NCBI GenBank assembly: GCA_030390025.1
Contig: CM059432.1
Span: forward strand, 50,036,001-50,100,000
DNA length: 64,000 bases
Reading direction: 5' to 3'
Source: Squalus acanthias
Taxonomy: Eukaryota
In this document: piece after piece, positions 1 to 64,000 of the stretch
Layout of the letters: every line of letters starts with the position of its first letter
How positions within the stretch are numbered: the first letter of the stretch is position 1
The notes under the pieces: model-generated
Told to the model about the DNA's origin: nothing
What the model saw: the letters and a program-made list of their open reading frames with translations, nothing else
Databases searched by the model: none
Position numbers and translations under genes: made by a program

Positions 1-759
1 GCGCACTGTTTGCTGCATATCACACTCACCATCTACACATCAGCATGCCTCACACAACTCAACAAACCTTTGCTGCAGCCACACATTAATAAGCTCACCT
101 TCTTTCTGCAGGACAACTTGGCACACAATAACCATGAATGGATGAGAGTAGGATTCCATGGAGCAGAAAGCCCTGGAGACTGTGGACACAGGCCTCCCAC
201 AGAGCATCGGGGATGCATTCCCTGTCTAGCCTGTCAATTCCCTTCATTATTTTAAGCACCTCTTATCGTAGCTGAGTCCATTCATTCCAGGTATCATTCT
301 CGTGAATTGTCAGCGAACTTTCTCCAAGGCCGTTATAAATTTGCTGAAGAAAGTCCTCAAAACTGAACACAATGGCCTAGATTTTACAAACTGTTATCCC
401 TGATCAACAAGTTTAACAGATTGAAATGCAGTCCAGAAAAAAGGGGCAGAGCTCCGTGAAGGTTTGCGTTAGCATTTAGAGGCCATTTATGTAACCTTTT
501 CCTCATTTATTTATTTTTCTCTATCCACTTAGCTTGTTGGGTACTTTTGTACTAAATGTTGGGACACTACCATTTTTGCCAACATCAACAATAATAGCAA
601 GATGTGTTTTTTCATGTGAATCTCCCTTTACTTTATTTTGAGACAAAGAATAAGACCAACGCAAGGATATCAAGCTGCGCCCAAAGTGTCCTGCGACCGC
701 CCACTGGTACCCTCACTCCTGCATCTGTAGGGGCACGTACCTCCAATTGTCAGAGCAGC

Positions 760-1150
760 AGTGTCTGTGCAGGCTTAGCTTTACAACAAAGGTTATTAGA
801 GAGTTATGTGGCATGCACTAAGGTGAGCTGCAGCCAAATTCCACCACAGGCATGATGGTCAAGGTCGCAACCATTTTTAATTTTCCTGCTCAGGATCAAT
901 TCAGGTTACCAGTGGAAATATTAGCAACATAAGCCAGTCAGTTGTCCATAGATGTATAATGCATGTGACCAGTGCCTTATTTTGCTTAAGCAATACATTT
1001 CATCTCCTTCCCCAGCGACAACTGGCAGCATAACAAAAATGTTTTAGAGGTAATGTTAGAGTGATAGGATTCCCACAGGTCCAGGGGAGTATAGGCTGAA
1101 TCATGTGTAGTATAGGTTGAATCATGTGGAGTATAGGTTGAATCATGTGG
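760..1150 (+). pseudogene. Highly decayed Harbinger transposase fragment
   Basis: Manual translation across frameshifts gives CLCRLSFTTKVIRELC...VKVATIFNF.GSIQVTSGNISNISQSVVHRCIMHVTSALF...GFPQVQG, which parallels the intact transposase at 10659-11819. Confidence 0.7.
1087..1149 (+). repeat. 21-bp tandem repeat x3 (GAGTATAGGYTGAATCATGTG)
   Basis: Three adjacent units at 1087-1107, 1108-1128 and 1129-1149. Confidence 0.9.
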
Positions 1151-1557
1151 CAATAGCTCACAACATGATCTATTGCACAATGTCACTAGTTACAAGTTGA
1201 AAATGAATATACACTGTAGACTGTTCTGTGCTCCCACACTCCTAGCAGGAAAGCTGAACCTGCAGGGAGCACAGGTCAAATATAAGACTAGAACATTGTA
1301 GCCCCGATTCTCTGAGCTGTGCTTCCTGCTAGCGTGGCTCTCCCCTGGGAATGTGGATAATAGAATTACCCCTTATGAATGTTCAGCTTGTTTGCAACCA
1401 ATAGCATTAAGTTAGGCAAGTACATATTCACTTCCCATAGGACGATTGAATACATTAAGGGCGTGAGCAAAAGAACACGTCCAGATGAAGGTCGGATGTT
1501 GGAAGTCATTATGGTCATTCATGGTAAGCACTTTAACATAATGTAAGGGGGAGGTAT

Positions 1558-2236
1558 GGGCTGGATTTTCATTGACCCGTGGAGGTGGGTTTGGAGGCGT
1601 GTGGGGGGTTAAAATTGCGAAAACTGGCGGGCGGGCACAAGCCCGCCTCCATCCCGCTTCCACGCAATTTTCATTAAATCGTGTCTGCTGGTCCCGACTC
1701 CGTCCCGCCTCTAAGAGGCGGGATAGGCTGTTAAGGCCCTTAACAAGCACTAAATTGCCTCTATAATGCCATTTTGAAAGGCCTTTGTGATTTTAACCCT
1801 TTTTCTACGTGAAGCACGCCTGTTCTGAACCACGAATGTGAAACCTGGCAGGAGCACATTTGGATAGCTGACTATCGCTGGCTGGCTGGCTGGCTGATCT
1901 GGGAGTGGTGGTGGATGGGAGACATATCTGGGAGTGGTGGTGCAAAAATATCTGGGAGCAGACTTAGGGCTGCTGCTGCTCATTTTGTATCCAGGTCCTC
2001 TCACAGCAAAGGCCAGGCAGTCTCTGAAGACCTTCAATGCAGCAGCAATGATGACATCATCAGAGGCGACTTTCAGACTGAAAACACTAATTGGGTCATG
2101 GGTTCCCACATGCTGGAACTCAATTGCCCAATTAGGTGAAAATCGCATCAATCTCCCACATCCAATTGCAGTCGGGTGGATAACACGAAAAGTGGATGAC
2201 ACGACCCCAACCCGCCCCAGTATCAAAATCCAGCCC
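1558..2236 (-). mobile_element. Non-autonomous Harbinger (family C) deletion derivative/MITE
   Basis: TIRs GGGCTGGATTTT...AAAATCCAGCCC. Both ends match the reverse complement of the ends of 20287-23478; the ORF track shows a shared ...QNRRASR.K.VKITKAFQNGIIEAI. No clean TSD. Confidence 0.85.
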
Positions 2237-2839
2237 ATAGTGCACTGCATTGATGGAAGGTAACAATGTGCTCTCCAACCTTGGCTGACTTGATATGATT
2301 ATTTTAAACTTCTTCGGGCACTGCTTTTATGTGCAAGGAAAAATGGCGGGGGCATTGGCATTAGTTGCCACCTTCTGCTATTCTCCCTGGCCTGCTCTTC
2401 TTATAGCCCTGTGGTGCTCATTGCTTAAGAGCACCCTCTCCTCTGCCAGACTTCCTACAGGAGAATTTTGATGATCTCCAACAGACAAATGCCCCAATCT
2501 CTGTCTTCCTTCCCTCATTAAACACAGTATTGTCCAAACTACTTTCCTGTTTTTATCAAAGTGTGCAATCACCATGCCTGCCCCCTTAAGTCCTGCAGCA
2601 GCATCAGATATCCTGGCCACTAAAGGATGAGCTCCCAACCACAGACATGTTCTACTCCAGGAGCTCACCCATGCTATCAATATGAGGCTGGAAACACAAA
2701 AGGGTCAGAGTACTAAAGGTTGGGCAGATGTTCCGCACTGTCTGACATCTGATCGAGTGCACACTTGATCGGAAAATTTAAGTTAATTCTTCAAATGGAG
2801 TCTGACTGGCCCTCTGAAAACTGCACTAGTACTTTCTCT

Positions 2840-3170
2840 TATACGCTATACCTCTTGTAATGGACACTAGCATCCCATTTGCTTCCTTGATCACTTTTTG
2901 CACCTGTGAGTGAACTTTTAATGACATAAGTACCTGACCCTAAATTATCTTGTTCATTTGCCCCCCTAACCCAAAGCTTCCCAAATTCGACTGTATTCAC
3001 ATTGGCCATTATATTGCATTGCATCTGCCATTGTTTTGTCTATTTACTTAACCTATTTATGTATTTTTGCAATTTTCTGCTTTCTGTTTCGCAGTTCAAT
3101 GTGTCTCTAATTTAGTCTAATACCATATTTGATTGGACTCACCTTCATTCCCAAATCCAGATCATGGTAA
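2840..3170 (-). mobile_element. Old CR1 LINE RT fragment
   Basis: Decayed match to the CR1 'WADKWQMQFN..K' region on the minus strand. Confidence 0.5.
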
Positions 3171-3516
3171 TTTTACATATTCACTCCTGGTGAGCAATTC
3201 GGGTGTGATTAAAATTAACAGGCAGAAAATCATGTGGAGCACATGTCCAAGTTGACTCACAGTACGTTCTGCACCGGGAGTATGAATTCGTAAAATGACC
3301 TATGTTGACTTAAAAGATGAGGCCCCAGTGCTGGTCCTTACAGACAACAGGGGACTAATATTCCAGCACATTACCCCCCTGTGTGCACCAGGTCATGGGT
3401 GTATGGACCGGAAAAAGAGCTCTGCAATATCAGGTTATTGCCTCTTTTATGCATGAGGCACATTTCCAGTGGGTAGGAACTTCATTATAGTATTCAAGTG
3501 ATTCAGGAGTGACATC

Positions 3517-4520
3517 GGTCCCGATATTCACTCTGGCCATGAAGAGAGCGGGGCGGCGGGGGAGGACTTCTGGATGGTATGGCTATCCCGGACATCCTGC
3601 TGAAATGATCTGCAGGATGACTTTTACATTTTTTCAGCAGGTTTCAGGGAAAGCAGCTGGGGAGCGGATGCCAGGTAAATAGGAGATCAGGGGAGGGCGG
3701 TGTGCGGCCGATCGTGGGGTGTGTAAATAGGTTAGCTTGTTGGGCCTAGAGGAAGCACTCCTGTGCCGTGGCTCAGTGGGTAGCACTCTGGCCTCGGGGG
3801 CAGAAGGTTGTGGGTTCACGTCCCACTCAAGGGACTTGAGCACAACAAATCTAGGCTGACACTTCCTCAGAAGTGCTGTCTTTCAGATGAGATGTTAAAC
3901 CGAGGCCCTGTTTGCTTTCTCACATGGACATAAAAGATCCAATGGCCCTATTTCAAAGAGCAGCAGAGTTATCCCCAGTGTCCTGGCCAATATTTATCCC
4001 TCAATCAACATAATAAAAACAGATTATCTGGTCATTATCACATTGCTGTTTGTGGGAGCTTGCTGTGTGCAAATTGCCTGACGTGTTTCCTACATTACAA
4101 CAGTGACGACACTCCAAAAGTACTTAATTGGCTGTAAAGCGCTTTGAGACGTCCAGTGATCGTGAAAGGCGTTATATAAATCCAAGTCTTCTTCTTTGCT
4201 CCTGCTGGCCCACAAGCAGTGCTGTAAATGAATTTGTCTCATGGATCCGGCCCTTCTTGCCTCCTTTTACCTGCCGGGATTCTTGAACTTCAGGAAACGC
4301 GGCCTTGGTTAAAAATAAAAGACCTGTTAAAATGGATGCCAACAACGGCCTCCTTAAAAGCTTTTACTGACAGCTTACTGAGCAGATTGATCGCCTGCCC
4401 CCTGAACCGCCACCGTTAAAACCGGAAGTTTGGAGGTTGGAGATGGGTTGGGGTCGGGTTTGAGATTTTTAAAATTGTTACTTCCAACCCACCCATCCTT
4501 GGGGGTTAACACTCCTCCTA
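3517..4520. mobile_element. MITE-like element interrupted by a SINE; a second copy lies inverted at ~24885-25492
   Basis: 3520-3765 and 4198-4400 are collinear with the reverse complement of 24885-25490 (e.g. ATGGATCCGGCCCTTCT, TTAAAAATAAAA, GCCTCCTTAAAA). Ends approximate. Confidence 0.6.
3765..4197 (+). mobile_element. tRNA-derived SINE with Deu-like core (SacSINE1/DeuSINE-like)
   Basis: A box TGGCTCAGTGG, B box GGTTCACGTCCC, core AAAAGATCC...GTGTCCTGGCCAATATTTATCCCTCAA...CTGGTCATTATCACATTGCTGTTTGTGG, L2-like tail AAAGGCGTTATATAAAT. Confidence 0.85.
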
Positions 4521-4714
4521 TGCCAAAATAACACATGCCATGTCTTTTTTGGGGCTTCACGCTGGATTCACCCCACTTTGAAATCATACCCAAAAATAAT
4601 GGGCATCCAGGGTTGCTAGACAGTGAGTTGTACACAGCAATAAAGCCCAGTCGGACTCCATTAGGTTAACTGCTGGCATAAGACCAGGGCTGGGGTTGGA
4701 TGCTTATACTTGTT

Positions 4715-5458
4715 GGCCCAAAAATTAGTCTCACTACGCGAGAGTACGCACTGTGTACTCTCGCGTATTCTGTCTCCAATTGCCGGTTTTCTGCATGCAC
4801 TGCGCATGCGCTGAAAACCGGCACTTGGTGATTTCAAAAGGGGGCGGTTCCTAAGTGAACCGCGTGCGCGCTACAGGCTGCGCGCACGCAGTGCACTTAG
4901 TGCTTTGAACGTGCAGGTAAGCATGGAAGATTTTGCACATAAAGAAAGGAGGCGTAAGACCCTCTTTTAACAAGGTAAGTAGTTAATTAAGTATTATTTT
5001 GAATTTTTTTCAACAGGTATATCTTTTTTAGAGACTTTAAAGAAAGGTAAGTTTATTTTTATAACTTTTAAAAAGATTTTAAATTTTTTCAAAAATTTAA
5101 TTTTTTGTTTAAAGTGGTTAATTTATTTAACTATACTTATTTTATTAATGTGATGGTTTTTAAAAAAATTTAATTGAGGTTTAGCTGTTCTTTTGGGGGG
5201 GTATAGTATTCATAGCTTTCACAGCCCTTGCTGTGAAAACTATGAATGAAAGATGGTGTGCTGCCATTGGCTCTAACTGAATCACGTGATCCCACAGCTC
5301 GCACGAATTAACTGCGTCTGTGGGATACGCACACACTGCACAGCTGCTGTCTAGAAACTCAAGTTCGTGCGAGCTCGGAAGGAAAAGGCAGGCGCGCAGT
5401 GAGATATCGCGGGGAAGCCTTACCCCAGCAGGAAGGCTCCGTCTTTAATTTCTGGGCC
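4715..5458 (-). mobile_element. Harbinger family B MITE (744 bp)
   Basis: TIRs GGCCCAAAAATT / AATTTCTGGGCC; flanks GTT/ATT; inverted homolog of 19144-19887 and 62632-63395. Confidence 0.9.
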
Positions 5459-6204
5459 ATTATTCAAATGAGCTGCCCCTGAAAAATTGTGGGTAGTCGA
5501 TTCAGTGCACTGCTGGTCAGCAGCTAGCCATTCCTGGCTCCACTTAAGTAATTGCAAAATTGACCCTTATGGGGGTGTAATTGGTCTTGGGCAGTAGCAC
5601 AAAACAGGGAAGAGCAAATCGGCAGCCCGTTTCACACCCCACCCGCTTTTCTTTAGCATTGAATTAAATGAAAAAGAAAATTGTATAACCGCTTGCACGC
5701 TGCAAGTGTGGCTCCCCACCGGGAGCACGAGATTGTGGCATTATTCCTTTTGTAATATTTGTATTATGCTTGTCTTCATTCTGATGCCTAGTGAATGATG
5801 CATCATGCGTGTAAGAGTAAACTTTGGGACACTTGATTATTGAGCAATTTTCATTATCCACAAGGGGTCTTCTCTATTACAGCAGATAATGGAAGTTCCA
5901 ATGTACTTCAGTAATTTGAATCAGGCAAAGGTGAATTGCTGCACAAAATAGAGAGATGTCCAAAAGAATCATAGAGTTACAATAAAATGATAAATTGGCT
6001 GGGAAACAATTTTGGAAATTCACCGATTTTTAAAACCAGAAGTGCGTAAATGGGTGTTAGGCTATGGCTCCTTGCTGTGTTTGCCAGCTGATATATAGTG
6101 ACTACTGATCATTTATTTACTTCATTGAATTGCACCTTAAAGAGTCATTAAAAGTAATGACATCCATTGCCACTGGAAATGGTTCATGTATAAGTTACAA
6201 TCAA

Positions 6205-6334
6205 GGGATAGATTTTCAACCTGCCACCTGAGTATCAAGCTGGCATCGAGGTTCGGCCGCCCATTATAGAAACCACCTGATTTTCATTGAAAATGTGGTT
6301 TTATAACCAGACGGTAGCTTCAGAAACTGACTCC
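6205..6334. mobile_element. Tiny Harbinger-like MITE
   Basis: GGGATAGATTTTC...GAAACTGACTCC flanked by CAA/CAA. Confidence 0.4.
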
Positions 6335-6594
6335 CAAGTGTTTGAACAAATAAATAGCAGTGGCTGCTTTCAGTCCTGTTTATGCCTATTTCATATTGCA
6401 ATCTTTACAGTAAAGTTAGTTTTTTAATTCTAGAAATATTTATAGAATGTCTGTAATCTGAAATAATACTACAACTGGAACATATTGTTTATCGTTTCAT
6501 GGGTTGAAATGCAGATTGATTTCTGCAGACATGAACTAACAAGGAGAATACAGTAGCTTTGTGGCAGATATGCAGAGACCTGTACCCATGTAAC

Positions 6595-7020
6595 ACACTC
6601 GCCTCTGAGTCAGAAGGTTGTGGATTCAAGTCCCACTCCAGGGACTTGAGCAAATAAAGCTAGGCTGACACTCCAGTGCAGTGCTGAGGGAGTGCTGCAC
6701 TGTCGGAGATGCCGTCTTTCAGCTGAGACGTTAAACCAAGCTGCTCTCTCAGGTGGACATAAAAGATCCCATGGCACTATTTTCGAAGAAGAGCAGGGGA
6801 GTTATCTCCAGTGTCCTGGCCAATATTTATCCCTCAACCAACATAACAAAAACAGATTATCTGGTCATTATCACATTGCTGTTTGTGGGACCTTGCTGTG
6901 CGCAAATTGGCTGCCGCATTTCCCACACTACAACAGTGACTCTACTTCATTGGCTGTAAAGCGCTTTGAGACGTCCGGTGGTCATGAAAGGCACTATATA
7001 AATGCAAGTCTTTCTTCTTT
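6595..7020 (+). mobile_element. DeuSINE/SacSINE1-like SINE, 5' slightly truncated
   Basis: Same core and tail as 3765-4197. Confidence 0.85.
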
Positions 7021-9134
7021 CATGTTTATTGCATTATATGAAATTTGTAATGGGGAAAACAGTCGAGTAAAACATAAGGGTCATAAATTTACTTACGATT
7101 TGCAGTGAGTTTGGGGCATCAGTACAATGCACCAGCAGTTTTTGGGGTGTATCTGTTACCTAGCATCAGCTGATCCTGCCAGAAGCACTTTACTGTGCAA
7201 CCTGGAGGAACTTTGAAGAGTGTGCTACAGGAGAGATTTTGAAACTTTTATTCTAAGTTACACCTGGACAGAGCTGATCATGCCTCTGACATAGAGTCAA
7301 AGAGACATAATGGCACAGAAGGAGGCCATTCGGCCCATCGAGTCCGTGCCGGCTCTGTGTAGAGCAATCCAGTCAGTCCCATTCCCCCGCTCTATCCCCG
7401 TAGCCCTGCAAGTTAATTTCCCTCAAGTGCCTATCCAGTCTCCCCTTGAAAACATTGAGTGTCTCTGCTTCCACCACTTCCGTCGGCAGCGAGTTCTAGG
7501 TCCTCACCACTTGCTGCGTAAAAAAGTTTTTCCTCACGTCCCCCCTGTATCCCTTGCCCAAAACCTTAAATCTGTGTCCCCTAGTCCTTGTACCATCAAC
7601 AACTGGGAACAGCCTTTCCCTGTCTAGCCTATCTAAACCCGTCATAATCTTGTAAACCTCTATCAAATCACCCCTCAACCTCCTTTGCTCTAATGAAAAG
7701 AAATCCAGCTTCTCCAACCTGTCCTTGTAGCTAAGATCCTCCATCCCCAGAACCATTCTGGTAAATCTCCTCTGCACCCTCTCAAGTGCCTTCACACCCT
7801 TCCTAAAGTGTGGTGACCAGAACTGGACGCAATACTCCAGTTGTGGCCTAACCAGCGCTTTATAAAGGTTCAGCATAGCTTCCCTACTTTTGTACTCAAT
7901 ACCTCTATTTATGAAGCCCAAGATCCCATATGCTTTGCTAACCACTCTCTCAATATGTCCCACCACCTTCAGGGACCAATGCACATTAACTCCCAGGTCC
8001 CTCTGTCCCTGCACACCCTGTAAAACTGTGCGATTAAGTGTATATTGCCTCTCCCTGTTCCTTCTGCCAAAATGCATCACCTCACACTCTCTGTATTAAA
8101 TTCCATCTGTCACTTGTCTGCCCATTCTGCTAGCCTTTCTATGTCCTGTTGCGGTCGATTGGTCTCATCATCACTGTTTGCCACACCCCCAAGTTTGGTG
8201 TCATCGGCAACTTTAGAAATTCTACTCTGTATTCCAATATCCAGGTCATTTATATATATCAAAAAAAGCAGTGGCCCCAGCACTGACCCTTGGGGAACAC
8301 CACTGTCTACCATCCTCCAGTCTGAAAAACAGCCATTTACCACAACTCGCTGTTTTCTGTCCTTAAGCCAATTCCTTATCCAAGCTGCCACTGACCCACC
8401 TATTCCATGAGCCTCAATTTTGTTAACCAGCCTTCTATGTGGTACTTTGTTAAACGCCTTCCTAAAATCCATGTAGACAACATCCATTGCATTCCCTTCA
8501 TCAGTCCTCCCTGTTACTTCATCAAAAAATTCAATTAGATTAGTCAAACATGATCTGCCTGTTACAAATCCGATTTGGCTCTCCTTAATTAGCTTAAACC
8601 TCTCCAAGTGCCCGGTAATTTTTTCCTTGATTATTGTTTCTAATACTTTACCCACCACTGATGTTAAACTGACCGTCTGTAGTTACTAGGATTGTCCTTA
8701 CACCCTTTCTTGAACAATGGTGTCACATTTGCCACTTTTCAATCCTCAGTCACCTCCCCTGCATCTCAGGAAGATTGGAAAATTATGGCAAGCCCTTCCG
8801 CTAACTCCTCCCCCAATTCCCTTAGCAATCTGGGATGCAAGCCATCTGGACCAGGCGACTTATCCACTCAAAGCATACCCAGCCTTTCTAGTAGATCCTG
8901 TCTATCAATTGTCACCCCTTCCATTGCTTCTACCTTTTCCACTTCTACTGATATTTTATCAGCATCCACCTCCTTAGTAAACACCGATACAAAGTACTCA
9001 TTGAGTATTTGAGCCTTGCCCTGCGCCTCTAAGCATATATCACCTTCTTTGTCTCTAATAGGCCCCACCCCGCTTCTTACTACCTGCTTACTGTTTACAT
9101 GCCGGTAGAAGATTTTTGGGTTCCCTTTTATGTT

Positions 9135-9383
9135 AACAGAAAAAGAGGGTGTATGATGAATGTCAGGTGAATTCTTCAAGGGAGAACCAGACCAAATACA
9201 ATAAGTTGAGAGGGAAAGTGTAGATGAAAATAAGATTGGCAAAGAGAGAATATGAGAGTACTCTCATATTCTCTCTTTGCCAATCTTATTTTCTCTACAC
9301 TTCCCCTCTCAACTTATTGTATTTGGTCTGGTTCTCCCTTGAAGAATTCACCTGACATTCATCATACACCCTCTTTTTCTGTT
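9135..9383. repeat. ~250-bp spacerless palindrome (fold-back duplication) inside CR1 ORF2
   Basis: Centre GAGAGT|ACTCTC at 9259/9260; ~125-bp arms; I see one substitution and one 1-bp indel between them. Confidence 0.95.
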
Positions 9384-10658
9384 TCATCATCTTCTCTATC
9401 TCCCTCGTCATCCAAGGATGCTTTGGTTACCTTACCCTTCCCTCTTGTTGGAATGTACCTAGCCTGTACTTGGAACATCTCTACCTTAAAGGTCACCCAT
9501 CGTTCCGTTGCAGTTTTTCCTGTCAGTCTTTGGCTCCATTTTACCCTGGCTAGATCCTTTCATATCCCATTGAAGTTAGCCCTATTCCAGTTTAGAAGTT
9601 CCACTCTAGATTGTTCCTTGCTCCTCTCCATTGCTAATCTAAATCTTATGATACGATGATCACTCATACCCAAGTGTTCTCCCACAGACACTTGTTCGAC
9701 CTGGCCCACCTCATTCCCAGCACCAGATCCAGCAATGCCTCCTTCCTAGTTGGGCCAAGAACACACTGGTCAAGGAAATTCTCCTGAACACACTTCAGAA
9801 ATTCCTCCCCCTCCTTTCCCTTTACCTTAGCATTATCCCAATCGATATTTGGGTAATTAAAGTCCCCCGATATCACCACTCTATAGCTCTTGCATATCTC
9901 TTCGATTTCCCTGCAGATTCGCTCCTCTACCTCCCTCTCACTATTTGGAGGACTGTAGAATACCCCCAATAGCGTGATCATACCCTTTTTGCTCCTCAAC
10001 TCTAACCAAATGGATTCTGTCCTTGTCCCCTCAGAAACATCCTCCCTTTCCAACACTACAATGTCTTCCTTAATCAGCACTGCCACCCCACCTCCCTTTT
10101 TTCCTTCCCGATCTTTTCTGAACACCTTGTACCCTTGAATATTAAGGGGTAAAAATTCAGTTGGTTGCGCCTCCCGTTAGCGCCTTAAGAGGGCGCTAAT
10201 GGGGCGCAAAGCCGCTAGCGCCTGGGCACAGCGATGTTTGCGCCACTCGGGAACTTAACTAGACATTGTGCGGCGGCGCTAAACTTTACCGCTGCGACCA
10301 CCTGCGCGCGCAGATTGTGACGTCATTCCATGGTGCAACGCCCTTGTGGTGCCCCGGAGCGGAAATTGAGTGGCGCCCCCTGCCTTACCGCCTGGCGCAT
10401 CCAACGACCGGAAGACTGGAACGCTATCAATCGCTGTGGGGCTGGGGGGGGGGCGCTATTTAAAGGGGGCCTCTTCCTGTCTTTTTCTGTGGTTGACATT
10501 TTTGCACCACTCGTTCTGAGAGAGAGAGAGAGATTCGGAGAGAGAGAAAGAGAGACTTCTGCATTGAGTCAACGCTGTGTGAGGTAGTTTTGCCTACTGA
10601 TCCTAATTTCGCTGGTACTTTGGTTGCTGTCCTTCATAACTTTGCTTGCAAAGAGACT

Positions 10659-11819
10659 ATGGGGGCTGCACTGATTGGGGGTGTCGTCCTGCTCCAGCTG
10701 AATCGGAGGACACAGAGACGCAGAGAGAGAGTGGCAATGATGGCCAGACGGAGGAGGGCCAACAGGCGTCTGTACAGGAGAGCTTACCCTCCCAGGGTAT
10801 ATCGTGAACAGCTCTCCTACATTCATATGTCTGAGGAGCTGTGTTTGCGAAGGCTGCGATTCAGCAAGGAGGTGGTCACTGAGCTCTGCCACCTGCTGCA
10901 GCCAGATCTGCAGCCTCAACTGAGGTCCAGGACGTCTCTGTCGGTGGCAGTGAAGGTCACAGTGGCTCTCAACTTCTATGCTACTGGCTCATTTCAAGCT
11001 GCTGCTGGGGACCTCGCCAATATCTCCCAGTTCGCGGTGCATTGCTGCATCCGGCAGGTCACAAATGCCCTCTTTAAAAGGAGACGAGAGTTCATCTCTT
11101 TCCCCATGACCCCAGACAAGCAGCGTGGCCGCGCTCTGGGCTTTGCGAGGATAGCGGGCTTCCCCATGGTGCAGGGCGCCATTGACTGCACGCATGTGGC
11201 TTTGCGTGCTCCACATGAGAATGCCGAGGAATTCCGGAACAGAAAGGGGTTCCATTCCTTGAATGTTCAGTTGGTCTGTGACCACAGACAGCTGATACTC
11301 GCTGTCAATGCCCACTATCCTGGCAGCAGCCACGATGCTTTCATCATGCGCCAGACTACTGTGGCAGAACTTTTCGAGGCACCGCATCAGCCAGTTGGTT
11401 GGCTTCTCGGGGACAAGGGGTATCCATTGAGCACCTGGCTGATGACACCGCTCCGTATGCCCAACACCCCTGCTGAGCTGCGGTACAATGAGAGCCATCA
11501 AGCTACCAGGAACATCACTGAGTGCACAATCGGCGTGCTGAAGCAACGGTTCCGCTGTCTCGACCATTCTGGAGGAGCCCTGCAGTACTCGCCTGAGCGA
11601 GTATCCAACGTCGTAGTTGAGTGCTGCATGTTGCATAACATGGCAATCGTCAGGACCCAGCCAATGCCACCAGGCCTTGGAGCACCACCAGAGGAGGAGG
11701 AGGAAGAGGAGGAAGAGGACGAGGAGGATGATCATCAGCAGCACCAAGGCGGGAGGGCGGCCCACAATGGTGAAACTGCAAGGGCCGTCCGTCAACGGCT
11801 GATAGCAAGCCGCTTCTAG
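10659..11819 (+). CDS. Harbinger DDE transposase (HARBI1-like, DDE_Tnp_4), 386 aa, intact
   Basis: Motifs GAIDCTHV, RNRKGFHSLNVQLVCD, PGSSHDAF, LGDKGYP, ITECTIGVLKQRFRCL, CCMLHN; acidic tail; first in-frame ATG at 10659. Confidence 0.95.
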   Translation: MGAALIGGVVLLQLNRRTQRRRERVAMMARRRRANRRLYRRAYPPRVYREQLSYIHMSEELCLRRLRFSKEVVTELCHLLQPDLQPQLRSRTSLSVAVKVTVALNFYATGSFQAAAGDLANISQFAVHCCIRQVTNALFKRRREFISFPMTPDKQRGRALGFARIAGFPMVQGAIDCTHVALRAPHENAEEFRNRKGFHSLNVQLVCDHRQLILAVNAHYPGSSHDAFIMRQTTVAELFEAPHQPVGWLLGDKGYPLSTWLMTPLRMPNTPAELRYNESHQATRNITECTIGVLKQRFRCLDHSGGALQYSPERVSNVVVECCMLHNMAIVRTQPMPPGLGAPPEEEEEEEEEDEEDDHQQHQGGRAAHNGETARAVRQRLIASRF

Positions 11820-12131
11820 GGCCCCTGCTGTGGAAATGGCTTCTGCCATTGCTAACAACATCAATGAACCCAGCACGCAACCCCTAAGCCGGCCAAGGCA
11901 CCAATGATTCCAAACACCAAACATGTATATTTTGAATACAAAAACTTATTTATTTTACAAACTCTGTGTGTGTCATTTCCTCATGACAAACTCATAGAAA
12001 TAAACACAAAAAAACAGTCATTAACATAACTGGTTCTCACAACCTGGAGATAATGTCCAAAACACTAGACAAAAGTTGGACCACGAACCTCGGCCTTTAA
12101 TAAAAAAATGACCAGCATTTTGTCACACCTC

Positions 12132-14005
12132 CTACTTTTTGCCCTTCGAGGGTGATCTCCTTCCCTTGCGCACTTCCCCCCTTCTAACCCTATTGCTCCT
12201 CCGTAATGGGACCTCAGTGGCTGCAGCAAGGCTGGTGGAAGGCTGCTGATTGTCAGACCCTGACACTGCAGATGCCCCTGAAGGACGGCCTCGACCAGTT
12301 ATGGGCGTGGAGGGCCCGGCTGCAGACTGCACCAACTCTGCATGGGCGGCAGCAGTCTGTCCTACAGACGGTGGCAAGTGCAGTGGAGAAGTGACAGTGT
12401 TGGCAGCAGGAATGCTGTCATCGTGAGAGAGGACAGCAACTCCCTGCTCGCCCGACACACTGGCACTCCCACGGGGCAGCACTTCAGCATCCGGAGCAAT
12501 CTGCTGGAGCACAGATTGCTGGCCTGCTGCGGCGCGGTGAGAGCCCCGGGGACATGTGAACGAACCATCGAGGTTGGCAGCAGTCAGTGCTCGCGTGGCC
12601 TCAATCTGAGTCTGCATGAGAGCAGTCAGAGATGGGATCACGGCAGTCAGTGACTGAATTGCAGCACTAAGCGTTAGTGTGGCATCCGCCTGTGCTACAG
12701 CGAAGTGCTCCACACTCCTTGCCAGTGACTCAATGCATTCGGGCACCCTTCCCACTGCACCCATGAGCTCAGTGTGCATGCCCACCGCCTGGGTGTTCAT
12801 TTCTGCGATCAGCCGCTCCTCCTCTGCGTCCATTGCAGTAGGAGTCGCTGGCATACTCTCCCTCTGGGGAGAAGGCCCCCGTTCTTCCCTACCCCCATGG
12901 CGTTGCTGCAGCCCGCTGGGTCCTGGAGCTTCACCCTCATCAGACCCTTCCCCCCTGCTCCCCTCCAGGGAAGGCGTGTTCCCAGTGTGGGCATGGGCTT
13001 CCTCGGGAGAGGGTGGCACTGATGCTCCGGCTTCCTCTTCCTCCTCGGCTGCAGCTTCACTCCCACTGGCAGCTTCAGGGCCCGTCTCCTCAGCTGGTGA
13101 ATCACCATCTGAAAGCAGGGAGGTACAAGAGTGGCTTTAGCATGAGGACAGGGTGGCAGTAAGGGAGGAATAAGTGCAGCGAGTTAGCAAGTTGGATTGA
13201 AAGTGTCAAAGGCTGGTGTTGTGAGGGACAAGTGGAAGGACAGAGGACAAAAAGGTGATGACCTTACCATTGCTGTCCAGAACGGGGTCGGCGTCTCCAG
13301 TGGCGACGGGACCGATCACCCGGCTTGCCACAATCCTGTGGACGCGCTTCTCAAGATCGCTGAGGGGTTGCAGCTGAGCCCGCTCTCCACCTGTCCATTG
13401 CTGCTGTCTCCTATTATCCGCCAGCTTGGCCTGCAAGTAAAAGGACAGCATCTGAGTAAATATACAGCCATGGTCTTGCCTGATGTGCCTCCCATAGGTG
13501 AATAGTCCTTACTGTATGCAGCCATGGTCTTGCCTGATGTGCCTCCCATAGGTGAATAGCTCTTACTGTATGCAGCCATGGTCTTGCCTGATGTGCCTCC
13601 CATAGGTGAATAGCCCTTACTGTATGCAAAGTGTGGAATGTGTGTGTGTGTTTCATGAAAGGGCCATAGGTGTTGGATGAGTGTTGTGCATTGGGGTTTT
13701 AAGACCCTCTGGCCATAGAGTGAGGTTGAGATGGAGGGATGGAGAGGTATTGAGAAAAAGCCACTCACCCTGACGACCCGAGTGAGGTCGTTGAACTTTT
13801 TGCGGCATTGAACATGGATCCTGGGCACCATGCTCCTGGAGGAGACGCTCTGAGCCACCTCCCTCCACACTCTTCTGTACTCGCCTGGCAAAGGCCTCCT
13901 GCCACTCTCAGGGAAGAGTATACATCTTCTGCGCTCCACCGCGCCAACCAGAGCATCCAAGGCCCGCTCGGTGAAGCGCTGAGCTCGTTCTCTCACCCTC
14001 TCCAT
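12132..14005 (-). CDS. Harbinger Myb/SANT-like DNA-binding protein, 3 exons (14005-13769, 13430-13268, 13108-12132), ~458 aa
   Basis: Exon 1 RAQRFT...W..VA..VS...QCRKKFNDL; exon 2 ...TGGE...; GT-AG introns in phase 0 and 1 join in frame with no stops; basic C-terminus. Confidence 0.85.
13465..13626. repeat. 54-bp tandem repeat x3 in intron 1 of the family A Myb gene
   Basis: Near-identical units CAGCCATGGTCTTGCCTGATGTGCCTCCCATAGGTGAATAGYYCTTACTGTATG. Confidence 0.95.
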
Positions 14006-16064
14006 CCTTGGCAGCAAAATGGATTCACAGGTCTCTCCAGGCCGAGATTCAAGGCTGCAATGAGCAGGGTGTGGCTGGGGAGCAAGTTGGCCCCCCCCGC
14101 TTTAAGAACTGGCCGGCGCCAGTGTGTCTGTGTTCCCTCGCTAACTGGCAGCACCTGCGCTGTGCTCGTGCGCTGAGTTAGCGCCTCACTGCTCGGCCTT
14201 TGCGCCTTAAGACAGGTGTGCAGCGCCTGATTTAGCGCTCCACTCACCTCCCGGGGCGGTAAAAGTGAAGTTTCCAGTCAGTGGCAATAATTAGCGCCAG
14301 GTGCTAATTTTTGCGTCCAGACGATATTTGCGCCCCAAACGGGGCGCGACCTAATTTTTCCCCCTAAGTGCCCAGTCCTCACCATTTTTAAGCTACGTTT
14401 CCGTTATTGCCACAACATCATATTGCCACACGACTAATTCTGCTTGTAGCTCACCAACCTTATTCACCACACTTTGTGCGTTTGTGTACATGCATTTTAA
14501 ACCCATTTTTGAATTTTTCGTAGTCTTTCTTAGTCTGCTCCTATCTAATATGGTACGACTTCTGCCTCTAGTACTACTTTCTTCTCTAGTACTATCCAAC
14601 ACACTCACTCTTTTATGCACCTTATTCCTCTTTTCTACTCCTTTATGCTGATGCCCATCCCCCTGCCAAGCTAGTTTAAACCCTCCCCAACAGCACTAGC
14701 AAACCTCCCCGCGAGAATTTTGGTCCCTGCTCTGTTGAGGTGTAACCTGTCTGGCTTGTACAGGTCCCACCTTCCCCAGAAATTGTCCCAATGCCTCAGG
14801 AATCTAAAGCCCTCCCTCCTGCACCATCTCTCCAACCACGCATTCATCTGTTCTATCCTCCTATTCCTGTACTCACTAACATGTGGCGCCGGGAGTAATC
14901 CAGAGATTATTTCCTTTGAGGTCCTGCTTTTTAATCTCTTTCCTAGCTCCCTATAGTCTGCCTGCAGGACCTCATCCCTCTTTCTGCCTATGTCGTTGGC
15001 ACCGATATGGACAATGACCTCTGGCTGTTCACTCTCCCCGCCTCAGAGTGTCCTGCAGCCGCTCAGTGACATCCTTGACCCTGGCACCAGGAAGGCAACA
15101 TACCATCTTGGAGTCATGTCAGCGTCCAGAGAAACGCCTATCTGTTCCCCTAACCAATGAATCCCCTATCACTATTGCTCTTCCACTCTTCTTCCTCCCC
15201 CCTTGTGCAGCTGAGCCACCCGTGGTGCCATGTCCTGGACTTTGGCTGCTCTCCCCAGAGGAGCAATCACCCCCACCAGTTTCCAGAATTGGGGATTCCT
15301 GCCCTACCTGCCTGGTCCTCCTTCTCTGTCTGGCGGCCACCTATTCCCTCTCTGCCTGCACATTCTGAGGCTGTGGGGTGACCACTTCTAGAAACGTGCT
15401 TTCCAAGTATTTCTCAGCCTCGCGGATGCACTGTAGTGACTCCAGCTGCCGCTCAAGCTCCGAAACCCGGAGCTCGAGTTGCTGCAGTTGGCGACACTTC
15501 CTGCACACGTGGTCATCTGGGCTGCAAGAAGCATCCAGGATATCCCACATGGCACAGGATGTGCAAATCACGGGACTGAGCTGCCCTGCCATGCCTCTAT
15601 TTACCAGACTATGGAGATAATTTAGCAGAAATAAACTTAAAACTTAACAAGAAACACTCAAAAGCTGCCCACCAATCAGCACTTCCCTCTATTTAGATAG
15701 GCTATGATCTATTTAGCAGAAATATACTCAAACAGAACAAAAAAACTTACAACAAATCACCCTATACTCACCTCTCTGCTTCCTTGTGCCAGCGACACCT
15801 TTGAATTCTGATGTCACTCCTTCGTTGTGTCGCTTGCCGACTGTCTCCCTCACAGGTAGTCCACTCGCTCAGACTCCCAGGCCTCTGCTCCGCGCTGCCT
15901 TTATCCCCGGTCTCCAACTCCGTTCCTCCCGCAGGTCCGCTCGCTCACACTCCCAGGGCCTATGAGGGCCAATGGGAGCACTGGGATTCCCCGCACCCCC
16001 ACCTGAAGTAAGATGTTACAAGTAACAGTTATGGGATTCCCAGTATCGCATCAGCAGTCCATAA

Positions 16065-18623
16065 GATGAAGATACTCCCACAGTGCTATTAGGGAGGGAG
16101 TTCCAGGATTTTGGCCCACTGACGATGAAGGAATGGCGATATATTTCCAAGTCAGGGTGATGTGAGGCTTGGAGGGGAAGTTGGAGGTGATGGTGTTTTC
16201 ATGCGCCTGCTGCCCTAAATCCTTCTAGGTGGGAGAGGTCGCGGGTTTGGGAGGTGCTGTCAAAAAAGCCTTGGTGAGTTGCTGCAATGCAATGGTACAC
16301 ACTGCAGCCACGGTGCGTCGTTGTTGGACGGAATGAATGTTTAAGGTGGTAGATGGGGTACCAGTCAAGCGAGCTGCTTTGTCCTGGATGGTGTCGAGCT
16401 TATTGAGTGCTATTGGAGCTGCACTAATCCAGGCAAGTGGAGAGTATTCCATCACACTCCTGATTTGTGCCTTGTAAATGGTGCAAAGTCTTTGGGGAGT
16501 CAGGAGGAGAATCTGTCCTGCTCTTGTAGCCACAGTATTTATGTGGCTGGTCCAGTTAAGTTTCTGGTCAATGGTGACCCCCAGGATATTGATGGTGGGG
16601 GATTCGGCGATGGTAATGCTGTTGAATGTCAAGAGGAGGTGGTTCGACTCTCACTTGTTGGAGATAGTCATTGCCTGGCACTTGTGTGGCGCGAATGTTA
16701 CTTGCCACTTATCAGCCCAAGTCTGAATGTCGTCCAGGCCTAGGACACTGTCCTGAGGAACTGCTGAGGCCTCCAACAACCACAACCATCTTTCTTTGTG
16801 CTAGCTATGACTCCGTGCCAGCAGAGAGTTTTCCCACTGATTCCCATTGACTTCAATTTTACTAGGACTTCTGATGCCACACTCGGTCAAATGTTGCCTT
16901 GATGTCAAGGGCAATCATTCTCACCTCACCTCTGGAATTCAGCTCTTTTGTCCATGTTTGAACCAAGGTTGTAATGAGGTCTGGAGCCGAGTGGGCCTGG
17001 CAGAACCCAAACTGAGCATCGGTGTACAGGTTATTGGTGAGTAAGTGTCGCTTGATAGCACTGTCGATGACACCTTCCATCACTTTGCTGATGATTGCGA
17101 GTAGACTGATGGGGCTGTAATTGGCCGGAATGGATTTGTCCTGCTTTTTGCAGACAGGACATACCTGGGCAGTTTTCCACATTGTCGGATAAATGCCAGT
17201 GTTGTAGCTGTACTGGAACAGCTTGGCTAGAGGCGCAGCTAGTTCTGGAGCACATGTCTTCAGCACCACAGCCGGGATGTTGTCAGGACCCATAGCCTTT
17301 GCTGTATCCCATCCGTTCAGCCGTTTCTTGATATCACGTGGAGTGAATCGAATTGGCTGAAGACTGGCTTCTGTGATGGTGGGGACCTCAGGAGGAGGCC
17401 GAGATGGATCATCCACATTGCACTTCTGGCTGAAGATGGTTGCAATCGTTTCAGCCTTGTCTTTTGCACTCATGTGCTGGGCTCCACCATCATTGAGGAT
17501 GGGGATATTCATGGAGCCTCCTCCTCCCGTTAGTTGTTTAATGGTCCACCACCATTCACGACTGGATGTGGCAGGACTGCAGAGCTTTGATCTGATCCGT
17601 TGATTGTGGGATCGCTAAGCTCTGTCTATAGCATGCTGCTTCCACTGTTTAACATCCTGTGTTGCAGCTTTCCCAGGTTGGCACCTCATTTTTAGGTATG
17701 CCTGGTGCTGCTACTTGACTTGCTCTTCTGCACTCCTCATTGAACCAGGGTTGGGCCCCTGGCTTGATGGTAATGGTAGAGTGAGGGATATGCCGGGCCA
17801 TGAGGTTATAGATTGTGGTGGAATACAATTCTGCTGCTGCTGATGACCCACAGCGCCTCATGTATGCCCACTTATGAGTGCCAGGGCTGTTGTGAATCTA
17901 TCCCATTTAGCACGGTGGTAGTGCCACACAACACAATGGAGGGTGTCCTCAGTGTGAAGATGGGACTTGGTCTCCACAAGGACTGTGCAGTGGTCAATGC
18001 TGTCATGGACAGATGAATCTGCGACAGGTAGATTGGTGTGACAGGTCATACCCTGGGATGGTGATGAAGGCGTCTGGGACATTGGCTGAAAGTCTGTCTA
18101 TGTCAGGCTGTTGCTTGACTAGTCTGTGGGACAGCTCTGCCAATTTTGGCACAAATCCCCAGATGTTAGTGAGGAGGACTTTGCAGGGTCGAATGAGCTG
18201 GGTGTGCCTTTGTAGTGTCCAAAGTCGGTGCCGAGTTCGATGCCGTGTTGTCCGTCCGGTTTTATTCTTATTATTGTTTTCCTGTAGCGGTTTGTTACAA
18301 CTGAGTGGCTTGCTAGGCCATTTCAGTGGGCAGTTAAGAGTCAACCACATTGCTGTGGGTCTGGAGTCACATGTCGGCCAGACCAGGTAAGGACGGCAGA
18401 TTTCCTTCCCCAAAGGACATTAGTGAACCAGATGGGTTTTTACGACAATCCAATAGTTTCATGGTCACCATTACTGATACTAGCTTTTTATTCCAGATTT
18501 ATTTAATTAACTGAATTTAAATTCCCCAGCTGCCATGGTGGGATTTGAACCCACATCTCTGGATCATTAGTCCAGGCCTCTGGATAACTAGTCCAGTAGC
18601 ATAACCACTATGCTACTGTTCCC
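16065..18623 (-). mobile_element. CR1-like LINE (second family, no ORF1) with a tRNA-SINE-like 5' head; internal deletions, 3' truncated
   Basis: EN start VPKLAELSHRLVKQQPDI; RT GPDNIP...ALDIKATFDRVWH; 5' end GGGAACAGTAGCATAGTGG...GGTTCAAATCCC. Homologous to 31925-34969. Confidence 0.85.
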
Positions 18624-19143
18624 TCTTATGATCTTTTGAGGCAGGCTCGAAGGGCAGTATGGCCTACTCCTGCTTCTAATTCCTATGTTCTTATGTTTAC
18701 AGCCTCTTTGCATCCTCCTCACAACTTACTTTCCCACCTAGCTTTGTATCATCATCAAACTTGGATACCTTACACTCAGTTCCTTCATCTAATTCATTGA
18801 TATAGATTGTAAATAGCTGAGGCCCAAGCATTGATCCTTGCGGGACCCCACTAGTTATAGGCTGCCAACCCGAAAATGACCCGTTTATTCCTATTCTCTG
18901 TTTTCTGTCCGTTAACTAATTCTCAATCCATGCTAGTACCTAATCCCCAATCCCATGAGCTCTAATTTTGTGTAATAACCTCTTGTGTGGCACCTTATCG
19001 AATGCTTTTTGAAAATCCAAATACACTACATCCACTGGTTCCCCCTTATCTACCCTGCTAGTTACAACCTCAAAAAACTCTAACAGACTTGTCAAACACG
19101 ATTTCCCTTTCATAAATCCGTGTTGACTCTGCCCAATCATATT

Positions 19144-19887
19144 GGCCCAGAAATTGATCTCGCTCTGTTCCCGCGTGGGTAAGCCTTCCCCGCGATGTCT
19201 CACCTCGCTTATGCTTTTTCTGATCCAGCTCGCACGAAATTGATGTTCCATACATCAGCTGTGCTGGGCTTGCGTATCCCAGCGGCGTAGTTAATTCGTG
19301 CGAGCTGTGGGATCACGTGACTCAGTTAGAGCCAATGGCAGCACACCATCTTCCATTCATAAGTCTCACAGCATGGCTGTGAGACTTATGAATCTTACAC
19401 CCCCCCAAAATAACAGCTAAACCTCAATTAAATTTAAAAAAAAAACCATCACATTAATAAAATAAGTATAGTTAATTAAATTAACCATTTTAAATAAAAA
19501 ATTAAATTTTTGAAAAAATTTAAAATCTTTTAAAAAGTTATAAAAATAAACTTACCTGTCTTTAAAGTCTATAAAAAAGATATACCTGTAAAAAAAAATT
19601 CAAAAAAATACTTAATTCACTACTTACCTTCTTAAAAGCGGGTCTTACTCCTCCTTTTTACATTTCCAAAATCTTCCCTACTTACCTGCGCGTCCAAAGC
19701 ATGAAGTGCACAGCGTGCGCGCAGCCTGTAGCGCGCACGCGATGCACTCAAGCCACGCCCCCTTTTCGGAAGAGCAATTGCCGGTTTTCAGCGCATGCGC
19801 AGGGCATGCAGAAAACCGGCAATTGGAGTGGGAATACGCGAGAGTATGCAGTGCGTACTCTCGCGTCCCGGGATCAATTTTCGGCCC
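19144..19887 (+). mobile_element. Harbinger family B MITE (744 bp)
   Basis: TIRs GGCCCAGAAATT / AATTTTCGGCCC; exact TSD ATT. Confidence 0.93.
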
Positions 19888-20286
19888 ATTATGATTTTCC
19901 AAGTGCCCTGTTACCACGTCCCTAATAATAGATTCTAGCAGTTTTCCTACTACTGATGTCAGGCTAACTGGTCTATAGTTTCTTTATTTTCTCTCCCTCC
20001 TTTTTTGAATAACGGGGTTACATTTGCTACCTTCCAATCCCCGGGGACCGTTCTAGAATCTAGAGAATTCTGGAAGATCAAAACCAATGCATTCACTATC
20101 TCTGTAGCCACCTCTTTTAAAACCCTAGGATGTAGGCCATCTGGTCCAGGGAATTTGTCGGATTTTTGTCCCATTTATTTCTTTACTAACACTAATTTCT
20201 TTAAGTTGCTCATTCTCAGTAGACCCTTGGTTCCCAACTATTTCCAGAATGTTTTTTGTGTCTTCTTCCTTGAAGACAGATACAAA

Positions 20287-23200
20287 GGGCTGGATTTTGA
20301 TTCAGGGGCGGGCTTGGGTCATGTAATCCGCATTTCGTGTTAGCCACCTGAATCTAAATCGATGTGGGAGATTGATGCGATTTTAACATAATAGGCCAAT
20401 TGAGTTCCAACGTGTGGGAACCCATGGCCAGTGAGTTTTTCCAGTCTGAAAGTCGCTTCCGATTACGTCATCATTGCTGCAGCATTTAAGGTCTGCAACA
20501 AGTCTTGCTTCCTCTGCAGACTGCCAAGCGTCTGCTTTTGCATGTTAGAGGCACCTGCAGGAAGAATGGCCAGCCAGAGACCTAGGTCTGCACCTCGATT
20601 TGATGACGTCGCCCTGCAAGCTTTAATTGAGGGAGCCAGAGCTAATAAGGAGGTGCTCTTCCCTTCTTCAGGGAGGAAGAAGCCTTCCCATCAAACCAAG
20701 GCTGTGTGGATCCAGGTGGCAGAGGAGGTCAACTCGTTGTCCATAACCCGCAGAACCTGGCTTCAGTGCAGGAAGAGGTTTCATGACCTGCTGCGCACTG
20801 AAAAAGTGAGTATGAATTTCCCATCACCCTCATTCTGATCCCCATTGCCTCTCCTCACCAGCACTCAACTTTGACAACCTCTTCCTCCACATCCCACTTG
20901 ACACTGACATCCCTGCACCCTTACCCATTCCCTCTCTCTGTATGGTCACATTCACCTAACTATTCGACTATGCAGCCCTCACACTCCCTATTGCTGTGAT
21001 GCTATGAAAACAACTTACAACACACAGGGAGGGCCCATGGTCTTGCCACCTCACTCCGAATTTGTCTCCTTCTAACCATCAATGATATAGATTCTCTACA
21101 CTCACTCCTTCATTCTCACTCAAACTCCACTTGTCTCCCTCATTGCAGGAAAAAAGAGCTCACAATAAGAGGGAAAGATCGAGGACAGGAGGAGGGCCAC
21201 CCTCAGTAGCCCAGCTCACCACCTGGGAGGAGGCGGTCATGGAGATCATGGGAGTGGAGGAGGATGTGCAAGTGGGGGACGGACAGACGGATGCATCAGA
21301 GCAAGCTGGTGACAGAATAGTTTATCATCTCTCTCATTGACATTGCATGAGTCACTGATAATGATTCTGATGCTCCAGCAGACTGACTTATGATCATCTG
21401 CAATATGCAATGTGCATGTAACCTTGGACTCACATCTCTGACTCTTTCCTTTACTCCCCCCCAGGACCATCGCGAGCACCCATCCCCACCGTCCAGGAGG
21501 AAGAGCATGAGCCTCACGACTCCTCAGAGGAAGCTGCAACATCTGAGGGCGCCGCGTCAGCAGAATTCAGCGCACCCAGCACCAGCGCAGACACTGACAC
21601 CTCGGAGGGAACATCGCAAGATAGAGTAGTGTATCACTACTGGTGATCTGGTGTATCACAGCAGTGGAGAGTCCTAGTCGGAGGGCGCAGGACTCTCCTA
21701 GCTCGGCTCAGCTGCATTTTGACCCTCTGCCTCTGGGTTCATCCATAAGATCAGCGGAGCTGGAACTCCAGGAACAGATGCAGGAGTCTCTGGCAGGTTT
21801 TGTCTCCAGGGTCGCTGCGAGTGTGGAGCGAATGGAAGAGTCCATAGCGAACATGAGCAGAGACTTTGTGGAGTCACTGGCGCATGAACGCATCACCACG
21901 GAAAGGATGGCAACCTCCGTGGAAAGTATGGCTACACTAGAGGAGAGGATGGCTACGGCTATGGAGGAGATAAATTGCCAGAGTGTAGAAAACATGGTCA
22001 TTGTTCAGAATAGACTGGCGTCTCTTGAGGAGCGATGGTCATCTATTGAACATAGAAACCAGACCTTCATGGAAGTCCTTCTGAGTAGGACTTCCAGTGC
22101 AGATACGGGTCCCCATGGCCACCCTGATGTGCAGCAAGGTGCTCTCAATCCACTTGCAAACGCTGAGGTGGGGCTGACCCATGAGAGGGATGTTGGTGGC
22201 AGACAACAAGGAAGTGGGGGCTCCTCTCCAAGCGCTCACACGACCAAGCCACTGCAAAGCCCTCGGTCAGAGCCCCACCAGACTCCTCACCCAACTGAGA
22301 TGGGCGTCTCAACCCCTGCACAGCCGCAGGAGCAGCAGACTGTTGCCGAGCTCTCACAGGCTCGCAACCCCAGAGGACGCCCGCCAAAGGTGTTGAGGCA
22401 GGAGCAGCAAGAAAGTGAGCAAGGGGCCTCCACATCTGCTGAAGCCACAGGGGAAGCACCACGTAGGAGCACGCATAAAAGAAAAATAATGCACAAGTAG
22501 TCACAAGGGTAGTCACTTGGGTGTAATGTTGTGTTTAATCTTGAAATGCCAGCACTTGCTTGGTGTGATTAAAAATTCTGCTGGGAAACTGCTGAAGTTG
22601 TGGCGTCTGTTATTTTGCAAATGGGACTTCCACATTGAGGGCTTAGGATGACTTGCAATTGTCAGTATGGTGGTCAGAGTGATAGGAATCCATTGTTGAT
22701 GGTCTGATAAGAAGGTGCGAGGCAAAAGTGTTTGATTGTGCAGGCTAAGCAAATCTGGTCAAGTGCGTCCCTTGCATCTCGGGCAGCAATGTGGTCGCGT
22801 GCTGGCACCTTCTGGCCTGTGCAGCTTCAGGTGGGTGAGGAGCAGCTTGGCACTCCTGTTGATGCTGCTGCTGCTAGTGGTGCTGTTGTTCATGGTTCTG
22901 CTGCTGCCACAGCTGGTCTTCGTCCGAATCTGATGTCCAGGAGGAAAGGAAATAAATGGTTCCCATGCTTCTGGTATATGCCTCAGTTGAGGAAGTGCTC
23001 AGTCAAGGTGGCGAGAGGGGTTTCCAAGGAGGTCACACTGGAGATGGGTGTCAGGCTCCAAACTTCCACAGCTATGGTTATGCCATATAAAAGGTCCCTC
23101 AGACCTCAGACAACAAAGTCCTGCCAACTGCAAATGATGGCTGATCACATCTCCTATTTCATGGTTGAGCTGCAGCTGATAGTCAGCAATCCAAATGTGC

Positions 23201-23478
23201 AACCGCCAAGTTTCACATTCATAGTTCAGAACAGGCGTGCTTCACGTGGAAAAAAGGTTAAAATCACAAAGGCCTTTCAAAATGGCATTATAGAGGCAAT
23301 TTAGGGCTTGTTAAGGGTCTCTTGGAGGCGGGACAGAGTCGGGACCAGCAGACACGATTTAATGAAAATTGCGTGGAGGCGGGATGGAGGCGGGCTTGTG
23401 CCCGCCCGCCAGTTTTTGCAATTTTAACCCCCCACACGCCTCCAAACCCGCCTCCACGGGTCAATGAAAATTCTGCCC
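20287..23478 (+). mobile_element. Harbinger family C element with the transposase core deleted (3192 bp)
   Basis: TIRs GGGCTGGATTTT / AAAATTCTGCCC; exact TSD AAA; Myb gene on +; fused N- and C-terminal transposase remnants on - (~22745-22966). Confidence 0.92.
20566..22500 (+). pseudogene. Harbinger Myb/SANT gene, exons 20566-20805, 21149-21308, 21465-22500, with one frame break near 21630-21660
   Basis: APRFDD...W.QVAEEVNS...RTWLQCRKRFHDL|GT; exon 2 EKRAHNKRERSRTGGG; coiled-coil-like region and RRSTHKRK terminus. Confidence 0.8.
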
Positions 23479-23557
23479 AAAGTATTTGTTTAATCTCTCT
23501 GCCATTTCCTTATTCCCCATTATAATTTCTCCTGTCTCTGCCTGCAAGGGATCCTCA

Positions 23558-23645
23558 GTCTTGATATTTGTGCTCAAGTCTCTCGAGTGGGACTTGAACC
23601 CACAACCTTCTGATTCAGAAGTGAGAGTGCTACCATCTGAGCTGC
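23558..23645 (-). mobile_element. DeuSINE-like tRNA head fragment
   Basis: Reverse complement reads GCTCAGATGGTAGCACTCTCACTTCTGAATCAGAAGGTTGTGGGTTCAAGTCCCACT. Confidence 0.75.
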
Positions 23646-23647
23646 TA

Positions 23648-24880
23648 GAACATAACCCGAGACAAAAAGGTTTTATATCTGCCACTCCTGGCTGTAATGA
23701 GATTAAAGCTATTCTCCATAACATCATGAGAGGCATTAAGAAGAACATTAAGCAACTGGCGATAGTATTTGTGAAAGCCTTCGACTCTGTAGGCCATAAG
23801 GTAATAACTAAGGCATTGAAAAGAATGCATCCACTCACCAAATTTATTCACCTCGTTGAGAGTTTATACTCTGAAACATCTACTATTATACAGGGGGGTG
23901 GAATCTAGTCTGACCCTATTCAGGTTAATAAAGGGGTCAAACAGATTGATCTCTTATCTCCAATACTGTTCAGTATAACTATGGATCCACTTTTTTTGCA
24001 CACTGGAAAAGAACGGTTTGGGAGCACTAATGAAATATAAAAACTGATCCATCTACTGTATAGCCTTAGCATTGAAGTTGCTATTCTGAGCGATTCTCAT
24101 GCAGCAATATTTTAAAATTGAGATATTGTTCACTCATTTTTTAATAAAACTGGCTTAGAAATTAATATATTGTCGGTTTCCACTTCTCACCGAAAGAAAG
24201 ACCTTTGTTTATAAATTTTAACTATTTTAGGGAATGGTCAATCAATGGTAGCCCCTTTCAATTTATACCTCCAGGAGAAATTGGAAATATCTTGGTGCTA
24301 GAATTGATCCATGGTATGAGGTAGTTGAAGATGACTGGCCAGTGAAACCAAGTAGCTGGATCAATAAATTATAGAGGTGGACCTTAAACCTACCCAAAAG
24401 GTAGAACTTTTAAAAGATATATGCTCCCAAGGATATACTATCATCTTAACCCAGAAGAGGTATCTCAAAATGCATTGATTGAATTGCATCGTATAATTTA
24501 AAAAGTAACCGAGTGATGTTACATCTGCAAAATAATATATTGGACGGTATACTATTCTCCAAGTATAGAGACAGAGGTTTGGGGCTGTGAAATTAAAGAT
24601 CCAAATTCCCGTCCCAATAATTAGAAAACTAGAAGGCTTGGCAACCTCCAATGACCCGATTATTTCAGCAGCATTTATATGTTGTGGTCATGACAATTGT
24701 GTGAATATTGAAGGTCTAAAAAACCTACAAGTTCTCCAAAATGTTAGAACTTGTCACGACTCTATAAAGAAGGAGCCCATTCATTCTGGAGATTAGGAAA
24801 GTCTAGCTTCGCATCCGAATGTTAATCCAGATGTACAGTCTGATAGACCAGACCAACCTTCGAAGTCAACTGGCAAATCT
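23648..24880 (+). pseudogene. Decayed R2/NeSL-type non-LTR retrotransposon RT fragment
   Basis: NPRQKGFISATPGCNE, AIVFVKAFDSVGH, GVKQIDLLSPILFSITMDPL, LKPTQKVELL, DGILYS: motifs typical of early-branching RLE-bearing elements, unlike the CR1/L2/RTE copies here. Confidence 0.65.
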
Positions 24881-24884
24881 GATC

Positions 24885-25492
24885 TCAGGAGGCGGATTGG
24901 TTGGTAAAAGTTTTTAAGGAGGCTGCGTCCCTCCATTTCAACAGGCTTTTTATTTTTAACGAGGCGAGAAGGGCCGGATCCATAAGGTAAGTGCATTCAC
25001 AGCATTGCTTGTTGATCAGGAGGAGCAGGAATGTTTCACCCCGGCCCAACATGCTTACCTGCTTCAAACTCCACGATCGCCGACAACCCCATCTCTCCCC
25101 CCGATCTCCCCCCACTTCCCCGCTCTCCCTGCCTCTCAGCGATCTTCACCTCCCCGACCACAATCTCCCCACGACCACCATCTGCCCCCCTGAAAACGAA
25201 CTCTCCCCCCTGTGATCTCTCCCTCCCCTGACCACGATCTGCCCCCCACGATCGCGATCTCTCTGTCCCTTCCTACCTGCTCTCTGAACCTCGGCTGTGG
25301 CCTTGTGCCACAGGCTTGCCCTCCCGACAGGCAGCCAGTTGGTCAATCAGGCTGGCTGTCATGCAGGAAACCAGCAGAAAAAAATTAAAAGACGTCCTTA
25401 AGTTCTGCAGGACGTCCGGGAAACCCGCGGTCCGAGTTTCCCGTCCAGAGCTCCTCCCCCTCTCCCTCCCCGCCTCCCCGTAAATATTGGCT
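24885..25492. mobile_element. MITE-like element, inverted relative of 3517-4520
   Basis: Collinear reverse-complement similarity to 3520-3765 and 4198-4400. Confidence 0.6.
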
Positions 25493-25754
25493 TTGCCAAA
25501 GGTGTCAGGGCAAGTGGTTAGAATAAAACAACAAGTTAATGTCCTTGTTAAGGATTGAGCATTATAAGAATTTTTGCCTGTCAGATCTCCAGATGACTAA
25601 TTTGTTAACTTTAGAAAACCCCTGGGATGATTAAGTGATTATGATATAATTGTGACAATTTTGTAATATATATTTGGGTACTGAGGAGCACTTTGCAGGT
25701 TCATTTTGATTTTCCATTCCTTGTATTGATTTAGCAGAGACTGTGGGGGCTGCA

Positions 25755-26144
25755 CTCTGAGCTCTTTGCCTGGTACTCTCCATTGTTCTTTCCAGCACAT
25801 TTGATGTGCAAGTCTCTCCAGGCCGAGATTCAAGGCTGCAATGAATAGGATGTGGATGGAAAGCAAGATTAACCATCCCCTTTAAGAACTGGCCGGCGCC
25901 ATTGTGTGTGTGTTCCATTGCTGACTGACATTACATGAGCTTCGCCAGCGCTCTGAGTTAGCGCCTCACTCCTCGGCCTTTGCGCCTTAAGACAGGTGTG
26001 CAGCGCCTGATTTAGCGCTCCACTCACCTCCCGAGGCGTTAAAAGTGAAGTTTCCAGTCAGTGGCGATAATTAGCGCCAGGTGCTAATTTTTGCGCCCGG
26101 ACGATATTTGCGCCCCAAACGGGGCGCGACTGAATTTTTCCCCC
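25755..26144 (+). mobile_element. Right-end fragment of Harbinger family A
   Basis: Close match to 14030-14364, including terminal GGGGCGCGAC..AATTTTTCCCCC and the start of the Myb gene. Confidence 0.9.
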
Positions 26145-28489
26145 ATATTGTTTTATGCCATTTTTCCCCCCTTTCACTTAATTGTTGTATTTAGATTTTG
26201 GTACAGGATTAATAAATGTAATAAATAAGTAACACATCAGATGGTGATTAGGGTGTCGGGCAAATGCAAATACCTTTACAAATCGACTCTACTCGGTCTT
26301 TCGCGCTCCACCCCTTGGGCGCTCCAACTCTTGGTAAATCCTGATGCCCTTTGTTTCTTTTGGTCGCTATTATTCCTATCCTGCCCTATTAGCCTTTGTG
26401 CCCCTGGCTGATCTGACTTCAGGGCGAGCCATGTAAATGCTCAAAATAACCACTCACTACTAGGAACCATGTTCCTGAGTATCTTTAAAAAGCCAAATTT
26501 AAATAGGAACAGGAGTAGGCCAGCAACCGCTCAAGCCTGTTAAAATGCTGATCCTGGGTTCAAATCCCAGCGATGCCATCAACTGGTGCTGGAGACAAAA
26601 GCCAGCATCAGTTAAAGACGCCGCTGAGATTCAATTCCAGATTGCTTGTTTCCAATACAGCCACTAATCCACGATGCCTAAGTTACAGCAGGAGAACCCC
26701 CATGAAATTTCCAGGCCAATGTTTCCAACTAGACCACAAGAAATAATACTGGGGGTTACATAACGTTAACCTAACGTGCCTGGTGTGAAACAGATGCAAT
26801 CGGATCAGTCGCCGTTTTACATTGTGGAAAGTCAAATTGGCGATAGGATGTAAAACAGGCGCCGATCCAAGCCCGCCAATTTCTTGCCGGGTGGATTAGG
26901 TTAAAATGATCCCAATTACTTATCCATGTGAAAAGTTAGTAATTTAAGTAACTCCTATCAATTGTGGCCTGCAATTTTCATTCATTCCAGTATTACCTTC
27001 TAAACGAAAAATTCGATTCACATCAGCACACTTGGTACACCAGAAGTAGATGCCAGCGTGATAAATCGGAATATCTTTGCAGAATTCTTTGTCATTTTTA
27101 TGAAATTGGTTGGTTTTTAAACACTGAGGAATGAAGAATTTGAAAAAGTCCTGATTAGATCAAAACTATTAATAAATAACTGCTTGGCTGTTCATTTCTC
27201 TTCAATTATAGAAACATAAGAACAAATCATAAAGAAGTACTTTAGTTAATTTTCTTGCCTGGGTGATTGTGTGTATAATCCCTGGCATCTGTTATCTCAT
27301 GCTGTAAATTAAATGCATCTTCCATAGATATTGCCAGATGTCAGATATTGCTATCTCAGCAATTAAAAGGACTCCAATTTATGCAGTGTATTGTTTAATC
27401 ATTCTTTCCTCTTTATTGCCGTTGGCTGTTTAAAGTTATTTTGGAATTAATTGATGCTAGAGGGAATAGGGAATTAGGGCTGAGATCGTGATGGATACTA
27501 GCAATCAGAGTTAACAGCAGATGGATGGTGACAGTTTCTGTGTTTTCTGCCTGCTATTAATATTCATGAAAGGCAGAAAGCGGTGGACAAAAAAGAAGTG
27601 GCTCTTGCTTAATAAAGGATAATCCATTAATGGGCTATAAAAGTGGATACATTTGGAAAAGGAAACAGTATAATGTAGTAGGATTTCTTTCATAGAAATT
27701 GTTCAACAAAATAATTCTTTATGGAGCATTAAGATATTTATTGACAATTTTAAGTACTTTCTTTTCTTGAACCGTGTAGGATTATGAGGGGAAAAGAACT
27801 GACAATAAAGGTACTGGCAAAAAGCTTTCTACATTTGGGATTGAAAGAAAAATAAAATTAACAAGCAATTGGGATTTGCAGGAGAGCAACTGAAATGTGC
27901 CTGAAATTATTTTCAGTACAACCATTTCACCACAGTCTCCTGTCGTAATAAAAAATAGAACACCTTGGAAATGTACAGGCTGCTCAGCATCTTCAAGAGA
28001 AACATTGAGATTATTATTGAATGATTTGACAGGACTAACCATGTCTGCAGAACTGGAATACATAGGAGAAAAGGACATGTTCATGATTAGGTGTTTCACA
28101 AAGGAATACTGTGCATAAGTGGGCTAGATGGATAGAAGGTCTTCTCCTGCCTGAAACTGTTATTGCATGTCTATGTTACTATGTTTCGGGTGTCACTCTT
28201 CCTCAGAATTATATTCTCCATTCATCAGCAGTGCATTCTGTATTCATATACAGTATGTACTGTAATTATTTGACACAAACACAGTATGTTCTAAACTACT
28301 TGTAATTGCCATGCCAGACGAAGGTCATTTCCTCCGTGCCAAAAGTAGTGTTTGGCTGTGAGGCAATAATTGGTGTCAATCCACTCAGGCACACTGTAAT
28401 AAAACATGCAATACGCTTAGTTGCGGTGCTTGTTGAAACAAATGAAAAACCATTCATTATACATTTTGAAATAGTGTTATGCTGCTTAA

Positions 28490-28822
28490 TGGCCCTCCTT
28501 ATCTCTGTAACCTCCTCCGGCCCTACAACTCTCCGAGATATCTGCGTTCCTCCAATTCTGGCCTCTTGCTCCTTCCCACCATTGGCGGCCGTGCCTTCAC
28601 CTGCCTAGGCCCTAAGTTCTGGAATTCCCTCCCTAAACCTCTCCACCTCTTTACCTCTCTTTCCTCCTTTAAGACATACCTTAAAATCTACTTCTTTGAC
28701 CATCTGCCCTAATATCCCCTTATGTGGCTTGGTGTCAAATTTAGTTTGATAACACTCCTGTGAAGCACCTTGGGACATTTTACTATGTTAAAGGCGCTAT
28801 ATAAATACAAATTGCTGTTGTT
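28490..28822 (+). mobile_element. L2 LINE 3' end
   Basis: PPYLCNLL...LRSSNSGLL...GGRAF...P..WNSLP, then tail AAAGGCGCTATATAAAT...GTTGTTG. Confidence 0.8.
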
Positions 28823-29329
28823 GAATTGACTGATTGTCTTGGTGTTTGAGGCAATAGCCTGAACTGCCGTTTTGGCAACTTAAAGTTAGAAACTCCACTG
28901 CAACGACTCTAATGGCACACCTAGAAGTGAGCAAAAGCATCTCTTGTTGCTGGGGTATGGGGTGGACTTCACATATTTTCTGAGGTTCACTTATTTAATT
29001 AATTGTTCTGCAATCCCAGTGTAGGTTGGCCCAAGCACACGCAGTACGTAGGCCATGGGGGTGGTATGTCTGATGCAGCAGCAGATTTAAAGAGCCAATG
29101 GTTATGTGCTTCCAAGGATCTTCACTCACCCCTCATCAATTCTCAATGTCCACCATTGTACCATACATTACTTTATCTTGTGGGCAAAACAAACCTTATG
29201 AGATTTCACTTCTGTGTATATGTGTTTCCTTTTAATTATTTTTCTCTCCTACTCCCTTCCACTCTTGAAGGTGCTGAATCATGCTAGAAGACAATTCCAC
29301 TGCACTGAACTCTCTATAGTGCATCGTTC

Positions 29330-29640
29330 TAGTAGCCTTTCTTCATGTACGAGACTAGATAGTGCGTGTTGAAAGGCTATTCACTGTGGTGGACATTGCA
29401 GCTGAGCCCAATCCGATCTTCACATACATGCACTTTCCAGAAGGAGTCAACCTATGCTGATCAGAATTGTGTCTTTGGATAGTTGTTCCTGTCCCCAGCC
29501 CAGTGATGCCTCTTGTAGTACCCCTACCACTGCCCTGACTGAGGTCAGCTAGCAATGCCACAGATTGAGGATCAAATTTGGGATCTTCCTGGTCTGTGAA
29601 ACTCAGTTCCACAACGGACAATGCATTAACCAACCGAGTC
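29330..29640 (-). mobile_element. Old tRNA-derived SINE (relatives at ~51280-51545 and ~56474-56640)
   Basis: Degenerate A/B boxes on the minus strand and a shared AGCTAAC/CTGGTCT..GGCTCAG pattern. Confidence 0.45.
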
Positions 29641-29848
29641 ATTTTATGAACTTACTTTTTTAATTATATGTACACTTTTTTCCTCACTTGGTTCCCATAT
29701 GAATTTCTTCCAGCATAAGAATGGCACAGACTTGACTGCAGATTTTCTGCAGCTGTCGTTGCTGCTGCATTATGTTGAAAGTATATAAAAGTTCCCTTCT
29801 GTGACTTTCCTTCCCTTGAGGTGAAATTCTCATAGTGCTGCATCTAGT

Positions 29849-30936
29849 CTTCTTCTTCTTCTTCTTAGGCAGTCCCTCGGAACCGAGGATAACTTGCTTC
29901 CACATTAAAAATTAGTTCTCAGGTGACTGATGAGTCCAATGCGGGACCTACAGTTTCTGTCACAGGTGGGGCAGACGGTGGTTGAAGGGGCGGGTGGGTG
30001 GGGTGCTTGGGTTGACGTGCGCTCCTTGCGTTGCTTGCGCTTGGCTTCCGCTTGCTCCCGGTGAAGAGACTCGAGGTGTTTGGCGCCTTCCCGGATGCTT
30101 CTCCTCCACTTTGTGCGGTCTTGGGCCAGGGATTCCCAGGTGTCGGTGGGGATATTGCACTTTTTCAAGGAGGCTTTGAGGGTATCTTTGAAGTGTTTCC
30201 TCTGCCCACCTGGGGCTCTCTTGTCGTGTCGGAGCTCCGAGTAGAGTACTTGTTTTGGGAGTCTCGTATCGGGCATGCGGACGATGTGACCCGTCCATCA
30301 GAGCTGATCGAGCGTGGTCAAAGCTTCGATGCTGGGGATGTTGGCCTGAGCGAGAACACTGACGTTGGTGCGCCTATCCTGCCAATGGATTTGCAGGATC
30401 TTGCAGAGGCAGCATTGATGGTACCTCTCCAGGTGCTTTGAGGTACCTGCTGTACATGGTCCATGTCTCTGAGGCATACAGCAGGGCGGGTATCACTGCT
30501 GCTCTGTAGACCATGAGCTTAGTGCCAGGTTTGAGGTCCTGGTCTTCAAACACTCTCTTCCTCAGGCGACCGAAGGCTGCACTAGCACACTGAAGGCGGT
30601 GTTGGACTTCGTCATCGACGTCTGCCCTTGTTGACAGTAGGCTCCCGAGGTATGGAAAGTGGTCCACGTTGTCCAAGGCCTTGTCGTGGATTTTGATAAT
30701 CGGGGGGTAGTACTGTGTGGCGGGGGCAAGTTGGTAGAGGACCTTTGTCTTACAGATGTTTAGTGTAAGGCCCATGCTCTCGTACGCTTCGGAGAAGGTG
30801 TTGACGATGGTTTGGAGTTCGACATCCGAGTGAGCGCAGACGCAAGCGTCGTCTGCATACTGCAATTCGATGACAGTGGATGGGACGACCTTGGATCTGG
30901 ACTGGAGGCAACGGGGGTTGAACAGTTTCCCGTTTG
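29849..30936 (-). mobile_element. 5'-truncated RTE (BovB-like) LINE
   Basis: QYADD, FPYLGS, LLYASETW, RLPKQVLYSEL, C-terminal CPTC...GLISHLRT; (AAG)n tail. Confidence 0.92.
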
Positions 30937-31924
30937 TTATTAAATAATTTAATAATTTGCATCTAATAGCCTAGGCATGAATTGACAAAATCACTCAATC
31001 GGAGCAAATTGTTTGAACACCAGACCAAAACTGAGATTGAAAATGATAGCTCTGGTTAAGAGTTTAGTGCTCTGAAAATGGGTCCATTAAATCACCCTAT
31101 TTATCACTTTGAAAAAATTAAAGTCTAAGGACAAACTTTTGTGACAAAAGTTCATTTTTGACATAGTTTGAAAAGTATTCATTCATCTCTAACCTGTGTT
31201 TCCCCCCCCAGCATTGTGGATCAGTCCTGAAAAAGGACTCCAGTGTATTGCTATACATCTGTGAGCAGTACAGTAACCTTCCTTTATACATAGTTCAATT
31301 CGCAGACTGAAATATAATTCAGCTGTAATTAGTAAATGCATTTGGTGTGACAGCTACCAATATCTTTACTTGTACAACAATATTGTTATAGTGGCTAAGT
31401 ATTGAATTTTTTGGTGAGAGATTAATCTTTGTTAGAGCTTCTGTGAAAGATAATCTATATTTTAAATTTTGGCTATATCACTATATTTAAAATAAATCTA
31501 TTGACCAATCAGTTAGTATCCCTGCCTCCCTCATAGCAGCTTAGCACTTTAGAGTATAATCCTCTACTCAAGCTCTTTCTATAGAACCAAAGAGTGCTGT
31601 AAGGAAACATGATCACAAATTAATGGAGCTGCAACACAAAGTTAATGAACCCTTGGAAAAGTTGAAGTTTGGGGAGACCTAAATAATAACAGTCATAAAT
31701 GTAATTTGATTCAGCTTAATGACTCCAGTAGGTGAAAAGGAAAAAGAAAATGCTGACTTTAGAGCCATGAGTTCAAATGGAGAGGATAGCTTTGGAATAA
31801 ACAGTGGAAGAGAAAGCAAAATGAAATATGTTAAAGATGCACTGAAGATGGTACATGTGGAATATACACCTTAAACTCTAAAGCTAAATAATTAAGCGAG
31901 TAGAAAAGGATAAGAGAGAATACC

Positions 31925-34900
31925 GGGAACGGTAGCATAGTGGTAATGTCACTGGGCTAGTAATCCAAAGGCCTGGTCGTAAAAACCCATCTGGTTCACT
32001 AATGTCCTTTAGGGAAGGAAATCTGCCGTCCTTACCTGGTCTGGCCTATATGTGACTCCAGACCCACAGCAATGTGGTTGATTCTTAACTGCCCTCTGAA
32101 ACGGCCTAGCAAACCACTCAGTTGTAACAAACCGCTACGAAACAAAATGAAACTGGACGGACCACCTCGGCACCGGCTACGGACACCCAGCCCAGTCAAC
32201 CCTGCAAAGTCCCCCTCACCAACATCTGGGGACTTGTGCCAAAATTGGGAGAGCTGCCCCACAGACTAGTCAAGCAACAGCCTGACATAGTCATACTCAC
32301 AGAATCATACCTTTCAGCCAATGTCCCAAACTCCTCCATCACCATCCCTAGGTATGTCCTGTCCCACCAGCAGGCCAGACCCACTCGGGGTGGCAGCACA
32401 GTGGTATACAGTCGGGAAGGAGTGGCCCTGAGAGTCCTCAACATTGACTCCGGACCCCATGAAGTCTCATGGCTTCAGGTCAAGCATGGGCATGGAAACC
32501 TCCTGCTGATTACCACCTACTGCCCTCCCTCAGCTGATGAATCAGTACTCCGCCATGTTGAACACCACTTGGAAGAAGCACTGAGAGTAGCAAGGGCACA
32601 GAATGTACTCTGGGTGTGGGACTTCAATGTCCATCACCAAGAGTGGCTCAGTAGCACCACTACTGACCGAGCTGGCCGAGTCCTGAAGGACACTGAGGAC
32701 ACCCTCCATCATGTTGTGTGGCACTACCACCATGCTAAATGGGATAGATTCAGAACAGATCTAGCAGCTCAAAACTGGGCATCCATGAGGTGCTGTGGGC
32801 CATCAGCAGCAGCAGAATTGTATTTCACCACAACCTGTAATCTCATGGCCCAGCATATCCCTCACTCTACCATTACCACCAAGCCAGGGGACCAACCGGA
32901 GTAGGTTCGAAGGGCCGAATTGCCTATTCCTGCTCCTATTTTTCTATGTTTCTAACCCTGGTTCAATAAGGAGTGTAGAAGGGAATGCCAGGAGCAGCAC
33001 CAGGCATACCTAAAAATGAGGTGCCAACCTGGGGAAGCTGCAACACAGGACCTAATGCATGCTAAAAAGCAGAAGCAGCATGCTACAGACAGGGCTAAGC
33101 GATCTCACAATCAATGGATCAGATCAAAGCGCTGCAGTCCTGCCACATCCAGTCGTGAATGGTGGTGGACCATTAAACAACTAACGGGAGGAGGAGGCTC
33201 CATGAATATCTCCATCCTCAATGATGGTGGAGCCCAGCACGTGAGTGCAAAAGACAAGGCTGAACCGTTTGCAACCATCTTCAGCCAGAAGTGCTGAGTG
33301 GATGATCCATATCGGCCTCCTCCTGAGGTCCCCACCATCACAGAAGCCAGTCTTCAGCCAATTCAATTCACTCCACGTGATATCAAGAAATGGCTGAGCG
33401 CACTGGATACAGCAAAGGCTATGGGCCCTGACAACATCCCGGCTATCATGCTGAAGACTTGTACTCCATAACTAGCTGCGCCTCTAGCCAAGCTGTTCCA
33501 GTACAGCTACAACACTGGCATCTATCCGACAATGTGGAAAACTGCCCAGGTATGTCCTGTCCACAAAAAGCAGGACAAATCCAATCCAGCCAATTACTGC
33601 CCCATCAGTCTACTCTCAATCATCAGCAAAGTGATGGAAGGAGTCATTGTCAGTGCTATCAAGCAGCATTTACTCACGAATAACCTGCTCACTGATGCCC
33701 AGTTTGGGTTCCGCCAAGACCACTCGGCTCCCGACCTCATTACAGCCTTGGTCCAAACATGGACAAAGGAGCTGAATTCCAGAGGAGAAGTGAGAGTGAC
33801 TGCCCTTGACATCAAGGCAGCATTTGACCGAGTGTGGCATCAAGGAGCCCTAGTAAAACTGAAGTCAATGGGAATCGGGGGGAAAACTCTCCACTGGCTG
33901 GAGTCATACCTAGTATAAAGGAAGATGGTTGTGATTGAAGGTCAATCATCGCAGCCCCAGGACATTGCTGTAGGTGTTCCTCTGGACAGTGCCCTAGGCC
34001 CAAACATCTTTAGCTGCTTCATCAATGACCTTCCCTCCACCTTAAGGTCATAAATGGAGATGTTTGCTGATGACTGTACAGTGTTCAGTGCCATTCATAA
34101 CTCCTCAGATAATGAAGCAGTCCATGCCCGCATGCAACAAGACGTGAACGACATTCAGGCTTGGGCTGATAAGTGGCAGGTAACATTCGCACCACAGAAG
34201 TGCCAGGCAATGGCTATCTCCAACAAGCGAGAGTCTAACCACCGCCCCTTGACATTCAATGGCATTACCATCGCCGAATCCCCCGCTATCAACATCCTGG
34301 GGGTCACCATTGACCAGAAACTTAACTGGACCAGCCACATAAATACTGTGGCAACAAGAGCAGGTCAGAGGCTAGGTATTCTGTGGCGAGTGTCTCACCT
34401 CCTGACTCCCCAAAGCCTTTCTACTATCTACAAGGCACAAATAAGGAGTGTGATGGAATACTCTCCACTTGCCTGGATGAGTGCAGCTCCAACAACACTC
34501 AAGAAGCTCGACACCATCCAGGACAAAGCAGCCTGCTTGATTGGCACCCCATCTACCACCTTAAACATTCACTCCCTCCACCACCAGCGTACCGTGGCTG
34601 CAGTGTGTACCATCTACAAGATGCACTGCAGCAACTCGCCAAGGCTTTTTCGGCAGCACCTTTCAAACCCACGACCACTTCCACCTAGAAGGACAACGGC
34701 AGCAGGCACATGGGAACACCACCACCTCCAAGTTCCCCTCCAAGTTACACACCATCTTGACTTGGAAGTATATCGCCGATCCTTCATCATCGCTGGATCA
34801 AAATCCTGGAACTCTCTGCCTAACAGCACTGTGGGAGTAGCTTCACCACACGGACCTGCAGCGGTTCAAGAAGGCGGCTCACCACCACCTTTTCAAGGGC

Positions 34901-34969
34901 AATTAGGGTTGGGCAATAAATGCTGGCCTTGCCAGCGACGCCCACATCCCATAAATGAATAGAAAAAAA
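31925..34969 (+). mobile_element. CR1-like LINE (second family), SINE-like head + EN + RT + 3' tail, disrupted ORF
   Basis: Starts GGGAACGGTAGCATAGTGG; EN DIVILTESYL...WDFNVHH; RT ALDIKAAFDRVWH, FADD; tail GGCAATAAATGCTGGCC...A-rich. Confidence 0.9.
32898..32953 (+). mobile_element. 56-bp CR1 3'-tail insertion
   Basis: GAAGGGCCGAATTGCCTATTCCTGCTCCTAT...TATGTTTCT flanked by AACC/AACC. Confidence 0.75.
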
Positions 34970-35439
34970 GTATAAAGTGCTTGTCCATCTAAATAAAGTA
35001 CTTCTGTAATTTTAGACATTTAGAAGTCTTTCATGTGGAACACTGTCAAAAGCTTTTTGAAAGTATAGCTAAATATATCATAGGGAAATCCCAAGTGAAA
35101 GGAGTTTATCAGGCAGGATCTTTGTCTTGTAAGCCTTTGCTGGCTGTTGCTTATTAATTGAGCATGATGCAGATACGCTGCCAGGAGGTCAGCATGCATG
35201 CATGGCTTTCCATCTATTCATTTTAATCAACAGAAAATTTTGCTGGGCCTGCTAATCTCCATGCCTGAATTCCCAATGTGTGCTCCTGCCATGCAAAGCT
35301 CTAATAATAAGTAGTAAAATCGACCCCAATATGTATGCATATTGTGAGAGTGAGAAAATCCAGACAGAGCTAGAAGCTGAGCCAAAAGGATTAGAATTCA
35401 AAATTTGATACTTTGGGGGATTGGGAGGCAATGTAGGTT

Positions 35440-36460
35440 AGTGACTACAGGCGTGATTGGTGAGCATGACTTGGTGCAGGAGGGTTGAGGATGAGAGACT
35501 AAGCAGGAGAGCATTTGAATAGTCGAGTCTGGAGGTGACAAAAGCATGGATGAGGGTTAAAGCAGCCAATGGGCTGAGACAGGCACAGAGGAGGGCAATG
35601 TTACAGAGGTGGAAGTAGGTGGTTGGAGAGTATATAGGGTCAGAGTTGAATAGAACACCAATTTGTGAACAGTCCAGTACAACCTGAGACATTACTGAGG
35701 GCATGAAAGGCACTATATAAATCCAAATGCAAGTACAGTGGCAAAGATACAGATTTTGTGTCAAGGGCTTAAGATGATGGCTTTGGTCTTACCAATGTTT
35801 AGCTGGAGGAGATTGTAACTCATCCAATACTGTATATTGGACAAGCAGTCTGACAATGCAGAGGGTGGAGTGGTAGGGCTGGGTGTTGTCAGAATACATG
35901 TGGAAACTGGCCCCATGCCTAAGGATGATGTCACAAAAGAAAGAGCATGTAAGATGGATAGACCCTTGGGGGACTTCGGATGTAATAGGGTATAGGGGGT
36001 TAGAAAGAGAAGCCATTGCTGAAGAGGCTCTTGCTAAAATTAGATAGATAAGAGTGGAACCAAGCAAGGGCAGTCTTACTGAGCTGGACAACTGAGGAGA
36101 GGCATTGGAGGAGGATGGTGTGATTAACAGTGCCAAAAGCTGCAGAGCCAAGGAGAATGAGAAGGAATTATACACCATAGGTGCAGTCACTGAGGATATC
36201 ACTTATGACTTTGATTAGGGCTATTTTGGTTCTGTGGGAAGGGCAGAAAGTGAATATATTCAGAGAATTGTGGAAAAGATGGGCAAGGATTTGGGAGGCA
36301 ACAACACGTTCAAGGACAATGGAGCCTACTAAAGGAAGAATGGAGATGAGGCAATAGTTTGCAAGGACAGAGTGGTCATGGATGTGTTTTTTGAGGAGAG
36401 GTGGTGATGATGGGTTTGAAAGGGAGGGGACAGTACCTGAAGAAAGGAAACCATTTATAA
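35440..36460 (-). mobile_element. Decayed L2 RT fragment
   Basis: LIHAFVTSRLDYSNALL, SEVPQGS, FHMYSDNTQ. Confidence 0.8.
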
Positions 36461-36911
36461 TGTCAATTACTATTTATTCCTGTATAAAAAACACTGATTT
36501 TCAACCACACATCTCCATGGTACCCTTCCTCTGGAATTGTACTAGACTCTATGGAGCAATGATGAACAGGAGATAACCCACTTCCTGGTACAATAGGGGA
36601 CCATGAAAGTAATTTTATGGCTTCAATGCACTTCAACTCCAGACAATCTAGCAAATTGCTGAAAATTGTCACCCAACCTAATGTAATAGACAAACATTTT
36701 GTGGCGTTTTACAAAGAAAGATAAACTTTATGAATTTGGGCGAGATCAGTAGCTCCACTCAATTTTCTGCATATTAACTTTAATGGCCAGGTTGCACAAC
36801 TGGTGCATGGTTCTCCATGCCCAACATTCTGATATGTGCTCCCCAAGTGTGATGTTCTGCACTAGGAGCACAGAAGCAGAAAATTACCACTCTAAAGTGC
36901 TGACAGCACAA

Positions 36912-37656
36912 GGGCTAGAAATTGGGTAGCTTAGCACCTCCCGTTAGCGCTTCCGGGGGGGGGGGGGGCGCGCTAATGAGGCACAAACAACTTTTTCGCC
37001 CGGGCGTGGCGCTGCTAACAACTCCCGCTAAATTCAGCAGCAGTATAGCGGCAGCGGTAACCGGTAGCGCCCGCTCTGCTGCGAGGTGATCGTCCCGTTT
37101 TCACCTCGCCTGCAAAATTGGCCTGCGCCCCCTGAATCTGCGCCGGGCGATGACAGCGACTGAGTCAGGGGGCGGGAACGGAGCAGCAGGAGTCTTGCAG
37201 GGCACTAAGTAAAGTGGAGGTGGTGGGCGGGGCAAAAAAAAATCGTCCGACTTACTTGTCGCGACCCGTTGCATCTTTGAACGCGGGATCCGTGCCGCGA
37301 TCTGGCAGCCCAGCACACCTCTTGTGTGCCAGGCTGCTGGCACGGCACCCCGCTCCCCGGTGGCCCAGGTAGGGCCCCTCAGAGTTGTGGGATTGGGCCC
37401 TCCCCTTCAATGAGGGGAGGAGCCCTTCCATACGGCAGTGCTACGTGGCCCTGCGTAGCGCTGCAGAATGCTCCGCCCCGATATTTGGGGTTAGCGCTCT
37501 AAGAAGGAAGTGGAGTGCTTGAATTAGCGCTCCACCTCCCTCTTGGGGCACTAAAACTGAATTTCGTGGTCACCGGCGCTAATTAGCACCAGGCGCTAAA
37601 GTTAGCGCCCAGGCGATGTTTGTGCCACAAAATGGTCGATACCGACTTTTTACCCC
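36912..37656 (+). mobile_element. Harbinger family A-related MITE (745 bp)
   Basis: GGGCTAGAAATT...ACTTTTTACCCC; TSD CAA; subterminal CCTCCCGTTAGCGC as in 10146; many TAGCGC motifs. Confidence 0.8.
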
Positions 37657-38289
37657 CAAGTCTACAAGACGATTTTAATGCTGACATAGAAACCGGGTAG
37701 GTGGGCTGTTAAAATCATCCGGGAGATTTACCCACCGACATCCTGCTCCCTTCTTGCAGTTTACACTTTTAACCTGCTCTTGCTGAGCAGGCTGGAAGGA
37801 CACCCATTGGAAGCTAACAGGGTCTTTCTTTAAATATGTAGATCGGGCTTCATTGATGTCATTGGGGCCTGAATGCTAGTTTAACTAGTGGCCTGAGTGG
37901 GTAAGCCTTGTGACTTTCCCAACAGGAAGAACAGTCGTGACCAGGGGTCAGGAGGCGCAAGAGTACAAGGAAAGTAAAACAAAAAATTGGTCTGTACTAA
38001 AACATCTCTGAACAGATGAGATTAATTTTAGTGCATGGACAGTGCTTTAGATGAGAGTCAAATTTTTGCAATTCTTTTATGCACTTGCAGGAATGTTCAA
38101 GTTTATTCTTGAGTGCTTTCTTAGAGCTCACAGGTCTGTTAGAAAGGCTTATAAAAACTGACCTGCGACAATGCTGCGCAAATAGCTAAACAATCCTTTA
38201 ATTGATATAAACAGCAGACTGTTGACCAATTCCACTGTGGTGTGTACAGCTTCTGTGAGATAGGGGGGTTACAGAATGCATACATCAAG

Positions 38290-38500
38290 AATTACAAATC
38301 AAGACCTCCAGATCATAGTAGATGCCATTGAGCATGGCAAAGTATTCTCTACAGAAAGGAGGGCTAAACCACCAATGCTCAAAATGTGAAGCAGGCATGG
38401 GAGGCCATCACACAGGAGGTTGTTGTGCTATCACATACCAGGAGATGCTGAAAGGATATCAGGAAGAATGCATGAGACTTGAAGAAAAGTGTCAAGGTGA
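38290..38500 (+). pseudogene. Decayed Harbinger Myb exon 1
   Basis: LQIIVDAIE...QAWEAITQEV...TRR...IRK...DLKKSVK followed by GTGAG. Confidence 0.5.
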
Positions 38501-39276
38501 GAAATGATAATGACCAGGTTAGCTGAAAAAGACCTGGGAGTGGGAGTAGGCATAGCAATCATGTTCAGTCATTGTAGAACAACAATCAATAAAGCAAGCA
38601 GAATGTTGAGCTAAATTGACAAACCAGTAAAGCGCTGATATTGCTGCAGGGGACTCCAGACTGTGGTCCGCTGTGCACACCGGCAGAATGAGGAGCTGGG
38701 CTGGTTCACACATTACTATTTAAATAAGCTCTCTTTGCTGCTGGTGCCTTCCACAATGAGTATGACTACGTTGGGTGGGAGAAGAAGAAAATTAAGGGCT
38801 GCCGTTCCAATTTAAAGTGATGCAGTCACTTAAAGAGAAGTGGCTGTATCCGGGGTCAAAAATCTGTGAGCCTTTTCGAATGATTGCTAAAAGTTGGCAG
38901 CTTTTCAAGGACTGTATAGAGGGGCAAGAAGTGATGAGCAAGACTGAAATGAAGGAAAAGCCAATGTGGAAGATACAAAATAGAGTATGTGAGCAAGTTA
39001 CGGAGAGGGCAGTGCACCTAAAGCTCTGTTTTTGATGTCTGGAGAAGTGGATGAGCTGCTGCATGAGATGGGTGCAAGGAGAGTTGCCTTGTTTGGCACT
39101 CCATGACACCCTCCCCAGAGGACAGCAGTATCAGGCAGGAGGAGGCACGGATGAGGCAGCTGGTCCAATTTTTGGCTCCTGCATTGCATGCCCAGCAGAA
39201 TTGCACTGAAAATGCGTCATTAAGGTGTAGGTTTCAATCCGCTAGTCTTGAGATATTGTTAGTTTAGGTAACACAG

Positions 39277-40880
39277 AGGCTGTGATTTCCCCAACCTGGG
39301 CGGATCCATGGGGGATCGCGGCCTCGCTGCTGGCTCCATCCTGGCCTCCGACATGACTTTCCCCTGATTGGGCTTGTTAAGCCCACCCAGCGAGTTTCCC
39401 GGCCAATTGAAGGAAGCGGGTCTAATGATGTCATTTGATGACGCGTCATCAGCCGGTTTCCTTAAAGGGACCATGCGCAAATTTACTTTGACATTTGTGT
39501 TGTCAGTGTTCGACAACATTGAGGTGCTGCAAACACTGACAAGCAATGCACAGAGGTGCACGGCTGCACCTAGGCTCTCCCATGACTCCCTCCATATGCT
39601 TATGAAGGGGGTCACAGCATGCAGGGAGGTTCTCTTCCCTTCCAATGGGTGGAAGAGACCTCCCCAGGAGACCAACGCAGCCTGGTTGCACATTGCACAG
39701 GAGGGCACAAGCAGGGATGTCGTCAGGAGGACCAGGCTGCAGTGGCGCAAACCTTTCAATTATCTCAGTAGATCACGAAACGTTACTGCAAAGCCACACT
39801 CAACCTCATCCTGCTGTGCCACTCATCACCATCATTCTGCCTTCCCTTCCCTACTCCTGCACATCCTTACTCACACCAACTTACCTTGCACCTCCACCCA
39901 TCCCTCTCTATCTACATTATCACTTCCCCCTCTCATTAGCCACCCCTCACACTCACCCTCATCTTCGTCCAATGATACCAACTAACAACACACAAGGGTA
40001 GGCACTTGTGTGTTTTAGCCAATGTTCATATGAAGTTTCTGCTAATGTGCTGTCAAACATTGAAATCTTTATTTTCAACACTTTCCGTTCTTGGACAGAT
40101 TTGTGTGCACCTTTGGAAGTGGCTTTGTGAGTTGCAGTGAATAGTGAGATATAACGGTACCCCCTGCAATGCGGATGAGTGTGAAAGGAATGGCTTGGGC
40201 ATTGTAGGAATGCTTAATGGTGTTGGTGTGGGGTGGTGCCTGAGAAGGTTGGTGTGGTTGTTGGTGCTGCTCGTGTGCCTGGTGATGCAGCTGATCGTGG
40301 TCAGATTCTGAGGACCAAGGTGAGGGAATATAAACCATACCCATGCTGATGGAATAGATGGCAGGTGAACTTAAGATGACGAAGCAATCTGTCAATGGTG
40401 AGAGAGGTTGTTCCAATGAGGTGACACAGGATGGAGAGTTTGCTCCAAACACTTGCAACCTGCATAAAGCTCAATCTGTCTTCCAAATGCAGTAAGCAAC
40501 AGCTTCTGAGCTTGGAAAGTGAACAGCTGTGAGATCGGAGCTTTTATAGGACATTTCAAGCTGTCAAGTAATGAGATGATTCCATGGCCATTCAACTCCC
40601 GCCCAGCTTAACAGACGTGATCCCTGAGCAGTGTGGACCCCATTGGCAAGCTGGTAAATTCTAAAGGTGAGCTCAAAATTGTTGTTAATCCTCTGTTAAC
40701 AAGGTCATAATGACCTGAATTGCCTCCTCTGCCGCTGCGTGTCGGGTCTGCTCAGTGCTGACAGTCCTGACATTTAGTAAAGGCACGTGGTGGCAGGTTG
40801 ACAGCGGGGTCCCAAAACGCTTTCCCACCCAACCCCTCCACCCATCCCGTCCGCTGACCCCCCGGAAAATTTGTCAACCA
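39277..40880 (+). mobile_element. Decayed non-autonomous Harbinger related to family C
   Basis: Myb exon 1 remnant APRLSHDSL...VLFPSNG...W...RTRLQWRKPFNYL (~39547-39780). Minus-strand MGMVYIPSPWSSESDHDQLHHQ resembles the family C transposase N-terminus. Ends approximate. Confidence 0.7.
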
Positions 40881-40899
40881 TCTTTAAGATTTCTTTAGG

Positions 40900-41120
40900 A
40901 TTACAACTTACATTTATATAGCACCTTTAATGTACAAAAACTTCCCAAGGTGCTTCACACAGACATGAGGAAAACAAATGCTGAACCAAAGAAAGATTAG
41001 AAGGGGTGACTAAAAGCTTGGTCAAAGAGGTGGATTTTAAGGAGGGTCTTATATGAATAGAAGTAGATAGTGAATTTGAAAAATTTAGGGAGGGAAAGCA
41101 AGCTAGTGGGACCTACATGG
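40900..41120 (-). mobile_element. L2 3' tail fragment
   Basis: Reverse complement ends GTGAAGCACCTTGGGA...AAAGGTGCTATATAAATGTAAGTTGT. Confidence 0.7.
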
Positions 41121-41311
41121 CTGGAGCTTGTATTTGTCTCATGTGGCAGTGTGCCTTTGCATGGAAATTATTCATCAGCTGTTTCTGTTATGACAGGAAT
41201 ATGTTTACATTAATGCTTAGGAAGGTTCAGTGCAAAATGATTTACCATTATGAGGGTGGTATGGATATTTAGGGCAGATTCTTGGCATTGAAAGCTGTTT
41301 TTTAGCCTTAC

Positions 41312-41520
41312 CTTAGCAACCTTCGTTGGTTCAGCCATCTTCTTCCAGGTCCTCTGGGTCCAGCACACAGAATTTACACGATTGGTAATCTGCTCCCAAG
41401 CTTGCTGAACTATTCTTTTATTTTTTGAAAAGGGGGCCTTTCCATTTAATACAGGACAGCCCTCTTTTTTGTGCACTTTATAAATAAGAACCTTAAGTGC
41501 TTGGCTATCAAAGTATTCTG
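41312..41520 (-). pseudogene. Decayed Harbinger Myb exon 1
   Basis: FDSQALKVLI...QQAWEQITNRVNSVCWTQRTWKK...VAK|GTAAGG. Confidence 0.6.
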
Positions 41521-42339
41521 TAGCAAAATAGTTGAGAAAACCCCTCTCCTCTGTGGACCTGCAAGGGTTTGGATGCTTCTTTAAGTCATTTAACTGCTAC
41601 TCTGCATGGTAATCCTTTCTGATGCACCATTGGCCAGCCTGTCACGCAGACAAGACATCAACATGGTTTCTATTACCTGTGGAGCAAAGAACAGCAATAT
41701 CAAGGGTTAACAGGCAACTGAGACTTCTCCCAATCCACAATCAACACCTGAGTAGAGTGTAACAGCAATTTCTAGGCTCAAATTACTATGCATTAACATA
41801 CACTTAACACATGAATTAACTGTAATACAGAGCGATTTCACTCACTTAGTACTGAATTTCTTGAGTGGATATTTTAAGTAGAAATTGAGATGGAGATGTG
41901 ATGAAGGAAACATCTTTTTACTAGGCGAAGGGTTTTACTATGCAACTTTATCCTATAGTCAGCCAATGGCTCAGTTGGTAGCACCCTTACCTCTGAGTTA
42001 TGAAGGTTGTGGGTTCAAGTCCCACTCCAGAGACTTGAGCACAAAAATCTAGGCTGGTAGTACAGAGGGAGTGCTGCACTGTCGGAGGTGCTGTCTTTTG
42101 GATGAAACATTAAACCGAGGCCCCGTCTGCTCTTTCAGGTGAACGTAAAAGATCCCATATGTAAAGTTTTGCAATTATTGCGATTCAAAATAACAGAAGA
42201 GAAGCAGATTCGTTTGATCAGTTTTATTAAACGAAATGCTGTCCTGATAATAAAGTGGAGATGCCGGCGTTGGACTGGGGTGGACAAAAATGAGAAGTCG
42301 CACAACACCAGGTTATAGTCCAACAGATTTATTTAAAAT

Positions 42340-42375
42340 TACAAGCTTTCGGAGCTGTCGCTCCTTCTTCAGGTA
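42340..42375 (-). ncRNA. Minimal type I hammerhead ribozyme motif
   Basis: Reverse complement of the 44459-44494 motif. Confidence 0.65.
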
Positions 42376-43242
42376 GGGTAGCTGTGAGAGAATCTCCCAG
42401 AATTCACAATATAAGCACAGAAAAAATGTATTCAAATCTTCCCCTACATCAAAGACACACTAAGAGCACAGCCAAGACAATGAGATGTGTCCCAGGGGGT
42501 CCAACGTGTCAAAACACCTGCTGGCTGCATATCCTCTCCATTTGTGTTAGGTTCTTGTGTTAGGTTTTTTTTTGAAAAAAACCTGGAAAGACCGGCCATG
42601 ATGACAAGTCACGTTCTGTATCGTGACATGAACCCGATATCGCGATTGAGGCCATCCTCATGAGTGCGGAACTTGGCTATCAGTTTCTGCTCTATGATTT
42701 TGCGCTGTCGTGTATCCCGAAGGCCGCCCTGGAGAACGCTTACCCGCAGATCCGAGGCTGAATGCCCCTGACTGCTGAAGTGTTCCCCGACTGGGAGGCA
42801 ACCCTCCTGCCTGGCGATTGTTGCGCGGTGTCCGTTCATACGTTGTCTCAGTGTCTGCATGGTCTCGCCGATGTACCATGCTCTGAGGCATCCTTTACTG
42901 CAACGTATCAGGTAGACAACGTTGGCCGAGTCACATGAGTATGTACCATGTACCTGGTGGGTAGTGTCCTCACGTGTGATGATGGTATCTGTGTCCATGA
43001 TCTGGCATGTCTTGCAGAGGTTGTCGTGGCAGGGTTGTGTGGTGTCGTGGTTGCTGTTCTCCTGAAAGATGGGTAATCTGCTGCGAACGATGGTACTTTT
43101 GAGGTTAGGCGGCTGCTTGAAGGCGAGTAGTGGAGGCGTGGGGATGGCCTTAGCAAGGTGTCCAAGAATGAAACCGATTCTGAGGAGTAGTCCATGGTGA
43201 GTTTGATGGTGGGATGGAACCTGTTGATGCTATCGTGTAGTC

Positions 43243-44225
43243 CTACTCCTCAGAATCGGTTTCATTCTTGGACACACGAATCTCCATCAAAGACGGACGC
43301 CTCAGCACTTCACTCTACCGCAAGCCCACGGACAACCTCACGATGCTCCACTTCTCCAGCTTCCACCCTAACCACGTTAAAGAAGCCATCCCCTATGGAC
43401 AAGCCCTGCGAATACACAGGATCTGCTCAGACGAGGAGGAACGCGATGGACACCTACGGACACTGAAAGACGCCCTCGTAAGAACGGGATATGACGCTCG
43501 ACTCGTCGATCGACAGTTCCGACGGGCCACAGCGAAAAACCGCATAGACCTCCTCAGAAGACGAACACGGGACACAACCAACAGAGTACCCTACGTCGTC
43601 CAGTACTTCCCCGGAGCGGTAAAACTACGCCATGTTCTTCGCAGCCTTCAACATGTCATCGATGACGACGAACACCTTGCTAAGGCCATCCCCACGCCTC
43701 CACTACTCGCCTTCAAGCAGCCGCCTAACCTCAAAAGTACCATCGTTCGCAGCAGATTACCCATCTTTCAGGAGAACAGCAACCACGACACCACACAACC
43801 CTGCCACGGCAACCTCTGCAAGACATGCCAGATCATGGACACAGATACCATCATCACACGTGAGGACACTACCCACCAGGTACATGGTACATACTCATGT
43901 GACTCGGCCAACGTTGTCTACCTGATACATTGCAGTAAAGGATGCCCCAGAGCATGGTACATCGGCGAGACCATGCAGACACTGAGACAACGTATGAACG
44001 GACACCGCGCAACAATCGCCAGGCAGGAGGGTTGCCTCCCAGTCGGGGAACACTTCAGCAGTCAGGGGCATTCAGCCTCGGATCTGCAGGTAAGCGTTCT
44101 CCAAGGCGGCCTTCGGGATACATGACAGCGCAAAATCATAGAGCAGAAACTGATAGCCAAGTTCCGCACTCATGAGGATGGCCTCAATCGCGATATCGGG
44201 TTCATGTCACGATACAGAACGTGAC
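43243..44225 (+). pseudogene. Penelope-like ORF C-terminus (RT thumb/linker + GIY-YIG endonuclease)
   Basis: SFLDT..., LYRKPT, SFHP, NVVYLIHC...YIGET..TLRQRMNGHR. Premature TGA at 44123-44125 where the inverted arm has CGA. Confidence 0.9.
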
Positions 44226-44458
44226 TTGACATCATGGCCGGTCTTTCCAGGTTTTTTTCAACAAAAAAAACTAACACAAGAACCTAACACAAATGGAGAG
44301 GATATGCAGCCAGCAGGTGTTTTGACACGTTGGACCCCCTGGGACACATCTCATTGTCTTGGCTGTGCTCTTAGTGTGTCTTTGATGTAGGGAAAGATTT
44401 GAATACATTTTTTCTGTGCTTATATTGTGAATTCTGGGAGATTCTCTCACAGCTACCC

Positions 44459-44494
44459 TACCTGAAGAAGGAGCGACAGCTCCGAAAGCTTGTA
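44459..44494 (+). ncRNA. Minimal type I hammerhead ribozyme motif
   Basis: TAC-CTGAAGA-A-GGAGC(GACA)GCTCC-GAA-AGCT-T-GTA: catalytic core boxes, stem II, palindromic stem III, short stem I. Confidence 0.65.
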
Positions 44495-47493
44495 ATTTTA
44501 AATAAATCTGTTGGACTATAACCTGGTGTTGTGCGACTTCTGATAATAAAGGACACAGAAGCCTGTAAAATGGCTGCCGCGCATCGTGGCAGAAGCTTCC
44601 AGAAGCACAGTGGGCAGACAAGATGGCGTCGAATATACATTCAGTATAAGATTGGATCATACTCGGTAAACATTGATAAAGACAGGATGCAACCCGTTTG
44701 CATTTTAAACAATAGCAATGATATAAGTGCAGGAATCGTTTTCCTATGCACTGTAAGGATCATTGTACTAGGCAATCGAAGGCCCATCCAGACACATCAA
44801 TACACAAATACCCCCCCGGCTCTACAATGAGAGAGACATTGACGGGTGATTAAGTCGGTATTCGGGGGGCCCCAAAACCAGTCAAGGAGATGATTCATAC
44901 ACATCCTGGCTGGGTCAACAATGGGGAAAACATTAACGGATAGTTGGCCAGTTTCAGGTGCTACCGAAACCCGTTAAAGAAGATAATCGCCCCATGCTGG
45001 GAGTTTTGAGCGCCAATATTACACAAAGGACAAACATTAAGATTTGAGCGGGAGATAAGTGGACACAGCACTATAACTATAGAGAACAAATGTCCATCGG
45101 TCTCTTATCTCTCTGCGGACCCTTGCTGAAGCTTTTCCTTGGGGCTGGACTTTTGTGTTTCTCTGGACTTTGTTGACTCTTGAATCTTAGCCGTACTGGT
45201 CGGTTATTCAAGTGTTGGGTGGAGCTCAATCGGTACGAGCCTGCCCCGACAAGGGCAAGTAACAGGGTGCACCATCCCGAGTGTCGGTAAACGGTGTCTG
45301 GACCCGGAGGCCCGAGGAGACGAGATGAGAAGACGACGAGAAGAAGACGAGAAGAAGTTCCACGTGCCGCCATGGTCAGTGAACCCCGACCGCGCCTGAA
45401 AAATATAAATACAGGACTCTTCTTTGAGTTCTACCGACTACAACCTGTGTCGAACACAGGAAGACTCTTCTTTGAATTGTATCCGAGTTCCGTCGAGTTC
45501 TTCATGACAACAGGGAGACTGGCCTGCTTTTCGCAGCACCGAAAGTAAACAAGTGGGGTGCAGAGACCCTTCCAAACACGTGACAGTCAGGCGCTGCAGC
45601 GAAACGAGCTGAGTGCCTCACTTTAAAAAACTCTGAAGTAACACGAGTGGTGAGCATGTTTTCCGATCCTACAAATCCAGACGTAGTGTAGGTATTGTTA
45701 AGGGAGGGTGGTTTTAATAAGGTTAAGATATAATGCGTTCCCCTTTTTACGATGTGCCGTGTGTTCTCCATTTCCATAGACCAAGCTTTATGAATGTATG
45801 TATACTTGTACTATCTTTGATTTGCGCCTATGACATGTATTTCATGATTTTAGACGCCATGCAATAAAGATTTCCATTTCGTACTATTCATCCAGGTCGA
45901 TTTGAGTTTTTCTCTGCATTACTGCTCCCTGCATCTAAGTCCAGTGTTAGAACCATAAGGGCGAGTGGGTCGAACCACTCACAGGTGCTTATTGCAAAAA
46001 GGCTGGCCGGAGACCAGAGCAAGCAATAGTATAGGCAACGAAGGCCTAACCTCGCACCAGCACCGTCTGAGACACGCCCCCTTACACATAGCACTATTTC
46101 GAAGAAGAGCAGGGGACCCTGGTGTCCTGGCCAATATTTATCCTTCAATCAACACAACAAAAAACTGATTATCTGGTCATTATCACATTGCTGTTTGAGG
46201 GAGTTTGCTGAGCGCAAATTGGCTGTAAAGCGCTTTGCACGTCCGGTGGTCGTGAAAGGCACTATATAAATGCAAGTCTTTCTTTCTCTTCTATAATGTG
46301 AAAAGCTAGCAGAATAACATCCAAGAATGTTACATTTAAATGAGACACAGGAGAAGAGAGCCAGTTTGACATGTTCAAAAAAATGTGAACAGATCCTTGA
46401 TTCACCAGGATAGTAAAGAGATAAGGGCCTTACCAGCAAAAGTAAGTAATGCATGGATCAAAATGTAGGAAACAGAACATAAAAATGTCAACAAAAAAAC
46501 ACGGCAAGCTCCAAGAGACCCCAGTTTGCCCACTTTTTATAGGCAAATTTATGCTGTGGGTGGAGCCTCACCTGACATCTGAAAATCCCATGAGACTATT
46601 ATTACCATTACCTCATTTAAATAAAATTAGGAGGCCTGTGCATGTCCAAAATGCACCCAAAAAGGTGCTCAGAAAATCATGCATGGAATACAACAAGTCC
46701 TGCATGTTGGACAGTGGTGGGTGTTGGACAGCAGACTGTAGGAATTGTTGCTATCATGTCAGATATTGGTTGAGGGGCTGGTGAAGCAGTAGACATGCTA
46801 GTGCCAAATGTAAGACCTCCTCTGCAGTCCAAAAGTGACAATTGGGATACAATGATAAAAGTTTATAATAGATGCTGGCAATAATATCTTGACGCTCAAG
46901 ACCCAACACCATCCTGGTATCTATTCTGCCCCTTACTGGTGATTATTATCAGGTTTAACTGACTATAAATTTAGATTTACATTTGGATGATATGTTAGCC
47001 TAATTGTGCAAGTACACTTATTTCTAAAGGGATTTCATATTTTATAGATTGAAACACAGATCTGCTGCAATTCCATATTTGCAATTAATATTTTAATGGC
47101 TCCGTGCCCTACATCTGCTACTTTCTTTGGCAGTACAGAGCACCATTTATGCTGTTCAATAAATATGATAATTATATGTCCTTTTGGCACACTTTAGTGC
47201 CAACACACTAGAAATTTGTCCATGTGGAAGTGAGTTATTTTTGAAAAGTCTACACTTCAAGGAAGCAAATTGGGGTCAGAAGGTTAAACACAGGCAAGAC
47301 ACATTACAGCCCCCGCCACTCACACCGTCACCACTTACACCGTCCACACTTACCACGGGCAGTGCCAATATCAAGCAAATAGCGCTACCATTTGCCAGAA
47401 CCATAAGAGACAATTAAAAGCCACTGCTTATAACATATTAAGCGCGCCAGCTATTTCAGGCAGTTCTTCACACCTCACTAAAGAAGGAAATAG

Positions 47494-47582
47494 CTTGCAA
47501 TTTCACAACCTCAGGACGTCACAAAGTGCGTTACAGCTAACGAAGTACTTTTGAAGTGTAGTCGCTGTTGCAATGTAGGAAA
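47494..47582 (-). mobile_element. DeuSINE-like 3' fragment
   Basis: Reverse complement TTTCCTACATTGCAACAGCGACTACACTTCAAAAGTACTTC matches the SINE 3' region. Confidence 0.65.
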
Positions 47583-48431
47583 TACATTAACCCCTGTACA
47601 GTATTTACCGATGTGCAATGTTCAATTTTTATCCCCAACAAAGACTCCAGGAAGCGTCAGTGCTGCCATGTATCCCTCCCACGATTCTCTCTTTGCTGGC
47701 ACACAGATTTTCTTGTGGCACTTCTCTAGGTCAGTGCAGGAACTGACTGGAAGTTGCATCCAGGATCAGACCATATTTCAGTGACCAGTAGAGTCCGCAG
47801 GGTTCACAGCAGTGGAGATTGGTTTTACCGTCCACCGCTTGTAGTGGGTAAGTCGTGTTAACACCAACACGCCCACTATGTGTGGTGGGGACTGGATTAG
47901 GCACTTTTGCTGCAATAGCTGTGAAATAGAATCAAACCTACATATTTAATTTGCAGATAGAATTGCATTAATACAGGCGAGAATACAAAGGGCAGGCTTC
48001 TAGAAGTTTGATCAGAAATCTCAACATGACCGAAGCTTCATGGTGAACGCTAATCATTTTCGTAGAAAAATGGAAAAAATGCTTTAATGAGCCTCTTTTC
48101 CTTTTGACTTTTGGGGATGGGGTTGCATTTAAGCATGATTTTCCTATTACCTGAAGACAAGATAGTTTACGTCACAGAACTGAGAAGATGATGGAAACTT
48201 CCACTTCCAAGATAAACTTACAGTTGTGCTGGCAGCAGGCCAGCTGCCTAGAACATTTGCCTTATTTAAAATTACATCCAGTCCCTTTTTCCCAATGCAG
48301 TAGTGTTTTCTTTTTCTGTTTGTGCAGAGATTTCCTTAGTCGATGAAAATTTTGCTTTGAAGAAAATACGAATACTCAGCATGTTAGGTGAAATTATTCC
48401 CTTTGAGGAGCTTACAAGTCTCTTCCTCTAT

Positions 48432-48813
48432 TAGGGTTACCAACCCACCAGGATTGCCCTGGAGTATCCAGGAATTAAATATTAATCTCCAGAACACTGC
48501 TGCAAGCAACATGGGAGAAAAATTATTTTGGGCGTTAAAAAATGGTGCTTTTTTAACATTTTCTTTGAACACTTTTGTTTATTAGTTATAAAAAAATCTG
48601 ACGTGGGAAAAATGGCTGTTTGACTGATAGTCAAGAATCATCCAATTGGGTAATAAAGTTTATCTGCTATCCAATTGACGTGGGGAGACAGTGCACTGCA
48701 AGTATGGCCGTGTTGGGTGACCAATAGCAGGAGTGTGGGGGCTGGGCAGTTGGAGGCAGGAGGCCATGTGATGACACCTCCAGGAATATGTCCACCCAGA
48801 GTTGGCAACCCTA
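48432..48813. mobile_element. hAT-like MITE
   Basis: TIRs TAGGGTTACCAAC / GTTGGCAACCCTA; no 8-bp TSD recovered. Confidence 0.6.
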
Positions 48814-48974
48814 GTTAGGGTATGTGGACACCATGCTTAAAAAGTAACAACATTGCATTAGGATGGATTGAAGACCAGCTTTTATTTATTTTTCTGCTAT
48901 GGCTGTCAACCAAGACAAGAAGGGAAAATCAGAATGTCAGTCACTATTTTCACTACCGCAGAACTTTGTCACCC

Positions 48975-50067
48975 AATGTGATACGAAATTGGCTAAGTGA
49001 CAGGAAACAGAGTGTAATGAATGGTTGTTTTTCGGACTGGAGGAAGGTATACAGTGGTGATCCCTAGGGGTCGGTTCTAGGACCATTGCTTTTCTTGATA
49101 TATATTAATGACTTGGACGTGGGTGTAGAGGGCACAATTTCAAAATTTGCAGATGACACAAAAGTTGGAAGTATAGTCAACAGTGAGGAGGAGAGCGGTA
49201 GACTTCAGGAAGACATAGACAGGCTGGTGAAATGGGCGGAGACATGGCAGATTAAATTTAACGCAGAAAAGTGTGACGTGATACATTTTGGTAGAAAGAA
49301 TGAGGAGAGGGCGTATAAACTAAATGGTATAACCCTAAAGGAGGTGCAGTAACAGAGAGACCTGGGGGTATGGGTGCACAAATTGTTGAAGGTGACAGGG
49401 CAGGTTGAGAAAGCAGTTAAAAAAGCTAATGGGATCCTGGGCTTTCTAAATAGAGGTGTAGAGTACAAAAGTGTGGAAATTATGATGAACCTGTATAAAA
49501 CACTGGTTCGGCCCCAACTGGAGTACTGTGTCCAATTCTGGGCACCACACTTTAAGAAGGATGTGAAGGCCTTAGAGAAGGTGCAAAAAAGATTTACGAG
49601 AATGATTCCAGGAATGAGGGACTTCAGTTATGTGGATATACTGGAGAAGCTGGGGTTGTTCTCCTTGGAGCAGAGAAGATTGAGAGGAGATTTGATGGAG
49701 GTGTTCAAAATCATGAGGGGTCTGGACAGAGTAGATAGAGAGAAACTGTTCCCATAGGCAGAAGGGTCGAGAACCAGAGGACACTGATTTAAGGTGATTG
49801 GCAGAAGATCCAAAGGCAACATGAGGAATATCTTTTTTACGCAGCGAGTGGTTATGATCTGGAATGCATTGTCTGAAATGGTAGTGGAGGCAGATTCAAT
49901 CATGGCTTTCAAAAGGGAGTTGTATAAGTACCTGAAGGAAAAAAATTTGCAGGACTACAGGGAAAGGGCGGGGGAGTGGGACTTACTGTGAGTCGGCATG
50001 AGCTCGACGGGCCAAATGGCCTTTTTCCGTGCTGTAACTATTCTATGATTCATTCTATGATTCTATG
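48975..50067 (+). mobile_element. 5'-truncated CR1 LINE
   Basis: FADDTK, RPQLEYCVQFW, LEQRRLRGDL; (ATTCTATG)n tail. Confidence 0.92.
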
Positions 50068-51676
50068 AATATGGTGGGCTATTTTCTGGTAGCTAGTCTG
50101 TGGAGCAAGTGCAGACTAAAGCCCCAATTTTGATGTCCCCCCCCACCCCTGTCAGTCAGGAAAAGGTCGCGCAAAGGGTTAAAATGAACCAAGTGTACTC
50201 TCTGACTCCAACACACTGTGTTCCAGTCCGGCAGCATTTCAATGTGGGTGAGTCATTGCAGGGAGGAGGCTCTCACTGCAGGGAGATGAGAGCCTCATGA
50301 ATAGTATGGTGATTGGGGTCTAATTAGGATCCCAATGTAATATTAACTGCAGCAGTACAGAGTCCATGAAGATTAACAAGTTCGCTAGGGGAAATCTTTG
50401 TGAGAAAATACAGCGCATGCAAACAAAATGAATGTTAATTTTGGAACAAATTTATAACGTTCCAGCAACACCTAGAAAGTATTATTTTACACAGCACTGA
50501 GCCAGAGTGGTACTGACAATGTCAGATTAGACTGGGGAGGGATTTTTTACTTTGCTAATTCTCTCCCCTTTATTCCCCTCCATGGTTCCTGATGGTGCTG
50601 CTTGCTACTGGGCATGTGTTACAAGTTTTCAGTCTATCATAGATATTCTCTCAGTACAATGGTGCTGGTCACGCCTGTAAGTCTGAGCATCTTACGTTCA
50701 GGACTATAGCAGTATTGTCCAATATCTAATTATAATATAGCGTAACCCAGGGGTGTAGCAATGGGACCCCCTTGTGATCTGAACTGGATATTGTGTCTTT
50801 CACATGTGTCATCATGCACTTCTCCAATCTTTCTCAGAGCAAATTGAAACATTTAGTGAGAAAAGCCCAGATACAATTTGTTAATCTACTTTATTTTACA
50901 GATAGCAAGTGAGGGTACAGAGTAGCAGATAGAATGAGATCTCCGTTAGAACATAAAAAATATTATAAAATGACACTACCCTCACTGAATTTTTCCTGGA
51001 TAGCCTTCTGATTCTGAGGGGCTCTAACCTAGCATCTATCCGGCCCCCAATGACAGTCTCCTGCTGCCAGACATCCCGCTCCAGCCGGCCAGCTGTCACT
51101 TCCCGCTGAGTTCGGGTGGGAGACTGACAGCGTCTATGCAGATGTGACCTAGAACTCACGCTGCCGAGGTCTGGATGGTTTGCCATCCACCTTGGACCAT
51201 GCCCACATGACTTCCACCCCAAAGTAAAATCAAGGCTTATGATTCTACGGGCAGTAGGTGTCCTTGAGGACTTCACCCAAGTGGCCGTGCTTCATGTATG
51301 AGCCTAGACAGTGAGTGCTGGCCTTGGCTGAATTACAGCTGAGCTTGATGTTCTTCTCACCTGACATCCATACATGCAAAATTTCACTAGATAGCTGTCA
51401 GAAGTGGGCCCAGAAGCACTGCTGCCAATTGTACCGCACTGAGCTAAGATCAGCTAACTCAGTGCAGACCTGGAATCAGACCTAGGGCCTCTGGTCTTTA
51501 ATGGCTCAGTTACACTATGGATTTACAAACTGAGCCATTGGGAGAACTCCTCAGCACATTTCTTAAAGTTATGCAGTTGTGGTATAAGGGAGTATCTGAC
51601 TTTTCAAAGTCAGATACAGTGGAACGGAGGTGACAGATTGTAATAGTTTTCATAATATTAAAACTTTGGGAACTAA

Positions 51677-52423
51677 CGGGGGAAAATTGGCTCGTGCCCC
51701 CTTTGGGGCGCTAATTTCGCCGGGGCGCTACTTTTAGTGCCCCAAAAAAGTTAGCACCCCCGTGCCCGAAATTCAATGGTAGTGCCCCAGCAGGAGGCGG
51801 GGTGCTACTGGAGGCACTCCCCCTCCCTCTAGGGCCGCTCCCATTGAATATCGTGGCACTACATGCAGCAGCGCCACGCGCGTCGGCACGTAACGCCGCG
51901 GTACTACAGACCTCCCTCCCCTGATTAAAGGGGAGCGGCCTAGCGCAGTGTGCACTGGGGTCCTGTTGGTCCACCAGGGAGCAGGGTGCCGGCAAAAGAG
52001 CCCGGCACTCAGGGGGAGTGCCGGGCTGACGGATCGCAGCTGGCACCCCGCAGGAGGAGGCCAGAGGGGGCAGGTGCTGGCAGAAGGCACCAAAAAAAAT
52101 GGCCGCCCAGCACCTGCCCTTTAATTATCGCCACCCCGGCCACAAGAACGCCCCCCTGACCCTGTCGGACATAGCATCCAGCGGTACGTCAGGAGCGTGA
52201 GCCAAGTGTGCGGCCGGGGCGCAAGCTGGTCGCTGCACATGGCGATGATGTTATCGCCGGAGGTGCAGCACCGCGGGGCACTACCAGCAATGCCGCCACT
52301 AACCTCCCACTGAATTTCGCGGGAGGCGTCAGCAGCACCGCGCCAGGGCACTACTTGCTTTGCGCCCCGGTAGCACCCCCTCGGGCGCTAACGGGAGGCG
52401 CAAAGCAACCAAATTTTTCCCCC
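51677..52423 (-). mobile_element. Harbinger family A MITE (747 bp)
   Basis: TIRs CGGGGGAAAATT / AATTTTTCCCCC; exact TSD TAA; right end is the reverse complement of the left end of 10146-14364. Confidence 0.92.
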
Positions 52424-54214
52424 TAAGTGCCTTTAATGGCATTTATACTTGATTTATAATAAAGCGCTATTTTCAAAAGTGGCTCTGTACCATCAGATTT
52501 TTGTCTTCCTGCTGGTAAAATCATCCCTTTGCAAGGCAGAGAGGTTTTATCAACAGGAGGGCAAAACCTGCAGCCAAAAATATATGGCCGCCACCATGCT
52601 GAACCGGAACGGGACCAACATCCTTGCGGGGAGGTTTGCTAGTACTGTTGGGGGGGGTTTAAACTAACTTGGCAGGGGGATGGGATATGGAGTGGAGCTA
52701 TAGTAGGGGGTGATGCACAGCCAAAAAGAGAGGAAAAAACAAGTCAGCCTGGAAGGCAGAGCAAATATGTAATGGCACAAGGGAGTATGGCAAGGCTGGA
52801 TGGCATTTATTTTAATGCAAGGAATCTTGCGAGTAAGGCAGATGAATTGAAGGTGTTGATGAACACATGGGAGTATGATATTGTTGCTATCACAGAGACA
52901 TGGTTGAGGGAGGGGCAGGACTGGCAGCTCAATATTCCAGGGTATAGAATCTTCAGGCGAGACAGAGGGGGGTGTAAAAGAGGAGTGGGTGTCGCAATAT
53001 TAATCAAGGAGTCAATTACTGCTGTAAGGAGGGATGATATCTTAGCAGGTTCCTCTAATGAGGCCATATGGGTAGAACTTAAAAACAAAAAGGGGGCAAG
53101 CACTTTACTGGGAGTGTACTATAGGCCCCCAAACAGTCAGGGGGAGATAGAGGAACAGATATGTAGGCAAATCTCAGAGAAGTGTAGAAATAATAGGGTA
53201 ATAATAGTAGGGGATTTCAACTTCCCCAATATTAACTGGGATAGTCAGAGTGTGAAAGGCTTAGAGGGTGCGGAATTCTTAAAGTGCATCCAGGAGAGTT
53301 TTTTGAGCCAGCATGTAGAAAGTCCTACAAGAGAGGGGTTGGTACTGGACCTAATTCTAGGGAATGTAGCCGGGCAAGTGGTAGAAGTATCAGCAGGAGA
53401 GCATTTTGGTGACAGTGACCATAATTCGGTGAGATTTAAGGTAGATATGGAAAAGGACAAAGATGGATCGGAAATAAAGGTTCTAAATTGGGGGAAGGCC
53501 GATTTTAATATGATAAGGCAGGATCTGGTCAAAGTGGACTGGGATCGGCTACTTGTAGGAAAATCCACATCAGAGCAGTGGGAGTCTTTCAGAAAGGAAA
53601 TAGAGAGTACAACGACAACATGTTCCCGTAAAGGTCAAGGGTGGAACCAACAAGCCCAGGGAACCCTGGATGTCAAGGGATATACAAGAATGGATTAGGA
53701 AAAAAAAGGAGGCTTTTGGCAGATACAAAGACTAAAAACAGTGGAAGCCCTAGAGGAGTATAGAAAGTGCGGGGGATACTTAAAACAGAAATTAGGAGAG
53801 TGAGGAGGGTGCATGAAAAAATACTGGCGGGCAAAATAAAGGAAAATCCCAAGGTGTTTTACAAGTATATTAAGGGCAAGAGGATAACCAGGGAAAGAGT
53901 AGGGCCCATTAGGGACCAAAGAGGCATTCTGTGTGTAGAGCCGGAAGATGTAGGAGAGGTTTTAAATGAATATTTTGCATCTGTGTTCACTATGGAGAAG
54001 GACGATGTAGGCATAGAAATCAGGCAGGGGGATTGTGATATACTTGAACAAATTAGTATTGAGAGGGAGGAGGTACTAACGGTTTTAGCGGGCTTAAAAG
54101 TGGATAAATCCCCAGGCGCAGATGAGATGTATCCCAGCTGCTGTGTGAGGCAAGGGAGGAGATTGCAGGGGCTCTGACACAAATTTTCAGAATCTCTCTG
54201 GCCACAGGGGAGGT

Positions 54215-54656
54215 CAAAATTGAGAGGTCGCACAACACCAGGTTATAGTCCAACAGTTTTATTTGAAATCACAAGCTTTCGGAGATATCGATTGCTCCTT
54301 CCTCAGGTGAAGTAAATTAGATACAGAATCGCCAAAGCATATATAGATAGAAAACAAAGCATGTGTACCTTACAATTGCAGACCACTAAATTAAATCATC
54401 CTGACTATCTGCCGAGGTGTGATAAAGTTAATTAAGTCAGCCAGCAAGGTACCACATCAAAGACATAGCAAGATATAACTGAGACAATGAGGTGCAGTCG
54501 CAGGGGTTCTAACGTGTCAAAAGCTGCCGTCTGTATGTAAAACGAAAAGCTTTAAAATTTTTACTTTTTTACTGGGAAAATTTTTACTTTTTTACTGGGA
54601 ATCACATCTGTGAACAAGCTAACGATGACTCGAGTCCGGATCACGTCATGTATCGT
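54215..54656 (-). mobile_element. Penelope-like 3' end/pLTR fragment inserted in CR1
   Basis: Shares GTCGCACAACACCAGGTTATAGTCCAACAG with 42297-42326; flanked by GAGGT/GAGGT; includes the ORF end SRYMT*. Confidence 0.88.
54269..54310 (-). ncRNA. Minimal hammerhead ribozyme motif (variant)
   Basis: Reverse complement TCAC-CTGAGGA-A-GGAG(CAATCGATAT)CTCC-GAA-AGCT-T-GTGA. Confidence 0.65.
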
Positions 54657-56651
54657 GAGGTGCCAGAGGACTGGAGGGTAGCTAACGTAGTACCATTATT
54701 CAAGAAGGGTAGTAGGGATAAACCAGGGAATTACAGGCCAGTGAGCCTAACATCAGTGGTAGGGAAATTATTGGAAAAAATTCTGAGGGACAGAATTAGT
54801 CTCCACTTGGAGAGGCAAGGATTAATCAAGGATAGTCAGCATGGCTTTGTCCGGGGGAGATCATGTCTGACCAATTTGATTGAATTTTTCGAGGGGGTGA
54901 CTAGGTGTGTGGATGAGGGTAGTGCAGTTGATGTAGTCTACATGGACTTCAGTAAGGCTTTTGACAAAGTCCCGCATGGGAGACTGGTCAAGAAGGTAAG
55001 AGCCCATGGGACCCAGGGCAATTTGGCACATTGGATCCAAAATTGGCTTAGTGGCAGGAGGCAGAGGGTGCTGGTCGAAGGCTGTTTTTGTGACTGGAAG
55101 CCTGTACCGTACCGCAGGGATCGGTGCTGGGTCCTTTGCTGTTTGTAGTGTTCATTAATGATTTAGATATGAATGTAGGAGGTATGATCAGTAAGTTTGC
55201 AGATGACACGAAAATTGGTGGAGTAGTAAATAGCGAGGAGGGAAGCCTCAGGCTACAGGACGATATAGTTGGGTTGGTTAGATGGGCAGGACAGTGGCAA
55301 ATGGAATTTAACCCTGAAAAGTGTGAGGTGATGCATTTTGGGAGGACTAACAAGGCAAGGGAATACACAATGAATGGTAGGACCCTAGGAAGGACAGAGG
55401 ATCAGAGGGACCTTGGTGTGCATGTACATAGATCCCTGAAGGCAGCAGGACAGGTAGATAAGGTGGTTAAGAAGGCATATGGGATACTTGCCTTCATTAG
55501 CCGAGGCATAGAATATAAGAGCAGGGAGGTTATGATGGAGCTGTACAAAACACTAGTTAGGCCACAGCTGGAATACTGTGTGCAGTTCTGGTCGCCACAC
55601 TATAGGAAGGATGTGATTGCATTGGAGAGGGTGCAGAGGAGATTCACCAGGATGTTACCTGGGCTGGAGCGCTTCAGCTATGAAGAGAGACTGGACAGGC
55701 TGGGGTTGTTTTCATTAGAGCAGAGAAGGCTGAGGGGGGACCTGATTGAGGTGTACAAAATTATGAGGGGCATAGATAGGATAGATAGAAAGGAACTTTT
55801 CCCCTTAGTAGAGGGGTCAATAATCAGGGAGCATAGTTTCAAGTTAAGTGGCAGGAGGTTTAGAGGGGATTTGAGGAAAAACTTTTTCACCCAGAGGGTG
55901 ATTGGAATCTGGAACTCACTGCCTGAAAGGGTGGTAGAGGCAGGAACCCTCACAACATTCAAGAAGCATTTAGATGAGCACTTGAAACGCCATAGCATAC
56001 AAGGCTACGGACCAAGTGCTGGAAAATGGGATTAGAATAGACAGGGCTTGATGGCCGGCGCGGACACGATGGGCCGAAGGGCCTCTTTCTGTGCTGTATA
56101 ACTCTATGACTCTATGCTGACTGCTCAAAGTCATTAATACAACTGTTTATTTCTACTTACTAAGTGGTATCCCATCCACTAATGTGAGAAATTGTAGGGA
56201 AAAATAGTTTATAGAAGAAAATTTAAAACAAGAAACATCATTGCGTTTGTATATTGGAACAGAGATTGCACATTCCAAAAGAACCTTTAAATTGTGAAAT
56301 ATGAAGGGGAATAGGAGCCTGATTACTTTAACCCTACTTTTTATTGGCCTCTATTTGGCCCCCTTTTAGCCAAAATGCACTTAAGCTATGGACTTTTCAT
56401 TGGTCTCTATAAACCAGGACCACCTTTGTGGAACCCTTTTTGATCCTGTCAGTTAAGCATGTAAGAAGAGGCTCCCTTGATGGCCCAGGTGGTTAAGGCA
56501 GTAAGTAGCTGATGCATACAAATTATGATGGTCCAGGTCAGATCACAGGAAGAATGGCCACTTTGATGAGATACCTGAGAGAGACCTGTGGAACCGTATC
56601 TCATGATACAGGAATGCAGCAGGGGAGGAGGAAATCAGCAGTAAAAAAAAT

Positions 56652-57075
56652 ATAGGATATAGGAACATAGGAACAGGAGTAGGCCATTCAGCCCCTCAAG
56701 CCTGTTCAGTCATTCAATGAGATCATGGCTGATCTGCGACCTAACTCTATATACCTGCTTTTGCCCCATAACCCTTAACACCTTTAGTTAACAAAAATCT
56801 ATTAATCTCAGATTTAGAATTAGCAATTGATCTACCATTAATTGTCGTTTGCAGAAGAGAGTTCCACCCTTTGTGTGTAGAAGTGTTTCCTAATTTCACT
56901 CCTGAAAGGTCTGGCTCTAATTTTTAGACTATGCCCCCTCGTCCTAGACTCACGAACCAGCGGAAATAGTTTCTCTTTATCGACCTTATCTGTTCCCCTT
57001 AATATCTTGAAAACTTTGATCAAATTACCCCTTAACCTTCTAAATTCCAGGGAATACGACCCTAGTTTGTGTAAT
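56652..57075 (-). mobile_element. CR1 3' fragment
   Basis: LIKVFKILRG...KLFP...TRGHSLK...FYTQRV; CCTATGTT-type tail. Confidence 0.85.
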
Positions 57076-57564
57076 AAAAGGGGGAAAAAGTAATGGCCCA
57101 GAAATTAGACTCGGAGGCTTGCCGCGGGGGTAAGGATCCCGCGCGATATTACATACCGCGTCTGCCGTTCTTCATTTCCCCCACATGAACTTTGTTTTTT
57201 CTGAGCAGCACTCCAGGGCAGCGTCTGACATCACACCGCCCTGGAGCGCAGCGTGCGCGTTTCCTCCCGTGCGGTGGGCAGTGAAGACACGCCCTGGAAG
57301 GTCGCATTAGCATAGGCCACGCCCCCAATTTTTTAAAACTCCTGGCAACTTTGTAAACAGCAGCACAGGGATTTCTAGCGACGCTGGACCTTGCTATTAA
57401 AGTAAGTTGTATTTAAATGCATGTTTTGCAAACTTTTGAAGACTTTTACATGAATTGGAATAATTTTAAACAGTTGTAAAGAGATTTGAAGTAATTTAAA
57501 TAGTTTTAAAAGTCCTGAAATCATTTTTTTCATTCATTTTACTTTATTTAATCAGGAAAGTGAA

Positions 57565-59186
57565 ATGGCTGCAATGAGCACAATTCAAATTATCAAAAGA
57601 ACTCAAAGTTTCAGTGACGATGATCTCAGCACACTCCTCGATGAGGTTGAGGCGAAGCGCGTGTGGATAATTGGAACTGAGAAGTCCAAAGCCCCACGAA
57701 AAGGCCAAATGTTAGCTTGGAAAAAGGTTGCGCAGGTTGTAAGCGTGAACTCCACCATTCCACGGACAGCAGAACAATGCCGCAAGAAATTCAGTGATTT
57801 ATTGCGAACTCTCAAGGTTTGTATAGTTATTACAAAAGTCAACTGTAAAATGTCTTTAAATTTAACTGAACTACTTTTAAAAATATATATGTATGTGTTT
57901 GTTTACTCAAGTGAGTTAACTGCAGTCACAAGATGCTGCCATAAATTTTTATGGCTTTTGGGGCCAGCTCAGGGTCATCCATTGTGCTCTTATCTTGATT
58001 CCACTGCTTTGAGTTGTTTAGTGAGTTAACTGTGTGTGTCCCAATGCACTTTGGGTGTAAAAACCTTACATTTCATGACATTTCATATTTTCTGTTTTCA
58101 TTTTAGACTAAAACTGCTCACAACGCCAGAGAACGTGCACTGACAGGCGGTGGTGTTGTCACGTTAAGGGCTTTAACTGAACATGAGGAAAGGCTCGAGC
58201 ATCTATTTGGATTTCTTAGCGGCTGCCCCTTTGAAGCTGAACCAACCGACACAGGTATGCATAACCGTGATTTGCTCTGGCCAGCTAATGTTTAAAAATG
58301 TTGGATGTGTGTTGAATATCAGCTTCTGTGATGTGGCACATCATGCTTTACCGTTGCTAATCTTTACTGTTTCCTTTCCATAGGTTTACAGCAGACTTCT
58401 CACACGCGGGATGAGCAGTGCGTTGAGTCTGCAGCCACAGAGGGCTTTGGGGAAGGGCTTGTTGAGGCAATGGGAGCTGCGAGTGAGGTGGTGGTGGTGG
58501 AGGAGCAGGAGCAAATTGTTGATGTATTGGAAGTGGAGGGTCTGGAATCTCCATCTCCTGGCCCCTCTGGCTCTGTGCCAGACAGACACCAGCTTGATAC
58601 TGCAGTGCATGTGGGAGAAGCAGATATACATGCAACAGAACAGGAGTTACAAGGTCAGATCCACCATCTTGAAGGGTTGAGGCAATCGATGTGTTCTCTT
58701 ACAGAGAAACAAGTTGACTGTCTTGCCTCAATCAGGCAGGGAATGGATTCTATGTGCATGTCACTTAATCAAATGAATGAGTCTCTCATTGGACTCTTTC
58801 AGAAACCAAATGTGGGAATGGAGCTTCATCAAATAAATGAGTCTCTCATTGGACTCTTGCAGAAACCAGATTTGGGAATGGAGCTTCATAAAATAAATGA
58901 GTCTCTCGTTGGACTCTTGCATATGCTTCAACCACCTTCTGCTGCCATTACTGTGACTCCTGCAGAACCGCCCTTACCTGCTCCCAGCGCAGAAACAGTG
59001 CAGGTCCAAGAGCCAGCTGCTCCGCCAGTTGTGATGCAAGCAAACATTGCCTTGCAGCAGCAGCAGCAGCAGCAGCAACCCTGTCAGGAGGCAATTGCTG
59101 AAGGGCAAGAGATGGCAAACAGGGCCCTTTCAAGTCGCAGCACAGGGCTCCGGTCACGGGGAGCGGGAAAGCGCAGTAGACGGTAG
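57565..59186 (+). CDS. Harbinger Myb/SANT-like protein, exons 57565-57816, 58107-58254, 58384-59186, ~400 aa
   Basis: FSDDDLSTLLDEV...W..VA..VS...RTAEQCRKKFSDL|GT; exon 2 TKTAHNARERALTGGG; in-frame joins without stops; probable 5'UTR intron 57402-57555. Confidence 0.87.
58767..58922 (+). repeat. In-frame 60-bp (20-aa) tandem repeat, ~2.5 copies
   Basis: NESLIGLFQKPNVGMELHQI / NESLIGLLQKPDLGMELHKI / NESLVGLL. Confidence 0.9.
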
Positions 59187-59725
59187 GGTGTCACCTTTTC
59201 CACAATGCACATCCATTGACCCTCAGGCATAGATGCGAGGGGGTAAATCGTTCAATTGTTTAATTTTTCATTTTATTTAAAAGTTAAATGTTTTCATTGT
59301 TTTTTTTATTGAAATATATATTTGTCACTGAAAGTGTATGTAACCTTTTCATTGAAAAAGTACAGCCTCTAGTCACTTTGAAAAAATTCAAATTGTTTAT
59401 TTGCAAAAATAATTTAACATTAAAACTGTTTTACATTTAGGAAATAGTTATTTTCCATCTTGAATGTCTTTATTGCAGTAACAAACCAAAAAAGTCACTG
59501 TAAACTGTTTACAAATTTTATTCTAACCTATTTATGTTTACGAATGTTTGAAAAGCTGAAAATAGCTAGTTAACATTGAAAAGTTATAAACTATGTACAT
59601 CAACACTGAACCTCAGAAGTCTTTAATGCTGCAATAAAAGAGCACTGTTTCACTTTAAATTGTGTCTGTTCCTTTCTTTGCCTTGCTGGGGGAGGGGGAG
59701 GGGGAGGGGGAGGTACAAGGCGACA

Positions 59726-60874
59726 CTACCTCGTGAAGGTGTTGGCTACCAGCTGCTCCCGAACAGCCTTACATTGATCAGCACTTGGCTCGTCCACATC
59801 ACGCCTTCCCACAGGCACATTGGCATCGTCCACGTCCTCCATTTCAGCAGGTAGTTCCTCTGCAGCGTTAAGGGTCAGTCCTTCCCGCAGGGCAAAGTTA
59901 TGCAAAGCACAACAGGCCACCACAATCTTTGCCACTTTCAGAGGAGAATACTGCAACGTCCCCCCTGACCTGTCCAGGCACCGGAAGTGTGATTTCAGAA
60001 CTCCGATTGTCCTCTCCACCACTTGCCGTGTGGACACGTGTGCCTGGTTGTATCTCTCCTGAGCCTCATTATTGGTCTTGCGGTAGGGAGTCATCAGCCA
60101 TGGTCTTAGCGGGTAGCCCTTGTCGCCCAATATCCATGCGGATCCTGGAGGCAATGCGTTGAGGGCGCCATATAAGTTCGAGTTACGGAGGACGAAGGAG
60201 TCATGATTACTTCCCCGGTTACTTGCATTCACATTTAGGATCCTGAGGTGCACATCACAGACAATCAGGACATTCAATGAATGAAACCCCTTCCTGTTGA
60301 TGAATGTCACAGGTGCATCCACTGGTGCCTTCAATGCAACATGGGTTCCATCGACGGCCCCAATCACTTTGGGGAATCCAGCAATGTTATGAAATGCAAG
60401 GGCCATCTCCTTTTGATGGCGAGCGGACAAGTCATAGTTAATGAACTCTGAAGCCCTACGGAAAATGGCTTCTGTGACCTGGTGAATGCAGGCCCTCGCA
60501 GCATTCTTGGATATGTTGGTAATGTCACCGGTGCTTGCCTGAAATGACCCACTTGCAAAGAAGTTCAGTGCTGTGGTTACCTTCATGCTCACTGACAATG
60601 CAGTGCGGGTCTTCGAGCGTGTTTGAAGGTCCTCCTTTAACATGTCACAGAGTCGGCCGATTGACTCTTTACTGAAGCGCAGCCTCCTCACACACAACTC
60701 CTCCGACAGCATCTCAAATGACAGCCTCTCCCTGTACACTCTATGGGGTGGGTAGTAGTTTCTCCTTCTCAGGAGGAGACGGTTTTGGTTCCTCCGTCTG
60801 TCTTGTCGCCTGGCGTCTAAAATTCTCTGATACAAAATCCCACAGAGGAACAGGACTTGATTCTCAAAGGGCAT
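59726..60874 (-). CDS. Harbinger DDE transposase, 382 aa, intact
   Basis: GAVDGTHV, NRKGFHSLNV, GSNHDSF, LGDKGYP, VVERTIGVLKSHFRCL, CCALHN. Confidence 0.95.
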   Translation of the reverse strand: MPFENQVLFLCGILYQRILDARRQDRRRNQNRLLLRRRNYYPPHRVYRERLSFEMLSEELCVRRLRFSKESIGRLCDMLKEDLQTRSKTRTALSVSMKVTTALNFFASGSFQASTGDITNISKNAARACIHQVTEAIFRRASEFINYDLSARHQKEMALAFHNIAGFPKVIGAVDGTHVALKAPVDAPVTFINRKGFHSLNVLIVCDVHLRILNVNASNRGSNHDSFVLRNSNLYGALNALPPGSAWILGDKGYPLRPWLMTPYRKTNNEAQERYNQAHVSTRQVVERTIGVLKSHFRCLDRSGGTLQYSPLKVAKIVVACCALHNFALREGLTLNAAEELPAEMEDVDDANVPVGRRDVDEPSADQCKAVREQLVANTFTR

Positions 60875-61076
60875 CTTTCTCCCTCACAGGCTTCCTCTTT
60901 AAACAGAAAGTTGTAAGGAAAAAATGGAAAGAGTTGTTAAAGTAACTTTAATAAAGTGAGTGGCTATAAAATCAGGTCGGGCTATGGTGGGAAACGTGCG
61001 GTATCGGATTGGGAACACGTCTACCCGCCTCACGGCCCGAGATGATTTTCTAGAACTGTAACATTTTCAGAAAGTC

Positions 61077-61120
61077 ATACATACATACATACATACATAC
61101 ATACATACATACATACATAC
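61077..61120. repeat. (ATAC)n microsatellite
   Basis: Directly visible, upstream of the family B transposase. Confidence 0.95.
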
Positions 61121-62631
61121 TTACTTACTTAAAGGAATATAATTGATGATCATTTTCTTTTTTTAAACTTTTTGAAATGTAAATAGTTCATTTTTAAACA
61201 GTCATTTTCACATTTAAGACAGAAACCTAATTCAATAGGCCTTGTACACACCCACAGTTGCTAGACTACTCCAAATGGTCAAAACCCGTTTTAAAACTTT
61301 TTTTAAAATTGTAAACTTACCTCAGACTTAATTAAATAAACTTTGCTGCCTTTCAGATTTAAAAATGCTCACTTTAGTAGCCCCACTGCTGAAAGGTTTC
61401 TTCCTCCTGCTGGCTCCGAAGCTTTCCAAGATGGTTTACTCTTGCTTTTTACAAGTGTAATTGCTGCGAGCTTACACACACTCCAACCATTGATAAAAAA
61501 AGCCAAGTTCATTGCGCACACGCAGACTCTCCGGTGCACGCGATTCAACGAACATACCTTTACTTGAAGCCACCAGAAGTGCCAGTTTCCCGCGCATGCG
61601 CAGTGCATGCAGGAAACCGGCACTTCGGGAACGAATACGGGTGAGTACGCAGCGGGTACTCTCCCGTATTCGGCCGAATTTTTGGGCCAATATATATTTT
61701 TCTTAGGAGCAGTCAAAGGCATTTAGGCCCAACAAGCCCATGCTTTTTAATAGATTAACCTCATCTACCTCCTTATCATATTCCTCAATCCTGACTCACT
61801 GCAGAATTATATCTAATTGACTCTTAAACTCATTTGTACTGTCCATTTCAATGAAGTTGACTGGAGAAATGAGGGCTTTGACCCGTTAACGTGATAGAAA
61901 TTAAGCTCGATGGCTTTCAGACAAGTATGATGGTGTTTCTACCAGGAAAACATAATGCCAGGAAACAACCATGAACACATTCCTGAGGTAACCAGACAGA
62001 TTGCAAGGGGCTGAAATTTCACAGGGTTTCTGCCAATCTCCCACCATAACTCCAGCAGGAGACCTGTGGAACCCCCAGGGAAATGGCAGAGACCCTGTTT
62101 ACAGCAGGTCTCCATCAGTTACGGGACTTTCCTTGTTGCCTTGTAAGGGGTGGAACTTCCATGCACCCCTTACAAGACAAATGACGGGCAGGGGTGGGGC
62201 TGGAGATGGGGACTCCTTTCACCGGGCGTTTTACTCCTGATCCATAGTCAGGACTTGGCATTTCTGTGGCAGGTGGTATACCCAGTGAGAGGTGCTGGCT
62301 AGGCAAGAATCAAAAACAATTTTTGGGAGAAATTTTATCCAGATTGATGCCATTTGGTCTAATGTTAAAAAGGATATTTTAATCTCGGTGTGGATATGGT
62401 ATGCCACATAAGCACGGAATCATACAGGTCAATACCTGCTACCAAAGTTTTAATAATGTCTTTATTTTACACAATCATCTGTGCCAGCTTTATTCTAAGG
62501 GGAATGATGCATGAAAGAATTGCACTAGGGAAACCAATGTTGCCCTTTGCAGGTTTACCGTGGTCTATGATACCCGTGTGCTAACCATGGACAGAAGCAG
62601 AGCACAGATGCAATGAAACTCGATATACATT

Positions 62632-63395
62632 GGCCCAGAAATTCGCGTGTCCGGCTTGCCGCGGGGGTAAGGATCGCGCGCGCTCTTACCTACCGCGCCT
62701 GCCGTTGTGTTTTGGGCCCACGGGAACTTCGGGTCCTGGGCCTCTCCCAACTGCCGGCGCGCAGTGCTTGTGTGTTCCAGGGGCGTAGTTAGTGCGATGC
62801 GACCCCTGGGATCACGTGGGCCATGGAGAGCCAATGGCAGCAGACCATCTTTCATTCATAGATTTGACAGGAGACCTGTCAAATCTGTAAATTGAAATCG
62901 GCCCCAAAAGAACAGCTAAACTTAAAATAAATTTAAAAAAAAACCATCACATTTATAAAATAACTATAGTTAAATAAATTAACCACTTTAAACAAAAATT
63001 TAAATTTTTGAAAAAATTAAAATACTTTTTAAAAGTTATAAAAATAAACTTACCTTTCTTTAAAGTATCTAAAAAAGATAAACCTGTTGAAAAAAATTTA
63101 AAATTATACTTAATTAACCACTTACCTTGTTCAAAAGGGGTCGTACGCCTCCTTTTTATTAGCGTAGTATCTTCAATACTTACCCTCGCGTAGAAACCTG
63201 AAAAAAAATCTAAGTGTGCTGCGTGCGCGCGGCCTCTAGCGCGCACGCAGTTCACCTAGGAACTGCCCCCTTCACCATACCGGAAGTTCCGGTTTCCCGC
63301 GCATGCGCAGTGCATGCAGGAAACCGGCACTTCGGGAAGCAATACGGATGAGTACACACTGTGTACTCACGCGGGAAGGGCCGAATTTTTGGGCC
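62632..63395 (+). mobile_element. Harbinger family B MITE (764 bp)
   Basis: TIRs GGCCCAGAAATT / AATTTTTGGGCC; exact TSD ATT; both ends match 57095-61688. Confidence 0.95.
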
Positions 63396-63679
63396 ATTAT
63401 CAAATGTATCTTAAAGCAGCATTTTGTAATATGGATTGATTGGGACCAATCTTACATACAATCCTTCTCCCTCGCCGGGTCTTCCAGAATATTTGTCATT
63501 TACTGTTTGCTCTATTAGTTCACCCTCAAAGAGGCCTCAACATGCAAACTCATGACCAGAATGGCAAAGCCACAGTAGAGTGAGATGGGAAAAATGCCGA
63601 TGAGGAATTAGCAGTGCCACCAGCAATTCAGCAAGGAAGACCAGGCACTAATTCCAGACAGCTTCCAAGCAGTACCACA

Positions 63680-64000
63680 GCTATACATTTCATAATGGGA
63701 CAAAGCTTAACTGGACCAGCTAAATCAACATTGTTGCAATAAGAGCAGAGCAGAAGCTCAGAGGCTTATCTCCTGACCCCTCAAAGCCTCTCCACCATCA
63801 CGAGTGGGGAATGTGATAAAATACTCATCATTTGCCTGGATGGGTGCAGCCTCATCAACACACAAGAAGTTTGACACCATCTAGGACAGAGCAGTTCACG
63901 TGATTGGAGTCCCTACAATGATTCAATATCCACTGCACACCCCCCCCCCCCCCCACGCCCCACACTTCCCTCATCACTGGCACCCTATGGCCGCAGTATG
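63680..64000 (+). mobile_element. Decayed fragment of the second CR1-like family
   Basis: AAGCTTAACTGGACCAGC, TGCCTGGATGGGTGCAGC, GACACCATCTAGGACA match 34318-34600. Confidence 0.7.

What the first reader, a model, noticed from the sequence alone, without database searches (positions are those of the whole stretch)
57095..61688. Second intact autonomous Harbinger with an atypical AWT target duplication
Seen: open 382-aa transposase, spliced ~400-aa Myb gene, GGCCC-starting TIRs, TSD AAT; its MITEs show ATT, ATT and GTT/ATT, whereas families A and C show TAA, CAA and AAA. Known: PIF/Harbinger usually duplicates TWA (CWG for Harbinger3_DR); ANT is reported for the related Pangu group. Inference: a distinct, possibly active lineage with shifted target specificity.
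Basis: partly seen in the sequence, partly recalled or inferred. Interest (0 to 1): 0.7.

Follow-up and report, generated by a model that had tools for sequence, protein, structure and literature searches.

The report
Shark Harbinger transposon with AWT targets
This is a real, complete two-gene cut-and-paste transposon from an old shark lineage that appears to land on AAT/ATT rather than on the triplets used by its neighbours; that is a modest new variant of a known family, and nothing here shows that this copy still jumps.

Summary
Observation confirmed. 57095-61688 is a complete Harbinger-type element: 12-bp GGCCC TIRs, AAT duplication, open 382-aa DDE transposase and a three-exon, 400-aa Myb/SANT gene. 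Three related MITEs show ATT/ATT, ATT/ATT and AAT/AAC. Four other Harbinger-type elements here show TAA, TAA, CAA and AAA; a fifth is mismatched (TAT/ATA).

The transposase is Harbinger3_DR-like (Nuwa clade), not Pangu. It sits in a 100/100 elasmobranch clade that has lost the conserved proline of the PGSxHD motif. AWT thus looks like an independent shift within an old shark lineage.

AWT is already published for 9 Pangu families, one of them Myb-bearing, and for PIF/Harbinger MITEs. It is new only for this clade, within my searches.

Activity is unproven. The copy carries near-private changes (6 of 8 coding ones non-synonymous, 3 CpG-type) and two departures from conserved residues. Its insertion junction recurs in two public samples. 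The MITE ends are only 63-85% like its own.

No genome was available, so AWT rests on 4 local elements. Verdict: new variant of a known kind, interest 0.35.

The parts
57092..57094 (.). left target-site duplication, AAT
57095..57106 (+). left TIR, 12 bp, starts GGCCC
   Evidence: same register as the 12-bp TIRs of families A and C
57116..57138 (+). 23-bp left subterminal block identical to MITE 62653-62675, at the same offset from the end; candidate Myb-binding region (inferred)
57565..57816 (+). Myb/SANT gene exon 1 (Myb_DNA-bind_5)
   Evidence: phase-0 donor at the same codon in families A and C; an RNA?-run contig ends at 57816
58107..58254 (+). Myb gene exon 2
   Evidence: homologous exon in families A and C
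58384..59186 (+). Myb gene exon 3, with a 60-bp triplication (58753-58932) and a poly-Q run; ends at the stop
   Evidence: an RNA?-run contig of a diverged copy joins 58242 to 58382
59726..60874 (-). 382-aa DDE transposase: D175, D251, E287; R283 and K294 present; NRGS at 219-222 in place of (W/Y/F)PGS; K123 and H296 depart from conserved Q and R
60897..61320 (-). possible intron in the 5' UTR of the transposase gene (donor motif at 61315-61323; acceptor-like tract before the ATG); inferred from motifs only
   Evidence: no junction seen
61585..61631 (+). 47-bp right subterminal block identical to MITE 63292-63338; candidate Myb-binding region (inferred)
61677..61688 (-). right TIR, 12 bp
61689..61691 (.). 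right target-site duplication, AAT
62632..63395 (+). related MITE, 764 bp, ATT/ATT; the one closest to the autonomous element (78% left, 85% right)
19144..19887 (+). related MITE, 744 bp, ATT/ATT
4715..5458 (-). related MITE, 744 bp, AAT/AAC in element orientation (GTT/ATT on +)

Best explanation
A full-length copy of a multi-copy, old elasmobranch Harbinger family of the Harbinger3_DR (Nuwa) clade. It most likely works like Harbinger3_DR. The Myb protein binds subterminal blocks and brings the DDE transposase to the ends; the element is cut out and inserted with a 3-nt stagger. The family keeps the Y|NNN|R flank preference of its neighbours but favours AWT as the duplicated triplet (site Y|AWT|A), a shift that arose separately from Pangu. 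GGCCC-ended MITEs are or were moved in trans by this family or by close subfamilies. This copy is a settled insertion that has begun to drift; it may or may not still encode working proteins. Shown: anatomy, local duplications, clade. Inferred: two-protein mechanism (by homology), cross-mobilisation of the MITEs, genome-wide AWT bias, age.
For: Anatomy. AWT in 4 of 4 GGCCC elements (3 perfect duplications) against 0 of 5 other Harbinger-type elements; base -1 is a pyrimidine in 4 of 4 and base +1 is A in 4 of 4, against G in 4 of 5 others. The TIR register GG-NNN-R-R-A-W-T-T is shared with families A and C, which fixes the boundary at G. Tree of 60 proteins: clade of 12 rows at 100/100, all named members elasmobranch; a profile search found no clade member outside elasmobranchs among 8000 candidates scored. 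By-eye count on the 92 DDE-block positions printed in Han et al. 2015 Fig. S3: 50 identical to Harbinger3_DR, 45 to NuwaII-4_XTro, 42 to Pangu_CGig, 23 to Pangu_HVul (4 of the 34 printed rows counted). Multi-copy: summed contig depth over the element is thousands against about 7-50 on the unique flank in X1 and X3 (the tool warns this is no copy number). Drift: of 40 difference rows shown (594 hidden), 12 are sites where at least 90% of depth in both DNA runs of organism A differs from this copy. Eight of these are coding: 6 non-synonymous, 2 synonymous, 3 of them CpG transitions. Shared insertion: contigs in X1 and X3 run from 20 bases inside the right end into the same flank (4 differences in 987, 3 in 546).
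Against: Only 4 elements define AWT, and one is imperfect. No genome was held, and the loose ends at the termini were not among the rows shown. The three MITEs are 75-85% alike and 63-85% like the element's ends, so their duplications may come from sister transposases. The junction contigs hold only 20 bases of the element, below the tool's 31-base bridging standard, and one run may be the window's own source. The difference table is a best-supported subset, so no divergence or age can be computed. The intron-2 contig has one base more than this copy's model. No solved Harbinger structure exists to place the target contacts. The tree holds no labelled PHIS reference sequence.
Confidence: 0.72

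Rival explanations
1. This copy, or near-identical sisters, is a currently active autonomous element that still mobilises the 62632-63395 MITE family.
For: Both frames are open and the catalytic triad is intact. The model is confident, pLDDT 91. Contigs of a guessed-RNA run cover both genes; the best piece has 2 differences in 210 bases. The MITEs keep CpG o/e of 1.0-1.2, and 47-bp and 23-bp subterminal blocks are identical between element and MITE.
Against: K123 replaces a Q found in 9 of 9 other clade rows; H296 replaces an R found in 70 of 88 rows. Near-private changes run 6 non-synonymous to 2 synonymous, with CpG decay. The element and MITE junctions recur in both public samples of organism A, and no empty-site joint is among the 15 of 81 joints shown. 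The family is present in a genome skim of another organism with a similar identity profile (X7).
Confidence: 0.15
2. The true duplication is 1 bp (W) and the element ends are T-GGCCC...GGGCC-A. AWT would then be part element, part target.
For: All four elements have T before and A after the GGCCC ends. The GTT/ATT flanks of MITE 4715-5458 need no mutation under this reading. Empty sites with an A-W-T centre cannot tell the two readings apart.
Against: The 12-bp TIR lines up base for base with families A and C only if it starts at G. The published Nuwa and PIF/Harbinger groups make 3-bp duplications, and Nuwa TIRs start with GG. One A-to-G transition explains the odd flank in a MITE that is 15-22% diverged from its kin.
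Confidence: 0.06
3. There is no special AWT preference: the family has a looser target (ANT, or any AT-rich triplet inside Y..R flanks), and four AWT sites are a small-sample effect.
For: n = 4. The neighbouring families are themselves variable (TAA, CAA, AAA, TAT/ATA).
Against: 4 of 4 at a background of 0.056; none of 5 GGG-ended elements shows AWT. A broader ANT preference remains open: 4 of 4 W has p of about 0.1 if the middle base is free.
Confidence: 0.12
4. The element is a vertebrate member of the Pangu group, as its duplication suggests.
For: AWT/ANT defines Pangu. Pangu_CGig has AWT, a Myb ORF and an N before PGS.
Against: The DDE blocks match Harbinger3_DR (50 of 92) better than Pangu_CGig (42) or core Pangu (23) (by eye). 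The element is nested among shark Harbingers, one of which (family A) duplicates TAA. Its ORF2 is Myb_DNA-bind_5, as in NuwaI, whereas 32 of 34 Pangu rows list no ORF2 domain.
Confidence: 0.04

Closest known systems
Harbinger3_DR of zebrafish (= NuwaI-2_DRer in Han et al. 2015, PMC4482050; main text parts 1-2 of 4, supplement 1 parts 2-3 of 7 and supplement 2 read)
   Same: Two genes (DDE_Tnp_4 transposase and Myb_DNA-bind_5 protein), 12-bp TIR, about 4.2-4.6 kb, 3-bp duplication; 50 of 92 DDE-block residues identical by eye, with the same 23-residue spacer.
   Different: Duplicates AWT, not CWG; TIR starts GGC, not GGG; NRGS replaces WPGS; shark lineage.
NuwaII group (C|TNA|G targets; PMC4482050)
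   Same: Same transposase clade and Myb partner; TIRs start GG; pyrimidine and purine flank the triplet. The window's families A and C resemble this group.
   Different: Central triplet AWT with A at +1, not TNA with G.
Pangu group, especially Pangu_CGig (= Harbinger-3_CGi; PMC4482050 Table S3)
   Same: AWT duplication; Pangu_CGig also has a Myb ORF and a similar-looking transposase (42 of 92).
   Different: Core Pangu transposases are distant (23 of 92 for Pangu_HVul); most Pangu list no Myb domain; the paper lists no vertebrate host.
PIF/Harbinger MITEs of Helicoverpa (PMC9033116, passages and Table 1 read)
   Same: Table 1 gives the PIF/Harbinger duplication as 'TWA, AT or AWT'.
   Different: Insect MITEs classed by duplication only; no transposase link is shown in the passages read.
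Elasmobranch proteins annotated 'putative nuclease HARBI1'
   Same: Same clade: Pristiophorus 68-69%, Carcharodon 64%, Scyliorhinus 62%, Heptranchias 61%; the proline of PGS is lost in all that span the motif.
   Different: Annotated only as HARBI1-like proteins. Several look domesticated (first catalytic D lost); no ends or duplications could be fetched for them.

Membership tests
PHIS / Harbinger superfamily (broad) | DDE transposase of the DDE_Tnp_4 type with D-D-E and R(3)E | tested here: met
   E 9e-41; D175, D251, R283, E287
PHIS / Harbinger superfamily (broad) | second gene with a Myb/SANT domain | tested here: met
   Myb_DNA-bind_5, E 8e-12
PHIS / Harbinger superfamily (broad) | short TIRs starting with G or A, and a 3-bp duplication | tested here: met
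PHIS / Harbinger superfamily (broad) | both proteins needed for transposition; Myb protein binds the ends | not testable with these tools
   known for Harbinger3_DR from passages of PMC2836001 and PMC9710019
PIF/Harbinger group in the narrow sense (Han et al. 2015) | TWA duplication | tested here: not met
   AAT, ATT, ATT, AAT/AAC
NuwaI (Harbinger3_DR) | CWG duplication | tested here: not met
NuwaI (Harbinger3_DR) | TIR usually starts GGG | tested here: not met
   starts GGC
NuwaI/II clade | transposase falls in the Nuwa clade | tested here: inconclusive
   best by-eye match is Harbinger3_DR among 4 printed rows counted; the tree had no labelled PHIS reference
NuwaII | C|TNA|G target | tested here: not met
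   Y|AWT|A in 4 of 4
Pangu | ANT (often AWT) duplication | tested here: met
   4 local elements
Pangu | second ORF without a known domain (most families) | tested here: not met
   Myb_DNA-bind_5 present; 2 of 34 Pangu rows are exceptions with a Myb domain
Pangu | transposase in the Pangu clade | tested here: not met
   23 of 92 to Pangu_HVul against 50 of 92 to Harbinger3_DR, by eye; nested among shark Harbingers
Active autonomous element | open frames and intact catalytic residues | tested here: met
   but K123 and H296 depart from conserved residues
Active autonomous element | near-identical copies, polymorphic insertions or transposition in an assay | tested here: inconclusive
   junction shared by two samples, no empty-site joint among the rows shown; no genome held

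The most novel reading that the evidence does not exclude
An elasmobranch-wide Nuwa-clade lineage switched its duplicated triplet to AWT when the loop after strand 3 of the catalytic core changed from (W/Y/F)PGS to N/H-R-GS. The shark genome would then hold natural transposase pairs (families A and B, 56% identical) that differ in target triplet, with working B-type copies. That would allow the target-reading residues of Harbinger transposases to be mapped directly.
Probability: 0.15. Interest if true: 0.65.

Novelty: new variant of a known kind. Interest (0 to 1): 0.35.

Why it matters
The PHIS groups are defined largely by their duplication (TWA, CWG, TNA, ANT). A Nuwa-clade transposase with a Pangu-type duplication shows that the triplet can shift within one clade and is an unsafe classifier. 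It also bears on a small open point: Harbingers were reported absent from elephant shark, with a call to check other cartilaginous fish (PMC9179366, passages read), and this window holds at least three families. No Harbinger transposase structure is solved, so a close natural pair with different triplets would be a handy way to find the target-reading residues.

Tried and rejected
The whole genome was not held, so no genome-wide logo, copy number or empty-site search could be made. A 22-base subterminal pattern gave 1 match in metagenome contigs, 0 in viral contigs and 1 in prokaryote genomes. The metagenome match is limited to 25-26 bases and the genome match lies in a Chitinophaga assembly; both were dropped as chance.

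Laying 4 of 20 listed runs: the loose ends at the termini were not among the 24 shown (1882 hidden), so no further duplications were read. No listed holder is on record as RNA; X10 is a guess. Low X10 cover over 60928-61369 is not used as evidence. An explicit 57816/58107 joint was not among the rows shown.

A search for longer proteins holding Myb exon 1 found none among 65 candidates (weak evidence). The single-sequence fold failed (pLDDT 36). PDB by sequence gave no real match; by fold, only weak generic DDE matches, best piggyBac at E 0.007.

I first read NRGS as a lesion of this copy and rejected that: it is a clade trait. Two lone GGCC ends with AAT beside them (374; 26717) were not counted. 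Neither has a partner end, and the decayed transposase behind 374 matches family A (40%) better than B (34%). The MITE core does not align to the element's 60880-61560 or 59190-59720 above block shuffles; it does score above shuffles against 57200-57565, unexplained.

My recollection that some Drosophila PIF-like elements duplicate AWT was not confirmed (one unrelated paper listed). Paper searches for a shark or vertebrate Harbinger with AWT listed none. Repbase, Dfam and most subscription papers could not be searched. Earlier-findings look-ups by sequence and by 'AWT' were empty.
Full report
What is there. The finding describes a 4594-bp element at 57095-61688. Both ends carry a 12-bp inverted repeat that starts GGCCC (11 of 12 matching), and AAT lies on both sides. 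The minus strand holds an open 382-aa transposase (60874-59726; DDE_Tnp_4, E 9e-41), and the plus strand a Myb/SANT gene facing it. The proposed splice model is the only one of 24 junction combinations tried that is GT-AG at both introns and open, giving 400 aa. Intron 1 lies at the same codon and phase in the Myb genes of the window's families A and C, which supports it independently. In a run guessed to be RNA, one contig ends exactly at 57816 and another spans the intron from 57787 to 58134, the pattern expected at a splice branch. A third joins the end of exon 2 to the intron-2 acceptor in a diverged copy that has one base more than this copy's model. These are hints from contigs, not junction reads.

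The duplication. Four GGCCC-ended elements lie in the window. In element orientation their flanks are AAT/AAT, ATT/ATT, ATT/ATT and AAT/AAC. Five other Harbinger-type elements show TAA/TAA, TAA/TAA, CAA/CAA, AAA/AAA and TAT/ATA. AWT is 0.056 of local trinucleotides, so 4 of 4 is about 1e-5 uncorrected. The base before the triplet is a pyrimidine in 4 of 4, and the base after it is A in 4 of 4, against G in 4 of the 5 others. Because A and T are fixed, a 1-bp duplication with T...A ends fits the flanks equally well, and fits the odd MITE better. I set it aside because the TIR aligns with those of families A and C only when it starts at G. The genome was not held and the read laying did not show the terminal loose ends, so the claim rests on these four elements.

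The lineage. The best protein hits are chondrichthyan 'HARBI1' annotations, up to 69% identical, so the host is very likely a shark. I built a tree from 58 of the 120 listed hits plus the window's two transposases, keeping the top-scoring hits and a spread of distant ones. The element falls in a 12-row clade at 100/100; family A falls in another clade. Named members come from sawshark, sevengill shark, white shark, catshark, whale shark and sawfish. The clade's first branch is a protein at least 90% conserved across skates, rays and sharks that lacks the first catalytic aspartate. It looks domesticated, which would date the lineage to before the shark-ray split (inference). A profile search added no member outside elasmobranchs among the 8000 candidates scored. 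In the 90-row alignment, position 220 is proline in 55 of 78 other rows with a residue and in 0 of 8 clade rows (R 4, A 2, K 1, C 1); C61, R127 and D148 are further clade traits. In the model (pLDDT 91) residues 219-222 end the third core strand. From memory, the matching loop of retroviral integrases touches target DNA; I did not test this, and no Harbinger structure is solved.

Comparison with print. Han et al. 2015 (PMC4482050; main text parts 1-2 of 4, supplement 1 parts 2-3 of 7, supplement 2 whole, and a term search of all three supplements) give TWA for PIF/Harbinger, CWG for NuwaI (which includes Harbinger3_DR), C|TNA|G for NuwaII and ANT for Pangu. All 9 'AWT' occurrences in supplement 1 are Pangu rows; one, Pangu_CGig (= Harbinger-3_CGi), has a Myb ORF. 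PMC9033116 (passages, Table 1) lists 'TWA, AT or AWT' for PIF/Harbinger MITEs. Counting by eye on the 92 positions of the printed DDE blocks, the element matches Harbinger3_DR at 50, NuwaII-4_XTro at 45, Pangu_CGig at 42 and Pangu_HVul at 23 (4 of 34 rows counted). It therefore works like a Nuwa-clade Harbinger but fails the duplication test of both NuwaI and NuwaII. It shares the duplication of Pangu without its transposase. PMC9179366 (passages) reports Harbingers absent from elephant shark and asks for other cartilaginous fish to be checked. PMC2836001 and PMC9710019 (passages) give the two-protein mechanism and the extended target preference. PMC4122938 and PMC8437027 (passages) added nothing on AWT. 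Eight searches listed no vertebrate Harbinger with AWT. Repbase, Dfam, subscription papers and bioRxiv supplements were out of reach and may hold such a family.

Is it active? Twenty runs from up to seven coded organisms hold 0.09-0.42 of its sampled words; I laid four. Summed depth over the element is in the thousands and over the MITE near a million, against about 7-50 on the unique flank in X1 and X3. This shows many copies but gives no count. Of 40 difference rows shown, I examined 21. At 12 of them at least 90% of depth in both DNA runs of organism A differs from this copy; 8 are coding, 6 non-synonymous and 2 synonymous, and 3 are CpG transitions. That is the pattern of neutral drift after insertion, on small and selected numbers. 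K123 replaces a glutamine kept in 9 of 9 other clade rows, and H296 replaces an arginine kept in 70 of 88 rows; whether these are private is not known. Contigs from both samples of organism A run from 20 bases inside the right end into the same flank, and others reach the MITE junctions, so neither insertion looks private to one haplotype. One run could, however, be the window's own source. In favour of activity: open frames, an intact triad, family contigs in a guessed-RNA run (best 2 differences in 210) and MITEs with little CpG loss. The MITEs share 23-bp and 47-bp blocks exactly with the element in one case, but their ends are 63-85% identical overall, so mobilisation by this very copy is an inference.

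Verdict. The element is a complete copy of an old, abundant elasmobranch Harbinger lineage with a locally consistent AWT target. AWT is known in the superfamily but, within my searches, not in this clade or in vertebrates. New variant of a known kind; interest 0.35.

Noticed in passing
proteins P0007, P0008, P0124-P0138 (not in the window): A HARBI1-like protein at least 90% conserved across skates, rays and sharks (cluster of 25), with the first catalytic D replaced by G, is sister to the element's clade: a probable domesticated gene. P0005 and P0139 (white shark, whale shark) also lack that D and may be a second one.
   Followed up: partly
window 10146-14364: Family A Harbinger, TAA/TAA, open 386-aa transposase (10659-11816, +) with YPGS, Myb gene on the minus strand with intron 1 at the same codon.
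   Followed up: partly
window 20287-23478 and 1558-2236: Family C element with a Myb gene but no transposase match (AAA/AAA), and its short derivative, whose flanks are inverted rather than direct (TAT/ATA); unexplained.
   Followed up: partly
window 63048-63128, 19550-19688, 4972-5052: Each GGCCC MITE carries two or three perfect splice-donor motifs on the strand that bears the transposase gene in the autonomous element, which has donor motifs at 61315 and 61553.
   Followed up: partly
window 58753-58932 and 59059-59079: Three tandem 60-bp repeats and a CAG run inside Myb exon 3, both in frame.
   Followed up: no
window 374-1096: Lone GGCC end preceded by AAT, followed by a decayed Harbinger transposase (702-1096) closer to family A than to B; no partner end found.
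   Followed up: partly
window 26706-26717 and 62007-62019: Lone TIR-like ends of another related type (one followed by AAT); no partner ends found.
   Followed up: partly
window 42290-44544: Long inverted repeats (597 bp at 99%, 292 bp at 98%) around ORFs that look, from recall, like a Penelope-type reverse-transcriptase tail and GIY-YIG nuclease; not tested.
   Followed up: no
window 56500-57075: A very high-copy repeat ends at 57075, 17 bases before the left duplication; contigs in all four runs continue there into other sequence, so it is a truncated repeat next to the insertion site.
   Followed up: no
window 39368-39985 and 41210-41596: Further Myb-like remnants; the second hits Myb_DNA-bind_5 at E 8e-6, the first gave no Pfam hit.
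   Followed up: no
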